DNA from: Parcubacteria group bacterium GW2011_GWA2_38_13
GTDB taxonomy: Bacteria; Patescibacteriota; Patescibacteriia; Buchananbacterales; GWA2-38-13
NCBI GenBank assembly: GCA_000992395.1
Contig: LBUD01000001.1
Span: 1-41,723 of the forward strand
Direction of reading: 5' to 3'
Length of the DNA stretch: 41,723 nucleotides
In this document: positions 1 through 41,723 of the stretch, one piece after another
Position numbering within the stretch: the first letter of the stretch is position 1
Layout: every line of letters starts with the position of its first letter
The notes under the pieces: generated by a model
Seen by the model: the letters and a program-made list of their open reading frames with translations, nothing else
The model's database searches: none
What the model was told of the DNA's origin: nothing
Position numbers and translations under genes: made by a program

Positions 1-20
1 AACAATTAAATAAAATATAA

Positions 21-98
21 TACGAATATACTAATGTGTACGAATGATACCAATAAATACTAATTCGTATTGATTAGTATAATTCGAATGAATTCGTA
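21..98 (+). promoter_or_regulatory. Array of five ATTCG(T/A)A / TACGAAT motif copies with nested inverted symmetry upstream of the first gene; candidate operator/promoter region
   Basis: TACGAAT at 21-27 and 39-45. Its complement ATTCGTA at 63-69 and 92-98. Palindromic ATTCGAAT at 82-89. ATACTAAT at 28-35 and 57-64, with its complement ATTAGTAT at 73-80. A perfect TATAAT at 78-83 lies 32 nt before the ATG at 115. Every CpG in the first 100 nt lies inside one of these motif copies. Confidence 0.3.
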
Positions 99-114
99 TA
101 TTAGCATTACATTT

Positions 115-1020
115 ATGACTGTTGCTGAAACAATAAAAAAAATTACCCGGGAGCATTTGCTAAAAAACAAAGGACTTGCGTTGGGTCAATGCCTGACAGC
201 GGTTGGCTGGGTCGGAGGCACAGTACCGGAGCTGAAACAAGAAGAAGGTCTTGTAGAATTATCCATGGCTGATGTTGCAGGAGGAGGCATAGCCGTTGGC
301 ATTGCGCTTGCGCAAAGACGACCCATATACATTGTTCGATACCAAGGATTTCAATGGTACAACGCGCCGATGATAATAAACTACGCCGCCAAATCAAAAG
401 ATATGTGGGGTATCCCCTGCCCAATATTCATCCGTTCTATTGCAATGGATGGCGGTATCGGGCCGGTAGCCTCGGGCAGCCATCATAGCATGTATTCCAG
501 AATGCCAGGCGTTCCTATTTGCGCCCCCATGACGCCGAAAGAGTACGTTGCGGCGTGGGAATATTTTATGTCGCACGACGATCCTTTGTATGTTAGTGAA
601 CACCGCAGAAGTTTTGCTATTGATTATGAAATAGATGATAGTATTCAAGAAAATCCCGATATTACTATTCTTGCGATCTCATCCACCCGTCTAAACGCTA
701 TTGATGCGATAAAAACGCTGGAACAGGAAAATATAAAATGTAACCTGATCCACCTTTTCTGGCTCAAACCCTTTGAGGTCACGGAAAAAATAATCAATGC
801 GATAAACAAATCGAAATGCGGAGCGCTTATTCTTGACGGTGATTTTGAAAACGGAATATTAAAATCTCTGGCTTACGATATATCACAAAATGTAACAAAA
901 CCAATTTCTATTTTAGGCCTTGAAGAAAGATCGGCCGGATTTGCGCCCCAATGCGATAATCTCCCCCCATCGGCAGTAAAAATCTGCAACCGGATAAAGA
1001 CGCTAATCAAAAACATATGA
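115..1020 (+). CDS. ThDP-enzyme beta/C-terminal subunit (2-oxoacid dehydrogenase E1-beta / transketolase C-terminal-like)
   Basis: ORF 70..1020 opens with TTG; the first ATG is at 115 (MTVAETIKK). E1-beta-like stretch MADVAGGGIAVGIALAQRRPIY...NYAAKSKDMWG...GSHHSMYSRMPGVPICAPMTPKE, followed by a C-terminal alpha/beta domain. The TGA stop overlaps the next start (ATGA). No alpha/N-terminal partner is in the window; it would lie upstream. Confidence 0.65.
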   Translation: MTVAETIKKITREHLLKNKGLALGQCLTAVGWVGGTVPELKQEEGLVELSMADVAGGGIAVGIALAQRRPIYIVRYQGFQWYNAPMIINYAAKSKDMWGIPCPIFIRSIAMDGGIGPVASGSHHSMYSRMPGVPICAPMTPKEYVAAWEYFMSHDDPLYVSEHRRSFAIDYEIDDSIQENPDITILAISSTRLNAIDAIKTLEQENIKCNLIHLFWLKPFEVTEKIINAINKSKCGALILDGDFENGILKSLAYDISQNVTKPISILGLEERSAGFAPQCDNLPPSAVKICNRIKTLIKNI

Positions 1021-1778
1021 TAAAAAAAATTGAACCATCCTTGCTTGATCAAAAATTTATTTTTGAAAAAGACTGCCAAAAAAATTTCATCAAGGATGAG
1101 GTGGATTATACAAAAATCATAGTGCAAAAACCATGGGGATATGAATACCCGATATACCAAAACTCTGATGTTTCCGTATGGATATTATATATTAAGAAAG
1201 GAGCGCTTACGTCCATGCACTGCCACCCCAATAAAAAAACTTCTCTCATGGTGCTTTCCGGTGAAGCTATTGTTCGCAGCCTGAATGAAAAAATGTATGT
1301 GCAGGCAGGAAATGTTATTGATATAGAAAAAAAAGCTTTTCATTCAACTGAAGCAATAACAGAGCCCGGTGCGATTGTGATGGAAACAGAAACTCCCACA
1401 GACAAACATGATCTTCTCCGTCTTGAAGATAAATACGGCAGAGTTGGCATGCAATATGAAGGGAAAGAACATTCATTGCCGCGATCCATGGAAATGCATT
1501 ACAGTTTCCACGACGAAACAAACTACCACGAAAAAGAAAAAATATTCGGCCAGTGCCGTTTAACCATCAAGCGTTTCAAGACCAACCAAGAATTATTAAA
1601 TTATTTTTGGGTAATGGAGGCTGATATCGTTTGCGTGCTTAAAGGAGCATTTATAAAGCCTCAAAATATTTGCGTTTTAGGACCCGGAGACACTTCTGCA
1701 TATTCTGAAATAAAAAAACACGATGATCTTGAGATTGCAGGCGTAGAAGCGGAAATTCTTTTTATCAAAAAATTATAA
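1017..1778 (+). CDS. Cupin-fold protein, probably bicupin (sugar isomerase/epimerase candidate)
   Basis: N-terminal cupin signature KPWGYEY...GALTSMHCHPNKKTSLMVLSGEA...AFHSTEA. The second beta-rich half (VCVLKGAF...GPGDTS) suggests a second barrel. Translationally coupled (ATGA) to the upstream gene. Confidence 0.5.
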   Translation: MIKKIEPSLLDQKFIFEKDCQKNFIKDEVDYTKIIVQKPWGYEYPIYQNSDVSVWILYIKKGALTSMHCHPNKKTSLMVLSGEAIVRSLNEKMYVQAGNVIDIEKKAFHSTEAITEPGAIVMETETPTDKHDLLRLEDKYGRVGMQYEGKEHSLPRSMEMHYSFHDETNYHEKEKIFGQCRLTIKRFKTNQELLNYFWVMEADIVCVLKGAFIKPQNICVLGPGDTSAYSEIKKHDDLEIAGVEAEILFIKKL

Positions 1779-1798
1779 TTATTTATTAATATAACCAA

Positions 1799-2308
1799 AT
1801 GAAAAAAGCAATCATAATAACCGGAAAACTCGTCCAAGACCATGAATTTATTTATCCCTTTTATCGCCTCCAAGAGGCCGGGTATAGCGTTGACGTGGCT
1901 GTTAAAAATAAAGAACTCGTGTTCGGACAGCTTGGGTCAAAAATTATTCCCACAAAAGATATTGTCGGATTAAATCCCGATGAATATGATATTGTGGTAA
2001 TTCCCGGCGGGGCGAAATGTCTTGAGTATCTGCGCCAAGATCAAGATGCGCTAGATTTTATCGCAAGCGCGCATAAAGTAAAAAAAACCATTGCTGCCAT
2101 CTGCCACGGATCCCAGATGCTCATATCTGCAAAAATCGTGAAAGGAAAGAAAATATCCGGATATTACAGCATAAAAGATGATATAAATAATGCGGGTGCA
2201 ATGTATGTTGATGCACCGGCCGTAACAGACGGAAATATTGTAACATCGCCTCATTATAAATACCTTGGCGATTGGATGCGCCAAACATTACGCGTAACCG
2301 AACAATAA
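1799..2308 (+). CDS. DJ-1/PfpI family protein (class I glutamine-amidotransferase-like fold)
   Basis: 169 aa. IVVIPGG motif and nucleophile elbow AAICHGSQML, typical of the PfpI/DJ-1 family. Confidence 0.8.
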   Translation: MKKAIIITGKLVQDHEFIYPFYRLQEAGYSVDVAVKNKELVFGQLGSKIIPTKDIVGLNPDEYDIVVIPGGAKCLEYLRQDQDALDFIASAHKVKKTIAAICHGSQMLISAKIVKGKKISGYYSIKDDINNAGAMYVDAPAVTDGNIVTSPHYKYLGDWMRQTLRVTEQ

Positions 2309-2940
2309 TGAACACACAAAAAAAACTTATTATAATGGATTTTGATGGAGTTATTACCGACTCGCTCGAGGTTGTGTATCAAGTTGTCAGCCAAGCTTTT
2401 GCTACGGTAGGAATACCTCTAAGCCTTGATGCGTATAAAAAATTTTTTTTAATAAATCCAAAATTAGCCGAGAAACAGCTCACCTCTGATGAAAAAAAAT
2501 TTATTGATGTTCAAAAATATATTCATCAAAATATACCCATCCGATATAAAAAAGTAAAAATTTTTCAGCCGATGATAGAAATAATCCAAAAACTGCATGC
2601 GTCAGCTGAACTCGCCATAGTATCGTCATCGCAATCCGAAGTGATAATAGAAAAACTAAAAAAATATTCGCTTGATCAATATTTTAGCCAGATACTTGGC
2701 GCTGACAAAGAAGTTTCAAAGATCGATAAAATAAAATCTTGCATGGACAAGTCGGGCATAGAAAAAAAATCTGTGTATTTTATTTCAGACACTGTTGGCG
2801 ACATATTGGAAGGAAAAAAAATGGGCATCAAAACCATCGCGGTTTCGTGGGGCTTTCATAATAAAGAAACTCTCCTTGGAGCAACGCCGGACAAAATTTT
2901 AACCGAACCCGATGAACTCTTAACCTATATAATAAAATAA
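2308..2940 (+). CDS. HAD-superfamily hydrolase (phosphatase, phosphoglycolate-phosphatase-like subfamily IA)
   Basis: The ATG at 2308 overlaps the previous stop (TAATG). HAD motif I IIMDFDGVITDS and motif IV-like FISDTVGDI. Confidence 0.8.
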   Translation: MNTQKKLIIMDFDGVITDSLEVVYQVVSQAFATVGIPLSLDAYKKFFLINPKLAEKQLTSDEKKFIDVQKYIHQNIPIRYKKVKIFQPMIEIIQKLHASAELAIVSSSQSEVIIEKLKKYSLDQYFSQILGADKEVSKIDKIKSCMDKSGIEKKSVYFISDTVGDILEGKKMGIKTIAVSWGFHNKETLLGATPDKILTEPDELLTYIIK

Positions 2941-2947
2941 TTATATT

Positions 2948-4897
2948 ATGAAAAAGGAAAAGGTCGTAGGACTTGTACAAATTAATAACAGCTTTTCTGG
3001 GCAAAGCTACTTTCCATATTCAGTAGGCATTCTTCAGGCATACGCGCAAAAATATCTTCAACGTCCCGAAGAATATAAATTTCTTCCGCAAATATTCAAT
3101 AGAATGCCTGTTCGAAATGCCGTAAAGCTTCTTTCAGAAGCTGATGTTATATTTTTTTCTTTTTATGTATGGAACCAAAAAATAACTTTGGAAATTGCGA
3201 AACAAATTAAATCAAGCAAGCCCGAAGTATTGATAATTTTTGGCGGTCCGCAAGTGCCCAGCTATAGCGAGGATTTTATGAAAAATCACAGCTTTGTTGA
3301 TATTGTATGCCATGGCGAGGGCGAAATTGTATGTACCGCAATTCTTGAAAAAATAGAAACAAAAAATTGGGAGACATGCCCTTCAATAAGTTATAAAAAA
3401 TCCAACACAATAATTACCAATAAACGAGTGGAACGTTTGCGTAACCTATCTGCAATTCCCTCTCCATACCTTTCCGGAGTATTTGATGTGATCATGAAGG
3501 AAAACCCAAACGAGCATTGGATAGGGCTGTGGGAGACTAATCGCGGCTGTCCATTCACGTGCGCATATTGCGATTGGGGCTCGTCCACGCATAATCAAAT
3601 GTTTGCCTACGACATTGAAAGACTGCGCAAAGAAATTGAATGGTTCGCGGATCATAAAATAGAATTTATTTTTTGCGCCGATTCCAATTTTGGCATTATG
3701 CCTCGCGATATTGACCTTGTTTCGTATGTAGCAAAAATAAAAGAAACCAAAGGATACCCCCACGCCCTCTCTGTGCAAACAACAAAAAATGCAACGGAAC
3801 AGTCTTATGCGGTAAGTAAAATATTATCAGATGCCGGCCTCAACAAGGGCATTTCCCTTTCGCTGCAATCTGTTGACCCGACAACTTTAAAAATTATTAA
3901 CCGAAGCAACATATCAACCGAAACTTTCCAGGAGCTGCAGCATCGTTTCACAAGAGATAAAGTTGAAACTTTTACCGATCTTATTTTAGGACTCCCCGGA
4001 GAAACCTACGATTCGTTTACTTTAGGGGTTTCAAAAATTATCGCGGATGGCCAGCACAATAGAATACAATTTAATAATCTCTCCATCCTGCCAAACGCGC
4101 AAATGGGAGACCAAAAATACCAAAAAAAATACGGGATACAAACAGTTACCAATACTATTGTTAATATCCATGGATCAATTACTAAAAATGAAGATGATAT
4201 TATTGAAACGCAAGAATTAGTGATAGCTACAGACTCTACACCCAAAGAAGACTGGGTAAAAACAAGGGCATTCGCATGGATGACCGCACTATTGCATTTT
4301 GATAAAATATTCCAAATTCCGCTTATTTTTCTTCACGAAATACATCGGCTAGACTACCGCGATTCCATAAAACTTTTTTTAGAAACCAATGGAAATGAAT
4401 ATCCGATCATATCAAAAATATCAGATTTCTTTATACAAAAAGCGCGCGACATACAGATTGGTAAAGAAGAGTTCTGTCGGTCATTGGAATGGCTGAATAT
4501 TTGGTGGCCTGCCGATGAGTTGGTACTGATTCAAATTTGCACTCAAAATGAAATAAGCGCATTGTATGAAGAAGCCGAAATGCTTGTATTAACATATCTT
4601 AAAAAAAACAAAATTTCTTTTGATACCATTGCACTCCATGAAGCTATTGAATTAAATAAAAATCTTGTAAAACTTCCTTTCCAAATCAAAGATCAGAAAA
4701 TAATTCTTTCACACAATATATGGGAGTTTTACAAATCGGTTCTGAGCGGTACACCCATATTGTTGGAAAAAATTGAAACAAAATATTTAATTGATAAATC
4801 ATTTAAAACATGGAATTCATGGGAAACCTGGGCCAGAGAAGTGGTTTGGTGGTGCAATAAAAAAGGCGCTTATATGTATACTATAAAAAATATATGA
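2948..4897 (+). CDS. Cobalamin-binding (class B) radical SAM enzyme, long form (649 aa)
   Basis: N-terminal B12-binding-like Rossmann segment (VIFFSFYVWN...VLIIFGGPQVP...CHGEGE). Radical SAM cluster motif ETNRGCPFTCAYCDWG (CxxxCxxC). About 250-aa helical C-terminal extension. Confidence 0.85.
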   Translation: MKKEKVVGLVQINNSFSGQSYFPYSVGILQAYAQKYLQRPEEYKFLPQIFNRMPVRNAVKLLSEADVIFFSFYVWNQKITLEIAKQIKSSKPEVLIIFGGPQVPSYSEDFMKNHSFVDIVCHGEGEIVCTAILEKIETKNWETCPSISYKKSNTIITNKRVERLRNLSAIPSPYLSGVFDVIMKENPNEHWIGLWETNRGCPFTCAYCDWGSSTHNQMFAYDIERLRKEIEWFADHKIEFIFCADSNFGIMPRDIDLVSYVAKIKETKGYPHALSVQTTKNATEQSYAVSKILSDAGLNKGISLSLQSVDPTTLKIINRSNISTETFQELQHRFTRDKVETFTDLILGLPGETYDSFTLGVSKIIADGQHNRIQFNNLSILPNAQMGDQKYQKKYGIQTVTNTIVNIHGSITKNEDDIIETQELVIATDSTPKEDWVKTRAFAWMTALLHFDKIFQIPLIFLHEIHRLDYRDSIKLFLETNGNEYPIISKISDFFIQKARDIQIGKEEFCRSLEWLNIWWPADELVLIQICTQNEISALYEEAEMLVLTYLKKNKISFDTIALHEAIELNKNLVKLPFQIKDQKIILSHNIWEFYKSVLSGTPILLEKIETKYLIDKSFKTWNSWETWAREVVWWCNKKGAYMYTIKNI

Positions 4898-5454
4898 ATG
4901 TATCTGAAATAATCCGAGAATCAATCAATACAAAAATTTTGTTGCTTGACGAAAAACAAATATTTGCCATACAAAAAATGGGTGAAATTATTGTTCATGC
5001 CCTGCATGAAGGAAAAACTATTTTTATGGCAGGAAACGGAGGATCAGCAGCTGACGCGCAACACTTTGCGGCCGAGCTTTCTGGAAAATTTGAGACGGAA
5101 AGGCCTGGCTTGCGGGCTCTGGCCTTAACTGCCAACACTTCAAATATCACCGCGATCGGAAACGATTTTGGATTTAATAAAATTTTTTCACGCCAGATAG
5201 AGGGACTCGGATCGCAAGGCGATGTACTGATAGGCATTTCCACGAGCGGAAATTCACAAAATATTATTGAGGCTATGAGTTCGGCAAAAAATAAAAATAT
5301 GATAAACCTGGGTCTTTTGGGAAACGATGGAGGTACGATAAAAAATCTCTGCGATTTCTCCTGTGTTGTCCCGTCAAAAAATACCGCGAGGATCCAAGAG
5401 TGCCATATACTTATTATCCACATCCTCAGTGCAATAGCTGATAATGCATTTTAA
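4894..5454 (+). CDS. gmhA: D-sedoheptulose-7-phosphate isomerase (SIS domain)
   Basis: MAGNGGSAADAQHFAAELSGKF and GISTSGNSQNIIEA are the classic GmhA SIS motifs. 186 aa. ATGA overlap with the upstream rSAM gene. Confidence 0.85.
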   Translation: MNVSEIIRESINTKILLLDEKQIFAIQKMGEIIVHALHEGKTIFMAGNGGSAADAQHFAAELSGKFETERPGLRALALTANTSNITAIGNDFGFNKIFSRQIEGLGSQGDVLIGISTSGNSQNIIEAMSSAKNKNMINLGLLGNDGGTIKNLCDFSCVVPSKNTARIQECHILIIHILSAIADNAF

Positions 5455-5457
5455 TAT

Positions 5458-6003
5458 ATGACCAAGAAACAATACGTAATTTTAGACAGAGACGGAACGA
5501 TTATCAAAGATGTCGTTCATATTACCAAGATATCTGATATTGAATTTCTCCCACATGCAATAGAAGGCCTTACCATGATGCAAGAGATGGGATTTGAGCT
5601 TATTATTATCACCAATCAGGCCGTAATCGCCCGTAAAATGTGCACATACGACGATGTTGTCGCATTTAACGAAGAACTTTTGAAACATCTGGAAAGCCAT
5701 GGCGTAAAAATCTCTGCAACCTACTTTTGCCCGCATCATCCAGAATTTACCGGAGAATGTATTTGCAGAAAACCAAAGATTGGCATGGTTAAGGTGGCAG
5801 CAAAAGATTTTGGCTTTTTACCATCACAGACAATTTTTATCGGAGATAAAGACTCGGACACGCAATTTGGAAAAAATTACGGCGGAAAAACAATCTTGGT
5901 TGATAACGGCCAATACACAACAGCTATCCCGGCTGATTTCAAGGTAAAAAATTTAGAACAAGTGGCAGAGATTTTAAAAAACAGCTCAACAAAAGTAATG
6001 TAA
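5458..6003 (+). CDS. gmhB: D-glycero-D-manno-heptose 1,7-bisphosphate phosphatase-like HAD-IIIA hydrolase
   Basis: Motif I ILDRDGTI. Zn-loop YFCPHHPEFTGECICRKPKIGM. Motif FIGDKDSD. 181 aa. Confidence 0.8.
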   Translation: MTKKQYVILDRDGTIIKDVVHITKISDIEFLPHAIEGLTMMQEMGFELIIITNQAVIARKMCTYDDVVAFNEELLKHLESHGVKISATYFCPHHPEFTGECICRKPKIGMVKVAAKDFGFLPSQTIFIGDKDSDTQFGKNYGGKTILVDNGQYTTAIPADFKVKNLEQVAEILKNSSTKVM

Positions 6004-6050
6004 AATCTTAACTGCTATCATAAAGAAATTTTTAGAAAGTATATTATCAT

Positions 6051-7388
6051 ATGCCTACACAAAATTTTGTAAAACTACATAAAAAAATGAAAATAGGTTT
6101 TGTATGTCCCTGCGATATGCATAATTTTAAACCCTTCAGAAATCCGCCCTTAAATGCTTTGTATTTTTTAACAATACTGGAAAAAACATTTGGCGAATCA
6201 GCTGATGTATCGCTTATTGATCTAAGGGGGGTGAATAAAGAGCATGCGATTTATTATGTTCCCGAAAAAGATATTTATTTCCACTCAGTGGCCACCATTG
6301 ATTATCCCGAAATCGTGAGAATCGTCCAGGAAATGAGAAATATTTACCCAAAGGCAGTTCATATTGCCGGCGGAGTGCATATTAATATTTTTCCAAAAGA
6401 GAGTTTAAAAATTTTTGACTCCATAGTTTTAGGTGAAGGCGAAAATCTCATTATTGAAATCGTCAAAGATGTTTCAGAATCCCGATTGAAAAAAATTTAT
6501 CAAGAAGATAAGATTTTGGATATTAATGCATATCCATATCCAAGCAGAAAATATACGCCGAAATCAGCAGTAGCCGAAATAGGAATATTGGGCGGAGTTT
6601 ATTACAACATGCCCGGAACCGCAGTTCTTCTCTCGCGCGGATGTCCCTTCAAATGCCATTTTTGCGCAAACCCCGTACAATCTGCCGGCAGATACCGCTT
6701 GCCGGAATTAATTATTGAAGAGATTGAGTATCTTAAAAATGAATATGGGATACAATGCGCATCAATAAAAGACGACAACATTATTTCTGCAAATGTTGAA
6801 ATTTCCAAAAAAACGCTTCTGGCCTTAAAAAAAACAGGCATTAAATGGCGAGGCAATTGCCGCGCTAATGGGATTTCTCGGGATATTATAAAACTTGCCA
6901 AAGAAGCCGGATGCGTTGATCTTGCCATCGGTATTGAAAGCGTCTCCCAGCAAGTTTTACATAACATAAATAAAAGGCTTGATTTGGAAAAAGCCAAAGA
7001 GTTTATGTCCATTCTTAATGAAGAAAAAATCGGGATACGTTTAAATCTCATTATAGGACTGCCCGGTGAACCGAAGGATATTGTCCAACAAAGCATCGAA
7101 TTTGTAAAAAATGTAAAACCCTCATCGGTTCTTTTGTGCGTGCTTACGCCAATTCCCGGTTCTGAAATGTACAAAAATCCTCAAAAATTTGGGATGAAGA
7201 TGGATCCAAATATTACCTTTGATAAACTATTTAATGTTTTCAGCAGATTTGATGAATCTGAAAAACCCTATATGGTTTTTGAATATGATAAGGTAACGCC
7301 ATTTGGAGAAGGCAAAAGCAGCGCAGAGATTATAGATAATTATCAAGAAATACAAACCTTTTTAAGAGAAAATAAACTAACATTTTAA
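6051..7388 (+). CDS. Cobalamin-binding (class B) radical SAM enzyme
   Basis: B12-domain-like HIAGGVHINIFP...LGEGE, then SRGCPFKCHFC (CxxxCxxC). 445 aa. An alternative start at 6087 (MKIGFVCP) is possible. Confidence 0.85.
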   Translation: MPTQNFVKLHKKMKIGFVCPCDMHNFKPFRNPPLNALYFLTILEKTFGESADVSLIDLRGVNKEHAIYYVPEKDIYFHSVATIDYPEIVRIVQEMRNIYPKAVHIAGGVHINIFPKESLKIFDSIVLGEGENLIIEIVKDVSESRLKKIYQEDKILDINAYPYPSRKYTPKSAVAEIGILGGVYYNMPGTAVLLSRGCPFKCHFCANPVQSAGRYRLPELIIEEIEYLKNEYGIQCASIKDDNIISANVEISKKTLLALKKTGIKWRGNCRANGISRDIIKLAKEAGCVDLAIGIESVSQQVLHNINKRLDLEKAKEFMSILNEEKIGIRLNLIIGLPGEPKDIVQQSIEFVKNVKPSSVLLCVLTPIPGSEMYKNPQKFGMKMDPNITFDKLFNVFSRFDESEKPYMVFEYDKVTPFGEGKSSAEIIDNYQEIQTFLRENKLTF

Positions 7389-7391
7389 AAT

Positions 7392-8447
7392 ATGAACACA
7401 AATGTAGGAATTGTTATTACAACAATGGATAGGGCGGAATTCATCAAACGGCAGCTTGAATATTATGCCAGCGCCAATAGCCCGCATACTGTTTATATAG
7501 GCGACTCCAGCAACCCCGAACAAGTCGCTAAAATTGAAGAATCAATAGCAAGGTTTAAAAATAAAATTAAAATCGTTTACAAATTTTTTCCAAAAACAGT
7601 TGGCGTTCAATTGTGCGCCCAACAAATGATTGACGCAATAACTGAAAAATATTTTGCTATAATAGGCGATGATGATTTTCAAATCCCGTCTTCCCTCACA
7701 AAATGCGCTGAGTTTTTGGAAAATAATCCCGACTACGCAACGGCGCATGGCCATGCTGTCGCGATTAGGGTCAAAAACAATTCTGTATACGGAGAGTTGT
7801 CCAAAATCAAAGATTATCCGGAACCCGAAATAAAAAATGAAAGCGCGCAGGATAGAATAGTAAATTATTTAGAACATTATTACCCGACAATTTTTTCAGT
7901 CACCCGGCTTGAAGTTATCAAAGAAGGCTATAAATATTCTGACTCCATTACGGACAAATCTTTTTCATCGGAAATGTTGCCCTGCGCACTCGGGATTGTG
8001 GCGGGAAAATCAAAACTCATTGATTGTCTGAGTTTTGTAAGGCAAATACATGACGGCAGATATCTCCTGCCCGACATGTATGACTGGATAACGCAAAATG
8101 ATTGGAGCAAGGAATATCAAATTTTTCAGGAAATAATGATAAGAGCCATTGCCAAAAAAGACGCCATACCGGAGAAGCAGGCGCAAAGAGCCCTGAAAAA
8201 AGGTTTCTGGACTTATTTGAATATACAAATGTCCAGAGAAATTTATGAAGTATTCCCAGTAGACAAAAAAATAAGCATGAAAAATCTTATAAGACAAAAA
8301 TTTCCTTTTTTAATACCTCTTTACAAAATCGTTAAACCGATGTTTTCAAAAAAACGTTGGCTGCATGCCGAGGTGATAAATCCGCAATCGCCATATTATC
8401 AGGATTTCAAAGCAGTGAAAGATAGTATTGAACAAATTCCAAAATAA
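7392..8447 (+). CDS. GT-A (family 2-like) glycosyltransferase-domain protein
   Basis: N-terminal VGIVITTMDRAEF...YIGDSS and a DxD-like AIIGDDDFQIP, as in GT2-type folds. The C-terminal half is unassigned. Confidence 0.5.
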   Translation: MNTNVGIVITTMDRAEFIKRQLEYYASANSPHTVYIGDSSNPEQVAKIEESIARFKNKIKIVYKFFPKTVGVQLCAQQMIDAITEKYFAIIGDDDFQIPSSLTKCAEFLENNPDYATAHGHAVAIRVKNNSVYGELSKIKDYPEPEIKNESAQDRIVNYLEHYYPTIFSVTRLEVIKEGYKYSDSITDKSFSSEMLPCALGIVAGKSKLIDCLSFVRQIHDGRYLLPDMYDWITQNDWSKEYQIFQEIMIRAIAKKDAIPEKQAQRALKKGFWTYLNIQMSREIYEVFPVDKKISMKNLIRQKFPFLIPLYKIVKPMFSKKRWLHAEVINPQSPYYQDFKAVKDSIEQIPK

Positions 8448-8451
8448 ACCT

Positions 8452-9216
8452 ATGAAAAATATTCGCATAATCCCGCGCCTTGATATCAAGGGTCCGAATC
8501 TGATCAAAGGCATCCATACTGAGGGGCTGCGAGTTTTAGGCAACCCAAAAGAATTTGCAAAAAGATATTATGAAGAAGGCGCTGATGAAATCATTTATTT
8601 GGACACGGTTGCCAGCCTGTACCAGCGGAATTTGGATTTTGATCTATTAAAAACAGTGGCGGAACAAATTTCCATTCCATTAACGGTAGGCGGCGGTATC
8701 CGATCAATTCACGATATTAATAACGCTCTGCGAGCCGGAGCCGATAAAGTGGCGATCAATACCTATGCCGTTTCTCATCCTGAATTTCTGGCCGAGGGCG
8801 CGAAAAAATTCGGTTCGCAGTGTATCGTGCTTTATATAGAAGCAAAAAAAATCATGCCTGGCAAATGGGAAGTTTATACGGACGGCGGGCGCGAAAGGAC
8901 GGGCCTAGACGTAATAGAATGGGCGAAAAAAACTATTGATCTTGGCGTTGGCGAAATTTTAATCACTTCGGTTGATTTTGACGGTACGCGCAAAGGTTTT
9001 GACACAGACCTTGTATCCGCAATAACCGGTTTCGCTCCCATTCCGGTGATTGCCCACGGAGGCGCAGGAGATTTTATATCGGTGAAAAATATTATTACAC
9101 AAGGCCATGCCGATGCCGTGGCGATTTCATCGGTACTCCATTACAAAGATTATTCTTTAAAAGATTTAAAAAAATATTTAAACACGGAAAATATTAATGT
9201 AAGGGCTGTATGTTAA
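8452..9216 (+). CDS. hisF: HisF-like cyclase subunit (AglZ/HisF2-type, acetamidino-sugar modification)
   Basis: ATG at 8452 (MKNIRIIPRLDIKG). Motifs GADKVAINT and GEILITSVDFDGTRKGFD of imidazole-glycerol-phosphate synthase HisF. The context is glycan, not histidine, genes. Confidence 0.85.
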   Translation: MKNIRIIPRLDIKGPNLIKGIHTEGLRVLGNPKEFAKRYYEEGADEIIYLDTVASLYQRNLDFDLLKTVAEQISIPLTVGGGIRSIHDINNALRAGADKVAINTYAVSHPEFLAEGAKKFGSQCIVLYIEAKKIMPGKWEVYTDGGRERTGLDVIEWAKKTIDLGVGEILITSVDFDGTRKGFDTDLVSAITGFAPIPVIAHGGAGDFISVKNIITQGHADAVAISSVLHYKDYSLKDLKKYLNTENINVRAVC

Positions 9217-9851
9217 AGCAAAAACATGTTACAATTATCGATTATGGCGTAGGCAATCTCCACAGTATTGTCAAGGCGGTCGGGAATTTTACCGAAAAAG
9301 TTTTTGTCAGTGAAGATCCGCAGGCTATTGAATCGGCTGATGCGATTATTTTGCCCGGAGTAGGATCATTCCAGTCGGGCATGGAAGGGTTGAATGTCCG
9401 GAATCTGGTTCCAAGCGTAAAAAAATATGTTGCCAGCGGAAAGCCAATGCTGGGAATTTGTCTCGGAGCGCAAATCATGCTTGGCAAAGGATTTGAATTC
9501 GGCGAATTTGACGGGCTCAATATTATACACGGCAAGGTAATTAAATTTCCCGTTCTTGAAAATAATGAAAAAATCCCGCATGTCGGCTGGAATTCTATTT
9601 ATCCTAACGCAGATAAAATATGGAACGATTCCATATTAAAAAACCTTGATCCCCTGTCAAGCGTCTATTTTGTCCATTCGTATATTCTGGTTCCGGAAAA
9701 TAACAAAAACATTTTTGCCAAAACAAAATATGGCGGTTATGAATTTTGTTCCGTAATCAGATCCGGCAACATATACGGATGCCAATTCCATCCTGAGAAA
9801 AGCGGAAAAATCGGCCTTGAAATTATTAAAAATTTTCTTGAACTTATTTAA
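9210..9851 (+). CDS. hisH: HisH-like glutamine amidotransferase subunit
   Basis: Class I GATase triad motifs GICLGAQIM, HVGWNS, QFHPEKSG. Overlaps the hisF-like gene by 7 nt. Confidence 0.85.
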   Translation: MLKQKHVTIIDYGVGNLHSIVKAVGNFTEKVFVSEDPQAIESADAIILPGVGSFQSGMEGLNVRNLVPSVKKYVASGKPMLGICLGAQIMLGKGFEFGEFDGLNIIHGKVIKFPVLENNEKIPHVGWNSIYPNADKIWNDSILKNLDPLSSVYFVHSYILVPENNKNIFAKTKYGGYEFCSVIRSGNIYGCQFHPEKSGKIGLEIIKNFLELI

Positions 9852-9855
9852 CCAT

Positions 9856-11067
9856 ATGGATCAAAAATACGGAAAATACGGGCTCCCAACGGAAGTGCAA
9901 TTTTGCAAAAAATGCGTGATTTCCAATCAACGCCCCAATTCTGCCGTGGAAATAAAAAATACCAAGGATACCAAAAAAGAAACAATCAACTTTGACTCCG
10001 AGGGTATCTGCGATGCTTGCCGTTTTGCCGAATATAAAAATAATACGATAGATTGGGAGAAACGGGAAAAAGAGCTTATGGCGCTTTGTGATAAATTTCG
10101 CAGCAAGGATGGTTCTTATGACTGTATTATCCCGGGATCCGGCGGCAAGGATAGCGGTTATGTATCCCATGTCTTAAAATATAAATATGGCATGAACCCC
10201 TTGACGATCACATGGGCTCCGCACCTTTATACAGATATTGGATGGAAAAATATGACAAATTGGATTCATAAAGGAGGATTTGACAATATTTTATTTACTC
10301 CCAATGGCAGAGTCCATCAACTTCTCACGAAAATCGCTTTTGAAAATCTCCTGCATCCTTTCCAGCCTTTTATGATAGGTCAAAGAGGAATAGGCCCTAA
10401 ATTTGCCGCACTGTATAAAATACCACTGGTATTCTATGGGGAAAACCAAGCAGAATACGGCAATAAAATTGAAGAAAATGATAGTCCAACAATGCAACAT
10501 AAATTTTTTGCCGAAGATTCTGGCTTAGATAATTTATATTTAAGTGGCGTCTTCGCGAAGGAAATTATATCTACATACAGCATAACGACTAAAGATCTTA
10601 ATCCTTATTTGCCTATAACCCGATCGGCCATAGAACGCAACGGAATAGAAGTGCATTATATTAGCTATTATTTAAAATGGGATCCACAAGAAAATTTCTA
10701 CTACTCGTCAAAAAATAACAGTTTTCAGGCCAATGACGAAAGAACCGAGGGTAGCTATTCAAAGTATGCCAGTATTGATGATAAAATCGATAACTTCCAT
10801 CATTATACGTATCTCATTAAATTCGGCATGGGACGAGCTACATTTGATGCCTCTCAAGAGATCAGAAACCACAAAATAACTCGCGAAGAAGGGGTGGCGC
10901 TTGTGAAAAGATTTGACCAAGAATTTCCGAAAAAATATTTTAAAGAGTATCTTGAATATATAGATATATCCGAGGAAAAATTTTGGCAACTTATAGATGC
11001 CGCGCGCCCCGGCCATCTATGGAGAAAAAATAATGGGTCGTGGGAATTAATTCATCAAGTAAATTAA
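9856..11067 (+). CDS. N-acetyl sugar amidotransferase (PP-loop ATPase; PseA/WbpG-like)
   Basis: ATG at 9856. N-terminal Zn-ribbon (FCKKCV...CDACRF). PP-loop IIPGSGGKDSGYV. Sits directly after the HisF/HisH pair, as in known acetamidino-sugar loci. Confidence 0.85.
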   Translation: MDQKYGKYGLPTEVQFCKKCVISNQRPNSAVEIKNTKDTKKETINFDSEGICDACRFAEYKNNTIDWEKREKELMALCDKFRSKDGSYDCIIPGSGGKDSGYVSHVLKYKYGMNPLTITWAPHLYTDIGWKNMTNWIHKGGFDNILFTPNGRVHQLLTKIAFENLLHPFQPFMIGQRGIGPKFAALYKIPLVFYGENQAEYGNKIEENDSPTMQHKFFAEDSGLDNLYLSGVFAKEIISTYSITTKDLNPYLPITRSAIERNGIEVHYISYYLKWDPQENFYYSSKNNSFQANDERTEGSYSKYASIDDKIDNFHHYTYLIKFGMGRATFDASQEIRNHKITREEGVALVKRFDQEFPKKYFKEYLEYIDISEEKFWQLIDAARPGHLWRKNNGSWELIHQVN

Positions 11068-11069
11068 AT

Positions 11070-12113
11070 ATGGCAAAACCACATATACAAATTAAAGATA
11101 GAAAAATAGGTTTGGATTATCCGCCACTTGTAATTGCTGAAGTGGGAATAAACCATGAAGGTGATATTCACAAGGCTAAAAAAATGATAATGGATGCGCA
11201 TGCGAGTGGCGCAGAGTGCGTTAAATTCCAAATACACGTTATTGAAGACGAAATGATACCTCTTGCGAAAAAAGTCGTCCCGGGGCACACAAAGGAATCC
11301 ATATGGGAGATAATGGAACGGTGCGCGCTTACAGAGCCAGAAGACAGAGAATTAAAATCGCTTGTGGAAAGCCTTGGTATGATATATCTTTCAACACCGT
11401 TTTCTAGAGCCGCGGCAGACAGGCTTCGCTCAATGGATGTTTTGGCATATAAAATCGGCTCGGGTGAATGTAATAATTATCCGCTCATAGAACATATAGC
11501 ATCATTTAAAAAGCCCGTGATAATGAGCACGGGGATGAATGATGTGCAATCCATAAAAATTGGAGTTGATATTTTAGAAAAAAATAATATACCTTATGCA
11601 ATCCTTCATTGCACCTCATTGTACCCCACCACGTACGACAAGGTTCGGCTTGGAGCACTTCTGGAAATGAAAGAAGCATTTCCGTCTGCAGTTTTAGGGC
11701 TTAGTGACCATTCGCTTGGCAATTATACATGCTTTGGCGCAGTAAGCCTAGGAGCGTCTATTCTTGAAAAACATTTCACGTCCGATAAGTCATGGCCGGG
11801 TCCGGATGTTTCCATTTCCATTGATCCGAAAGAGCTTAGTGAATTGATCGTTGGTTCAAAAGCAATATATTCAGCTCTTGGCGGCAGTAAAAATATTTTA
11901 CCCGAGGAAAAGCCAACGATTGATTTTGCCTATGCCTGTGTTGTTACGATAAAAAATATACGCAAAGGAGAAAAATTCACACGCGACAATATCTGGGTGA
12001 AAAGGCCAGGAACGGGCGAAATCAAAGCGGTGGAATTCAATTCTGTTCTAGGAAAAAAGGCTTTAAACGATATTTCTGAAAATTCTCAACTAACATATAA
12101 AGATATGATATAA
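11070..12113 (+). CDS. neuB: NeuB-family nonulosonic acid synthase, copy 1 (with C-terminal SAF domain)
   Basis: VIAEVGINHEGD, STPFS, HCTSLYPT, LGLSDHSLG, EKHFT; C-terminal IKKGEKFT...VKRPGTG. ATG at 11070 (MAKPHIQIKDRKIG). Confidence 0.85.
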   Translation: MAKPHIQIKDRKIGLDYPPLVIAEVGINHEGDIHKAKKMIMDAHASGAECVKFQIHVIEDEMIPLAKKVVPGHTKESIWEIMERCALTEPEDRELKSLVESLGMIYLSTPFSRAAADRLRSMDVLAYKIGSGECNNYPLIEHIASFKKPVIMSTGMNDVQSIKIGVDILEKNNIPYAILHCTSLYPTTYDKVRLGALLEMKEAFPSAVLGLSDHSLGNYTCFGAVSLGASILEKHFTSDKSWPGPDVSISIDPKELSELIVGSKAIYSALGGSKNILPEEKPTIDFAYACVVTIKNIRKGEKFTRDNIWVKRPGTGEIKAVEFNSVLGKKALNDISENSQLTYKDMI

Positions 12114-12117
12114 AAAT

Positions 12118-13272
12118 ATGGCAAAAAAAAGAAAAATTTTATTTATTACCGAGCGCCGGGCGGATTATAGCCGCATTAAACCCATAATGAAAGCTGTCCA
12201 AGAAAGTAAAAAATTACAGCTCCAATTAGTAGCAACGGGTATGCATTTACTAAAATATTTCGGCGAAACGAAAAAAGTAATACGTAAAGACGGTTTTACG
12301 GTAGATGCCACCATACCTATTTTTAATGAAAAGGATGGCAATGATGGTGCGTCTATGGTCAAGGCTATGGGCAGAGCGCTTGTGGGAATGGCCGATGTAT
12401 TAAAAAAACTCAAGCCAGATATAATTTTTGCCGGCTTTGATCTTGGAGCAAATTTTGCTGCCGCAATCGCCGGGATGCATATGAATATCCATGTCTCTCA
12501 CATACAGGGGGGCGAGGTCAGTGGTACTGTTGACGAAGTTATCCGGCACGCCATTACAAAATTTTCACATATACATTTTGCGGCTACGGAAAAAAGCAAA
12601 AAAAGAATTATTCGGCTCGGTGAAGATCCAAAATACGTCTTCAACGTCGGCAGTCCGAGCCTAGACACGATTCTAAAAACTCCGCAAGTATCAAAAAAAA
12701 TTATTTTTAAGAAATATTCTCTTGATCCCAAGAAAAAAACTATAATTCTAATACAGCATCCTGTTACAACCGAAGTTAATGACGTTGAAAAACAAATTTC
12801 TATTACCATTAAAGCTATAAAAAAAGTTATAAAAAAACACAATATGCAAGCGCTTGCGATATATTCAAATAATGATGCCGGAGGAAAAAAAATAGTTAAA
12901 AGATTATGCTCTTCTGGAATAAGAGTACTGCCACATATTATTTTTGAAGATTTTCTAAAAATTTTAAAAAATTCAGACGTATTGGTCGGAAACTCCAGTT
13001 CAGGCATTCATGAAGCTCCCTCATTCGGACTGCCGACAGTAAACATCGGCACAAGGCAGCAGCTTCGCGAGCGCGGAGTAAACGTAATTGATACTGATCA
13101 TGATGTTCAAAATATCATCAAATGCATAGAAAAATCCTTGTTTGATAAAAAATTCATTACAAAAGTTAAAATGGGGAAAAACCCATATTATAACGGGAAC
13201 ACGTCGAAAAAAGTTGTTAAAATCTTGGAAAATCTTAAATTCCCGTCTATACAAAAAGTTATCACCTATTAA
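12118..13272 (+). CDS. neuC: UDP-N-acetylhexosamine 2-epimerase (hydrolysing), copy 1
   Basis: HIQGGEVSGTVDEVIRHAITKFSHIHFA and GNSSSGIHEAPSFGLPTVNIG, characteristic of NeuC/LegG/PseG-like hydrolysing epimerases. Confidence 0.85.
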   Translation: MAKKRKILFITERRADYSRIKPIMKAVQESKKLQLQLVATGMHLLKYFGETKKVIRKDGFTVDATIPIFNEKDGNDGASMVKAMGRALVGMADVLKKLKPDIIFAGFDLGANFAAAIAGMHMNIHVSHIQGGEVSGTVDEVIRHAITKFSHIHFAATEKSKKRIIRLGEDPKYVFNVGSPSLDTILKTPQVSKKIIFKKYSLDPKKKTIILIQHPVTTEVNDVEKQISITIKAIKKVIKKHNMQALAIYSNNDAGGKKIVKRLCSSGIRVLPHIIFEDFLKILKNSDVLVGNSSSGIHEAPSFGLPTVNIGTRQQLRERGVNVIDTDHDVQNIIKCIEKSLFDKKFITKVKMGKNPYYNGNTSKKVVKILENLKFPSIQKVITY

Positions 13273-13274
13273 AT

Positions 13275-14135
13275 ATGAAAACCATACTTATTATCGGGGG
13301 CACTGGTTATATTGGAGAGTATGTTACCAATTTCTTGAAAAAACATAAAGGGTTAGATCTTATCGTTATTCATAAATCCGAGCCGGTACACAATAAAGTG
13401 CGGGGTGTCCATTATTATAAGCTCAACCTTTCAGAAAAGAAGCTGAAGCTTCCTCCTAAGCTTGCTCAATTTGATGCCATAATCATATTAACCAAATCGG
13501 ATAAAAGCATTATGAATAACATTTGCCGGGTCATCCTGCCACAAGCAAAAAAAATAATTTTTGCCTCATCAATACTTGTTTATCCTTCACGTAGAGGAAA
13601 AATAACCGAAAAAGTCTCACCAAAACCAGTGACTGTATACGAAAAAAACAAAATCTTCGAGGAAAATATTCTTGCGCGATACGCCAAAAAAAACAGAATA
13701 CCCCTCATTGTTGCCCGGCTTGCCAATGTGTATGGCGATATAAAAAATAAGGGCGTTGTTTCAAAAATATTTGAAACGATGCAAAAAAATCAAGAATTTA
13801 AAATGAATAGATTCGGCAACAAAAAAAAGGATTACATTTTTATTGAAGATGCGGCAGAATTTTTATGTCGCTTGGTTTTAATAATACCGCGATCAAAAAA
13901 AGAAATATACAACGTTTGTACGGGAAAAGGTTACTCTATGCTGGAACTTATATCTTTGATTGAAAAAATAATAGAAAAAAAATTGGCGTATACTTTCTAC
14001 GACGGCAAGAAGAACAAGCAATTTATCGTCGGAGAAAATAAAAAAATCGTAGAAACGACGGGTTATCATCCCCATGATATCATGTCGGGTCTTAAAAAGA
14101 CATATAATAACTTCGCATCTAAAAATTTTTCTTAA
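13275..14135 (+). CDS. NAD(P)-dependent epimerase/dehydratase-family SDR (candidate 4-ketoreductase)
   Basis: ILIIGGTGYIGEYV glycine-rich loop; YxxxK (VYEKNK). 286 aa. Confidence 0.75.
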   Translation: MKTILIIGGTGYIGEYVTNFLKKHKGLDLIVIHKSEPVHNKVRGVHYYKLNLSEKKLKLPPKLAQFDAIIILTKSDKSIMNNICRVILPQAKKIIFASSILVYPSRRGKITEKVSPKPVTVYEKNKIFEENILARYAKKNRIPLIVARLANVYGDIKNKGVVSKIFETMQKNQEFKMNRFGNKKKDYIFIEDAAEFLCRLVLIIPRSKKEIYNVCTGKGYSMLELISLIEKIIEKKLAYTFYDGKKNKQFIVGENKKIVETTGYHPHDIMSGLKKTYNNFASKNFS

Positions 14136-14148
14136 TTCATTACTTTCT

Positions 14149-15159
14149 ATGGACAATATTTTCAAAGATAAAACAATACTCGTCACCGGAGGCACGGGGA
14201 GCATTGGCTCCGAACTCGTTGCCCAGCTTCTTGCCTATGAACCAAAACAAATACGAATATTTTCTCGTGATGAAAGCAAGCAATATTATCTTTTAGAAAA
14301 GTTGAACCATCCGAAAAATATCCGTCTCTTGATTGGTGACGTTCGGGATAAAGAAAGACTCTCTATAGCCTTTAAAAATGTCAACTATGTTTTTCACGCA
14401 GCCGCCATGAAACACGTCCCGCTCTGCGAGTATAATCCCGTAGAAGCTGTAAAAACAAATATTCTTGGTTCACAGAATGTTATTGATGTAGCTATTGAAA
14501 ACAATGTAGAAAAGGTTATAGCTATATCTACGGATAAGGCTGTAAAACCCTCAAATGTGCTAGGCACAACAAAATTGATGATGGAAAAACTTTTCGTAAA
14601 CGAAAGTTATTATACATCGAATAACCGTACAAAACTATCCTGTGTAAGATTTGGAAACGTTCTTTGGTCAAGAGGATCGGTTTTGCACCTTTGGAAAAAT
14701 CAAGCCGAAAAAGATAGTTCAATAAAACTAACAAATGGGGAAATGACCAGATTTTTTATGTCTCAGGCGCAAGCGGTCGGGCTTATTCTAAAAGCCACCC
14801 AGTATACGCAAGGCGGGGAAATATTTATTCTAAAAATGCCTGCTATTCAATTATCGTATCTGGCAGAAATTTTTATTAAAAAATATTTTCCAGATAAAAA
14901 AATGGAGATAAAAATAATCGGATGCAGAGAAGGAGAGAAAGAACACGAAGAACTGGTGGACTGCAATGATACAAATAAATATATTTATGAGAACGAAGAA
15001 TTATACATCATAGTTCCATCCAATATTGAAGTGTACAACGCTCCATTTGGCGCAGAAGAAAATTTCTATTTTAAGCATGGTTTTAAAAAGATTGATATAA
15101 TTGAAAAATTCTGTTCTCTGGATAATATCAATCACGAACTGATACGAGAAATTATATAA
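14149..15159 (+). CDS. UDP-N-acetylglucosamine 4,6-dehydratase (CapD/PseB/FlaA1-like)
   Basis: ATG at 14149 (MDNIFKDKTILVTGGTGSIGSEL). FHAAAMKHVPLCEYNPVEAVKTNILGSQNVI matches the PseB/FlaA1 signature region. Confidence 0.8.
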   Translation: MDNIFKDKTILVTGGTGSIGSELVAQLLAYEPKQIRIFSRDESKQYYLLEKLNHPKNIRLLIGDVRDKERLSIAFKNVNYVFHAAAMKHVPLCEYNPVEAVKTNILGSQNVIDVAIENNVEKVIAISTDKAVKPSNVLGTTKLMMEKLFVNESYYTSNNRTKLSCVRFGNVLWSRGSVLHLWKNQAEKDSSIKLTNGEMTRFFMSQAQAVGLILKATQYTQGGEIFILKMPAIQLSYLAEIFIKKYFPDKKMEIKIIGCREGEKEHEELVDCNDTNKYIYENEELYIIVPSNIEVYNAPFGAEENFYFKHGFKKIDIIEKFCSLDNINHELIREII

Positions 15160-15169
15160 TAAATATTTT

Positions 15170-16621
15170 ATGGTTTTGAATGAAACGACAAGCAATAAAA
15201 AAGTTAAAGGGCGCGTGCTCTTCATTTATCCCAACTGTGAGGGGTATGGAGGGCTGCCCAATAGCCTCGCCATACTTTCAGGATGTTTGAAAGGCGCTGG
15301 CTTCGAAACTCGCTGTTTTGACACAACGTTTTTGAAATCCCCCCCTCTTTCGCATTTTTACAGGAAAAAGCATGGGGGATTTATGGACGCCGACCATACC
15401 AAAGTCTGGGGCGAATGGACTCCGGAACTCGCCAAGCAAATCCCGTCCATGTTTGAAAAGACCATAGAAGAATTCAAGCCCAATCTCATTGCCATAAATA
15501 TCGCCGATGTAACCTACCATTATGCCCTGGCGCTTCTTAAGGATATCAATAAAAAATACGGCGTACCCGTAATTGCCGGGGGGCCCACACCGACGCTTTC
15601 TCCAGATTTATTTGAAAGCGCCGATTGCATTGACATGCTGTGCATCGGCGAAGGCGAAGAAGCACTTGTTGAATTAGCCGAGGCGATTGTTGAAAAACGC
15701 GACTACGGCAACATTAAAAATCTCTGGGTGAAAAAAGATAGAAATTTTATTAAAAATACACCTCGCCCCCTCAAAAACTTAGACACTATCCCCTTCCAAG
15801 ACTGGTCAATTTTCGACGAGAGGCATTACTATAAGCCGTATTGCGGTAAATTCTGGAGGACGGGATTTTTTGAGACATCGCGAGGATGCCCCTTCAATTG
15901 CACCTACTGCTGCACGGCGAATCTGCGACAAACGTATCACGGGCTTGGCCAATTTTTACGCTTCCGCAACATTGATAAAGCCCTTGATGAGATCTGCGCC
16001 ATTAAAGACCAGTACAAACTTGAATTAATTTTTTTCATTGACGACAATTTCTTGGGCATACCGCCAGAACGCTTCGATTACTTTTGCGAGCAATATAAAA
16101 AACGGGTGAATCTTCCTTATTACATACAAACCCGCGCTGAAACTGTAAGAGAAGACTTTGTCAAGATGCTTCTGAAAACCAATGTTTCCACTATTGCCCT
16201 GGGCATTGAAAACGGCAATGAAGAATATCGCCGTAAATACATGAACCGTTTCATGTCAAACGAAGCCATTGTCAAAGCTTTCAAAATCATCAATAAATAC
16301 AAAATCCGCACCACGGCCAATGTCATAATAGGCATGCCTTACGAGGAAGAAAAACATTTTTATGACACGGTCCGGCTCATACAAAAGGCAAAACCATCGA
16401 GCTATTCCATCAACTATTTCCAGCCATACCGAGGAACAAAGATGCGAGAAGAAGCGGTGCGCCTCGGCTTTATTCCCAAAGAACATATTATCAGTGAATC
16501 TAACACTTGCCTAGACATGCCCCAATTTCCAAAAGATAGAATAATGCATTGCTACGAAAATTTTAAAAAATATGTAGAGAATAAAATTCCTATACCAATA
16601 CAATATGAGAAATATTCTTAA
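15170..16621 (+). CDS. Cobalamin-binding (class B) radical SAM enzyme
   Basis: VIAGGPTPTLSP...CIGEGE B12-domain-like segment; SRGCPFNCTYC cluster motif. 483 aa. Confidence 0.85.
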   Translation: MVLNETTSNKKVKGRVLFIYPNCEGYGGLPNSLAILSGCLKGAGFETRCFDTTFLKSPPLSHFYRKKHGGFMDADHTKVWGEWTPELAKQIPSMFEKTIEEFKPNLIAINIADVTYHYALALLKDINKKYGVPVIAGGPTPTLSPDLFESADCIDMLCIGEGEEALVELAEAIVEKRDYGNIKNLWVKKDRNFIKNTPRPLKNLDTIPFQDWSIFDERHYYKPYCGKFWRTGFFETSRGCPFNCTYCCTANLRQTYHGLGQFLRFRNIDKALDEICAIKDQYKLELIFFIDDNFLGIPPERFDYFCEQYKKRVNLPYYIQTRAETVREDFVKMLLKTNVSTIALGIENGNEEYRRKYMNRFMSNEAIVKAFKIINKYKIRTTANVIIGMPYEEEKHFYDTVRLIQKAKPSSYSINYFQPYRGTKMREEAVRLGFIPKEHIISESNTCLDMPQFPKDRIMHCYENFKKYVENKIPIPIQYEKYS

Positions 16622-17585
16622 AGAATACAAAATTTTCGACATTGACCCCAAAAGGCTACGGAGCAAAAAATTTTATAAAAACATGCTCGAGCTTCATGAA
16701 AAATTAATGGTAAAATTCAAGAGTGCGATAAAACCCAATGAACAATTCGTATGTCTTCTCTGCCAATCAGATCAAAAAAAATTATTTTTAGAGTATCGCG
16801 GTTACTCTCTATTTGAATGCAGCCGATGCGGGCTTGTTTCTCCGAATATTGATTTCCAAAAAGTCAAAGACCAGGATATTTATGAGGATGAGGCGTACTA
16901 TTTAGACACCAGGAGAGAAATACTTGATACTTATGAATACCGAAAGAATACATACGCGCCAGAGCGGCTCAAATATATCCTGGAAAAAACAAAGCTTGAT
17001 GTGAATCAAATTAATCTGCTTGATGTCGGTTGCGGTCCCGGATATTTTATTGAACATCTCAAAAGCATGGGCATCAAATACAAAGGACTCGAGCTTACCG
17101 ATTATTTGGTTACAATCTGCAATGAAAGAAGCCTCAGTGTTGCTAAAACCGAGCTGAAAGATGAGCCTGATGGCGCGTATAACGTTATTACGATGTATGA
17201 TGTCCTGGAGCATGTTTCAAACCCGCTAACCCTATTCCGCGACCTTCATAAAAAACTGGCAGACACGGGTTTCGTAGTAGCATACTCGCCCCACATACAC
17301 TCAATTGCTTTTTATCTATTGAAAGAAAAACAGAATACTCTTTACCCATTTCAACATATTGCCTTTTACGACGCTAAGTCGTTGCAATATGTAGCTGAAA
17401 AAACCGGCTTTAAGGTACATTCAATTAATTTTTTCGGTCTTGATGTCATAGATTATTTTTGCTACAGAATGTACGCAGATAATTGCGATTACCTGGAAAA
17501 ATTCAAAGAATTCATGCCCGTGATGCAGGCGATAATTGATAAGATGAATTTGAGCAATCATATAAGAGTAATTTTTAAAAAATAA
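16605..17585 (+). CDS. Class I SAM-dependent methyltransferase with N-terminal Zn-ribbon
   Basis: CLLCQS...CSRCGL zinc-ribbon-like pairs. SAM motif I LLDVGCGPGYF. ITMYDVLEHVSNP. Confidence 0.8.
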   Translation: MRNILKEYKIFDIDPKRLRSKKFYKNMLELHEKLMVKFKSAIKPNEQFVCLLCQSDQKKLFLEYRGYSLFECSRCGLVSPNIDFQKVKDQDIYEDEAYYLDTRREILDTYEYRKNTYAPERLKYILEKTKLDVNQINLLDVGCGPGYFIEHLKSMGIKYKGLELTDYLVTICNERSLSVAKTELKDEPDGAYNVITMYDVLEHVSNPLTLFRDLHKKLADTGFVVAYSPHIHSIAFYLLKEKQNTLYPFQHIAFYDAKSLQYVAEKTGFKVHSINFFGLDVIDYFCYRMYADNCDYLEKFKEFMPVMQAIIDKMNLSNHIRVIFKK

Positions 17586-17588
17586 ATT

Positions 17589-18299
17589 ATGTTTAACGAT
17601 AAAAAAATTCTAGCAATTATTCCAGCCAGAGGTGGCTCAAAGCGACTGCCAAGAAAAAATATCAGGCCTTTGGCCGGAAAGCCGTTATTGGCATATTCAA
17701 TTGAAGCCGCAAGGTCATCGCAATATATTGATCGTATCATAGTGTCAACAGAAGACATGGAAATTGCAAATATTGCAAAAAAATTTGGGGCTGACGTACC
17801 GGCTTTACGGCCCATGGAACTTGCCGAGGACGCCACAAAATCAGATGATGTCTTGAAATATACTGCTGAATATATGGAGTCAAAAGAAAATTATATACCT
17901 GATATCATCGTTTTAATCCAGCCCACAAGTCCACTTGTATCCGCTGAAGATATTGACAAAACTGTTGAAACGCTTATCGCAGGAAATTCTCATTCATCAT
18001 TGACTGTGTGTGAAATTACTGAAAGACCGGAATGGATGTATCGGCTTAATGGCAATGTTGCTTCTCCCTACATCCAGGGCGAAGTTCCCTATAGGCACCA
18101 AGACATGCAAAAACTGTATCGAACCAATGGCGCTGTTTATTGCGTCAAGCGTGAAATATTATTAAAAAAAGGAATACTCGTAGACAAAGAAAGTTTGCGG
18201 GTATATATAATGCCCAAAGAGAGATCTGTGGACATCGACGACATTAATGATTTCAACTATGCAGAAACGCTTATCGAAAACAATAAAAATACACAATAA
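17589..18299 (+). CDS. neuA: CMP-nonulosonic acid synthetase (acylneuraminate cytidylyltransferase family)
   Basis: N-terminal AIIPARGGSKRLPRKNI signature; QPTSPL; 236 aa. Confidence 0.85.
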   Translation: MFNDKKILAIIPARGGSKRLPRKNIRPLAGKPLLAYSIEAARSSQYIDRIIVSTEDMEIANIAKKFGADVPALRPMELAEDATKSDDVLKYTAEYMESKENYIPDIIVLIQPTSPLVSAEDIDKTVETLIAGNSHSSLTVCEITERPEWMYRLNGNVASPYIQGEVPYRHQDMQKLYRTNGAVYCVKREILLKKGILVDKESLRVYIMPKERSVDIDDINDFNYAETLIENNKNTQ

Positions 18300-19326
18300 G
18301 ACTATCGGATACAAACACCCCGTCTTTATTATCGCTGAAGCTGGCGTTAACCATAACGGCCGGCTTGATCTCGCCCTTAATCTTGTAGATGCTGTTTCTG
18401 AAAGTGGCGCCGATGCTATTAAATTTCAAACATGGAAAGCGGAGCAATTAACGACAAAATCAGCAAAAATGGCGGCGTACCAAAAAAAGAATATGGGTGT
18501 TGAAAAGTCCCAATTTGACATGCTGAAAGGATTGGAACTCCGAGAGGATTTTTTCGAACCTATAATGAAGCGATGCCGTGAAAAAAATCTTATTTTTCTC
18601 TCCACTCCTCATGGCGGATTTGAAGCTGTGGATTTTTTAGAAAAATTAGATATTCCGGCTTATAAATTCGGCTCTGGCGACCTTACCAATATTCCGGTTT
18701 TGGAACACGCGGCGCGCTACCAAAGGCCCATGATAATTGGAACGGGAATGGCTAACATGGATGAGGTAAAAAATGCGATTGATTGTATTAAAAATCAAGG
18801 AAACAATGATATCATAGCTCTTCATTGTACGACAAATTATCCCTGCCCCCCAAACGAGATAAATCTCATGGCGCTAATAACGATGAAAAAAAAATTAGAT
18901 GTTTTGGTGGGATATTCCGACCATACACTTGGAATCCAGACCCCCATAATGTCTGCCACGCTTGGCGCCTGTGTTATAGAAAAACACATAACCCTGGATA
19001 GGGACATGCCGGGACCCGATCACTTGGCATCTACCGAGCCCGATGAATTCAAAAAAATGGTCGACGCATTAAGGCTTGTAAAAACCATTCTCGGCTCAAA
19101 CCAAAAAAAACCCAATCAAAGTGAAATCGCTATCATGGAAATAGCAAAAAAAAGCATTGTATCAACAAAAAATATAAAAAAGGGAGAGGTTTTTACAAAA
19201 AATAATATAGGCATTAAGCGTCCGGGAAACGGCATTGAGCCTAGGTTTTATTTTGATATACTCGGAAAAATATCGAAGACAGATGTGGCGGAAGATTCGT
19301 TAATTCAAAAAGAGCATTATGAATAA
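18259..19326 (+). CDS. neuB: NeuB-family nonulosonic acid synthase, copy 2 (with SAF domain)
   Basis: IIAEAGVNHNG, STPHG, HCTTNYPCP, GYSDHTLG, EKHIT, IKKGEVFT...IKRPGNG. Carries a ...MAAYQKKNMGVEKSQFDML... segment absent from copy 1. The start is 18259 or 18247; both overlap the neuA 3' end. Confidence 0.85.
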   Translation: MQKRLSKTIKIHNKTIGYKHPVFIIAEAGVNHNGRLDLALNLVDAVSESGADAIKFQTWKAEQLTTKSAKMAAYQKKNMGVEKSQFDMLKGLELREDFFEPIMKRCREKNLIFLSTPHGGFEAVDFLEKLDIPAYKFGSGDLTNIPVLEHAARYQRPMIIGTGMANMDEVKNAIDCIKNQGNNDIIALHCTTNYPCPPNEINLMALITMKKKLDVLVGYSDHTLGIQTPIMSATLGACVIEKHITLDRDMPGPDHLASTEPDEFKKMVDALRLVKTILGSNQKKPNQSEIAIMEIAKKSIVSTKNIKKGEVFTKNNIGIKRPGNGIEPRFYFDILGKISKTDVAEDSLIQKEHYE

Positions 19327-20461
19327 AAAGAAAAAAATATTAATTATTACCGGAAGCCGCGCGGAATACGGTTTGCTGAAACCTATCATAAAGGGACTCA
19401 TGAAAAACAAAAAAATAGAACCACATCTTTTGGTTACAGGAATGCATACCTTGAAAAAATTCGGCTTTTCGGTCAATGAAATAATACAAGATAAAATGCC
19501 AATAAAAGCTGTGGTAAAAATTTTAGAAAAAAACGATATGCTCATTTCTTTAACAAAGGAAATACTTGGCATACGAAAATGTTGCTCTTCATTAAAACCC
19601 GATCTCATTCTGGTTCTAGGAGACCGCGATGAGGCCTTTGCCGGTGCTATTGTGGGAGGTCATATGAGAATACCGGTTGCCCATATCCACGGGGGCGACG
19701 TGACTGGATTTGTCGTTGATGAATACATACGCCACTCAATAACAAAATTTTCCCACCTTCACTTTGCAGCCAGCAAAAAAAGCTTTGATCGTATCATAAG
19801 GCTCGGCGAGGAAAGGTGGAGGGTCTTTGTCTGCGGGGCTCCGGGGATAGATAGCATACGCCAAGGAAACTTTGCATCGAAAAATTCTATAGCAAAAAAA
19901 TTTGGATTTGATAAAAATAAAAAATGGCTTTTAATCATTCATCATCCCGCGCCTCTTGACCAAATAATATTTTTACGGCAGATAAGGCCGCTTCTTGAAT
20001 GCGTAAAAAACATAGATGCTGAAAAAATTATCATTTATCCAAATTCAGACACCGGCAGTAACATTTTTATAAAAGAAATACATACATGCAAAAAAAATAA
20101 TAATTTTCACATTTATAAAAATCTTCCAAAAAATGATTTTTTAAATATCATGAACAGCGCTGATGCGCTTTTAGGAAATTCAAGCGCCGGTATAATTGAA
20201 TCGGGATATTTTAATCTGCCGACCGTAAATATAGGAAATAGACAAAAAAACCGAGAAAGGGGGAGAAATGTTATAGATTCTGATTATAAAAAAAATACTA
20301 TAAAAAAAGCCATAGCAAGGGCACTTTCTCCCCAATTCAAAAAAAACTGCAAAAACATGAAAAGTCCGTATGGAAACGGCCACGCAAGCGAAAAAATCAT
20401 AAAAATTTTAGAAAAACACATTGATAATAAAAAATTATTCCTTAAAAAATTAACTTTTTAA
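19319..20461 (+). CDS. neuC: UDP-N-acetylhexosamine 2-epimerase (hydrolysing), copy 2
   Basis: HIHGGDVTGFVVDEYIRHSITKFSHLHFA and GNSSAGIIESGYFNLPTVNIG. Confidence 0.85.
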   Translation: MNKKKKILIITGSRAEYGLLKPIIKGLMKNKKIEPHLLVTGMHTLKKFGFSVNEIIQDKMPIKAVVKILEKNDMLISLTKEILGIRKCCSSLKPDLILVLGDRDEAFAGAIVGGHMRIPVAHIHGGDVTGFVVDEYIRHSITKFSHLHFAASKKSFDRIIRLGEERWRVFVCGAPGIDSIRQGNFASKNSIAKKFGFDKNKKWLLIIHHPAPLDQIIFLRQIRPLLECVKNIDAEKIIIYPNSDTGSNIFIKEIHTCKKNNNFHIYKNLPKNDFLNIMNSADALLGNSSAGIIESGYFNLPTVNIGNRQKNRERGRNVIDSDYKKNTIKKAIARALSPQFKKNCKNMKSPYGNGHASEKIIKILEKHIDNKKLFLKKLTF

Positions 20462-20468
20462 CTTACGT

Positions 20469-22223
20469 ATGAAAATACTCGGCATATGCCCTGAGGCCTG
20501 GATTTCGTCAGCGGCACTGATAGAAAATGGCAGAATAATCGCTGCGGCTCCCGAAGAAAGATTTAATAGGGAAAAAATGTCAAGGAAATTCCCTTTTTTG
20601 GCCATACAATATTGCCTCAAGGAAGCACAATGCGGTCTTGAAGATATAGATTACATAGCCGTTGGCTGGAACCCGGGAATACATATTCAGCTTTATAATT
20701 TTAGGTTTTCCGATGCAGCCCGCTGGCGTGCGGAATATTTATATTCAGTGCCAAATCACTTCATGAAACTTTTAAAAGATAAAAAAGTTAATTACGTGGA
20801 ACAATCTTTAATGCAAAAAAACCATGATTGTAAAATAATTTATGTGACACACCACCATGCCCACGCCGCCAATGCTTTTTTCCTGTCCCCGTTTAAAGAA
20901 GCGGCTATTTTAACAGCGGACGGAAGAGGAGAAGACGATACATGTCTGTATGCAACAGGAAAAGACAACAAAATTATGGATTTACAAACCATGGCCATCC
21001 CCCATTCTATCGGCCTCGTGTATTCAAGCGTTACGCAGTTTTTAGGATTCCGTCCGCATATTGATGAATGGAAAGTAATGGCGCTAGCATCGTATTACCC
21101 GAATGAAAATAAATATTACAAAATATTCAAACAAATAGTGATGCCAGCGCGCGACGGAAAAATTGAAATTGACTTACGATTTTTCAATTACTATCTCCAG
21201 GACAGAAGTGAATATTATACTCCTTCATTTGAAAATACTTTTGGAAAACCAAGGCTATCCCATGAAGAAATCACAGAAAAACACAAACAAATCGCCGCCG
21301 GGCTTCAGAGAATAAGCGAGGAAGCGCTTGCCTATATGCTTAATTGGCTTTACAAAAAAACAAAAATGGAAAATGTCGCTGTCAGCGGAGGCAGCTTCAT
21401 GAACTCCGTATTCAATGGAAAAATAAAAAAATTAACGCCTTTCAAAAATGTTTTCATATCCTCTTGCCCCGATGACAGCGGCGTGCCGATGGGAGCTGCA
21501 TTATATGTCTACAATCATATTCTTTCCAATACTTTGCGGAAGGAACAAACTCACAATTACTACGGGCCTGAATTCTCAAATACCGATATTGCCATAGCGC
21601 TAGACAAGGCAAAAATAAAAAAAGTTTTTACTCCGAACATAGCAAAATATGCGGCGAATCTCATCAGTAAAGGCAAGATAGTCGGCTGGTTTCAGGGGAA
21701 AATGGAATTCGGGCAAAGGGCGCTCGGAAACCGATCCATCTTAGCCGATCCGCGACTCAAAAATATGAAAGACAAATTAAATATTGCGATTAAGTATCGA
21801 GAATCGTTTCGGCCGTTTGCCCCATCCATACTTGAAGAAAAAAAAATGGAATACTTTGAGTGCGATGGAAACGATTCATCTCCTTTCATGGAAAAAGTCT
21901 TCCAGATAAAAAAAGAAAAGCAAAAAAAAATACCGGCAGTTACCCACGTTGATGGATCCGGTAGAATCCAAACGGTTGATAAAAAAACAAATCCCCTGTA
22001 TTATCAATTAATATCAGAATTTGAAAAAATAACCGGCGTTCCAATTGTCCTCAACACTTCTTTTAATTTAAACGGCGAACCGATAGTCTGCACACCCAAT
22101 GACGCCATAAGGACTTTTTTTTCCTGCGGCATGGATGCCCTTGTTATGGGAAACTATGTGCTTACCAAAAATATTATAAAAAATAAAAAATCGTTATTCA
22201 CTAAAACAATGGAAAAAAAATGA
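20469..22223 (+). CDS. Carbamoyltransferase (NodU/CmcH/TobZ family)
   Basis: N-terminal ILGI...SSAALIENGRIIAAAPEERFNREK, metal-site HHHAHAANAF, C-terminal YrdC/Kae1-like half. 584 aa. Confidence 0.85.
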   Translation: MKILGICPEAWISSAALIENGRIIAAAPEERFNREKMSRKFPFLAIQYCLKEAQCGLEDIDYIAVGWNPGIHIQLYNFRFSDAARWRAEYLYSVPNHFMKLLKDKKVNYVEQSLMQKNHDCKIIYVTHHHAHAANAFFLSPFKEAAILTADGRGEDDTCLYATGKDNKIMDLQTMAIPHSIGLVYSSVTQFLGFRPHIDEWKVMALASYYPNENKYYKIFKQIVMPARDGKIEIDLRFFNYYLQDRSEYYTPSFENTFGKPRLSHEEITEKHKQIAAGLQRISEEALAYMLNWLYKKTKMENVAVSGGSFMNSVFNGKIKKLTPFKNVFISSCPDDSGVPMGAALYVYNHILSNTLRKEQTHNYYGPEFSNTDIAIALDKAKIKKVFTPNIAKYAANLISKGKIVGWFQGKMEFGQRALGNRSILADPRLKNMKDKLNIAIKYRESFRPFAPSILEEKKMEYFECDGNDSSPFMEKVFQIKKEKQKKIPAVTHVDGSGRIQTVDKKTNPLYYQLISEFEKITGVPIVLNTSFNLNGEPIVCTPNDAIRTFFSCGMDALVMGNYVLTKNIIKNKKSLFTKTMEKK

Positions 22224-23194
22224 AAAATATCCTAATAATCGGAGCTGGACAAATCGGCTCACGACATCTTCAAGCGTTGAAAGCAGTGCGCACGAGCATT
22301 CAAATATTTGTCGTCGACCCCTCGCCTGAATCTCTAAAAACAGCTAAAAAAATGTATGAATTAACACGAATGGGCGAGAGTGAACATATGGTTCGCTTTT
22401 CAAATAAACTTCCTCATAATCCAGAGCAAATTGACGTGGCTATTATCGCCACGAACTCTGATGTGCGAAGAGAAGCCTGTGAAACTCTGCTGGAAAGAAC
22501 CGATGTTCGCCATCTTATATTTGAAAAAATACTATTTAATCATAAAAAAGATTATGATGAGATTGGTCTATCTCTCAGAAAACATAAAACAAAAGCTTAT
22601 GTCAATTTTAACATGAGAATGCATCCCATGTACTCCTCGATTAAAGATGAGCTTGGCGATGATAAAATTTTTTATCATGTTTCTGGTGGAAATTTTGGCC
22701 TTGTGACCAATGCCATCCATTACCTTGACCATCTCGCGCTTCTTGCTCATTGCCGAGATTTTACCATTAACACAAATCTCCTCGACCACAACCCGATACC
22801 CAGCAAGAGAAAAGGATTTTTAGAATTTACAGGAACAATTGAAGCAAAACTGAAAAACGGCAGTCAGATGCTCGTTACCTCTTATGAAACCGGCGGGGCT
22901 CCTTGCCAAATAATAATCTTTAATAAAAATATGCGCATCATATCAAGAGAAAATGAGGGAAAATTTTGGATAGCAAAAAAAGAAAATTCATGGTCCTGGC
23001 AGGAAATATTGAGCCCTTGGCCATATCAAAGTGAAATGACCACGCACCTGGTTGAAAGACTGCTTCATAAAGGAGAATGCTCATTGCCAACATATCAAGA
23101 GTCAATAAAAATCCACCTGCAAATGCTTGAACCGCTGTTAGAACATCTGAACCGATTTTCAAAAAAAAAGTATAATTACTATCCCTTTACATAA
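22220..23194 (+). CDS. Gfo/Idh/MocA-family NAD(P)-dependent oxidoreductase
   Basis: N-terminal Rossmann ILIIGAGQIGSRHLQAL; EKILF motif. ATGA overlap with the carbamoyltransferase gene. Confidence 0.7.
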   Translation: MKNILIIGAGQIGSRHLQALKAVRTSIQIFVVDPSPESLKTAKKMYELTRMGESEHMVRFSNKLPHNPEQIDVAIIATNSDVRREACETLLERTDVRHLIFEKILFNHKKDYDEIGLSLRKHKTKAYVNFNMRMHPMYSSIKDELGDDKIFYHVSGGNFGLVTNAIHYLDHLALLAHCRDFTINTNLLDHNPIPSKRKGFLEFTGTIEAKLKNGSQMLVTSYETGGAPCQIIIFNKNMRIISRENEGKFWIAKKENSWSWQEILSPWPYQSEMTTHLVERLLHKGECSLPTYQESIKIHLQMLEPLLEHLNRFSKKKYNYYPFT

Positions 23195-23270
23195 TAATTA
23201 ATACTTGTAATTCTTAATTTCTGCTGATTCAAAATCCTATTATTCAAAATTTAGAATTAAAAAAATTGAT

Positions 23271-24209
23271 ATGTCCGAAAAAATTCTATTAGTCGGTGCT
23301 GGTCCAATTGCTCAAGAATACGCCAAAGTACTACAAGCGCTTCATGCGCCGCTTATTGTTGTTGGCAGGGGCAAGGAATCGGCTAAAAAATTTTTTGCTA
23401 ATACCGGATTTCAAGCTGAAATTGGCGGCGTCAAACTTTGGCTGCAAAAAAATAATCCGCCCGCAAAAGCAATTATTGCTGTTGGCGAAAAAGAGCTTGG
23501 AGAAACGGCCCGGCTCCTTATTCAATCAGGCGTGAAAGAGATTCTTGTTGAAAAACCCGGCGGATTTATTGCTGATGACATACGGAAAGTTGGTAAGCTT
23601 TCCGGTGAAAAAAAGGCTAAAGTGTATATCGCTTATAATCGCCGCTTCTATTCATCCGTGCAAAAAGCGATAGAAATAATAAATGAAAATGGAGGAGCGT
23701 TGTCATTTCATTTTGAATTTACCGAATGGATACATAAAATACCAGCAACAAAAAAAACAGCCGGAATAATCCACGAATGGTTTTTGGCAAACTCTACACA
23801 TGTCATTGATCTGGCTTTTTTCCTTTGCGGTAAGCCAAAAAAACTCACCGGCTATGCGTTAGCGGGCTTTCCTTGGCACAATGGCAGCTCTATTTTTACC
23901 GGCGCAGGTGTTACTGAAAAAAATGCGTTATTCTCCTACCACGCAAACTGGGAATCGGCGGGCCGATGGGGTATCGAAATTTTGACCGCTAAAAACCGCC
24001 TTTACTTGCGTCCGCTTGAGAAACTTTCCATACAAAATATCGAGGAAATTGATACTGCGAATGTAATAATCGACGATACGCTAGATATAAAATTCAAGCC
24101 CGGATATTATTTACAAGTCAAATCTTTTCTCGAAGATAAAAAAAATCTTCCCGATATCCAAGAACAAATACATATGCTTGCATGGTATGAAAAAATTAAC
24201 CAAGCCTGA
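23271..24209 (+). CDS. Gfo/Idh/MocA-like oxidoreductase (paralogous fold)
   Basis: ILLVGAGPIAQEYAKVL; ILVEKPG; YNRRF, typical of the family. Confidence 0.65.
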   Translation: MSEKILLVGAGPIAQEYAKVLQALHAPLIVVGRGKESAKKFFANTGFQAEIGGVKLWLQKNNPPAKAIIAVGEKELGETARLLIQSGVKEILVEKPGGFIADDIRKVGKLSGEKKAKVYIAYNRRFYSSVQKAIEIINENGGALSFHFEFTEWIHKIPATKKTAGIIHEWFLANSTHVIDLAFFLCGKPKKLTGYALAGFPWHNGSSIFTGAGVTEKNALFSYHANWESAGRWGIEILTAKNRLYLRPLEKLSIQNIEEIDTANVIIDDTLDIKFKPGYYLQVKSFLEDKKNLPDIQEQIHMLAWYEKINQA

Positions 24210-24219
24210 TTAAATATAT

Positions 24220-25110
24220 ATGATAATAATAAAACAGCTCAAATATATCCAAAATTATATTTATCAAAATATTCTTTTACCAAGAATATTGAATATAAAA
24301 CATAAAAATATTTTGTTAAAAAATTTGGAGTTTAAAAATGTTAAAAAAAATAAACGCTGTTTTATTATTGGCGGGGGTCCGTCTATAAATGAAATCAATC
24401 TTTCGCTTTTAAAAAATGAGGAAACATTTTGCATGAATGAGCTTGATCAGCACCCAATGTATAAGGAAATTCAGCCAAAATATCACAGTTTGATTGATAC
24501 CGCCTATTTTACCCAGCCGCTGGATTATTTTCATACCCAGCAATTCTTGAAAAAAACAAACTCCATATCGCCTGCAACTAAAATATTTATCAATATCAAG
24601 GCGAAAGAATTCATTGAACAACACAAAATGTTCACGGGTCATTGCCTCTATTATATAAGCATGCAGGGGATCATGAATGATAAGTTTGATTTTAATATTG
24701 ATATTGAAAAAACAATCCCCTTCCCCAAAAATTCCGCGCTTCTATGTTTATTGCTCGCAGTATATATGGGATATTCTAAAATCTATTTACTTGGCTGCGA
24801 GCATAATTTTTTATCAGTACATATTGCCGCTGACAAATCTCTCAGCTATGGCTGGGCTTACAAAGATGCGAGAGATGATCTTGACACCTCAAACCCCGAA
24901 GTAGTAAAAAAATATCTTGACGAAAGGCACACACACGCTAGCTACGAGTTGCAAATATCACGCGCCAAACAACTTTTCAAAAATTACCGGCTATTTTATA
25001 ATAAAGTGCAAAAACTCTATCCTTGCATAAAAATCTATAATGCCACGCCAAATAGCTTTTTGGATGTTTTCCCCACCATAAAATTTGACGATATAAAATT
25101 TCCTAAATAA
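24220..25110 (+). CDS. Candidate nonulosonic-acid (sialyl-type) transferase, GT42 / DUF115 (Maf)-like
   Basis: Three motifs resemble Campylobacter Cst-II as I remember it. CFIIGGGPSINEINLSLL matches IIAGNGPSLKEIDYSRL. ETFCMNE matches DVFRCNQ. AVYMGYSKIYLLGCEHNF matches AIALGYKEIYLSGIDFYQ. This is a from-memory comparison and needs an HMM or structure check. Confidence 0.45.
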   Translation: MIIIKQLKYIQNYIYQNILLPRILNIKHKNILLKNLEFKNVKKNKRCFIIGGGPSINEINLSLLKNEETFCMNELDQHPMYKEIQPKYHSLIDTAYFTQPLDYFHTQQFLKKTNSISPATKIFINIKAKEFIEQHKMFTGHCLYYISMQGIMNDKFDFNIDIEKTIPFPKNSALLCLLLAVYMGYSKIYLLGCEHNFLSVHIAADKSLSYGWAYKDARDDLDTSNPEVVKKYLDERHTHASYELQISRAKQLFKNYRLFYNKVQKLYPCIKIYNATPNSFLDVFPTIKFDDIKFPK

Positions 25111-25115
25111 TATTT

Positions 25116-25769
25116 ATGCTTAAAATCCTAAAAAAAATTAGAAAAAGAATCATGGAAGAGGGTCTATTTCAGACAGTAAAAAAAGCTCCTCATTTGATTC
25201 GTGTAAAAATAAAATCCATTATAAAAGATAAAAAGCCTACATTTTTTTCACGGTGGGGCGTGAGTTCTAGAAAATGGAAAAAAATTCAATTAAAACATGA
25301 ATTAAATTTCTGGAAAAACCCCCTGCAATTCCAATCGTTGGATGGATACCCAAATTTCCGAGAAAAATTATTTACAATAACGAAAAATCTCTTCTCAAAT
25401 GTTATTTTGGATTTTCCGGGCGGAAAAGTGCTTGATATCGGATGCGGGCCCGAGCTTGGATTTCTGCCATACGTGAATGCAAAATATAAAATAGGCATAG
25501 AGCCCCTGGCAGAGGAGTTACGCCAATTCTATAACTATGATGACGATATTTTACTTATTACATCCTCATGCGAACAATTGCCATTCTGTAAGGAAAATAT
25601 TGATGCCATTTACTGTACTAATGCCTTGGATCATATGCGGCGACCATATAAAGCATTGAACGAAATGTATCGGGTGCTTAAACATCATGGATATTTCGCG
25701 TTTTCTGTTGATATTGGAGGGACAAAAAAGCATCCCGTTAAAATAATGGAAAAAGATTTACGAAAATGA
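25116..25769 (+). CDS. Class I SAM-dependent methyltransferase (apparently truncated by an in-frame TGA; see findings)
   Basis: SAM motif I VLDIGCGPELG; IDAIYCTNALDHM; LKHHGYFAFSV. The in-frame sequence after the TGA continues as a plausible C-terminus up to 25874. Confidence 0.75.
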   Translation: MLKILKKIRKRIMEEGLFQTVKKAPHLIRVKIKSIIKDKKPTFFSRWGVSSRKWKKIQLKHELNFWKNPLQFQSLDGYPNFREKLFTITKNLFSNVILDFPGGKVLDIGCGPELGFLPYVNAKYKIGIEPLAEELRQFYNYDDDILLITSSCEQLPFCKENIDAIYCTNALDHMRRPYKALNEMYRVLKHHGYFAFSVDIGGTKKHPVKIMEKDLRK

Positions 25770-25895
25770 TTTCAGGGCCATCCATTTGATATTATACAAG
25801 AGGTTTGCACAACAGAAGTAGGTCATGGCTGGATTAATGTGCCCTTATATATTTTTCAAGGATATAAAAATTGAATTTCCTTCAAAGTAACATAT

Positions 25896-26636
25896 ATGAA
25901 CGAAACAAATTTTACAGACAAAAAATTTTGGAGCGAATATTATAAAGACTTTAAGCCGCAGATAATAGGAAAAATTTATTTCCATGATATTTTTGATAAA
26001 TATTTGACTCCGGATTTTTCCAAAACTGTAATTGAAATAGGCTGCGCCGGCGGTAATTATCTCTGCTATCTTGCAAAAAATTTTAATTTCCAACCATATG
26101 GTATAGATTACTCCGACGAGATAGCTAAGACCTATGCCACCTTCGAAGCCAACCGCCTTTTACCTCCAACTCTATTTAGAGAGGATATTTTTACCTGGGA
26201 AACGACCAAAAAATTTGATGTTGTATGTTCTATTGGTTTCATCGAGCATTTTGAAAACATTCATTCTGTTATAAAAAAACACGTTGATCTCTTGTCCCCC
26301 GGGGGAATGTTGATAGTATCCATGCCACACTTTGCCCACGCCCAATATATTTTTCACTGGCTGATAGACCGTGAAAATCTCAAAAAACATAATACTAAAA
26401 TTATGAATTTATCGTCACTCAAAAAATCACTTTCCGGTTTACAGATAAAGATTATCCACCTCTCATACTATAGAACATTCGGTTTTTGGACAGAAAGAAA
26501 AAATATGCAACGCTGGGAAAAAAGTATTCAATATGGGATAAATTTTTTCGGAAGAATATTAGTAAAAATTTTAGGATGGAATAAACCCAATTTTCTTTTT
26601 TCTCCGCACATTATATGCATAGCCAAAAAAATATAA
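25896..26636 (+). CDS. Class I SAM-dependent methyltransferase
   Basis: VIEIGCAGGNYLCYL (motif I); FDVVCSIGFIEHF; LSPGGMLIVSMP. Confidence 0.75.
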   Translation: MNETNFTDKKFWSEYYKDFKPQIIGKIYFHDIFDKYLTPDFSKTVIEIGCAGGNYLCYLAKNFNFQPYGIDYSDEIAKTYATFEANRLLPPTLFREDIFTWETTKKFDVVCSIGFIEHFENIHSVIKKHVDLLSPGGMLIVSMPHFAHAQYIFHWLIDRENLKKHNTKIMNLSSLKKSLSGLQIKIIHLSYYRTFGFWTERKNMQRWEKSIQYGINFFGRILVKILGWNKPNFLFSPHIICIAKKI

Positions 26637-26637
26637 T

Positions 26638-27897
26638 ATGAATAATAAAAAGCTTACAATATTAGAAATCGGAACAACGGACACAAAGGGTGGCGCTGCT
26701 TTGGTGTCGTGGGAGCTTAAAAGCATGCTTGAAAAACTCGGGCATGAAGTATATATGGCCGTAGGCTTTAAACGATCGGCTGATCCAAAAATTTTTGACC
26801 TCTTTGATGCTCCGTTAAACCGTCTCATTTCAAAAATTATCCATAAAAATTTTTATCAAAGACTCTCGCACCACATCGCATATCATAGATCAAATGATAT
26901 TTCCATCCCGTTTGCGAAAAAAATTTCTCATCTTAAAATATTGAAGGATACAGATGTTATCCACGCGCACAATCTTCATTCAAATTTTTTTAATCTTAGA
27001 GAGCTCCCCAGGCTATCCAATCAAAAACCCTTTGTCTGGACGCTGCATGATATGTGGGCATTCACCGGCCATAACGCATATACATTCGATTGCGAACACT
27101 GGCAGAGTGGCGGCTGCGCTTGCGATTTACCGGATTCAATACCGCCGCATAAAAGGAATAATACGCAATATCTCTGGGATAAGAAAAAAAAAATATTTGA
27201 AAAATCAAAACTTCACATTGTTGTTCCTTCCCAATGGCTGTATAATCTCGTAAAAAAAAGCATCCTTAAGCACCAGCCATTGACATTAATCTATAACGGC
27301 ATAGATACCGATACATATTATCCAAAGGATAAAAAATCAACGAGAGAAAAACTGGGGTTGCCATTGGATAAAAAAATTATTATGTTTTCCAGCAAAGCCG
27401 GAAAAAAATTTATAAGAAAAGGATGGGATTATGCTGAAAAAATTATTGAAGACCACAGACTTGATGATACAATTTTATTTTTATGCATCGGAGGCAAAGA
27501 ATCGGAAAGTATACGAAAAAATATCAAATATATCCCTTACATTTCGGATCCGCACCTTTTAGCTGAATATTATTCAGCCAGCGACGTATTAATATTTACC
27601 TCTATTGCTGAAAATTGCCCATTGACAGTGCTTGAAGCCATGGCATGCGGTTTGCCGGTACTCGCATTTGCCACCGGCGGTATCCCGGAACTTATCGTGC
27701 ATAAAAAAACCGGCTACGTTGCCGAGTATAAAAACAAAAATGATCTTCAGGCTGGCTTTGAATACCTCATTACCATGCCTCAGGACAAATCCAATAGCAT
27801 GACAGAAGAATGCCGAAAAAGAGTCGTGCGCAATTTCAGTCTTCCAAACATGACGCAACAATACCTAAATCTTTATCAAAAAATTCTCTATGCGTAA
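26638..27897 (+). CDS. Glycosyltransferase family 4 (GT-B, retaining-type)
   Basis: C-terminal SIAENCPLTVLEAMACGLPVLAFATGGIPELI (E-x7-E region). N-terminal ILEIGTTDTKGGAA. Confidence 0.85.
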   Translation: MNNKKLTILEIGTTDTKGGAALVSWELKSMLEKLGHEVYMAVGFKRSADPKIFDLFDAPLNRLISKIIHKNFYQRLSHHIAYHRSNDISIPFAKKISHLKILKDTDVIHAHNLHSNFFNLRELPRLSNQKPFVWTLHDMWAFTGHNAYTFDCEHWQSGGCACDLPDSIPPHKRNNTQYLWDKKKKIFEKSKLHIVVPSQWLYNLVKKSILKHQPLTLIYNGIDTDTYYPKDKKSTREKLGLPLDKKIIMFSSKAGKKFIRKGWDYAEKIIEDHRLDDTILFLCIGGKESESIRKNIKYIPYISDPHLLAEYYSASDVLIFTSIAENCPLTVLEAMACGLPVLAFATGGIPELIVHKKTGYVAEYKNKNDLQAGFEYLITMPQDKSNSMTEECRKRVVRNFSLPNMTQQYLNLYQKILYA

Positions 27898-28861
27898 ATT
27901 TCCGATGGGAATTATGTTCCATCATTTTCATAATAACCGGCATTATGGGGGGCAGGGTTCTATATCAAAAAAAGATTTTGAAAAAATTATTCATTATATT
28001 AAACCCTGGCGAATACTTGATCCCCATGACTGGATAGAACGAGTCAATCGGGGTCTATTGACAAAGAATGATCTTTGCCTGACTTTTGACGACGCGCTCC
28101 TGTGCCAATATGAAATAGCCCTGCCGATTTTAGAGAAATACAATCTCAGAGCGTTTTGGTTTGTATATTCATCCGTATTTGAGGGGGGGCTTGGCAAATT
28201 TGAAATATATCGCCTGTTCAGGTCAAAATTTTTTAAAAACATGGATGATTTTTATAAACTTTTTTTCTCAAAAATCCAAAATTCAAGGTTTGAAAAATCA
28301 GCACGGCTCAAAATATCTCAAGTCGATATTGACCGTTTCCAATATGCTTTTCCGCATTATTCAGTAAACGACATCAGATTTCGCATGGTGAGAGATAAAA
28401 TATTAAACCGCAATGAGTACGAATCAATTATGGATGGAATAATCCGAAAAAAAGGGCTTACCGCAGAGCATCTTGCGAAAAATTTATGGATGACAAACAA
28501 GCACCTTAAAGACCTCAGCGATCATGGCCATGCCATAGGTCTTCATTCTTACACCCATCCAATGATTATGGGCAGTCTTTCATTTTCCACGCAAAAAGAG
28601 GAATATCAAAAAAATTTTAATCATATAGTCGAGATAACCGGCAAGCCTCCCCTCTCCATGTCACATCCGGACAATTCTTATAATGACCATACCCTCAAAA
28701 TCTTAAAACAACTAAAAATTATTTGTGGATTTCGATCCAACAAATCTCCTCCCAACCGCGGAAAAGTTAATCAAAGTCAATATGAATTAGCCCGTGAGGA
28801 CCATACGCATATAATAAAACTAATTAATAAACGAAAAAGTTATGAAAATAAACAGTCATAA
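27890..28861 (+). CDS. Polysaccharide deacetylase (NodB-homology / CE4-like)
   Basis: CLTFDDALLCQYEIALPILEKYNLRAFWFV (TFDD motif) and GLHSYTHP metal-binding His motif. Overlaps both neighbours. Confidence 0.75.
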   Translation: MRKFPMGIMFHHFHNNRHYGGQGSISKKDFEKIIHYIKPWRILDPHDWIERVNRGLLTKNDLCLTFDDALLCQYEIALPILEKYNLRAFWFVYSSVFEGGLGKFEIYRLFRSKFFKNMDDFYKLFFSKIQNSRFEKSARLKISQVDIDRFQYAFPHYSVNDIRFRMVRDKILNRNEYESIMDGIIRKKGLTAEHLAKNLWMTNKHLKDLSDHGHAIGLHSYTHPMIMGSLSFSTQKEEYQKNFNHIVEITGKPPLSMSHPDNSYNDHTLKILKQLKIICGFRSNKSPPNRGKVNQSQYELAREDHTHIIKLINKRKSYENKQS

Positions 28862-29975
28862 TGAATGGGATAAGCTCCGAGAGATTATTGTCGGCAGGGC
28901 TGAAGGCCAGACATGCCTGACCTACCCGGAATCCGAAACTTTAACCGAGGAACTTTTAGAAAAATCTACCAAGTTGGCACGAGAGGCTTTTCCGCAATGG
29001 CTGGTAGACGAAATACGCGAAGACCTGGATGGCTTATCAAAAACGCTTGAATCCTTCGGGGTAAAGGTGCACAGACCAGATACTTCACATATTAACAAAC
29101 GATTTGAAACACCATTTTTCAGGGCTTCTGGCGATCATGTATATGACGTGAGAGATCTGCATCTGGTTGTTGGGAATACTGTCATTGAATCGCCGTCGCA
29201 AGAACAGCATCGGTACTTTGAAGCCATGGGGCTTTACGATATCTGGTATGAATATTTTAAAGAGGGCTTCCGCTGGATTTGCGGGCCGAAACCCAAGCTC
29301 AAAGGCGATTATATGATCACTTACTATGAAAACGGAAAAAACCAGTACGATGATGGGCAAAAATTCATCAAACTAAAAGAAAATGAGATACTTTTTGAAG
29401 CCGCAAATACCGTAAGGATGGGTAAAGATCTTTTATATCTTGTTTCTCGCTCTGGCAATGAACTTGGAGCTAAGTGGCTTCAGAGTATTTTGGGAGATGA
29501 ATATAGAGTTCATACTACTGATAAAATTTACCGCTCGAGCCATATTGATTCCACGGCGCTTTGTCTCCGTCCCGGGCTAGTGCTTTTGAATGGCGAGAGA
29601 GTAACCCCAGATACCTGTCCAAAAGTTTTCGATAAATGGGACAAGATATATTTTCATGACATTGTCCCCGCTCCAGAAAAAACAATTGAATTCCAAAACA
29701 AAATCAGAAAGGTTGTGTATCAAAAGCTTGCGGCGCTCAATATTAAAACCGGGCTTGATTCTATCAGTTCGGACTGGATCGGAATGAATATTTTGTCAGT
29801 TGATCCAAATACAGTCATTTTAGATAAACGCCAGGTTCCGATGATAAAAATGCTCGAAAAGCACGGGATAACCCCCGTTCCCATAAGTTTCAGACATTCT
29901 TATTTCATGGGAGGCATCCACTGCAGCACGCTTGATACGGTTAGGGATTCAAAGCTTGAAAGCTATTGCGATTGA
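28842..29975 (+). CDS. Amidinotransferase (arginine:X amidinotransferase; AGAT / StrB1 family)
   Basis: N-terminal INSHNEWDKLREIIVG. Central FEAANTVRMGKDLLYLVSRSGNELGAKWLQ...SSHIDST...LRPGLVL. C-terminal active-site GGIHCSTLD. All are hallmark blocks of glycine/inosamine-phosphate amidinotransferases as I recall them. Confidence 0.85.
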   Translation: MKINSHNEWDKLREIIVGRAEGQTCLTYPESETLTEELLEKSTKLAREAFPQWLVDEIREDLDGLSKTLESFGVKVHRPDTSHINKRFETPFFRASGDHVYDVRDLHLVVGNTVIESPSQEQHRYFEAMGLYDIWYEYFKEGFRWICGPKPKLKGDYMITYYENGKNQYDDGQKFIKLKENEILFEAANTVRMGKDLLYLVSRSGNELGAKWLQSILGDEYRVHTTDKIYRSSHIDSTALCLRPGLVLLNGERVTPDTCPKVFDKWDKIYFHDIVPAPEKTIEFQNKIRKVVYQKLAALNIKTGLDSISSDWIGMNILSVDPNTVILDKRQVPMIKMLEKHGITPVPISFRHSYFMGGIHCSTLDTVRDSKLESYCD

Positions 29976-29983
29976 TATATCCA

Positions 29984-30011
29984 TTGACAATATCAATGGG
30001 TGCATTATACT
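29984..30011 (+). promoter_or_regulatory. Sigma70-like promoter candidate (TTGACA-N16-TATACT) for the last + strand gene
   Basis: TTGACA at 29984-29989 and TATACT at 30006-30011. The -35 box is embedded in a perfect 7-bp inverted repeat: CCATTGA (29981-29987) / TCAATGG (29993-29999). Confidence 0.4.
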
Positions 30012-30062
30012 AATTAAAAGTCCTCACGTATTAAGTGGGAGATATAATAAAATGAAAATACT

Positions 30063-30782
30063 ATGAAAAATGATGAAACATTAAACGTAAATAAAAATAA
30101 TTGGGAAAATCTGTATTCTGAAAAAACGACTTTTTTGCAATATCCTGCGGATTGGATTATAAGATTCCATAATTTATATTTGAAAAAAAATCTACCAAGC
30201 GGAAAAGTGCTTGATTACGGATGCGGTACGGGCAACAATAGTATTTTCTTTCTTGACAAGGGATATGAGGTTTGGGGAATCGACGTAACCGAATCCTATA
30301 AGAAACTCGTTAAAGCCAATATGGAAAGCAGGGGCCACAACGTGTCTCTTATGGAAAAATTCGCTGTTCTCTCCCCCGATGCTAAACGATTGCCCTACGA
30401 AGACAACTTTTTTGATCTCATTGTCGCAAATCAGGTACTCTACTATCTGCCAACCGAAGAACATATTAAAAAAATCGTACAGGAATTCCACCGATGCCTG
30501 AAGCCGGGGGGTACGGTTTTTATCACCATGATGGGGCCAAAAAATTACTATATTGTGTATCATGCAAAACAGATTCTCAATAATAATGTATATGAAATTC
30601 ATTTCGATGATCCCAATGACCGGCTCAAGGGATATCGAGAATTTATCTATCTTGTGCGTGATGAAAGCGAGCTCTGCCACCTTTTCTCGGAATTCACACC
30701 GGTCAATATCGGGTATCTTGACCAAGGTTTATTCACAGTAAAATCAAATTTCCATTGGATTTTTGTGGGACAAAAAAAATAG
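30063..30782 (+). CDS. Class I SAM-dependent methyltransferase
   Basis: VLDYGCGTGNNSIFF (motif I); FDLIVANQVLYYL; LKPGGTVFITM. Ends with TAG. Confidence 0.8.
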   Translation: MKNDETLNVNKNNWENLYSEKTTFLQYPADWIIRFHNLYLKKNLPSGKVLDYGCGTGNNSIFFLDKGYEVWGIDVTESYKKLVKANMESRGHNVSLMEKFAVLSPDAKRLPYEDNFFDLIVANQVLYYLPTEEHIKKIVQEFHRCLKPGGTVFITMMGPKNYYIVYHAKQILNNNVYEIHFDDPNDRLKGYREFIYLVRDESELCHLFSEFTPVNIGYLDQGLFTVKSNFHWIFVGQKK

Positions 30783-30805
30783 ACAGTTGCTGGCACGGAT
30801 ATTTT

Positions 30806-30837
30806 AAAAGCTCCACCAAAATCGTGGAGCTTTTTTT
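30806..30837. terminator. Bidirectional intrinsic (Rho-independent) terminator between the convergent blocks
   Basis: AAAAGCTCCAC-CAAAATC-GTGGAGCTTTTTTT. The 8-bp stem is 30809-30816 / 30824-30831, flanked by an A-tract upstream and a T7 tract downstream. It lies between the stops at 30782 (+) and 30836 (-). Confidence 0.7.
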
Positions 30838-31693
30838 ATATTATTAAAATAAAAATAATTCCTAAAATTCCAAGCGCGAAAGCAATGTATTCTTCGATAA
30901 CAAATTTTTTATTTTCGTGAAAAAAAAACCAGCCTATAAAAATTGGGATAATTGTGCCAAAAATATTTTTCAACGGCAAAACAACTGATACGGAACCGCC
31001 AAGCTCAAAAACTCGATAGAGCGCCAAAAGCGCGCCTACAACACAAATGCTTAATGGAAATATTACAAACACATTTTTCAATTCAAGGCTTAATGGATTT
31101 TCCTTTAAAGTAATCATAAGAAATATTGACCCTAAAAAAGATCCTCCGTACCAACTTGCTAAAAATGTCTGATGAGAAACCGTGGAAGAAAAAATTTTTA
31201 GCAAAAAAGTGCTCACTCCGCCGATAATGACAATCACAAATATGTAATATAACCAACGCGATTGCGTTTTATTTTTGGCTGCATACGATGATTTGAATAT
31301 TCCCATAGACACGAAACACAGCGCAATGCCAACAATCTCAAGAGGGTTGAGCGTTTTTGCTTCCCTTAGAATAATTAAAGCCAAAATTACTGCCACGATA
31401 TCCACAAGTGGCAAAAACAAAGTGGTTTGGCTTAGGCTTGATTCTGTCGCTTTCCAAAAATAATAACTGGCAATGGCATTGAATATGCCCATAAAACCTA
31501 TAATGACCGCGGAAATGTCGAATGAAAATCCGCCTGAAAATAGGACATATGCCAATGCAAGCATCGCGGAAAATAAAAACTGATAAAATATCCCTAATGT
31601 TTTCTTTGGAAGAACATCAGTAAGCGCCTTTGTCAAAAACGAACTCCCAATCCCAAAAATTACCAAAAAAATAAAACCTATTTCCCAGCCCAT
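30836..31693 (-). CDS. Polytopic membrane protein, DMT/EamA-like permease (candidate lipid-linked sugar flippase)
   Basis: 285 aa, about 9-10 hydrophobic segments in two similar halves. GGGAGG Shine-Dalgarno (complement of 31700-31705) 6 nt upstream of the ATG. Family assignment is by architecture only. Confidence 0.45.
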   Translation of the reverse strand: MGWEIGFIFLVIFGIGSSFLTKALTDVLPKKTLGIFYQFLFSAMLALAYVLFSGGFSFDISAVIIGFMGIFNAIASYYFWKATESSLSQTTLFLPLVDIVAVILALIILREAKTLNPLEIVGIALCFVSMGIFKSSYAAKNKTQSRWLYYIFVIVIIGGVSTFLLKIFSSTVSHQTFLASWYGGSFLGSIFLMITLKENPLSLELKNVFVIFPLSICVVGALLALYRVFELGGSVSVVLPLKNIFGTIIPIFIGWFFFHENKKFVIEEYIAFALGILGIIFILII

Positions 31694-31732
31694 ATTTTTC
31701 CTCCCATGACATTAAAGTGCAAATTTTCCATA

Positions 31733-32797
31733 TTAAGATTTTTTTTCCAAGGAGTCAAGATGACGGAGCATCTTCTCTCCGAGTTTATGACATATCAGAT
31801 TATTCATAAAAAGCTCATATCCATTCTCTGCTATTTTTTGAATCGTTGTGTTATGGTGAAATGCCCAAAGGATAGTATTGGCCAAATCATCTGCATTTCC
31901 CGGCTTGAATGTAAGACAGGTTTCTCCTTCGCTTAACAATTCCATCACACCCGGATTCCTTGCAGTAATATAGGGAAGCTTAAGAGCAAGGCTTTCATAT
32001 GCTTTATGCGGAATCGTACGCTCCAATCTTTCGTGGGACGACAATTGCCCCAAGCTCAGATGGCATTTCTGCATTTCCAGCCGCAATTTCTCGTCTGATA
32101 AATATTCCGCAATAAGCGTTATATTTTTTATATTGAGCTCTTTGATTAATTTTTGTATCCCCCCAAGCTCCATACCGTTTGCCAACATCAAAAAATGGAT
32201 GGGATATTTTTCCAGAGCCTTTGCCGCTTTAACGGCAACGCAGCCGCCAGCTTCAGGCAAAAGGCGCCCACGAAACAATACGGTATATTTTTTATTTTTT
32301 TCAACTAAGGGCTGATAAAAAAAAATTTCTTCATCAACGCCTATCCAAGCGTGATAGAATTTCTTTTCCGGCAACTTATACATTTTTTTAAAATATTCAA
32401 TCTGATGCCTTGATTCAAGCATCGTAAACCAGGCGATTCGGCAAGCCAAAAAATCCAACAACCAATAATAATATCCTTTTAATGAAACGCGGCGAGCTAA
32501 ATTTCTTGAAATAATCAAACGCTCGTATACCGAGCAAAGCGCGTTATAAATCATTTTCTTTCTACAGAAAGGCCATAAAAAAATTATAATAAGTGGGCTA
32601 TCATACCCAACCATTACATAATCTACCTCCTTTGCATGCAATCGATATTTTTGAAGAATCTGAGAATACCTTAAAAAACCATGGATACCATGAAAAGAAT
32701 ATTCTATAATTTCCACATTATTTTTTCTTAATCCGCTTTTATATACTCCGTCCACAGATGAATGTATGGGAGCAAAACTAAAAAAAAGTATTTTCAT
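31733..32797 (-). CDS. GT-B fold glycosyltransferase (GT4/GT1-like)
   Basis: MKILFFSF... N-terminal Rossmann half. C-terminal FRGRLLPEAGG...IPHKAYESLALKLPYITA resembles the donor-binding region of GT-B enzymes. 20-nt overlap with the upstream gene. Confidence 0.6.
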   Translation of the reverse strand: MKILFFSFAPIHSSVDGVYKSGLRKNNVEIIEYSFHGIHGFLRYSQILQKYRLHAKEVDYVMVGYDSPLIIIFLWPFCRKKMIYNALCSVYERLIISRNLARRVSLKGYYYWLLDFLACRIAWFTMLESRHQIEYFKKMYKLPEKKFYHAWIGVDEEIFFYQPLVEKNKKYTVLFRGRLLPEAGGCVAVKAAKALEKYPIHFLMLANGMELGGIQKLIKELNIKNITLIAEYLSDEKLRLEMQKCHLSLGQLSSHERLERTIPHKAYESLALKLPYITARNPGVMELLSEGETCLTFKPGNADDLANTILWAFHHNTTIQKIAENGYELFMNNLICHKLGEKMLRHLDSLEKKS

Positions 32798-34139
32798 ATT
32801 TTTTTTCTTTACATTCTTGCTTGGTCTTCGGTTTTTGTAAAATCATCGATACCCCATATCCGCTTACGATACAGTATAGCGGGGCAAAAACAACGCGATA
32901 TCTGACATACCCGACTATACCTGCGGTTATAATAAAATAGCTTATTATAACAAGCGTCATTGAGCCGAATAATTTTATTTTATTTTTATACATATGCATT
33001 ATCCCCAAGAAAAAACAAAAAAATACAACGGTCTGAATAAAAAATAAAATTGGGGTTAAAAAATATTCTTTTTCCGCGTTTCTAAGGATACGCGTAAATC
33101 TCCCTGTCATGGTTTCTGAAAGCACCCAACCGTTTCCCATGGGAGATGGGATATGATACTGTGAAAAAATAATATTTTTAGGTGTTCCCAAAATCATATT
33201 TACGCTTCCTTTCAGGTGGTAGAAGAGATATTCAAAAGGGTGTTTTTTTATATAATTCATTGCCACTTTTTTTTGAATTTCTGATTTTAGGAACATATTT
33301 TCCGTTCCATCAAGGGCCTTGCCCAAAAGCTCCTCTTTCGACGCCTCCATGCTCTTGTTTTCTAATATAGATTTTACTTTTGCCGCATTGTATTCCATAA
33401 GGTTGTAGCCTTCAATACTTGTTATAGAATAATACCCAAAATTAATATAATTCCTTATTTGCCACGGAAATAATATTAATAAAAAAATAAATAGATACAA
33501 TATGCATCTACCAATACTCTCAAAAAGGCGATAATATGGAAAGAATAAAAATGGTATTATAAAAATCGGAAGGTATTGAGATACAGGCCTTATAAGTGTT
33601 GCCAAACCAAGCAATGCTGCGCTTATTATAACGAAAGAAAGGTTCCCATATTTAATCGCTTTAATAAGAAAAAATATTGACAGAGAAAAAATACAAACAA
33701 AGATTGTTTCGGCCATCAATTGTGTGGCCAAAATTGAAGCTAAGATATTTATTGAGTATAAAAAAGATGCTATCAACCCTGCCCGATGGGATTGAAATAT
33801 TTCTTTTGAAGTAAAATAAATTACAATGCCTGTCGCCACATCAATTATTATCTGAAATAACAGCGTGAGCCAAATCTTTATTCCAAAAATATAAAAAATT
33901 ATTGCTAAAAAAATAGGATATACAGGAGTTCGAAAACCATCGAATGATTGAAAAGATTTATTTGTCAGCAAATCTATCGCAAGCCGATAGTACTGGGTCG
34001 CATCCGAGACAAGAACGCTTTGCGTAACTGCCGAGCCTTTCCACGGCTGCAACGCAAAAAAGAAAATAATCCGCACCAAAAAAGCAAGGATAATTATATA
34101 CAACAAATGTTTATTATAAATAATGTTATTTTTTTTCAT
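32778..34139 (-). CDS. GT-C fold membrane glycosyltransferase (ArnT/PMT_2, family 39/83-like)
   Basis: Start at M19 (34139) is preceded by a GAGGA SD-like element; the longer ORF runs to 34193. Has 10 or more TM segments. The first-loop motif [15 protein letters not shown] is typical of ArnT/PMT-like enzymes. Confidence 0.65.
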
Positions 34140-35685
34140 GGTAGTCTTCCTCGGTGTTAACGGCCCATATATTTTCTTTTGATTGAATGCCATTAATAAT
34201 ATTGTCTACGGCAACCATGGCTGTCAGCATAGAATGATCCATGTTGTTATATTTATGCATACCGTTTCTTCCTATTAATATAAGATTTTCAAACGTATCA
34301 AGATATTCCCTTATCTCCCCAAAGCGTTCATATGACCCAAAATAAGCAGGATATGTTTTTTCCACCCGCACGACATGTGTTTCGATAATATTTTTTTTGT
34401 CAACAATACCGATACTCGCAAGTTCGTCCGAAGCAAGCATAATCATTTCGTCATCACTTTTTTTCCAAATAGCATCGTTTTTTGTGCAAAAATATTCCAG
34501 GCTCAATAAAACGTTCTCATGGTTTTTCACAAGATATGGGCTCATATTATTGCATATCTGTATCCTGCCCACTTTTACGTCGTGTTCTTGTATATAAAGC
34601 CAATTATCTTTTATTGGCAAGCCGTCGCTGTCTTTCAATATTAATCCTTTTACCATCATCACAACAAGCACCATATCGCGGTACATAAGACCTTCGCTTA
34701 TTTCCAATTTATCTTTCGGCGCATTTTTTATTCCGCGCACAAGCTCTTGAATTGGCATGGTTGAAAAAAAATAGTCGCCGATAAATTCTTTTTTCTCTTC
34801 ACCTCCGACATCCGCCACCGCCCCCTTTATAGTGTTTCCTTCGGATATAAAATTTTCAATGGCGTGATGAAACAAAATCTGACCACCCTTATTTTTAATT
34901 ATATTCGCGACTTCTTCCCACATTTGTCCTGCTCCAAATTTTGGATACATAAACTGCTCTACAAGCGAGGTTTCTTTATTTTTTTTGTTTAAATTACTAT
35001 TTTTTATAAATATTTTTTGCAACGCATCAATAAGTGCCTTTCGTATTGATAAACCCTTGACTCTTTGCGCACCCCACTCCGCGCTGATTTGCGAGCACGG
35101 AATACCCCATACCTTTTCAGTATATGATTCAAAAAAAGTAGAATAAAGTTCTTTCCCAAAACGGTTGATATAAAACTGCTCTAAATTTTTTTCATTTTGT
35201 ATGGGGAAAATAATGGCTTTTGCGTAGCTTAGGCCAATAATAAAAATTTTTATTACGCCCAATTTTTTCAACGTATCAATGCTTAAGCTAATCGGATAAT
35301 CAAAAAGTTTTCGTAGAAAATATATCCTTGTAATTCTTTGGCGTATCAGCATAACTTCTTGATTTTTTTCAGGATCAGGACCGTCCTCGCTCATAACTTT
35401 CATGCTCCTATGATGATACTGAACAGTTTCTGCGCGCCGCAATTTTTGAAGAGGCAATATATTAAACCACCAATTTGTAATCCTGTTTGATTTTGAAAAA
35501 AATCTATGAGGTCCAATATCGGATTTGTTGCCATCAAAGTCTATAGTCCGCGCGAGCCCGCCGATAAAAGAGCTTTTTTCTAAAATAATTGGCTTAATAT
35601 CTGTTCTTGTCAATAATTCGTACGCGGCTGTCAATCCTGCCGGTCCCGCTCCGATGATTATTGCTATTTTTTGTTTATTATCCAT
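34126..35685 (-). CDS. FAD-dependent UDP-galactopyranose-mutase-like flavoenzyme (long form)
   Basis: [18 protein letters not shown] dinucleotide-binding motif. [17 protein letters not shown] and C-terminal [16 protein letters not shown] resemble Glf/UGM blocks (GPHIFHT..., GRLxxYxYxxMD). ATG at 35685; an upstream TTG at 35691 is also possible. Confidence 0.65.
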
Positions 35686-35687
35686 AA

Positions 35688-37421
35688 TCAAAAACTAAAT
35701 TTGTAAATTTTTAAATTGTCGACCTCCCATAACAATGAAATTTTTTGCTGCAAATATTCAGGCATTGTTGAATTTAATTTATCATCCCATACTAATATAT
35801 CTAATCGCGAAGCATTCATTTTTTCGTATTCTTTTTTTTCAATAAAATTTTTATATTGATTGGCAAAGGATGATTTTTCTTCATTTGACAAACATTCCAT
35901 ACATCCATACAATCTCTTATTTCTTGCTCCACCAGTAAATCTTGACAAATCTGCTTTTGTAGCATTATAAAAATTTTCCTCGGCTCCCGCCTCCACGCCC
36001 CTCATCCATGCCAATAAAAAAATATTATACAATAATCTTTTTGGATTTGTATTATTTAAATGGGAATATATTCCGTCGTACGGATAATGATGCGTATATG
36101 TGGAAACATTGATTGAGAAGTTCCGGTTATTGCTCAATATAACCTCCTCATTTTCGTATTCTTTATCAAGTCTGCTGAATATCTTTCCCCACGTCTGCAT
36201 TTGCGAATATTTTGGATACATAAAATAATAACTATTTTTTTGTACTACAATCGCATACCCAAAATTTATAATCAATATAAAAAACAGAAAGCAATATGAA
36301 AACACTTTTAGATTTCTATATACAATTCTAAAGAGAGAATAGGTTAAAACAGCTATGCCAATCGGCACATTAAAATACCAATGAAAGTGGCCTAAAAATA
36401 AAATTTTTCCAGTTATAATTTGCTGGTTAATCACAATGAATCCGGTTGCCAAAAGCAATAAAGAAAAATAATAAAAATTATTTTTTTCCTGCTTATAATA
36501 TGCAAGAAGCAATAGAATCAAACTCGCAAATACAATTTTTGAAAATACAAATTGACGCGACGCGTATAAATTATATCTTTCAGCCGTTGCCATATAGTTC
36601 AACCCGTGAATTGTAAAATAAAAGATTATCCAATATGGCAACGACACAACCAGCCCCGTGATCCCTATCCTTATAATACGTGCGATCATCATTCGCTCTT
36701 TTTTTATAAAATAAAATACGAAAAATAGCATAGATAATGTCAATATATATAACCATGAATATATATAAATATATATGCTTGCTCCAAATAAAATTCCGGC
36801 AATATAGGGAAACTTGCGTTCGGGTTTTGTGATGCTAAAATATAAAAAAATTAAAAATAGAAAAAAAACCATTGAACTTATTTCCGGAATAACCGGGCGC
36901 GAATAAGTAAGAAAACTTATATTATTCAAATTGCTGAATTTTAACTGAATAAAATTTATTAGCTCTTTTGGAGAATATGCAATCTGCGATCCTAAAAGAA
37001 TAAAAACACCTATGGCGGATGCAATAAATTTATTTTTTATCACGAGATAAAAAAACACATATATAATTAAAAACAAAATAATTGGAAAAATAAATCTTGT
37101 TCCCCAAACAATGGATGACGTATCGCTAAAAATTATTTTTAGTGGCAAAAACACTAATTCGCCAAGTGGCGGCTGAAAAAAAATATCGTTCCTTTCCTCA
37201 TATAAAAATGGATTTCCTGCGAAATAGTGGCCGTCGAAAATTTCTCGAATACGGCCAGAATAATATTCTTCGTTATCCGTACCGGCTAAATATATGCCAT
37301 GGTAATTTTCACCAAGCTCCAACTGAAAAAATAGCTGTGGAGATATATATAGTATACCAACGGTCAAAGACAATAAAATAGCAAAAAAGTGATTCTTAAT
37401 AAATTGTAATACGAAATTCAT
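35688..37421 (-). CDS. Large polytopic membrane protein, unassigned (GT-C-like transferase/polymerase candidate)
   Basis: 577 aa with about 12 or more hydrophobic segments, then a roughly 180-aa soluble C-terminal domain. An acidic loop after TM1 ([19 protein letters not shown]) is reminiscent of GT-C first-loop motifs. Confidence 0.45.
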
Positions 37422-37448
37422 ACAATTATATGTGCGCTGAATAATTAC

Positions 37449-38066
37449 CTATTTTTTAAAAAATATATAATATCCGCTTGTCTGATTGCTCTTTGTTTTA
37501 CCAAAAATTTTATCAAAAAAATTTCCAAAAAATTCTATAATTTTATATTTACCCAGCGGACTTATCCTTAACCATGTTGCTATGGCTCCGCGAACATTTT
37601 CAACCTCCATTGAAGTAAAATTTTTAAATAAAATTCCCAAAGAATCTTTTGTAAATCTCCAATAATCCTTGTAATATCCTTCATGAGAATGATAATAATA
37701 TAAAAACGGAACATATACGAAACAATACCCTCCTTGTTTTAAAACTCTATGCATCTCTTGGCACGCTTTCCATGGGTTCTCAACATGTTCAAGCACGGCA
37801 ATACATATAATTGCATCGCAAGAATTATCGGAAAATGGAAGATTGTGTATGTCGCCAACGATATCCGGATTGTAATCTTTCACCGGATCCAATATTTTAT
37901 AATTTACTTTTTTAATAAGTGGGGTAATCCACTCTCTGTCCCGTGATTGGCGGTTTCCCCTTCCCTTCAAAGCCCGCAACCCGCCTCCAATATCAATAAT
38001 ATTTTTTTTCTCAGTAAAAATAATTTTTATCTTGTCTTCAAAGAATTTATCCCACATATTTTTCAT
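37449..38066 (-). CDS. Class I SAM-dependent methyltransferase
   Basis: IIDIGGGLRA (motif I-like); CDAIICIAVLEHVENP; LKQGGYCFVYVP. Confidence 0.75.
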   Translation of the reverse strand: MKNMWDKFFEDKIKIIFTEKKNIIDIGGGLRALKGRGNRQSRDREWITPLIKKVNYKILDPVKDYNPDIVGDIHNLPFSDNSCDAIICIAVLEHVENPWKACQEMHRVLKQGGYCFVYVPFLYYYHSHEGYYKDYWRFTKDSLGILFKNFTSMEVENVRGAIATWLRISPLGKYKIIEFFGNFFDKIFGKTKSNQTSGYYIFFKK

Positions 38067-38087
38067 AGAATTTTTTTTATTCCTTTC

Positions 38088-38837
38088 TTAAAAGGAATTG
38101 GCGAATATCCAAAGTCTTTGCGTCATAAAAATTGGGATGTGCACTCTTATTTTAAATATATTAAGTTGCTTTGATATTATATCAATAATTTCTTCCAGAG
38201 AATATTCATTAGGACCGCCAATTACATAAGTCTTTTTATTTGCTTTTGGCTCTTCTATCACTTTTATTATGGCATGGATAACATCATCTATATACACGGG
38301 GCAAAGCGTATAAGAGCCGTCACCGACAATAGGGATAAACCTTGCTTTTCTGATAATCCTTACGAGCCTTGCTATGGCCTCCTTATCTCCTGCGCCATAT
38401 ACCTCAGCAGGACGCAATACTACCCATTCATTGAAAAAATTCTTCACAGCTTGTTCCGCCAATAACTTTGAATAAGCATATCCCCCGCCATCCGAGCTCG
38501 CGGTCCTTGAACTTAAATATATAAATCTCTTTGTATTATTTTTTTTGCAGGATTCCAAAAGATTTTTTGTTCCTTCGGTGTTGATGGAAAAATACAATTT
38601 GGTGATGTTGGTATGGGTTATCCCTGCCATATGAACGACAACGTCCATATCAACGGTTGCTTTATCAAGACTATTTTTATTCAAAAGATCGCCCACGACA
38701 CAAACCACCCGCTGATCTTGAAATTTGGCGCGATCTTCCTCTTTTATTAAAACTGAGATTGAATGCCCAAACGGAACAATAAAATCAATCAATTTTTTCC
38801 CTATTATTCCGGTAGCGCCGGTAATTAAAATCTTCAT
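38088..38837 (-). CDS. NAD-dependent epimerase/dehydratase-family SDR
   Basis: MKILITGATGIIGKKL; YxxxK (YAYSKLLAE). The alternative start at 38858 (MNSKNNN...) would overlap the upstream GT2 by 17 nt. Confidence 0.8.
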   Translation of the reverse strand: MKILITGATGIIGKKLIDFIVPFGHSISVLIKEEDRAKFQDQRVVCVVGDLLNKNSLDKATVDMDVVVHMAGITHTNITKLYFSINTEGTKNLLESCKKNNTKRFIYLSSRTASSDGGGYAYSKLLAEQAVKNFFNEWVVLRPAEVYGAGDKEAIARLVRIIRKARFIPIVGDGSYTLCPVYIDDVIHAIIKVIEEPKANKKTYVIGGPNEYSLEEIIDIISKQLNIFKIRVHIPIFMTQRLWIFANSF

Positions 38838-38841
38838 ATTA

Positions 38842-39573
38842 TTATTTTTTGAATTCATTTATTCTGTATCGAATCATATTCCGCAAGAATTCAAACACGG
38901 TGCCCATCTTAATAAACGACCTTCTCCCTGTTAATCCTAAAAAAACCGTTGGGATCTCGCCAATCTTCAGATTGAGTCTCCGCGCTTGAATCATTATTTC
39001 CGCATCAATAAACCAATCGTCGGATGTAAGATGAAATTTTTCATATGCTTGCCGAGTAAAGATTTTTGGCTTAGCGTTAATATCTTTTGTGTGTAGCCCG
39101 GGAAATAAAATATGAAATATATTGTTGTATACGGCTGAAATACATTTCCTCCACACACTGTCTCCGCGCTTAATCCTAAAAGTTTTAACCAAATCAAATT
39201 TTTCATCTTTTATTTTTTTATATACCTTAGCTATATCCCCAATCGGCATTTGACCATCTCCATCTATCACTGCGATATATTGGCCACTTGCTATTTCTAA
39301 ACCGCTTTTCATATCCCAGCCCATCATCCCTTCTTTTACTTTTGCAATATAACGAATCCTTGAATCATTCGATGCAATATCGGCAACAACTATTGGGGTT
39401 ATGTCGTGCGAATCTTTTAAATAATTTCCAACAAGCATGAGCTCGTAATTTTTTATATTATTTACTTCCAGCTCTTGAATTGTTTTTTTTACAAAATCTC
39501 GCGCCGACTCTCCGGCACGATAACATAAAATAACAATTGATAATTCTATTTTTCCTGTATAAAAAATATTCAT
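38842..39573 (-). CDS. GT2 polyprenyl-phosphate sugar synthase-like glycosyltransferase (DPM1/ArnC/GtrB-like)
   Basis: LSIVILCYRAGES; DxD region IAVIDGDGQMP. A short soluble 243-aa form typical of Dpm1/GtrB-like enzymes. Confidence 0.8.
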   Translation of the reverse strand: MNIFYTGKIELSIVILCYRAGESARDFVKKTIQELEVNNIKNYELMLVGNYLKDSHDITPIVVADIASNDSRIRYIAKVKEGMMGWDMKSGLEIASGQYIAVIDGDGQMPIGDIAKVYKKIKDEKFDLVKTFRIKRGDSVWRKCISAVYNNIFHILFPGLHTKDINAKPKIFTRQAYEKFHLTSDDWFIDAEIMIQARRLNLKIGEIPTVFLGLTGRRSFIKMGTVFEFLRNMIRYRINEFKK

Positions 39574-39612
39574 AATTATTGAGCACCAATGGTATCGGCG
39601 TTTTTTGCTATA

Positions 39613-40212
39613 TTATTTTTTTAATATCATAGAATAATATATACATCCGCCGTTTCTGAAACTATTTTCTTTCACGCAGTAAAAATACTGTAATATTATT
39701 TTCTTATATTCGTTGGGTTTTCTGATAAAATCGCCTTTATCAAATTTTTGTACCAGCCGTACAAATCTGTTCTCCAATTCTTCAATTTTTGCGTCTTCCA
39801 TTATTAGCAGTGCACCGTCATTTTTTAAAACGCGGCGAATTTCCTTTATAACTTGTAAAAAATGTTCATCCGACAAATGATGCAGCATTGCCATAACCAA
39901 AACAAAATCAAAGGTCAAATCCGGAAAATCAAGCTTTGTTGCGTCCATTACACGGAAATCGCCTTTTTTTATTTTCTTTGCGTACTGAATATATTTTGGG
40001 GATATATCTATGCCAACATAGGTTTGGGACTGAAAACACTCATAGAATTCGCCAGTTCCGCAACCGATGTCAAGCACTTTCAAATTTTTTTTCTCACCCA
40101 AAGTCGCCTGAATAATTTCTTTTTGTTTTTTAAAATTCAATTCAATAATTTTTCTTACTATTGTAAAAGCTCCTGGATGCTTGGCTAAAAAATTTCTTAA
40201 TTCTTCAAGCAT
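39613..40212 (-). CDS. Class I SAM-dependent methyltransferase
   Basis: VLDIGCGTGEF (motif I); FDFVLVMAMLHHL; LKNDGALLIME. Confidence 0.8.
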   Translation of the reverse strand: MLEELRNFLAKHPGAFTIVRKIIELNFKKQKEIIQATLGEKKNLKVLDIGCGTGEFYECFQSQTYVGIDISPKYIQYAKKIKKGDFRVMDATKLDFPDLTFDFVLVMAMLHHLSDEHFLQVIKEIRRVLKNDGALLIMEDAKIEELENRFVRLVQKFDKGDFIRKPNEYKKIILQYFYCVKENSFRNGGCIYYSMILKK

Positions 40213-40216
40213 AAAA

Positions 40217-41335
40217 TTATTTATATATAAACTTAATAATATTTTCAGCTCTTTTCTCCCATGAATATTCCCTAAGATCGCGCATATAAGTTGCGTTCAT
40301 ATCCAGCGTTTTAATAATCTCCGATAGATTCTTTGGATCATCGGCTTTAAAATAAAAAATACCTTTAAATTTTTCTCCTATCTCATGAAGCGACGGAATA
40401 TCGCTTGCGATTATCGGCTTTCTGCTGGTAAGATATTCAAAAAACTTTAATGGCGACGTATAAGAAACTGATATTTTATTTTTAGCGCTATTCGGAATGA
40501 TTAATGCGTCCGAGGCAATTATATAATAAGGAATTTCACTGTATGCGATATGGCCAATTATGGATATGTTGCTTTTATTAATATTGGCTTGGATGAATTT
40601 ATCCGCGTCATATTTTGTACCCCCGACAAAAACAATATGGTAAGACTCATCTAAATAAACCGACGCGTCAGCCAGTGTTTGCGCTCCCTTCCAATCATAT
40701 AAATGCCCGGTATAAATAATAATTTTTTTATTTTCAGGCAACCCAATTTTTTTTCTGCATTCATTTTTATTCATTGGCATGGAAAAACTTTTAATATCAA
40801 CTCCATCGCGGGCTATAATAATTTTATCTTTTTCAATTCCATTTTCTACAAGTTCATTTTTCAGTATTTCTGTAATAGCCACTATGGCATGGCATCTATT
40901 CCAATATTTAATATACCACTTTTTATTTTTCGGCAAGGTATGCGCTTCCCAAATTACTTTTTTTGAAAAAAATTGTATAAAAGGAAGTAGATATTCATCT
41001 CGTGTATACAAAATAATATCACGATCCTTCCTCCTTAATAATAAATAAATGCACAGGCTGGCAACAAAAAAAACACTTTGAAACTTAATATAAATTCCTT
41101 GCGGCAGCTTCATGAGCCAATATGGATCAAGCGACCATATTTTTTTTACCATAAAGCTCTTCTTTACTTTGTAGTAAGAATATGGATCCTTATTCGCGTT
41201 GAGGACATCTTTTTTTGTCGGAACAATAAGCTCAACCGAGCATTGGCGTGAAAACGCTTCACACATTTTCATTATTTGTATCCCGTGCGCTTTTTCCGTC
41301 GGAATCCGTATATTGGCAATGTAGATTATCTTCAT
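40217..41335 (-). CDS. Glycosyltransferase family 4 (GT-B)
   Basis: MKIIYIANIRIPTEKAHGIQ N-terminus; C-terminal SYTSPLKFFEYLTSRKPIIASDIPSLHEI donor-binding region. Confidence 0.8.
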   Translation of the reverse strand: MKIIYIANIRIPTEKAHGIQIMKMCEAFSRQCSVELIVPTKKDVLNANKDPYSYYKVKKSFMVKKIWSLDPYWLMKLPQGIYIKFQSVFFVASLCIYLLLRRKDRDIILYTRDEYLLPFIQFFSKKVIWEAHTLPKNKKWYIKYWNRCHAIVAITEILKNELVENGIEKDKIIIARDGVDIKSFSMPMNKNECRKKIGLPENKKIIIYTGHLYDWKGAQTLADASVYLDESYHIVFVGGTKYDADKFIQANINKSNISIIGHIAYSEIPYYIIASDALIIPNSAKNKISVSYTSPLKFFEYLTSRKPIIASDIPSLHEIGEKFKGIFYFKADDPKNLSEIIKTLDMNATYMRDLREYSWEKRAENIIKFIYK

Positions 41336-41336
41336 T

Positions 41337-41723
41337 TTATGCCTGTAATTTTATAATAGTTTGATACACAAAAAGGTTGGGCGAAATATTTGCATTATAT
41401 TTCTCAAGCCAGTTCGGATACCAAACGTGGCTTTCCCTTACAACCCGGAATCCCGCCCGTATAATCATCTCCTTAAAACCTTTATAGCTTAATAAATGTA
41501 TGTGGCTTCTGTCGTTAAACACCTCCTTCAACCCATAGCGCCCCAAAAGCATCTTAATCCTGTTATTCCAAACGAGAAAATTCGGCGTAGTAATGATTAG
41601 CTTTCCATTGGGTGCAAGTATTTCCTTTATTATTGATAAAAATTTTTCTTGATCAAACAAATGCTCAATGAATTCGGCGCAAATAATAATATCAAACGGA
41701 TTTTCAATAAATTGCTTTGGCCA
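41337..41723 (-). CDS. Class I SAM-dependent methyltransferase, 5'-truncated by the window edge
   Basis: The reading frame stays open to the edge: ...WPKQFIENPFDIIICAEFIEHLFDQEKFLSIIKEILAPNGKLIITTPN, the Methyltransf_11-type motifs. The listed TTG at 41660 is internal. Confidence 0.7.
   Translation of the reverse strand, partial: WPKQFIENPFDIIICAEFIEHLFDQEKFLSIIKEILAPNGKLIITTPNFLVWNNRIKMLLGRYGLKEVFNDRSHIHLLSYKGFKEMIIRAGFRVVRESHVWYPNWLEKYNANISPNLFVYQTIIKLQA

Follow-up and report, generated by a model that had tools for sequence, protein, structure and literature searches.

Three radical SAM proteins of class-B architecture as candidate nucleotide-sugar tailoring enzymes in a surface-glycan island of a Parcubacteria group bacterium

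The window analyzed here, a 41.7-kb stretch of DNA, encodes three radical SAM proteins on the forward strand: rSAM1 (2948..4897), rSAM2 (6051..7388) and rSAM3 (15170..16621). An earlier note on this DNA had described each of these ORFs as a B12-domain segment combined with a cluster motif, and all the peptides it quoted were located in the translations: LIIFGGPQVP (aa 95) and GCPFTCAYC (aa 200) in rSAM1, HIAGGVHINIFP (aa 104) and GCPFKCHFC (aa 197) in rSAM2, and VIAGGPTPTLSP (aa 134) and GCPFNCTYC (aa 239) in rSAM3. Among the 42 window proteins checked, the CX3CX2C motif was limited to these three. Their class-B architecture, an N-terminal B12-type Rossmann domain and a CX3CX2C radical SAM core, was confirmed by Pfam domains and, for rSAM2 and rSAM3, by AlphaFold models with a Rossmann domain and a radical SAM barrel, for which Foldseek returned AprD4, TsrM, MgmA, CysS, TokK and OxsB as the closest PDB folds. 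All three matched Radical_SAM (PF04055, 59-76 bits, cut-off 29.5 bits), with 59.5 bits for rSAM1, 73 for rSAM2 and 76 for rSAM3. The B12-binding domain (PF02310, cut-off 32.1 bits) was above its cut-off in rSAM1 (36.7 bits) and rSAM3 (44.2 bits) but below it in rSAM2 (26.9 bits). As a prediction from sequence, the label 'cobalamin-type' given by the earlier note is well supported for rSAM1 and moderately supported for rSAM3; for rSAM2 it may or may not apply. Cobalamin binding is here predicted from the architecture, which alone is no proof of it, since AprD4 and ArsL have the same architecture and are grouped with B12 radical SAM proteins in a similarity network, yet bind no cobalamin (PMC12931638). 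No curated NCBIfam cut-off was reached by any of the three, and as their pairwise identity is only 20-27%, they represent three separate subfamilies.

The genes around rSAM1 and rSAM2, all on the forward strand, belong to a cassette that starts about 7 kb 5' of the window, as seen in locus L044, which consists of the window DNA and 7 kb further upstream (offset 7053); the boundaries of the earlier note therefore split a functional unit. At the window start lies the 3' end (1..20) of a gene for an E1alpha-like ThDP-dependent protein (the E1_dh gene at L044:6354-7073; best NCBIfam match PDH E1 alpha, 90.6 bits), followed by its putative E1beta-like partner, a candidate C-branching ThDP enzyme (70..1020), with Transket_pyr/Transketolase_C Pfam domains found in L044/L045 and an NCBIfam PDH E1 beta subfamily match of 71 bits, under cut-off. 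Then come a cupin-fold protein, possibly a sugar isomerase or epimerase (1017..1778; weak Pfam matches to Cupin_1, Cupin_2 and MannoseP_isomer), a DJ-1/PfpI family protein (1799..2308; Pfam 154 bits; NCBIfam PfpI 154.9, above 139) and a HAD-IA phosphatase-like protein (2272..2940; Pfam HAD_2 95 bits). A cupin-fold homologue (35% identity) is found near E1beta and DJ-1 in L020, and the DJ-1/PfpI gene is again located beside E1alpha/E1beta in L020 and L039-L041. Between rSAM1 and rSAM2, in the order described earlier, are genes for a GmhA-like SIS-domain sugar-phosphate isomerase (4894..5454) and a GmhB-like HAD-IIIA phosphatase (5458..6003), and rSAM2 is followed by a glycosyltransferase of the TIGR04440 family (7392..8447; NCBIfam 162.5 bits, above 70), which also occurs near rSAM1 in L018, L022 and L027.

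Further downstream, on the same strand, is an amidotransferase set predicted to form sugar acetamidino groups (8428..11067), consisting of WbuZ/HisF-like, HisH-like and WbuX proteins; WbuX (TIGR03573, 383 bits, above 203) and HisH (205.7 bits, above 105) passed their cut-offs, and WbuZ (258 bits) and HisF (282 bits) were each slightly under. A first NeuB-like NulO synthase and NeuC-like hydrolysing 2-epimerase (11040..13272) scored 362 bits with NeuB_NnaB (below 399.65) and 397.5 bits with NeuC_NnaA (above 235.9), and the next pair (13275..15159) is an extended SDR (GalE-like, 75.6 bits) and a PseB/FnlA-like UDP-GlcNAc 4,6-dehydratase (PseB TIGR03589, 318 bits, below 407.75). As the earlier note had it, rSAM3 is followed by methyltransferase, neuA-like, neuB and neuC genes: a class I SAM methyltransferase (16605..17585; Methyltransf_23, Pfam 77 bits), and a CMP-NulO synthetase-like protein (NeuA/PseF; PseF 188 bits, below 205.7) with NeuB2 (NeuB_NnaB 427.6, above 399.65) and NeuC2 (Epimerase_2, 253.6 bits) at 17589..20461. 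A carbamoyltransferase of the NodU/CmcH type and a GFO/IDH/MocA oxidoreductase (20469..23194; Pfam Carbam_trans_N 174 bits, Carbam_trans_C 250 bits, GFO_IDH_MocA 38 bits) are likely further tailoring enzymes. No marker genes or tRNAs were found in the window.

Alignments show that rSAM1 falls, by sequence, in the TokK/CysS/KedN5 clade of cobalamin-dependent C-methylases. It matched TokK (7kdx) with an E-value of 2e-94 and 35% identity over 449 aa, CysS with 1e-60 and the KedN5 family with 272 bits (NCBIfam cut-off 700). This was further supported by W75 and W210 of rSAM1, which correspond to TokK Trp76 and Trp215, a signature pair common to TokK, ThnK and CysS and missing in the rest of the cobalamin-dependent radical SAM methylases in that comparison (10.1101/2021.07.10.451909). 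In contrast, the substrate-binding Arg280 of TokK is replaced by S275, and the C-terminal 180 residues of rSAM1, a domain of its own, have no TokK counterpart, so TokK gives no guide to the rSAM1 substrate. Of the C-methylated heptose and NulO precursors proposed earlier, C-methylation is a strong inference for rSAM1 only, and the link to heptose is weak.

Orthologues of rSAM1, with about 42-58% identity in the best tblastn segment, were collected from 27 genome loci in more than 10 phyla with the help of pattern-based scans plus a small number of look-ups, so that the counts below are not an unbiased census. The hosts include Nitrospirota, Omnitrophota, anammox Planctomycetes, cyanobacteria, Acidobacteria, Dehalococcoidia, CPR, Woesearchaeota and Thermoplasmatales. 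An extended SDR adjoins the orthologue in 15/26 loci and lies at most 3 genes away in 22/26; E1alpha and E1beta occur together in 12 loci, the E1beta family and an HddA-like kinase in 15/27 each, and sugar genes are missing from just one locus. The conserved cassette members are SDR dehydratases/reductases, the split ThDP E1alpha/E1beta, a ColD/RfbH-type 3-dehydratase, and a kinase and a nucleotidyltransferase with HddA and HddC as best NCBIfam matches. Twelve of 16 neighbouring DegT proteins, including that of this scaffold, have a His at the position of the Schiff-base Lys, a signature that points to ColD/RfbH-type 3-dehydratases.

By comparison, gmhA/gmhB were found with rSAM1 in only 2/27 loci, and the idea that this pair partners rSAM1 and rSAM2 gives way to the conserved SDRs, E1alpha/E1beta, His-type DegT and HddA-/HddC-like proteins. 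The SIS protein scored 198.1 bits with TIGR00441 gmhA (cut-off 209.45) and 205 bits with PRK13936 (cut-off 276), and the HAD-IIIA protein 133 bits with PRK08942 (cut-off 178), although the latter clears HAD-IIIA and histidinol-phosphatase domain models. Heptose is plausible as a starting point, but with scores under the equivalog cut-offs and such rare co-occurrence it is uncertain.

rSAM2 is by its neighbours supported as part of the same nucleotide-sugar cassette: its orthologues accompany E1alpha/E1beta/SDR/kinase/DegT genes in L037, L039-41, L046, L012 and L015. Four independent contexts of this cassette have an rSAM2 orthologue, one of them without rSAM1. It may be a second methylase or an AprD4-like radical dehydratase/rearrangement enzyme. 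Possibly, one or two of the proteins, rSAM2 above all and perhaps rSAM3, are cobalamin-independent or non-methylating enzymes acting on the same sugars, either as an AprD4-like 1,2-diol dehydratase (deoxygenation with a partner SDR) or in an OxsB/HpnJ-like ring rearrangement; we hold this to be a real but minority prospect. Besides the low B12-binding score and the cobalamin-free precedents, AprD4, a sugar 1,2-diol dehydratase, was both the closest PDB sequence to rSAM2 (E 1.5e-15) and the first Foldseek match of its AF2 model (pLDDT 92.7, TMq 0.73), and the many cassette SDRs could serve as partner reductases. The leading NCBIfam match was HpnJ, a hopanoid-associated radical SAM protein (119 bits), followed by BchE (100 bits), both under cut-off. 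However, the structural alignment with AprD4 has just 18% identity, and the AprD4 NCBIfam model covers only the radical SAM core (residues 190-375, 62.6 bits, cut-off 500), whereas models of the cobalamin-dependent families HpnR, BzaD, BchE and Sden_1168 extend over the N-terminal Rossmann region. There, D57, R59, G107, G108, H110 and D123 are invariant in the rSAM2 family, which suggests a functional ligand site.

For rSAM3, AprD4 ranks first by TM-score (0.70), but by E-value the best fold and sequence matches are cobalamin-dependent methylases: Foldseek with the AF2 model (pLDDT 95.0) was led by TsrM, MgmA and CysS, and the closest PDB sequence is MgmA (9ccb, E 8e-12). NCBIfam gave PhpK (119 bits) and BchE (115 bits), each under cut-off. 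We predict rSAM3 to be a cobalamin-dependent modifier of a NulO precursor, most likely a methylase. A comparison of loci supported the NulO link, as NeuA/NeuB/NeuC genes adjoin rSAM3 orthologues in four of five independent informative loci (L030, L031/32, L033 and L042), with DegT additionally in L030, L031/32 and L042 and Methyltransf_23 genes again in L030 and L042; NulO genes are missing around the homologues in L035 (53% identity) and L043 (40% identity).

It is conceivable, if unlikely, that rSAM3 and perhaps the others methylate a NulO substituent and not the sugar skeleton, for instance an N-acetyl or acetamidino group at its methyl carbon, which would yield groups of propionyl or propionimidoyl type. 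TokK, ThnK and CysS extend small alkyl/alkoxy substituents and not ring carbons, the L033 orthologue comes immediately after the WbuX/WbuZ/HisH acetamidino genes that are also present in the window, and in L035, despite the absence of NeuB, a methyltransferase and an amidotransferase-like gene flank the homologue. On the other hand, WbuXYZ is missing from L030, L031/32 and L042, rSAM3 lies outside the TokK clade (E 4e-8 only), and we know of no NulO with propionyl- or propionimidoyl-type substituents.

That the rSAM genes are passengers in a glycan island and serve some substrate other than a sugar (a peptide/RiPP, a lipid carrier, a tetrapyrrole or a cofactor) is highly improbable. The best NCBIfam matches of rSAM2 and rSAM3 do include HpnJ, BchE, RiPP methylases and a ladderane lipid protein, each with a score far under its cut-off, and some orthologues have neither a sugar context nor the cassette (L006 for rSAM1, L047 for rSAM2). 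But the genes are operon-like, with overlaps and short gaps, RiPP, lipid and tetrapyrrole genes were not found in the window, and each of the three orthologous groups keeps its sugar context across phyla and in both prokaryotic domains. The lack of an intergenic precursor-peptide ORF was reaffirmed, as the biggest gap within 2948-16621 is 47 nt and such an ORF cannot fit; gene spacing and context together strongly disfavour a RiPP role.

Taken together, our comparisons show that the gene neighbourhoods of the three rSAM groups are conserved, and the earlier reading of a sugar pathway is supported, since the groups recur in nucleotide-sugar/NulO contexts of unrelated genomes. On balance we favour an island for surface-glycan biosynthesis, 48 kb or longer, in which the three proteins of class-B architecture are nucleotide-sugar tailoring enzymes. 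Its 5' cassette, which starts before the window and extends to about 8447, would employ the HddC-like nucleotidyltransferase along with a Gmd-like 4,6-dehydratase and the His-type DegT 3-dehydratase (ColD/RfbH-type) to produce an NDP-4-keto-3,6-dideoxy sugar, which may be a derivative of GDP-heptose. In acyl-branched LPS sugars such an intermediate passes from a ThDP carboligase to a reductase (PMC9306805), and the two-protein systems AviB1/AviB2 and Pau11/Pau12 are proposed to install pyruvate-derived C-4 acetyl branches (PMC4753412). Likewise, E1alpha/E1beta may add a two-carbon branch from pyruvate, as AviB1/AviB2 and YerE do, after which SDRs would reduce the branched sugar. With a 5'-deoxyadenosyl radical and methylcobalamin, rSAM1 would methylate an unactivated sp3 carbon of a cassette intermediate, most plausibly at the branch or a terminal methyl, and may do so iteratively like TokK and CysS. 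The same sugar could then undergo a second radical reaction by rSAM2, methylation or AprD4-like dehydration, and rSAM3, acting with the NeuB/NeuC/NeuA, WbuXYZ and methyltransferase genes, may modify a 5,7-diamino NulO precursor or its N-acyl/acetamidino group.

The earlier note knew of no NulO or heptose surface-glycan pathway with such an enzyme, and our literature searches and the list of a 2026 review likewise gave no characterised class-B radical SAM enzyme from NulO, heptose or surface-glycan pathways, nor is there a characterised member in the rSAM1, rSAM2 or rSAM3 orthologous group. Many uncultured bacteria and archaea carry relatives of these proteins within sugar pathways of the same type, which points to an unstudied route for adding extra carbon to surface sugars.

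Three proteins of the window carry the CX3CX2C motif, among its 42 proteins, namely rSAM1 (2948-4897, 649 aa), rSAM2 (6051-7388, 445 aa) and rSAM3 (15170-16621, 483 aa), and the ORFs and peptides on which the earlier note based its proposal of three cobalamin-type radical SAM enzymes were all present. The motif starts at aa 201, 198 and 240, respectively, and all three proteins belong to the radical SAM superfamily (PF04055; 59.5, 73.2 and 76.1 bits vs. a cut-off of 29.5). The B12-binding domain (PF02310, cut-off 32.1 bits) was recognized in rSAM1 (36.7 bits) and rSAM3 (44.2 bits), whereas rSAM2 scored 26.9 bits and fell below the cut-off. AF2 models of rSAM2 and rSAM3 contained the Rossmann domain and matched TsrM, TokK, CysS, MgmA and OxsB, and also the non-binder AprD4. 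Both AprD4 and ArsL have this architecture without binding cobalamin, so the architecture alone is insufficient (PMC12931638), and a review of the cobalamin domain gave nothing that tells AprD4-type non-binders apart. As a domain layout the cobalamin-type architecture holds for all three enzymes, while their use of cobalamin is a prediction. The mutual identity of rSAM1, rSAM2 and rSAM3 is just 20-27%, which indicates three distinct subfamilies rather than recent duplicates. None of them reached a curated cut-off among the NCBIfam models, and each has hundreds to thousands of homologues without names in uncultured lineages.

The closest link to enzymes of known function was found for rSAM1. 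Searches of PDB sequences matched it to TokK (E 2.3e-94) and CysS (E 1.2e-60), and the alignment with TokK showed 35% identity over 449 aa, across the Cbl and RS domains; CysS itself is only 29% identical to TokK (10.1101/2021.07.10.451909). TokK Trp76, beneath the cobalt, and the catalytically important active-site Trp215 are common to TokK, ThnK and CysS and, among the cobalamin radical SAM methylases compared, occur in no others (10.1101/2021.07.10.451909), and rSAM1 has W75 and W210 at the aligned positions. The best family model was that of KedN5 (NF033712, positions 54-401 of 624), with 272 bits vs. a cut-off of 700. This match covers the N-terminal two-thirds of rSAM1 alone, and of its 649 residues the alignment with TokK reaches no further than residue 471. 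Judged from its sequence, rSAM1 belongs to the TokK/ThnK/CysS/KedN5 methylase clade, and although it scores under the KedN5 cut-off it is predicted to act in the manner of TokK and CysS. These relatives, TokK and ThnK (carbapenem C6 alkylation), CysS (cystobactamid) and KedN5, are sequential methylases that share the Rossmann and radical SAM domains with rSAM1. In contrast, the C-terminal domain of rSAM1 is unrelated to the substrate-recognition domain of TokK and KedN5, and the substrate-binding Arg280 of TokK is a Ser in rSAM1; the substrate can therefore not be deduced from TokK. The context differs as well, being nucleotide-sugar/surface-glycan for rSAM1 and antibiotic biosynthesis for TokK, CysS and KedN5, and unlike these the rSAM1 group is highly conserved and has a very wide distribution over bacteria and archaea. 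The C-methylation suggested in the earlier note is strongly indicated for rSAM1 only.

The gene neighbourhood of rSAM1 is conserved. Scanning one genome per species and clustering the neighbouring ORFs gave 27 rSAM1 loci, from Nitrospirota, Omnitrophota, anammox Planctomycetes, cyanobacteria, Acidobacteria, Dehalococcoidia and marine Alphaproteobacteria as well as CPR (Woesebacteria, Saccharibacteria, Saganbacteria), Woesearchaeota and Thermoplasmatales. An extended SDR directly adjoins rSAM1 in 15 of 26 loci and lies within three genes of it in 22 of 26. E1beta-like proteins, HddA-like GHMP kinases and DegT-family proteins (one clustered family, C4) each occur in 15/27 loci, E1alpha together with E1beta in 12, an HddC-like nucleotidyltransferase in 10/27 and a second class-B radical SAM enzyme in 8/27; a single locus (L006) is without any sugar gene. 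The Pfam-annotated contexts of Nitronereus (L028) and of L037/38, L039-41 and L046 concur. The best NCBIfam matches for the kinase and the transferase of other rSAM1 loci were HddA (156 bits) and HddC (158 bits), both under cut-off. A sugar-tailoring role, as the earlier note had read from this locus, is well supported by the conserved context. The link to gmhA and gmhB that was part of the same reading is not, as just 2/27 rSAM1 loci carry these genes, which rejects them as defining partners of rSAM1 and rSAM2.

The scaffold of the window was also found in a Rifle aquifer metagenome (L044), reaching 7 kb further upstream. Its gene order there is NTP-transferase, Fcl-like SDR, adh_short, a second Fcl-like SDR, Gmd-like 4,6-dehydratase, DegT, another SDR and E1alpha, continued in the window by E1beta, cupin, DJ-1, HAD, rSAM1, SIS, HAD-IIIA and rSAM2. 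Positions 1-20 of the window are the final 20 bases of the E1alpha gene, i.e. the window starts inside an operon, and L044:1-7053 holds seven more sugar genes (NTP-transferase, four extended SDRs, adh_short and DegT). Since these are continuous with the genes of the window, the left boundary of the finding splits a functional unit. The DJ-1/PfpI gene (window 1799-2308) recurs at 56-69% identity beside E1alpha/E1beta in several cassettes (L020, L039-L041).

The gene set formed by the 4,6-dehydratase (the Gmd-like SDR) with E1_dh, Transket_pyr, two Fcl-like SDRs and adh_short is that of a branched-sugar pathway, with a predicted carboligase role for the E1 proteins. The DegT protein (L044:3887-5083) has a His at the position of the PLP Schiff-base Lys (motif SFFFGHQLSTIEGG), as do 12 of the 16 DegT proteins near rSAM1 orthologues, and this replacement is the signature of the sugar 3-dehydratases ColD and E1(RfbH). 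The 5' cassette follows the same logic as the pathways to yersiniose, erwiniose and caryophyllose (YerE/YerF) and to eurekanate and paulomycose (AviB1/B2, Pau11/12), i.e. an NDP-sugar, a 4,6-dehydratase, a PMP-dependent His-for-Lys 3-dehydratase, ThDP-dependent C-C branching at the 4-keto group and reduction by an SDR. In acyl-branched LPS sugars an NDP-4-keto-3,6-dideoxy sugar is passed from a ThDP carboligase to a reductase, and longer branches derive from longer alpha-keto-acid donors (PMC9306805), while AviB1/AviB2 and Pau11/Pau12 are two-subunit ThDP enzymes (PMC4753412). The known acyl-branched pathways have no radical SAM enzyme; the 5' cassette, unlike those of YerE and AviB, has a split E1alpha/E1beta together with HddA/HddC-like activation enzymes and class-B radical SAM enzymes, one or two in number.

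The SIS protein was a near miss for GmhA (TIGR00441, 198.1 vs. 209.45), and the HAD-IIIA protein scored 133.2 vs. 178 for GmhB (PRK08942), with just HAD-IIIA domain models passed. At its upstream edge L044 carries an NTP_transferase gene, and no GHMP kinase was found in the available DNA of this scaffold (window and L044). Because the SIS protein is GmhA-like, the HAD-IIIA protein GmhB-like and the kinase/transferase HddA-/HddC-like, the starting sugar may be GDP-heptose.

We propose that the 5' cassette would make an NDP-4-keto-3,6-dideoxy sugar that is branched by the two-subunit ThDP enzyme and then reduced. rSAM1 would add one or more methyls to an unactivated carbon via a 5'-dA radical and methylcobalamin, most plausibly at the branch or the terminal methyl. 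The E1alpha/E1beta/SDR/rSAM1 cassette is also present in two anammox MAGs (L007 and L025). By calculation, a yersiniose-type C8H14O4 residue has a mass of 174 Da. An unidentified residue of 174 Da occurs in the S-layer O-glycan of Kuenenia (PMC5088730), and it is tempting to speculate that it is a product of the cassette.

For rSAM2 two radical reactions have to be weighed. The best match among PDB sequences was AprD4 (E 1.5e-15, core only), which was also the best fold match (TMq 0.73), followed by TsrM, MgmA, CysS and TokK. AprD4 is a sugar 1,2-diol dehydratase without cobalamin binding (PMC12931638); it acts in apramycin C3'-deoxygenation, on a sugar substrate and with a partner reductase, and has the same two-domain architecture as rSAM2. 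However, rSAM2 is only 18% identical to AprD4, and the AprD4 model (NF033070) reached 62.6 bits vs. a cut-off of 500, on residues 190-375 only. Unlike this model, those of the cobalamin-dependent families HpnR, BzaD, BchE and Sden_1168 (NCBIfam) extend across the N-terminal domain of rSAM2, and this domain has invariant residues in the rSAM2 family. In the proposed pathway rSAM2 would catalyse another radical reaction, which may be a methylation or a dehydration like that of AprD4. Orthologues with 52-65% identity also occupy the 5' cassette, in one case (L046) in the absence of rSAM1, and one lies outside the cassette (L047). On the Rifle scaffolds L039-L041 two class-B radical SAM genes, one of them an rSAM2 orthologue, lie ~8 kb away from the genes for a Laminin_G_3 protein and an STT3/AglB-type oligosaccharyltransferase of 897 aa, which suggests that in this organism the product is used for protein N-glycosylation.

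The third enzyme is associated with genes for nonulosonic acid (NulO) biosynthesis. The best PDB sequence match of rSAM3 was the glutamine C-methylase MgmA (9ccb, E 8e-12), and its top fold matches by E-value were TsrM, MgmA and CysS. A metagenome scan with the single protein as query gave four loci. Orthologues with 59-73% identity directly adjoin NeuA/NeuB/NeuC in L030, L031/32, L033 and L042; DegT is also found in L030, L031/32 and L042, and in L033 the orthologue directly follows a WbuX/WbuZ/HisH set like that of the window. Homologues in loci without NulO genes were seen in L035 (53%, an archaeal contig) and L043 (40%). The NulO genes of the window comprise two NeuB/NeuC pairs together with a synthetase resembling NeuA/PseF, a dehydratase resembling PseB and a WbuXYZ set, with NeuB2 (427.6 vs. 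399.65) and NeuC1 (397.5 vs. 235.9) above their cut-offs and the NeuA/PseF-like protein a near miss (188 vs. 205.7). The NeuB/NeuC/NeuA, PseB and WbuXYZ-type amidination steps of the legionaminic, pseudaminic and neuraminic acid pathways have counterparts in the window. In the literature searched, no NulO pathway with a class-B radical SAM enzyme was found, whereas in uncultured lineages such clusters repeatedly contain an rSAM3 orthologue as an additional gene. For rSAM3 we propose the modification of a NulO precursor or of an N-substituent on it.

Several further features were observed around the NulO genes and the rSAM3 loci. The two NeuB/NeuC pairs (11040-13272 and 18247-20461), with only one NeuA-like synthetase and the WbuXYZ acetamidino set, point to two variants of NulO or to a single one that is heavily tailored. 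A NodU/CmcH-type carbamoyltransferase (20469-22223) directly follows NeuC2, and an O-carbamoylated sugar may result. The MptE-like/DUF115 (Maf-type) protein at 24220-25110 (33.2 bits vs. a cut-off of 34.6) is a candidate NulO transferase. At L035:13-4782, ~5 kb upstream of the rSAM3 homologue, lies the gene for the large subunit of an archaeal DNA polymerase D, which contains an intein and a LAGLIDADG domain; this shows that the rSAM3 family occurs in Archaea. Radical SAM genes of the SPASM-domain type were repeatedly seen in the vicinity of rSAM3 homologues (L031:11432-12535, L042:13164-14336, L043:5343-6452); the one in L043 is probably a maturase, as a sulfatase adjoins it. Next to the rSAM3 orthologue of L042, the precomputed assignment of 9506-11377 to PF27859 (LIC12162, a Leptospira gene name) was discarded, since direct hmmscan found nothing.

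Functions outside sugar metabolism fared worse. A lipid or tetrapyrrole role, to which matches with HpnJ, BchE and ladderane models could point, was rejected, as all scores were 4-6 times under the cut-off and no such genes lie nearby. A RiPP role is ruled out, in line with the earlier note's observation that there is no precursor-peptide ORF, by intergenic gaps of at most 47 nt in 2948-16621, overlapping genes and the absence of peptide-maturation genes.

As a whole, the window is one dense glycan gene array, on the + strand to ~30.8 kb and then on the - strand, with neither tRNAs nor marker genes, and the streamlined genome assumed in the earlier note is a conjecture. The scaffold has ~37% GC, and its nearest relatives among the matches include CPR, DPANN and Omnitrophota sequences. 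Besides the radical SAM enzymes, class I SAM methyltransferases are represented in the 41.7 kb by seven genes or gene fragments (16605-17585, 25116-25769, 25896-26636, 30063-30782, 37449-38066, 39613-40212 and 41337-41660), and the glycan is probably extensively methylated. The strand switch at ~30.8 kb opens a second, convergent glycan block (30836-41660, - strand) with GT1, GT2, PMT_2, amine oxidase and SDR genes, in which the GC content is down to 31-36%; the GC skew is increasingly negative past ~30 kb, at about -0.2 in 34-36 kb and 38-40 kb. No Pfam match at E 0.05 was obtained for two - strand ORFs of this block, 35688-37421 (577 aa) and 30836-31693 (285 aa). A 377-aa ORF (28842-29975) resembles arginine deiminases only weakly, at its C-terminus (19.8 bits), and is a possible enzyme of the amidinotransferase fold. 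On the - strand, antisense ORFs 110-190 aa in length (3446-3778, 4995-5423, 6602-7174 and 12498-13007), inside the radical SAM, gmhA-like and neuC genes, are most likely spurious products of the AT-rich composition.

Class-B radical SAM enzymes form a very large and mostly uncharacterised group, and to our knowledge those that modify sugars all belong to antibiotic pathways. GenK, GenD1, Fms7 and MoeK5 are characterised Csp3 methyltransferases (PMC12931638). They methylate sugar rings of aminoglycosides and moenomycin and provide a functional precedent for methylcobalamin/5'-dA methylation of unactivated sugar carbons. Their targets are secondary-metabolite pseudo-oligosaccharides of actinomycetes, whereas the window holds NDP-sugar and CMP-NulO surface-glycan pathways, and the likeness drawn here is one of chemistry. 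The list of characterised enzymes in the 2026 review contains none from polysaccharide or glycan pathways (PMC12931638). That no NulO or heptose pathway is known to use such an enzyme, as claimed before, was borne out by searches of the literature on radical SAM/B12 with NulO, heptose, capsule, O-antigen, Leptospira rfb and branched sugars, which found no such enzymes; the radical SAM proteins mentioned in the C. jejuni HS:19 paper are limited to a sulfatase maturase and a metalloprotein that is unrelated. What is new is a known chemistry and architecture in a novel, widespread and conserved pathway context, the superfamily itself being known.

Tentatively, many uncultured Bacteria and Archaea could share an undescribed nucleotide-sugar pathway, in which a ThDP-dependent branch on a 4-keto-3,6-dideoxy sugar is extended, possibly iteratively, by TokK-like methylases, giving alkyl-branched higher-carbon sugars, and separately C-methylated NulOs, on the cell surface, with the Kuenenia residue as one conceivable product; we regard this generalization as possible but on balance doubtful. 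CPR and DPANN hosts of such a pathway must presumably scavenge B12. With this locus, three specific and highly conserved groups of orthologues are given a defined genomic context in the primary biosynthesis of cell-surface glycans, and one of them (rSAM1) is closely related to TokK and CysS, whose structures are understood. If the proposal is true, radical C-methylation or other radical chemistry would join the surface-sugar repertoire of bacteria and archaea, NulOs included, and sugar side chains that are long or branched would have a second origin beside the keto-acid-donor scheme. Surface-glycan synthesis would then also be tied to cobalamin supply in lineages unable to make B12.

Follow-up and report, generated by a model that had tools for sequence, protein, structure and literature searches.

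Gene cluster of a Parcubacteria bacterium probably producing an amidine-modified 9-deoxy sialic acid-like sugar, with a reductase in place of aminotransferase and acetyltransferase

Gene content of the locus and its flanks

The window, i.e., the whole analysed stretch of 41,723 nucleotides, codes for two NeuB synthases, two hydrolysing NeuC epimerases, one cytidylyltransferase, a HisF/HisH/WbuX triad, and a PseB-like dehydratase with an adjoining SDR (Table 1). All genes listed in the initial annotation are present at their assigned positions, and its reading of them holds up: the two synthases are 33.7% identical to each other, each is followed by a hydrolysing 2-epimerase (NeuC1 and NeuC2, 41.2% identical), NeuA is the only CTP_transf_3 gene of the window, and the profile scores agree with a triad of HisF-like, HisH-like and PP-loop proteins. 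The extra AAYQKKNMGVEKSQFDML segment recognized in NeuB2 is real, the beta2-alpha2 loop being four residues longer than in the Neu5Ac synthase of N. meningitidis (NmNeuB).

Table 1. Coordinates and profile matches of the nonulosonic acid (NulO) genes in the window.
Feature	Position	Strand	Profile evidence and remarks
HisF/WbuZ-like cyclase subunit	8452..9216	+	PF00977 (His_biosynth) 211 bits; gene call on identical scaffold
HisH-like glutaminase subunit	9210..9851	+	TIGR01855 206 bits, cut-off 105
WbuX-family N-acetyl sugar amidotransferase (PP-loop)	9856..11067	+	TIGR03573 383 bits, cut-off 203
NeuB1, NmNeuB-like nonulosonate synthase	11070..12113	+	PF03102 + SAF
NeuC1, hydrolysing 2-epimerase, dehydratase-associated subtype	12118..13272	+	TIGR03568 397 bits, cut-off 236
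SDR286, extended SDR, putative UDP-4-keto-6-deoxy-HexNAc 4-reductase	13275..14135	+	
PseB-like UDP-GlcNAc 4,6-dehydratase	14149..15159	+	PF02719 (Polysacc_synt_2) 334 bits
B12-binding radical SAM enzyme (accessory)	15170..16621	+	PF04055 + PF02310
SAM methyltransferase (MT326), conserved beside NeuA	16605..17585	+	Methyltransf_23 77 bits
NeuA-type CMP-nonulosonate synthetase	17589..18299	+	PF02348 111 bits; PseF 188 bits, under 206 cut-off
NeuB2, NeuB/LegI-group synthase	18259..19326	+	TIGR03569 428 bits, cut-off 400
NeuC2, hydrolysing 2-epimerase	19319..20461	+	TIGR03568 407 bits; LegG 227 bits
Carbamoyltransferase (NodU/CmcH type)	20469..22223	+	PF02543 + PF16861
Two GFO/IDH/MocA oxidoreductases	22220..24209	+	PF01408; follow NeuA in several related loci
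MptE/Maf-like protein, candidate NulO transferase	24220..25110	+	PF01973 33.2 bits, slightly under 34.6 cut-off

The HisF-like subunit scores 258 bits with the WbuZ model TIGR03572 and 282 bits with the hisF model, each slightly under the cut-off, and NeuC1 reaches only 104 bits with wecB and 228 bits with LegG (5XVS). NeuB1 is no exotic copy; it shares 53.7% identity with NmNeuB, for which a crystal structure exists (PDB 1XUU). NeuB2 matches SpsE (234 bits), CjPseI (207 bits) and NmNeuB (201 bits) in the PDB and differs from PseI in a Gly residue where the latter has Phe. The dehydratase attains 318 bits with the PseB model, under the cut-off of 408, and its PDB matches are Pen (251 bits), WbjB (234), FlaA1 (232), CapE (230) and PglF (180); its motif STDKAVKPSNVLGTTK places Leu at the position of FlaA1 Tyr141. 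SDR286 keeps GxxGxxG, Ser98 and Y122-x3-K126, and the Foldseek matches of its AF2 model (pLDDT 92.8) are all SDRs acting on C4 of nucleotide sugars (4-epimerases, 4,6-dehydratases and the RMD reductase). Fold and sequence do not discriminate between 4-reductase and 4-epimerase; we infer that SDR286 is a 4-ketoreductase.

Pfam scans of the 42 main ORFs of the window revealed no DegT, hexapeptide or GNAT domain, as proposed before. The further suggestion that the missing genes lie outside the window is not borne out by the flanks, which were read over about 9-10 kb on each side from a 94-kb scaffold of identical sequence (11.8 kb compared, 0 mismatches). Scanning all six frames of the window and its flanks (60.3 kb) from stop to stop with a DegT and a small-hexapeptide profile returned a single DegT-family ORF, located beyond the window, and no small-hexapeptide protein. 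This DegT-family gene (window coordinates -3167 to -1971, about 2 kb upstream) is preceded by a GMD-like dehydratase gene and belongs to a module for GDP-heptose/hexose that also comprises HddC-like, GmhA/GmhB and GHMP kinase genes. The best solved relative of its product is ColD (2GMS, 169 bits, vs. 96 bits for PseC), and FFFGHQLSTIEGG puts His at ColD His188, the position of the Schiff-base Lys; it was therefore rejected as an aminotransferase and is regarded as a ColD-like 3-dehydratase. The only GNAT domain in the flanks is the C-terminal part of a 721-aa protein encoded between glycosyltransferase genes, 4-6 kb beyond the other end. The 60.3 kb contain no true aminotransferase or acetyltransferase; such enzymes could be encoded elsewhere in the genome, beyond the 9-10 kb flanks.

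Cassette recurrence and position 74 of NeuB1

The comparison covered 72 genome loci with a NeuB1-type gene; those whose NeuC shares at least 40% identity with NeuC1 were taken as the cassette subset. The gene order NeuB1–NeuC1–(SDR)–PseB-like–NeuA recurs in 17 genome loci, and the cassette is found in many environmental genomes. A PseB-like gene is present within 7 kb in 16 of the 17 loci with NeuC1-type epimerases vs. two of 47 others (Fisher p=5e-12). SDR286 occurs in ten of these 17 type-A cassettes and any DegT in four, leaving 13 without DegT within 10 kb, whereas classic Leg-like loci contain DegT in 25 of 27 cases (p=4e-6 against the cassettes) and SDR286 in none of the 27. SDR286 is also found in seven of ten type-B cassettes, and sampling from the SDR side recovered the same DegT-free cassettes. 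Some loci deviate from this picture. The SDR286 homologue is missing from seven of the 17 type-A cassettes, five of which still have His74 (see below), and therefore it cannot be the universal reductase. In locus L098, SDR286 and a Lys-containing DegT form one fusion protein, with a hexapeptide acetyltransferase alongside, which does not easily fit a plain choice between reductase and aminotransferase, and L014 and L016 have SDR286 together with DegT and hexapeptide genes. In 12 of the 72 loci (four of 17 cassettes, eight of 47 plain NeuABC loci), a WbuX homologue of at least 50% identity is encoded no more than 10 kb from the NeuB1-type gene; WbuX-like matches at any identity occur in 19 of 72.

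C4-C6 specificity is determined by positions 70-85 (PMC7371886). According to PMC11339185, Asn74 of NmNeuB hydrogen-bonds the C6-OH of ManNAc and does not vary among Neu5Ac synthases. The corresponding residue of NeuB1 is His73 (codon 11286-11288). Within the substrate pocket, NeuB1 differs from NmNeuB only by N74H and A75T, keeping the contacts Q55, S132, G133, E134, Y186, D247, F288 and R314. Position 74 is occupied by His in 16 of 18 cassette-linked NeuB1s (including the window copy) and by Asn in 53 of 55 plain NeuABC loci (p=4e-12), while the remaining substrate-contact residues are invariant across the compared NeuB1s. As judged from these alignments, Asn74His is a signature specific to the cassette-linked copies. 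At least three places in the tree have His74, one of them being L059/L084, where NeuB is flanked by other SDRs. Two cassette loci, L017 and L066, retain Asn74, which counts against the aminotransferase-free route. As a replacement for Asn at this position, His is not obviously hydrophobic, which likewise counts against it.

Two loci with a 94% identical NeuB2 (L094/L096) keep the order MT326-NeuA-NeuB2-NeuC2-carbamoyltransferase-GFO-GFO-MptE, with a GT2 gene directly before MT326, and jointly lack the triad, NeuB1, NeuC1, SDR286 and the PseB-like gene; this presence/absence polymorphism delimits a module A (8452-15159). The radical SAM gene is absent in the otherwise collinear relative L095. 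Orthologues of the methyltransferase are 83-87% identical in L094-L096 and 50% in L010, the GFO pair recurs in the same order in L014, L019, L022, L094 and L176, and the MptE/Maf-like gene following it is conserved in L019, L022 and L094. The carbamoyltransferase, whose orthologues (61-62% identical) lie inside NeuB2-NeuC-carbamoyltransferase-SDR286-PseB-like cassettes, is likely to O-carbamoylate a NulO. In other lineages, the genes most closely related to NeuC2 are found within DegT-containing clusters; module B might therefore represent a Leg-type pathway lacking its early genes here, and NeuB2/NeuC2 may be called Neu5Ac-like only tentatively.

Proposed pathway and alternatives

We lean towards two NulO modules sharing one CMP-synthetase, with module A following an aminotransferase-free 6-deoxy route and subsequent amidination. 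The cluster would thus probably make a 9-deoxy sialic acid-like sugar with a single amidine-modified nitrogen, a reductase substituting for aminotransferase and acetyltransferase. The PseB-like enzyme would convert UDP-GlcNAc to UDP-4-keto-6-deoxy-HexNAc, which the adjoining SDR would reduce at C4 to a UDP-6-deoxy-HexNAc, most simply UDP-QuiNAc; this reduction would take the place of two steps of the Leg/Pse routes, transamination and N-acetylation. NeuC1 would then remove UDP with 2-epimerisation to yield 6-deoxy-ManNAc, and NeuB1 would condense it with PEP to 5-acetamido-3,5,9-trideoxy-nonulosonic acid, to be activated by NeuA, while the WbuX/HisH/HisF triad would turn the 5-N-acetyl into an acetamidino group. 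Module B (16605 to about 25110; methyltransferase, NeuA, NeuB2, NeuC2, carbamoyltransferase, two GFO oxidoreductases and Maf-like protein) would form a second NulO, most simply a Neu5Ac-like one, straight from UDP-GlcNAc, which would then be decorated. A 9-deoxy mono-amino NulO from dehydratase, SDR, NeuC1 and NeuB1 had been considered as an alternative in the initial annotation, and three independent lines, all of them in silico, now support this route, namely the recurrence of DegT-free cassettes, the Asn74His exchange and the presence or absence of the module. The module A product is likely 5-acetamidino-3,5,9-trideoxy nonulosonic acid; we infer its D-glycero-D-galacto stereochemistry, the point of amidination and the module B product.

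An ordinary legionaminic-type 5,7-diamino pathway (Leg5Am7Ac as in Legionella), with 4-aminotransferase and N-acetyltransferase elsewhere in the genome and His74 merely mirroring the 6-deoxy Leg precursor, appears unlikely. It would fit with a genome view of about 60 kb only, with His74 speaking for a lost 6-OH contact and not for a 4-OH, with DegT near four of the 17 cassettes, with the hexapeptide-DegT-PseB-like genes adjoining a NeuB2 homologue in L014 and L016, and with the DegT linkage of the nearest NeuC2 homologues outside the species. However, it is at odds with the in-cluster DegT frequencies given above and with a cassette that holds the dehydratase yet not its supposed partners, and it leaves SDR286 without a role. 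Except for positions 74 and 75, NeuB1 moreover has the full ManNAc pocket of NmNeuB, whereas Leg/Pse synthases have to accommodate a 4-NHAc group and are different all through this region. Escherichia coli O145 combines Neu5Ac with L-FucNAm, and by the same logic NeuC1, NeuB1 and NeuA would yield plain Neu5Ac, while the PseB-like enzyme and SDR would form a separate UDP-6-deoxy-HexNAc (QuiNAc, FucNAc or 6dAltNAc type), amidinated by WbuXYZ as its own residue in the glycan. The models TIGR03572 and TIGR03573 indeed take their names from WbuZ and WbuX of O145, the dehydratase matches FnlA with 251 bits and CapE and WbjB with about 230 bits, and QuiNAc and 6dAltNAc also occur in the O-unit of Fusobacterium nucleatum 25586. 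We nevertheless consider this quite improbable: the C6-OH ligand of NeuB1 is altered exactly where the dehydratase occurs, NeuC subtype and dehydratase vary together, dehydratase and SDR are located between NeuC1 and NeuA, and neither epimerase of the window is of the non-hydrolysing FnlC type, both scoring as NeuC. WbuX is missing in 13 of 17 cassettes and present in eight of 47 dehydratase-free loci; therefore, the triad tracks the NulO genes and not the dehydratase.

That SDR286 is not a reductase but a C4-epimerase or Pal-like partner finishing or re-routing the dehydratase reaction, the 4-keto group being handled by another enzyme (e.g., the GFO oxidoreductases, an unlinked reductase or an aminotransferase), seems very improbable. 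Pal (6BWL) is the second-best sequence match of SDR286 with 46 bits, yet SDR286 resembles Pal no better than GalE; Pen (6BWC) is the best match of the dehydratase, which however keeps the TDK catalytic motif absent in Pen. 4-Epimerases are the top Foldseek matches, the SDR286::DegT fusion of L098 suggests consecutive steps, and seven cassettes do without SDR286. On the other hand, L092, L109, L117 and L122 have PseB-like and DegT genes without SDR286, so the dehydratase can dispense with it, and SDR286 and DegT are overall nearly mutually exclusive.

Relation to known sugars

In the literature searched, no pathway for the biosynthesis of this rare kind of sugar was found. The O-antigen of F. 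nucleatum 25586 contains 5-acetimidoylamino-3,5,9-trideoxy-non-2-ulosonic acid, the single known example, and the sugar predicted here has the same composition, which is thus not unprecedented.

Gene content of the island and its flanks

The window is a dense glycan-biosynthesis island of low GC content (about 37%), and Pfam and NCBIfam scans over all 42 main ORFs recovered every gene that had been named in the initial annotation. It is placed in the Patescibacteria on the basis of its closest homologues and of its synteny with a Saccharibacteria MAG. The acetamidino triad (HisF-like, HisH and WbuX) corresponds to a WbuX/WbuY/WbuZ-type system, with WbuX scoring above its cut-off and the HisH- and HisF-like genes adjacent to it. 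Both 2-epimerases, NeuC1 and NeuC2, exceed the cut-off of the model for hydrolysing NeuC/LegG enzymes (TIGR03568, 235.9 bits), score far lower against the wecB model, and match LegG (5XVS) at about 228 bits. Many of the genes adjoin their neighbor or share a few bases with it, which fits a long co-translated operon; the 20 bases preceding start codons such as those at 11070, 12118, 13275, and 17589 are A/T-rich, and no recognizable Shine-Dalgarno motif was found in the 20 bases before the start codons of the window.

Features of the island (window coordinates; negative values lie in the upstream flank, and L001 denotes the scaffold with the identical sequence)
Feature	Position	Scores and remarks
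Second sugar module	L001:1-8984 and 70-7388	
B12-binding radical SAM enzyme	L001:34-1359	best NCBIfam similarity to PhpK-type methyltransferases
DegT-family gene	-3167 to -1971	ColD 169, CDP-hexulose 3-dehydrase E1 124, PseC only 96 bits
B12-binding radical SAM enzyme	2948-4897	
B12-binding radical SAM enzyme	6051-7388	
HisF/WbuZ-like	8452-9216	WbuZ 258 bits (cut-off 300; near cut-off only)
HisH	9210-9851	206 bits (cut-off 105)
WbuX-family amidotransferase (PP-loop)	9856-11067	383 bits (cut-off 203)
NeuB1	11070-12113	PF03102 233 bits, SAF 35.5 bits
NeuC1	12118-13272	TIGR03568 397 bits, wecB 104 bits
SDR286 (286-aa extended SDR)	13275-14135	
PseB-like dehydratase	14149-15159	Polysacc_synt_2
B12-binding radical SAM enzyme	15170-16621	
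Methyltransferase MT326	between the preceding and the following gene	
Cytidylyltransferase (NeuA)	17589-18299	sole CTP_transf_3 gene; PF02348 111 bits; PseF 188 bits (cut-off 205.7)
NeuB2	18259-19326	PF03102 294 bits, SAF 33.7 bits
NeuC2	19319-20461	TIGR03568 407 bits, wecB 116 bits
Carbamoyltransferase, two GFO-type oxidoreductases, MptE/Maf-like protein	downstream of NeuC2	
Polysaccharide deacetylase (323 aa), then 377-aa protein	27890-29975	
Glycan-assembly block	30836-41660, minus strand	three GT4, one GT2, PMT_2-type membrane glycosyltransferase, amine-oxidase-like flavoprotein, SDR, several methyltransferases, two proteins (285 and 577 aa) without any Pfam match

The canonical routes to legionaminic, pseudaminic, and Aci-type nonulosonic acids (NulOs) call for a Lys-type DegT aminotransferase and a 4-N-acetyltransferase of the PglD/LegH or PseH type in or beside the cluster. 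The initial annotation had seen no DegT, hexapeptide, or GNAT ORF in the window, which the Pfam and NCBIfam domain scans confirm, and had regarded a flanking DegT aminotransferase plus acetyltransferase as the finding that would speak against an alternative route. The flanks were taken from a 94-kb metagenome scaffold that contains the window (found by exact-protein look-ups; identical across the 11.8 kb compared). With 8,984 bp on its upstream side and 9,612 bp on its downstream side, the sequence covered amounts to 60.3 kb. Profile searches over every stop-to-stop frame of these 60.3 kb returned a single DegT-family ORF, located in the upstream flank, and no match to the small-hexapeptide profile. 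This DegT-family gene is preceded by a GMD-like 4,6-dehydratase gene, and its neighbors encode an HddC-like nucleotidyltransferase, two GDP-fucose-synthase-like SDRs, a GHMP kinase and, within the window, GmhA/GmhB-like proteins. Aligning its segment FFFGHQLSTIEGG with FYSHHIATMEGG of ColD places a His at ColD His188, the position of the Schiff-base Lys of aminotransferases and the residue altered in the H188N and H188K mutant entries; the orthologue on the related contig L094 carries the identical motif. Because of its GDP-sugar neighbors, its ColD-like scores, and the His at the Lys position, the gene is, as judged from its sequence, a PMP-dependent 3-dehydratase acting in GDP-deoxy-sugar synthesis, and it is ruled out as a rescue of the canonical pathway. 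The only GNAT domain was found at residues 610-683 of a 721-aa protein encoded 4-6 kb past the window; this protein was set aside as a PseH candidate, as the domain is confined to its C-terminus and its neighbors are GT4 genes. Hence, neither a Lys-type DegT nor a PglD/LegH- or PseH-type acetyltransferase was found within the 60.3 kb, and the sole flanking DegT-family gene is of the ColD-like His type.

The upstream flank and the start of the window together harbor a second large sugar module, which further encodes a cupin, a DJ-1 protein, B12-radical SAM enzymes, and the alpha and beta subunits of a TPP-dependent E1. It resembles a pathway for a 3,6-dideoxy heptose or hexose that may be branched or C-methylated. 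The four B12-binding radical SAM enzymes of the island may serve in sugar C-methylation; a 2026 preprint describes CMP-activated ulosonic acids from Magnetospirillum whose carbon backbones are extended. On the other side of the NulO genes, the deacetylase and the following 377-aa protein, whose only match is a faint one to the arginine-deiminase/amidinotransferase fold (19.8 bits), are 81-90% identical in L094 and may be involved in sugar de-N-acetylation or another modification. They are followed by the convergent glycan-assembly block.

Recurrence and modularity of the NeuB1-associated genes

The genomic setting of NeuB1 was compared across 80 fetched genome loci around NeuB1-type genes, whose ORFs were called and labeled with a panel of the window proteins plus iterated DegT and SDR286 profiles; the NeuB1-type gene was recognized in 72 of them. 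A NeuC at least 40% identical to NeuC1 occurs in 17 loci (59-69% in 12 of these), and 16 of the 17 contain a PseB-like gene within 7 kb, compared to 2/47 of the loci with a NeuC below 40% (Fisher p=5e-12). The usual gene order in the former is NeuB1-NeuC1-(SDR286)-PseB-like-NeuA, referred to here as the cassette. SDR286 is found in 10 of the 17 loci and missing from seven, and any DegT gene within 10 kb was detected in only 4. The baseline was provided by 80 metagenome loci around NeuB2 homologues, including 27 classic legionaminic-type loci with adequate flanks, of which 25 contain DegT and none SDR286 (0/27). Sampling from the side of SDR286 yielded the same picture. A second cassette without DegT, ordered NeuB2-NeuC-carbamoyltransferase-SDR286-PseB-like, is present in L097, L099, and L101-L104, with NeuB2 homologues of 54-59% identity. 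SDR286 occurs together with a hexapeptide-DegT arrangement in L014 and L016. In addition, a single ORF of 647 aa (L098:13233-15176), flanked by genes for a hexapeptide acetyltransferase, a carbamoyltransferase, and a PseB-like protein, encodes an SDR286-type domain fused with a DegT aminotransferase whose Lys is kept (FYPNKQMTTGEGG), which weakens the notion of a clean evolutionary swap between SDR286 and DegT.

Some further loci deserve mention. A different organism from the same metagenome sample (L174, scaffold_236) carries the order rSAM-HisF-HisH-WbuX-MTase-NeuA-NeuB-NeuC-SDR286-MTase, and its surrounding 8 kb contain no DegT; the cassette is thus shared between organisms of one community. 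A WbuX homologue of at least 50% identity lies within 4 kb of NeuB1-type genes coding for Asn at position 74 (see below) in eight loci (L019, L037, L052, L055, L058, L079, L089, and L090), mostly with HisH and/or HisF and in a plain NeuA-NeuB-NeuC setting without a dehydratase, which hints at a possible natural 5-acetamidino-neuraminic acid (Neu5Am). A 400-aa protein without Pfam match encoded upstream of NeuB1 in L010 was ruled out as a WbuX, since it gave no BLAST match.

The closest relatives of the window allow a dissection of the island into modules. Three contigs (L094, L095, and L096) encode a NeuB2 94% identical to that of the window. While L095 retains the window order minus the radical SAM gene, L094 and L096 retain the stretch MT326-NeuA-NeuB2-NeuC2-CarbT-GFO-GFO-MptE-GT4-deacetylase-ADI-like-MTase at 74-94% identity, with a GT2 gene directly adjoining MT326; the triad, NeuB1, NeuC1, SDR286, the PseB-like gene, and the radical SAM gene (window 8452-16621) are jointly absent between GT2 and MT326. 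This is a presence/absence polymorphism at the strain or species level, and the joint absence indicates that the dehydratase and the SDR belong with NeuB1, NeuC1, and the triad, whereas NeuA, NeuB2, and NeuC2 can stand without a UDP-GlcNAc dehydratase. The modular organization thus supports the division proposed in the initial annotation, in which a 6-deoxy pathway and a presumed Neu5Ac-like pathway depend on a single NeuA.

The two synthases and the residue at position 74

NeuB1 and NeuB2 both belong to the NeuB family, with a TIM-barrel and a C-terminal SAF/AFP-like domain, and their identity of 33.7% agrees with the previous impression of a distant relationship. Against the N-acetylneuraminate synthase model (TIGR03569, cut-off 399.65 bits), NeuB2 scores above (428) and NeuB1 below the cut-off (362), and both remain under that of the PseI model (TIGR03586, cut-off 340), with 302 and 233 bits, respectively. 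Pse synthases carry a Phe at the position of Gly133 in the Neu5Ac synthase of N. meningitidis, NmNeuB (PMC7371886); both window proteins show Gly there (GSGE in NeuB1, GSGD in NeuB2), as opposed to ASFE in C. jejuni PseI. The best solved relative of NeuB2 is B. subtilis SpsE (234 bits), followed by C. jejuni PseI (207) and NmNeuB (201); its beta2-alpha2 loop is longer by 4 residues and contains no Asn aligned to Asn74 of NmNeuB, and its nearest foreign relatives come from clusters of the SDR type as well as of the DegT type. NeuB1 shares 53.7% identity with NmNeuB (1XUU/1XUZ; 405 bits), and homologues of 64-74% identity occur in Patescibacteria, Chloroflexi, Firmicutes, Proteobacteria, Acidobacteria, and archaea. 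Synthases in the same identity range (L014-L093) are also present in Myxococcota, Planctomycetes, Bifidobacterium, Euryarchaeota, and Nitrosotenuis. The tree of these proteins is star-like, and very strong constraint combined with extensive horizontal transfer is suggested for them.

An Asn of the beta2-alpha2 loop (Asn72 in PNH5, equivalent to Asn74 of NmNeuB) contacts the C6 hydroxyl of ManNAc as its ligand; this Asn is fully conserved in Neu5Ac synthases and absent in other NulO synthases (PMC11339185), and positions 70-85 of NmNeuB determine the specificity at C4-C6 (PMC7371886). Across 73 NeuB1-type proteins aligned with NmNeuB, position 74 is the column that best discriminates cassette-linked from plain loci (p=4e-12), being His in 16/18 cassette-linked proteins, including that of the window, and Asn in 53/55 proteins from plain NeuABC loci and in NmNeuB. 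NeuB1 of the window reads PGHTK in this region, with His73 (codon 11286-11288) at the position of Asn74, and therefore lacks the hallmark of a Neu5Ac synthase sensu stricto; the next local change is Ala75Thr. The "plain" proteins with His74 (L059 and L084) are flanked by other dehydratase-type SDRs. His74 appears at no fewer than three places in a (poorly resolved) neighbor-joining tree and in 48 of the 120 closest database clusters. Among the ligands of PEP, Mn, and ManNAc that define Neu5Ac synthases (E25, K53, Q55, K129, S132, E134, Y186, H215, E234, H236, D247, and R314), Q55, S132, E134, Y186, D247, and R314 are invariant throughout the NeuB1-type alignment, as are G133 and F288, and E25, K53, and K129 are likewise identical between NeuB1 and NmNeuB. 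From these alignments, the pocket of NeuB1 is predicted to have kept its fit for a manno-configured 2-acetamido sugar, with the 6-OH ligand alone being lost, which matches 6-deoxy-ManNAc as substrate rather than the bulkier 4-acetamido precursor of legionaminic acid.

Proposed route and comparison with known systems

The PseB-like dehydratase retains the TDK motif and carries a Leu at the position of FlaA1 Tyr141, where CapE, WbjB, and PglF have Met. It scores below the cut-offs of both the inverting PseB model (TIGR03589; 318 bits, cut-off 407.75) and the FnlA/CapE model of 4,6-dehydratase/5-epimerases (TIGR04130; 251 bits, cut-off 730). With TDK, and with the Tyr position occupied by Leu or Met throughout its homologues, the dehydratase is not assignable to the retaining or the inverting type; Met or Leu is found in every context, which also rules out that the residue is set by the presence of SDR286. 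For SDR286 itself, a Ser/Tyr/Lys triad and a confident AF2 model identify an extended SDR, whose Foldseek matches are a mixture of 4-epimerases, dehydratases, and one 4-reductase without discrimination among them. No NCBIfam equivalog was matched (galE being best with 76 bits), and the end of beta2, which governs the preference for NAD or NADP, shows a mixture of Asp and basic residues within the family. We infer that SDR286 acts as a 4-ketoreductase.

In the proposed route, the PseB-like enzyme would convert UDP-GlcNAc to UDP-4-keto-6-deoxy-HexNAc, which SDR286 would reduce with NAD(P)H to UDP-6-deoxy-HexNAc. NeuC1 would then release 6-deoxy-ManNAc, and NeuB1 would condense this with PEP to a 5-acetamido-3,5,9-trideoxy-nonulosonate (293.111 Da), with CMP activation and amidination leading to the 5-acetamidino form (292.127 Da). 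The D-glycero-D-galacto (9-deoxy-Neu) series is favored because the epimerase is of the NeuC type, not a PseG-type hydrolase, and the NmNeuB pocket is conserved. Such an alternative route had been suggested in the initial annotation, and we consider it the best-supported reading, with slightly better than even confidence. A broader reading, which we put forward tentatively at somewhat under even chances, is that 9-deoxy-neuraminic ("7-hydroxy-legionaminic") acids, often 5-N-amidinated, are widespread but undescribed in bacteria and archaea and arise via a five-gene aminotransferase-free cassette (dehydratase, 4-reductase, NeuC, His74-NeuB, and NeuA) that would be common in Patescibacteria, with Asn74His as its marker.

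NulOs are key surface determinants that contribute to immune mimicry, act as receptors for phages, and take part in the glycosylation of flagellin and S-layers, and genome-based prediction presently classes them by gene content as Neu, Leg, or Pse. A conserved cassette without amination would represent a fourth biosynthetic logic and would account for the origin of a 3,5,9-trideoxy mono-amino NulO, so far known once, from F. nucleatum; if true, this would be the first biosynthetic model for that orphan sugar. The combination of a neighboring PseB-like gene and a His at NmNeuB position 74 would then be a simple marker for genome-based sugar prediction, and the enzymes could be employed in the chemo-enzymatic synthesis of 9-deoxy sialic acids. 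To our knowledge, the envelope chemistry of CPR bacteria is almost unknown, and no literature linking NulOs with Patescibacteria was found; the frequency of His74 among the closest database clusters suggests that the sugar could be common on the surfaces of these ultra-small cells.

Like the Neu5Ac pathway of N. meningitidis (SiaA/SiaC/SiaB), the window combines a synthase with a hydrolysing 2-epimerase, whose gene comes next, and with a CMP-synthetase; the fold and the pocket residues of NeuB1 are also the same, apart from His for Asn74 and Thr for Ala75. However, NeuB1 misses the TIGR03569 cut-off (362 versus 400 bits), and the window operon includes a 4,6-dehydratase and an SDR, with the acetamidino triad directly upstream. 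The legionaminic acid pathway employs the PglF/LegB dehydratase, the LegC aminotransferase, the LegH acetyltransferase, LegG, LegI, and LegF. It shares with the window the succession of 4,6-dehydration, treatment of the 4-keto group, NeuC-type 2-epimerization, NeuB-type condensation, and CMP activation, as well as the WbuX-type 5-N-acetimidoylation (cf. Leg5Am7Ac), but the window has an SDR in place of the aminotransferase and N-acetyltransferase, so that C7 would bear OH instead of NHAc.

The O-antigen genes of E. coli O145 (wbuXYZ, fnlABC, and nnaABC) likewise bring together an acetamidino triad, a PseB/FnlA-family dehydratase, an SDR, and sialic acid genes. The window differs by lacking an FnlC-type epimerase, by a dehydratase far below the FnlA cut-off (251 versus 730 bits), by its two synthase/epimerase pairs, and by the synthase pocket changed at the C6-OH ligand. 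Among solved structures, Pen of B. thuringiensis pseudaminic acid synthesis (6BWC) comes closest to the dehydratase, with 251 bits, and its partner Pal (6BWL, 46 bits) is one of the best relatives for SDR286, the respective genes being adjacent in both systems. Yet TDK is kept in the window dehydratase and lacking in Pen, the Tyr is kept in Pen and lacking in the window dehydratase, and the Bacillus pathway proceeds via an aminotransferase and an acetyltransferase, both absent from the window. UDP-D-QuiNAc is formed by a UDP-GlcNAc 4,6-dehydratase and a 4-reductase, e.g., WbpM/WbpV, WreV/WreQ, or Pdeg/Preq; set beside it by description only, the first two steps proposed for the module from the triad to the PseB-like dehydratase follow the same two-enzyme logic, but the product would be hydrolysed by NeuC1 instead of being transferred.

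The closest counterpart in terms of product is the 5-acetimidoylamino-3,5,9-trideoxy-gluco-nonulosonic acid of F. nucleatum 25586, which is tentatively assigned as L-glycero-L-gluco in 2017 work as cited in PMC13014188 and PMC7371886, and was the only natural trideoxy mono-amino NulO found in the literature. No paper on its biosynthetic genes was found; judged by title, the 12 papers that mention fusaminic acid include no biosynthesis study, those whose text was searched cite the structure only, and the SugarBase preprint does not report a trideoxy mono-amino NulO. The constitution predicted here is equal (C11H20N2O7, 9-deoxy, with a single amidinated N at C5). The tentative L-glycero-L-gluco configuration of the Fusobacterium sugar and its occurrence alongside L-6dAltNAc imply an inverting dehydratase without 2-epimerization, whereas the NeuC-type epimerase and the NmNeuB-like pocket of the window point to D-glycero-D-galacto.

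Follow-up and report, generated by a model that had tools for sequence, protein, structure and literature searches.

The closest solved relative of the amidinotransferase described here is StrB1 (about 38% identity by eye), the scyllo-inosamine-4-phosphate amidinotransferase of the streptomycin pathway, which uses arginine to amidinate the amine of a sugar-like ring, an aminocyclitol phosphate. StrB1 belongs to actinomycete antibiotic clusters, whereas the enzyme studied here lies in primary surface-glycan clusters for nonulosonic acids (NulOs). In creatine synthesis, the amidinotransferase AGAT uses arginine to make a guanidino compound that the SAM N-methyltransferase GAMT then methylates, a two-step logic like that of the amidinotransferase and methyltransferase paired here. 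However, the acceptor of AGAT is free glycine, and the cassette described below adds a deacetylase and resides in sugar clusters. Amidotransferases of the WbuX/WbuY/WbuZ and PseA/PtmG types likewise turn NulO nitrogen substituents strongly basic, as in Leg5Am7Ac, but in their case ammonia derived from glutamine turns the acetamido carbonyl straight into an amidine. They yield an acetamidine rather than a guanidine and need neither the deacetylation nor the arginine of the cassette proposed here. Acetamidino NulOs are sometimes N-methylated, in C. jejuni and Legionella (bioRxiv 10.64898/2026.04.20.719630).

We analyzed a 41.7-kb stretch of DNA, referred to as a whole as the window, which contains the following features:

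8428..11067, + strand: WbuZ/WbuY/WbuX-type acetamidino triad (NCBIfam: WbuX 383 bits, above cut-off; HisH; HisF/WbuZ)
11040-12113 and 12118-13272, + strand: second NeuB/NeuC pair (NCBIfam)
13275-14135, + strand: SDR epimerase (NCBIfam)
14074-15159, + strand: PseB-like 4,6-dehydratase (NCBIfam)
17589-18299, + strand: CMP-NulO synthetase (NCBIfam PseF, 1.8e-55)
18247-19326, + strand: NeuB-type NulO synthase (NCBIfam NeuB_NnaB, 427.6 bits; cut-off 399.65)
19319-20461, + strand: NeuC-type hydrolysing 2-epimerase (NCBIfam NeuC_NnaA, 406.8 bits, above cut-off)
24220-25110, + strand: weak MptE/Maf-like protein (Pfam, NCBIfam)
25116-25769 and 25896-26636, + strand: two methyltransferases (Pfam, NCBIfam)
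26638-27897, + strand: GT4 glycosyltransferase, sharing 8 nt with the start of the deacetylase (Pfam, NCBIfam)
27890..28861, + strand: predicted CE4 de-N-acetylase, 323 aa (Pfam PF01522, AF2/Foldseek)
28842..28861, + strand: overlap of the deacetylase and amidinotransferase genes, 20 nt (sequence read)
28842..29975, + strand: StrB1-like amidinotransferase, 377 aa (phmmer against PDB)
30063..30782, + strand: class I SAM-dependent methyltransferase, 239 aa (Pfam Methyltransf_11/25/23)
30806..30834, no strand assigned: terminator-like hairpin, 11-bp stem then a T run (consensus scan only)

Two structural claims of the first-pass annotation were borne out. The amidinotransferase ORF overlaps the deacetylase ORF by 20 nt, its ATG at 28842 falling within the 3' end of the deacetylase gene, ahead of that gene's stop codon (TAA, 28859-28861), and the acetamidino triad it placed in the locus corresponds to WbuZ, WbuY and WbuX homologues at 8428-11067. 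Since the deacetylase passed its Pfam threshold and the PDB matches of the amidinotransferase were full-length, both are real genes rather than chance ORFs. The genes at 24220..27897 lie directly upstream of the deacetylase in the same operon. Overlapping starts and stops are numerous across the window, as is common in compact operons. The window meets the core set of a NulO cluster, with a NeuB-type synthase, a NeuC-type 2-epimerase and a CMP-NulO synthetase; the block at 17589..20461 is the likely supplier of substrate for the cassette, and homologues of its genes were the commonest cassette neighbors in other loci. Of the gene set for 5,7-diamino NulOs only the PseB-like dehydratase is present, and neither a DegT aminotransferase nor a LegH-like acetyltransferase was found in the 41.7-kb window, which counts against the reading proposed below.

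The deacetylase scored 62.2 bits (cut-off 23.1; E 6.2e-17) with Polysacc_deac_1 (PF01522) and contains the motifs LCLTFDDALL and GLHSYTHP. In a family alignment of 25 members (A2), D67 and D68 of TFDD and H219 and H223 of HSYxH were invariant; the CE4 metal triad (Asp-His-His) and the Asp that serves as catalytic base are both retained. Also invariant in A2 was H11 in an N-terminal MFHHFH motif about 56 residues before TFDD, a spacing that resembles that of PgaB His55 to Asp114/115; from the alignment alone, H11 is a candidate for the catalytic acid His, which is N-terminal in the permuted PgaB-type arrangement. The AF2 model (pLDDT 87.9) found PplD 6dq3 (5e-11), PgaB 3vus (6e-9), IcaB 4wcj (3e-8) and BpsB 5bu6 as its top Foldseek matches. 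The deacetylase keeps the Asp-His-His site and the catalytic Asp of these proteins, which have their catalytic His near the N-terminus, and has a conserved N-terminal His motif of its own; however, they are exported enzymes (secreted or periplasmic) with polysaccharide substrates, whereas the window family appears cytoplasmic, sits in nucleotide-sugar/NulO operons and, unlike them, carries an all-helical insertion of about 110 residues (at roughly residues 94-211) between motifs 1 and 2. We found no signal peptide or transmembrane segment in the deacetylase, whose conserved core begins at residue 9, and its homologues were alike in this. A secreted polymer deacetylase was rejected for the window protein on these grounds. 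The deacetylase is, as predicted from sequence, a cytoplasmic de-N-acetylase of the CE4 family (PgaB/IcaB/PplD-like) with inferred activity. The action of its known close structural relatives PgaB, IcaB and PplD on polymers outside the cytoplasm speaks against the cytoplasmic role we propose.

The amidinotransferase is similar over its full length to characterized enzymes, two aligned stretches spanning residues 3-375; phmmer against PDB returned StrB1 (1bwd, 2.2e-72), SxtG (1.2e-56), AGAT (2.7e-47) and HsvA (5.5e-44). The motifs MKINSHNEWDKLREIIVG, LLYLVSRSGNELGAKWLQ, SSHIDST and GGIHCSTLD are present, and an alignment of homologues (A1) had a mean column identity of 74%. C361 and H234 were invariant in A1 and in all loci of the clade, aligning with AGAT C407 and H303 and with StrB1 C332 and H227, while D105 and D236 were conserved and match the guanidinium-binding AGAT D170/D305 and StrB1 D108/D229. 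No signal peptide was detected in the amidinotransferase, and its conserved core begins at residue 3. It has the fold family of StrB1 and keeps that enzyme's catalytic Cys and His as well as both Asp residues that bind the guanidino group, but it differs in an extra stretch of some 23 residues lying between positions 275 and 309 and in the triad Asp (StrB1 D179, AGAT D254; FDAAN), which is replaced by Glu186 (FEAAN). The claim of a full set of amidinotransferase blocks thus stood for the quoted motifs, Cys361, His234, Asp105 and Asp236 but not for the triad Asp. The proposal nonetheless survived the check for loss of the catalytic Cys, His and Asp, the triad Asp being replaced conservatively. 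Phylogenetic placement by NJ tree recovered a monophyletic group, and the enzyme is in a distinct clade sister to StrB1, the catalytic and guanidino-binding roles of its residues being putative.

The association of the two genes was conserved far beyond the window. We compared 40 genome loci of the amidinotransferase clade with 35 StrB1-like control loci. The clade loci cover 13 or more phyla, and among their sources are CPR/Patescibacteria, SAR11, Prochlorococcus, SAR202, Acidobacteriota, Planctomycetota and a DPANN archaeon. A deacetylase homologue was located within 2.3 kb of the amidinotransferase in 35/40 clade loci and directly adjacent in 31/40, in either order, compared to 0/35 controls (Fisher p=4e-16); gaps were mostly -16 to +40 nt (for example -16, -1, 0, 9 and 18 nt). 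The proposed pairing is therefore conserved in homologous loci, while the supposed rarity of such amidinotransferases outside secondary metabolism does not apply to this clade, which is widespread in uncultured environmental bacteria. The methyltransferase at 30063-30782 is a third member of the cassette: a methyltransferase accompanies the amidinotransferase in 26-27 of the 40 loci (about two thirds), with the deacetylase and amidinotransferase arranged as methyltransferase, amidinotransferase, deacetylase or as deacetylase, amidinotransferase, methyltransferase. In 6 other loci the methyltransferase adjoining the amidinotransferase is a homologue of the one in the window (28-56% identity); in 20 loci it is a different class I enzyme of 408 aa. 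None of the 35 StrB1-like loci had deacetylase and methyltransferase partners as in the window cassette.

The cassette lies within NulO clusters of the legionaminic/neuraminic type. Within 10 kb of the amidinotransferase we detected a CMP-NulO synthetase in 29/40 loci, NeuB and a dehydratase in 24/40 each, DegT in 20/40, NeuC in 18/40 and a PtmE-like CBS-NTP transferase in 10/40; about a quarter of clade loci had no NulO genes within this distance, which, like the lack of a deacetylase in 5/40, counts against a NulO-tailoring cassette. In three long-read contigs (L237-L239) the deacetylase-amidinotransferase pair lies midway in a complete Leg-type operon, in the order LegF-like, SDR, NeuB, NeuC, PglD/LegH-like acetyltransferase, deacetylase, amidinotransferase, PtmE-like, dehydratase and DegT, with neighboring genes overlapping by 1-4 nt. 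The dehydratase, DegT and LegH-like acetyltransferase are thus all beside the cassette in these contigs. With a LegH-like N-acetyltransferase available for the 4-amino group (the later N7), the deacetylase would most logically act on the N5 acetyl that comes from GlcNAc.

We consider it probable, though the chemistry is untested, that the cassette de-N-acetylates a NulO intermediate in the cytoplasm, probably at N5, and that arginine-dependent amidination and N-methylation follow. The deacetylase, amidinotransferase and methyltransferase would form a three-enzyme cytoplasmic tailoring cassette of legionaminic/neuraminic-type NulO biosynthesis. First, the metal-dependent CE4 enzyme would strip the N-acetyl group, most probably the GlcNAc-derived N5 acetamido, from a free NulO or CMP-NulO, exposing a primary amine. 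Second, L-arginine would give up its amidino group to Cys361 of the amidinotransferase, forming a thiouronium intermediate and freeing ornithine, and the enzyme would pass the group on to the exposed amine, making it a guanidino group. Third, the SAM methyltransferase would N-methylate this product. The resulting 5-(N-methyl)guanidino NulO would be zwitterionic or cationic, and glycosyltransferases of the cluster would then attach it to a surface glycoconjugate. The enzyme families, their intact catalytic residues, the conserved cassette and the NulO context are observed; donor, acceptor, modified position, the order of the second and third steps and the final product are inferred only. Arginine-dependent transfer with ornithine release is likewise inferred, with only indirect hints in its favor. 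R253 of the amidinotransferase is invariant and aligned with AGAT R322, presumably the residue that binds the alpha-carboxylate of arginine or ornithine, and in a single locus (L021) the next gene after the amidinotransferase encodes an ornithine carbamoyltransferase, an enzyme that would recycle the predicted by-product ornithine. The methyltransferase sequence is generic and does not distinguish O- from N-methylation. The two-step conversion of N-acetyl to guanidino put forward by the first-pass annotation is supported, its arginine donor and amino-sugar acceptor still being inferred. The target is most likely a NulO pathway intermediate rather than a generic amino sugar. The methyltransferase member, the NulO cluster setting and a triad Glu in 37/39 clade members are additions to that annotation.

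To view the deacetylase reciprocally, we collected 43 metagenome deacetylase loci with at least 1300 nt of flank on each side, of which 22 contained the amidinotransferase. Among 25 loci without it (the remaining 21 and four with shorter flank), a Formyl_trans_N protein, with PseJ as best PDB match, was directly downstream of the deacetylase in 20 and a GNAT was the partner in 1; many again lay beside NeuB, NeuC or a CMP-transferase. The deacetylase therefore pairs with alternative N-modifying transferases, which lends independent support to the earlier idea that an amine is deacetylated and then re-derivatized. A preprint reports that Ca. Kuenenia contains CMP-NulOs in which one amine is free and one formylated, and describes a Leg-type cluster with "a deacetylase and a formyltransferase" (bioRxiv 10.64898/2026.04.20.719630). 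This architecture matches the deacetylase-Formyl_trans_N sister module, though homology of the Kuenenia deacetylase to this family is not established and its partner is a formyltransferase, not an amidinotransferase; the main text of that preprint contains no words beginning "guanidin" or "amidino".

The amidinotransferase could instead belong to the NulO pathway but use an amine that carries no acetyl group at any stage, for example that of a 4-amino-4,6-dideoxy-hexose intermediate (the future N7). In that case the deacetylase would serve a different purpose, such as removing O-acetyl or formyl groups or processing a glycan that is polymeric or lipid-linked, and adjacency would reflect co-regulation, not successive steps. 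N7 amidination needs no deacetylase, none accompanies the amidinotransferase in 5/40 loci, CE4 includes O-deacetylases too, and the structural relatives PgaB, IcaB, PplD and ArnD act on polymers or lipid-linked sugars. However, such a role fits poorly with a cytoplasmic deacetylase lacking signal peptide and transmembrane segment, with its very tight, often overlapping adjacency to the amidinotransferase in both orders across phyla, and with alternative partners that are also N-transferases; moreover, L237-L239 already hold a LegH-like acetyltransferase for the 4-amine. We regard this explanation as unlikely.

Rather improbable, in our judgment, is the production of a free guanidino metabolite (creatine-like as with AGAT/GAMT, homoarginine or an amidino-polyamine) that is later appended to a glycan or is unrelated to it. 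The characterized relatives other than StrB1 (AGAT, SxtG and HsvA) do use free small amines, the amidinotransferase-methyltransferase pair mirrors creatine synthesis, and L021 and L022 have the amidinotransferase without glycan genes. No GAMT family match was present among the Pfam hits of the cassette methyltransferases, which are generic class I. Against a free metabolite, no ligase, ATP-grasp or acyltransferase that could attach it was found conserved with the cassette in clade loci, the near-obligate deacetylase partner would be left unexplained, the cassette is embedded in Leg operons, and StrB1, the nearest relative with a solved structure, has a sugar-like aminocyclitol phosphate as its acceptor.

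The triad substitution bears on a further possibility, that the enzyme is a hydrolase with a Cys-His-Glu triad that edits an amidine or guanidine on a sugar, for example acetamidino or guanidino to amide or ureido. Glu186 was invariant among 27 close homologues, and 37/39 clade members have Glu at this position. The superfamily hydrolases arginine deiminase and DDAH have Glu in the catalytic triad, and transferase chemistry is therefore not guaranteed. In addition, weak matches to arginine deiminase and dimethylargininase models were the only Pfam/NCBIfam hits of the amidinotransferase, and WbuXYZ genes directly abut the cassette in L008, L009, L025 and L034. Yet full-length similarity is to amidinotransferases (StrB1 2e-72) rather than hydrolases, and the putative arginine-carboxylate-binding R253 is conserved. 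Asp to Glu is a conservative change, and with Asp kept in L013 and L015 only, the two residues look interchangeable at this position; WbuXYZ co-occurs with the cassette in just 6 other loci of the 40, so that the supposed substrate would usually be missing. We give hydrolysis little credence. Lastly, although start/stop overlaps are common in compact operons and many occur in the window, the idea that the two genes are chance neighbors in a crowded glycan locus, their overlap meaningless, is effectively refuted by synteny (35/40 loci against 0/35 controls, in both orders and across at least 13 phyla, with an archaeon among them).

If tailoring proceeds by deacetylation and amidination as we propose, the product could represent an unrecognized class of natural sialic-acid-like sugar, in which a guanidino or N-methylguanidino group replaces the N5 acetamido through a portable cassette widespread in uncultured lineages, with the CE4 family as the missing "eraser"; for this broader claim we see the case as evenly balanced. 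Such an eraser would let NulO pathways exchange the GlcNAc-derived N-acetyl for amidino, formyl or acyl groups. Zanamivir, the synthetic 4-guanidino-Neu5Ac2en, offers a chemical analogy, a guanidino group on a sialic-acid scaffold, but it is man-made, bears the group at C4 of an unsaturated ring and has no biosynthetic relationship to the predicted product. A targeted literature search found no natural guanidino-NulO. Because guanidino and acetamido forms are only 11 mDa apart, low-resolution surveys could have misread the former as an ordinary di-N-acetyl sugar.

Both NeuC_NnaA homologues of the window scored above the NCBIfam cut-off (406.8 and 397.5 bits). The methyltransferase at 30063..30782 is the final gene of the + strand operon, and the terminator-like hairpin is placed between the cassette and a convergent gene at 30836-31693.

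The two overlapping genes, a putative CE4 de-N-acetylase (Deac) and a StrB1-like amidinotransferase (AmT), lie exactly where the first-pass annotation had placed them and contain all the motifs it quoted. Together with a downstream SAM methyltransferase gene (MT), they make up a three-gene cassette:

27890-28861, + strand: Deac ORF, 323 aa; Pfam Polysacc_deac_1, 62.2 bits against a threshold of 23.1
28842-29975, + strand: AmT ORF, 377 aa; full-length matches to solved amidinotransferases
30063-30782, + strand: MT ORF, a methyltransferase of ~240 aa
30806-30834: strong terminator-like hairpin downstream of the cassette

The AmT ATG is 20 nt inside the Deac gene, whose TAA stop occupies 28859-28861. 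Over its whole length AmT matched StrB1 (E = 2.2e-72), SxtG (1.2e-56), AGAT (2.7e-47) and HsvA (5.5e-44). An NCBIfam equivalog was sought for both proteins and none was found, every match being well under the cut-offs; in Pfam, AmT had no amidinotransferase-specific match, only a sub-threshold one to the ADI model. The claim that AmT has the full set of amidinotransferase blocks stood for Cys361, His234 and the guanidino-binding Asp pair (D105, D236) but not for the triad Asp (StrB1 D179, AGAT D254, motif FDAAN), which is Glu186 (FEAAN) in the window. Glu186 was found in 37 of 39 scorable members of the AmT clade described below, with Asp in L013 and L015 (L numbers denote the homologous loci compared); since these two share one small sub-branch, the position seems to accept either Asp or Glu.

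A search for AmT homologues among 5.8 billion proteins gave 1475 clusters (E<=1e-10), of which the 120 best were 63–100% identical to AmT, 370–403 aa long and labelled 'hypothetical protein' or with generic AGAT/StrB1 names. An alignment of 27 of the best clusters had a mean column identity of 74%, with E186, H234, D236, R253 and C361 invariant. A locus scan of one genome per GTDB species yielded 75 loci, 40 of which (L002-L040 and L043) encode proteins with at least 46% identity to the window AmT and form a monophyletic clade, sister to a StrB1-like actinomycete group in a neighbour-joining tree. Clade members came from Patescibacteria (Giovannoni-, Yanofsky-, Harrison- and Saccharibacteria, Paceibacterota), Rokubacteria, Binatia, Planctomycetota, Chloroflexota (Dehalococcoidia, SAR202), Omnitrophota, Acidobacteriota, Spirochaetota (Leptospiraceae), Alpha-, Beta- and Gammaproteobacteria including several SAR11, Prochlorococcus, Actinomycetota, Latescibacterota and one DPANN archaeon; all 40 genomes are MAGs or SAGs. 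The clade is large, very conserved and uncharacterised. Among the StrB1-like proteins, a sub-branch from Streptomyces, Amycolatopsis, Streptacidiphilus, Lentzea and Actinokineospora (L062, L064-L070, L072) reads H-V-G-T-T, with Gly in place of the second guanidino-binding Asp (window D236, StrB1 D229), pointing to changed chemistry or a pseudo-enzyme.

The first-pass annotation took the overlap as a sign of a two-step edit, N-acetyl to guanidino, on a glycan, an idea to be refuted mainly by a pairing that homologous loci did not conserve. The pairing is conserved. The loci were searched by tblastn with every window protein, and the ORFs called in them were clustered separately; a Deac homologue was found within 2.3 kb of AmT in 35 of 40 clade loci, compared to 0 of 35 StrB1-like control loci searched for one (Fisher p=3.8e-16). 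Chance adjacency is rejected given these synteny statistics. Deac was the immediate neighbour of AmT in 31 of the 40 loci, in either gene order and, with a single exception, on one strand with it, with gaps in adjacent loci mostly of -16 to +40 nt. Most Deac homologues (31/35) were 35–52% identical to the window protein and four were divergent (L013, L015, L028, L040); five clade loci had no Deac. At L021 9968-12254, in an Acidobacteriota MAG, AmT occurs without Deac or methyltransferase and is followed by an ornithine carbamoyltransferase, an enzyme that would reuse the ornithine released when arginine donates its amidino group.

A methyltransferase commonly completes the cassette. The other side of AmT is flanked by a 408-aa class I SAM methyltransferase in 20 loci (median gap 27 nt), by a ~240-aa methyltransferase in six further loci and the window, and by yet another class I methyltransferase in L017. 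The order is [MT>AmT>Deac] or [Deac>AmT>MT], with AmT almost always central. PDB searches with both main types returned only generic class I methyltransferases, so N- and O-methylation cannot be told apart from them. In the window, the cassette forms the final three genes of a ~30-kb + strand gene array; a promoter scan gave 24 sites against 25 expected, which is chance level.

Nonulosonic acid (NulO, a sialic-acid-like sugar) genes share the window with the cassette. They include two NeuB-type synthases, two NeuC-type hydrolysing epimerases, a CMP-NulO synthetase and a PseB-like dehydratase, alongside the WbuXYZ acetamidino triad, a NodU-like carbamoyltransferase, GFO/IDH/MocA oxidoreductases, a weak Maf/MptE-like protein and many methyltransferases and glycosyltransferases. 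The synthases and epimerases form two pairs, for only one CMP-NulO synthetase:

11040-13272: NeuB/NeuC pair, its NeuB of the neighbour type in L005, L012 and L030
18247-20461: NeuB/NeuC pair, its NeuB of the type usual beside the cassette elsewhere

Within 10 kb of clade AmT genes (n=40), the neighbours next in frequency after Deac and methyltransferase were CMP-NulO synthetase in 29 loci, NeuB and an SDR dehydratase in 24 each, DegT aminotransferase in 20, NeuC in 18, GFO/IDH/MocA in 17, SDR in 13 and a PtmE-like CBS-nucleotidyltransferase in 10. About a quarter of clade loci had no NulO genes in their 10-kb flanks. The clearest case is the operon on three long-read contigs (L237-L239; 0.8 to 4.5 Mb, with independently precomputed gene calls and Pfam matches), in which methyltransferase, GFO, CTP_transf_3, SDR, an unknown gene, NeuB and Epimerase_2 (NeuC) are followed by a PglD/LegH-like acetyltransferase, Deac, AmT, CBS-NTP transferase, 4,6-dehydratase and DegT, neighbouring genes overlapping by 1–4 nt. 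Its gene content is that of a complete predicted legionaminic-type (Leg) pathway with the Deac/AmT pair in mid-operon. Neither a DegT aminotransferase nor a LegH-like acetyltransferase was found anywhere in the 41.7-kb window, so that its NulO type is uncertain and could be Neu-like, with N5 alone, or Leg-like, with further genes outside the window.

WbuX/Y/Z directly adjoin the cassette in L008, L009, L025 and L034, so that one NulO could bear both acetamidino and guanidino groups and be net cationic. The 584-aa NodU-like carbamoyltransferase (20469-22223) lies between the second NeuC gene and two GFO/IDH/MocA genes and has homologues in a few of the loci with the cassette (L015, L022) as well as in L214 and L235, which are of the formyltransferase type described below; it may add a carbamoyl group to the same sugar. 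Three B12-binding radical-SAM methyltransferase-like ORFs (KedN5-, HpnJ- and PhpK-like; 2948-4897, 6051-7388 and 15170-16621) sit inside the glycan cluster beside SIS and HAD heptose-type genes and NulO genes. Surface-glycan loci do not usually have so many, and C-methylated sugars may be the reason.

Sampling from the Deac side, which carries no bias towards AmT, revealed alternative partners. Of 80 metagenome loci collected by their Deac family gene (L157-L236), 43 had flanks of 1300 nt or more on each side, and AmT adjoined Deac in 22 of these. We inspected 25 loci without AmT, comprising the remaining 21 and four with less flank, and found in 20 a conserved 264-aa protein immediately downstream of Deac. 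This protein is a Formyl_trans_N member (Pfam, 1.5e-9) whose closest solved relatives are the sugar N-formyltransferases PseJ (best PDB match) and VioF, as in these modules:

L197, 5001-6800: Deac + Formyl_trans_N
L211/L212, 5001-6712: Deac + Formyl_trans_N

A GNAT took the place of the formyltransferase in one further locus, and NeuB, NeuC, CMP-transferase or WbuXYZ were again present in many of the AmT-less loci. In the Deac tree, formyltransferase-partnered proteins largely formed one cluster nested among AmT-partnered ones, apart from a few switches. These partners and the accompanying NulO genes mark Deac as a NulO-cluster enzyme family with interchangeable N-modifying transferases, the pattern expected if Deac frees an amine that its partner then modifies anew. 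In a 2026 preprint, Ca. Kuenenia stuttgartiensis is reported to produce CMP-NulOs in which one amine is free and the other formylated, and a Leg-type cluster with 'a deacetylase and a formyltransferase' is pointed to (bioRxiv 10.64898/2026.04.20.719630); the architecture is the same as that of our formyltransferase module, though homology of the deacetylase is unverified.

The features of Deac itself were examined in an alignment of 25 family sequences (44–81% identity), in which D67 and D68 (TFDD), H219 and H223 (HSYxH), an N-terminal MFHHFH with invariant H11, R302 and D304 are all kept. Its confident AlphaFold model (pLDDT 87.9) best matched PplD, the PgaB de-N-acetylase domain, IcaB and BpsB in the PDB, with ArnD weaker. 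This CE4 subgroup has its catalytic-acid His near the N-terminus, and the spacing of H11 to D67/68 is compatible with that arrangement. Unlike these enzymes, Deac lacks a signal peptide and has, between its motif 1 and motif 2, an all-helical insertion (~110 residues, roughly 94-211), which we infer could plausibly be a lid for a small soluble substrate.

We propose that cytoplasmic, metal-dependent Deac would remove the N-acetyl group from a NulO pathway intermediate; that AmT would then transfer the amidino group of L-arginine, via a Cys361 thiouronium, to the exposed amine, with ornithine leaving; and that SAM-dependent methylation would follow. The two-step idea is supported as far as comparative genomics reaches, with no biochemical evidence, and is sharpened to a three-gene cassette, a NulO target, a probable N5 modification and a Deac family with swappable partners. 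Arginine as the donor is supported only indirectly, by the invariant R253 aligned with AGAT R322, a residue that binds the substrate carboxylate, and by the ornithine carbamoyltransferase following AmT in one locus. A hydrolytic role for AmT is not excluded, since its Cys-His-Glu triad is the arrangement of the superfamily's hydrolases. AmT might also modify N7, or use a free metabolite as its substrate. We infer that N5 is favoured because the 4-amino group (future N7) is already free when formed, making a deacetylase unnecessary, and because L237-L239 carry a LegH-like acetyltransferase for it, so that only the GlcNAc-derived acetamido group needs erasing. Finally, Deac might have a different substrate.

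The predicted acetamido/guanidino NulO, C12H22N4O7 (334.1488), differs by 11.2 mDa from Leg5Ac7Ac (334.1376), which would be an 11-mDa isobaric trap for mass-spectrometry surveys if guanidino-NulOs are real. Its N-methyl form would be C13H24N4O7 (348.1645; residue mass 330.1539). For C. jejuni NCTC 12662, the Ca. Kuenenia preprint lists a NulO with a residue mass of 330.154, given as C13H22N4O6 in a composition table; its authors interpreted this as an acetamidino NulO bearing NH2 in place of H, and the main text has no word starting 'guanidin' or 'amidino' (bioRxiv 10.64898/2026.04.20.719630). This composition is isomeric with the predicted N-methylguanidino/acetamido NulO, which may be coincidence or a lead.

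Our data point to a dedicated cytoplasmic de-N-acetylase family partnering interchangeable N-transferases, and to an arginine-dependent guanidinylation branch that we did not find described; the literature searched likewise linked neither an amidinotransferase nor a guanidino group to a natural NulO. Deac, AmT and MT belong to known superfamilies, and it is their combination and predicted product that appear undescribed. Many microbes cap their surface glycans, flagellins, pili and S-layers with NulOs, which are recognised by phages, grazers and immune systems; the nitrogen substituents of these sugars determine charge and recognition. To our knowledge, the route by which the GlcNAc-derived N5 acetyl of NulOs is exchanged has been unclear. 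If the proposal is true, a permanently cationic, zanamivir-like sialic acid analogue joins the natural glycans of some of the most abundant uncultured organisms, and the cassette is a testable three-gene tool for chemoenzymatic guanidino-NulO synthesis.

In 80 viral contigs from IMG/VR (L077-L156), the AmT homologues were 30–40% identical and ~338 aa long, in FDAAN and FEAAN forms, and no Deac or NulO genes were found near them. As only this distant clade occurs there, the cassette is not phage-borne in that collection. A NodU-like carbamoyltransferase was matched 15 times in the same viral loci. Lastly, a 521-aa amine-oxidase-like ORF at window 34126-35691 corresponds to a pair of called genes (274 and 223 aa) in ENA's copy of this region (L001 5966-7515); with one segment only 89% identical, this is a difference of assembly or strain.
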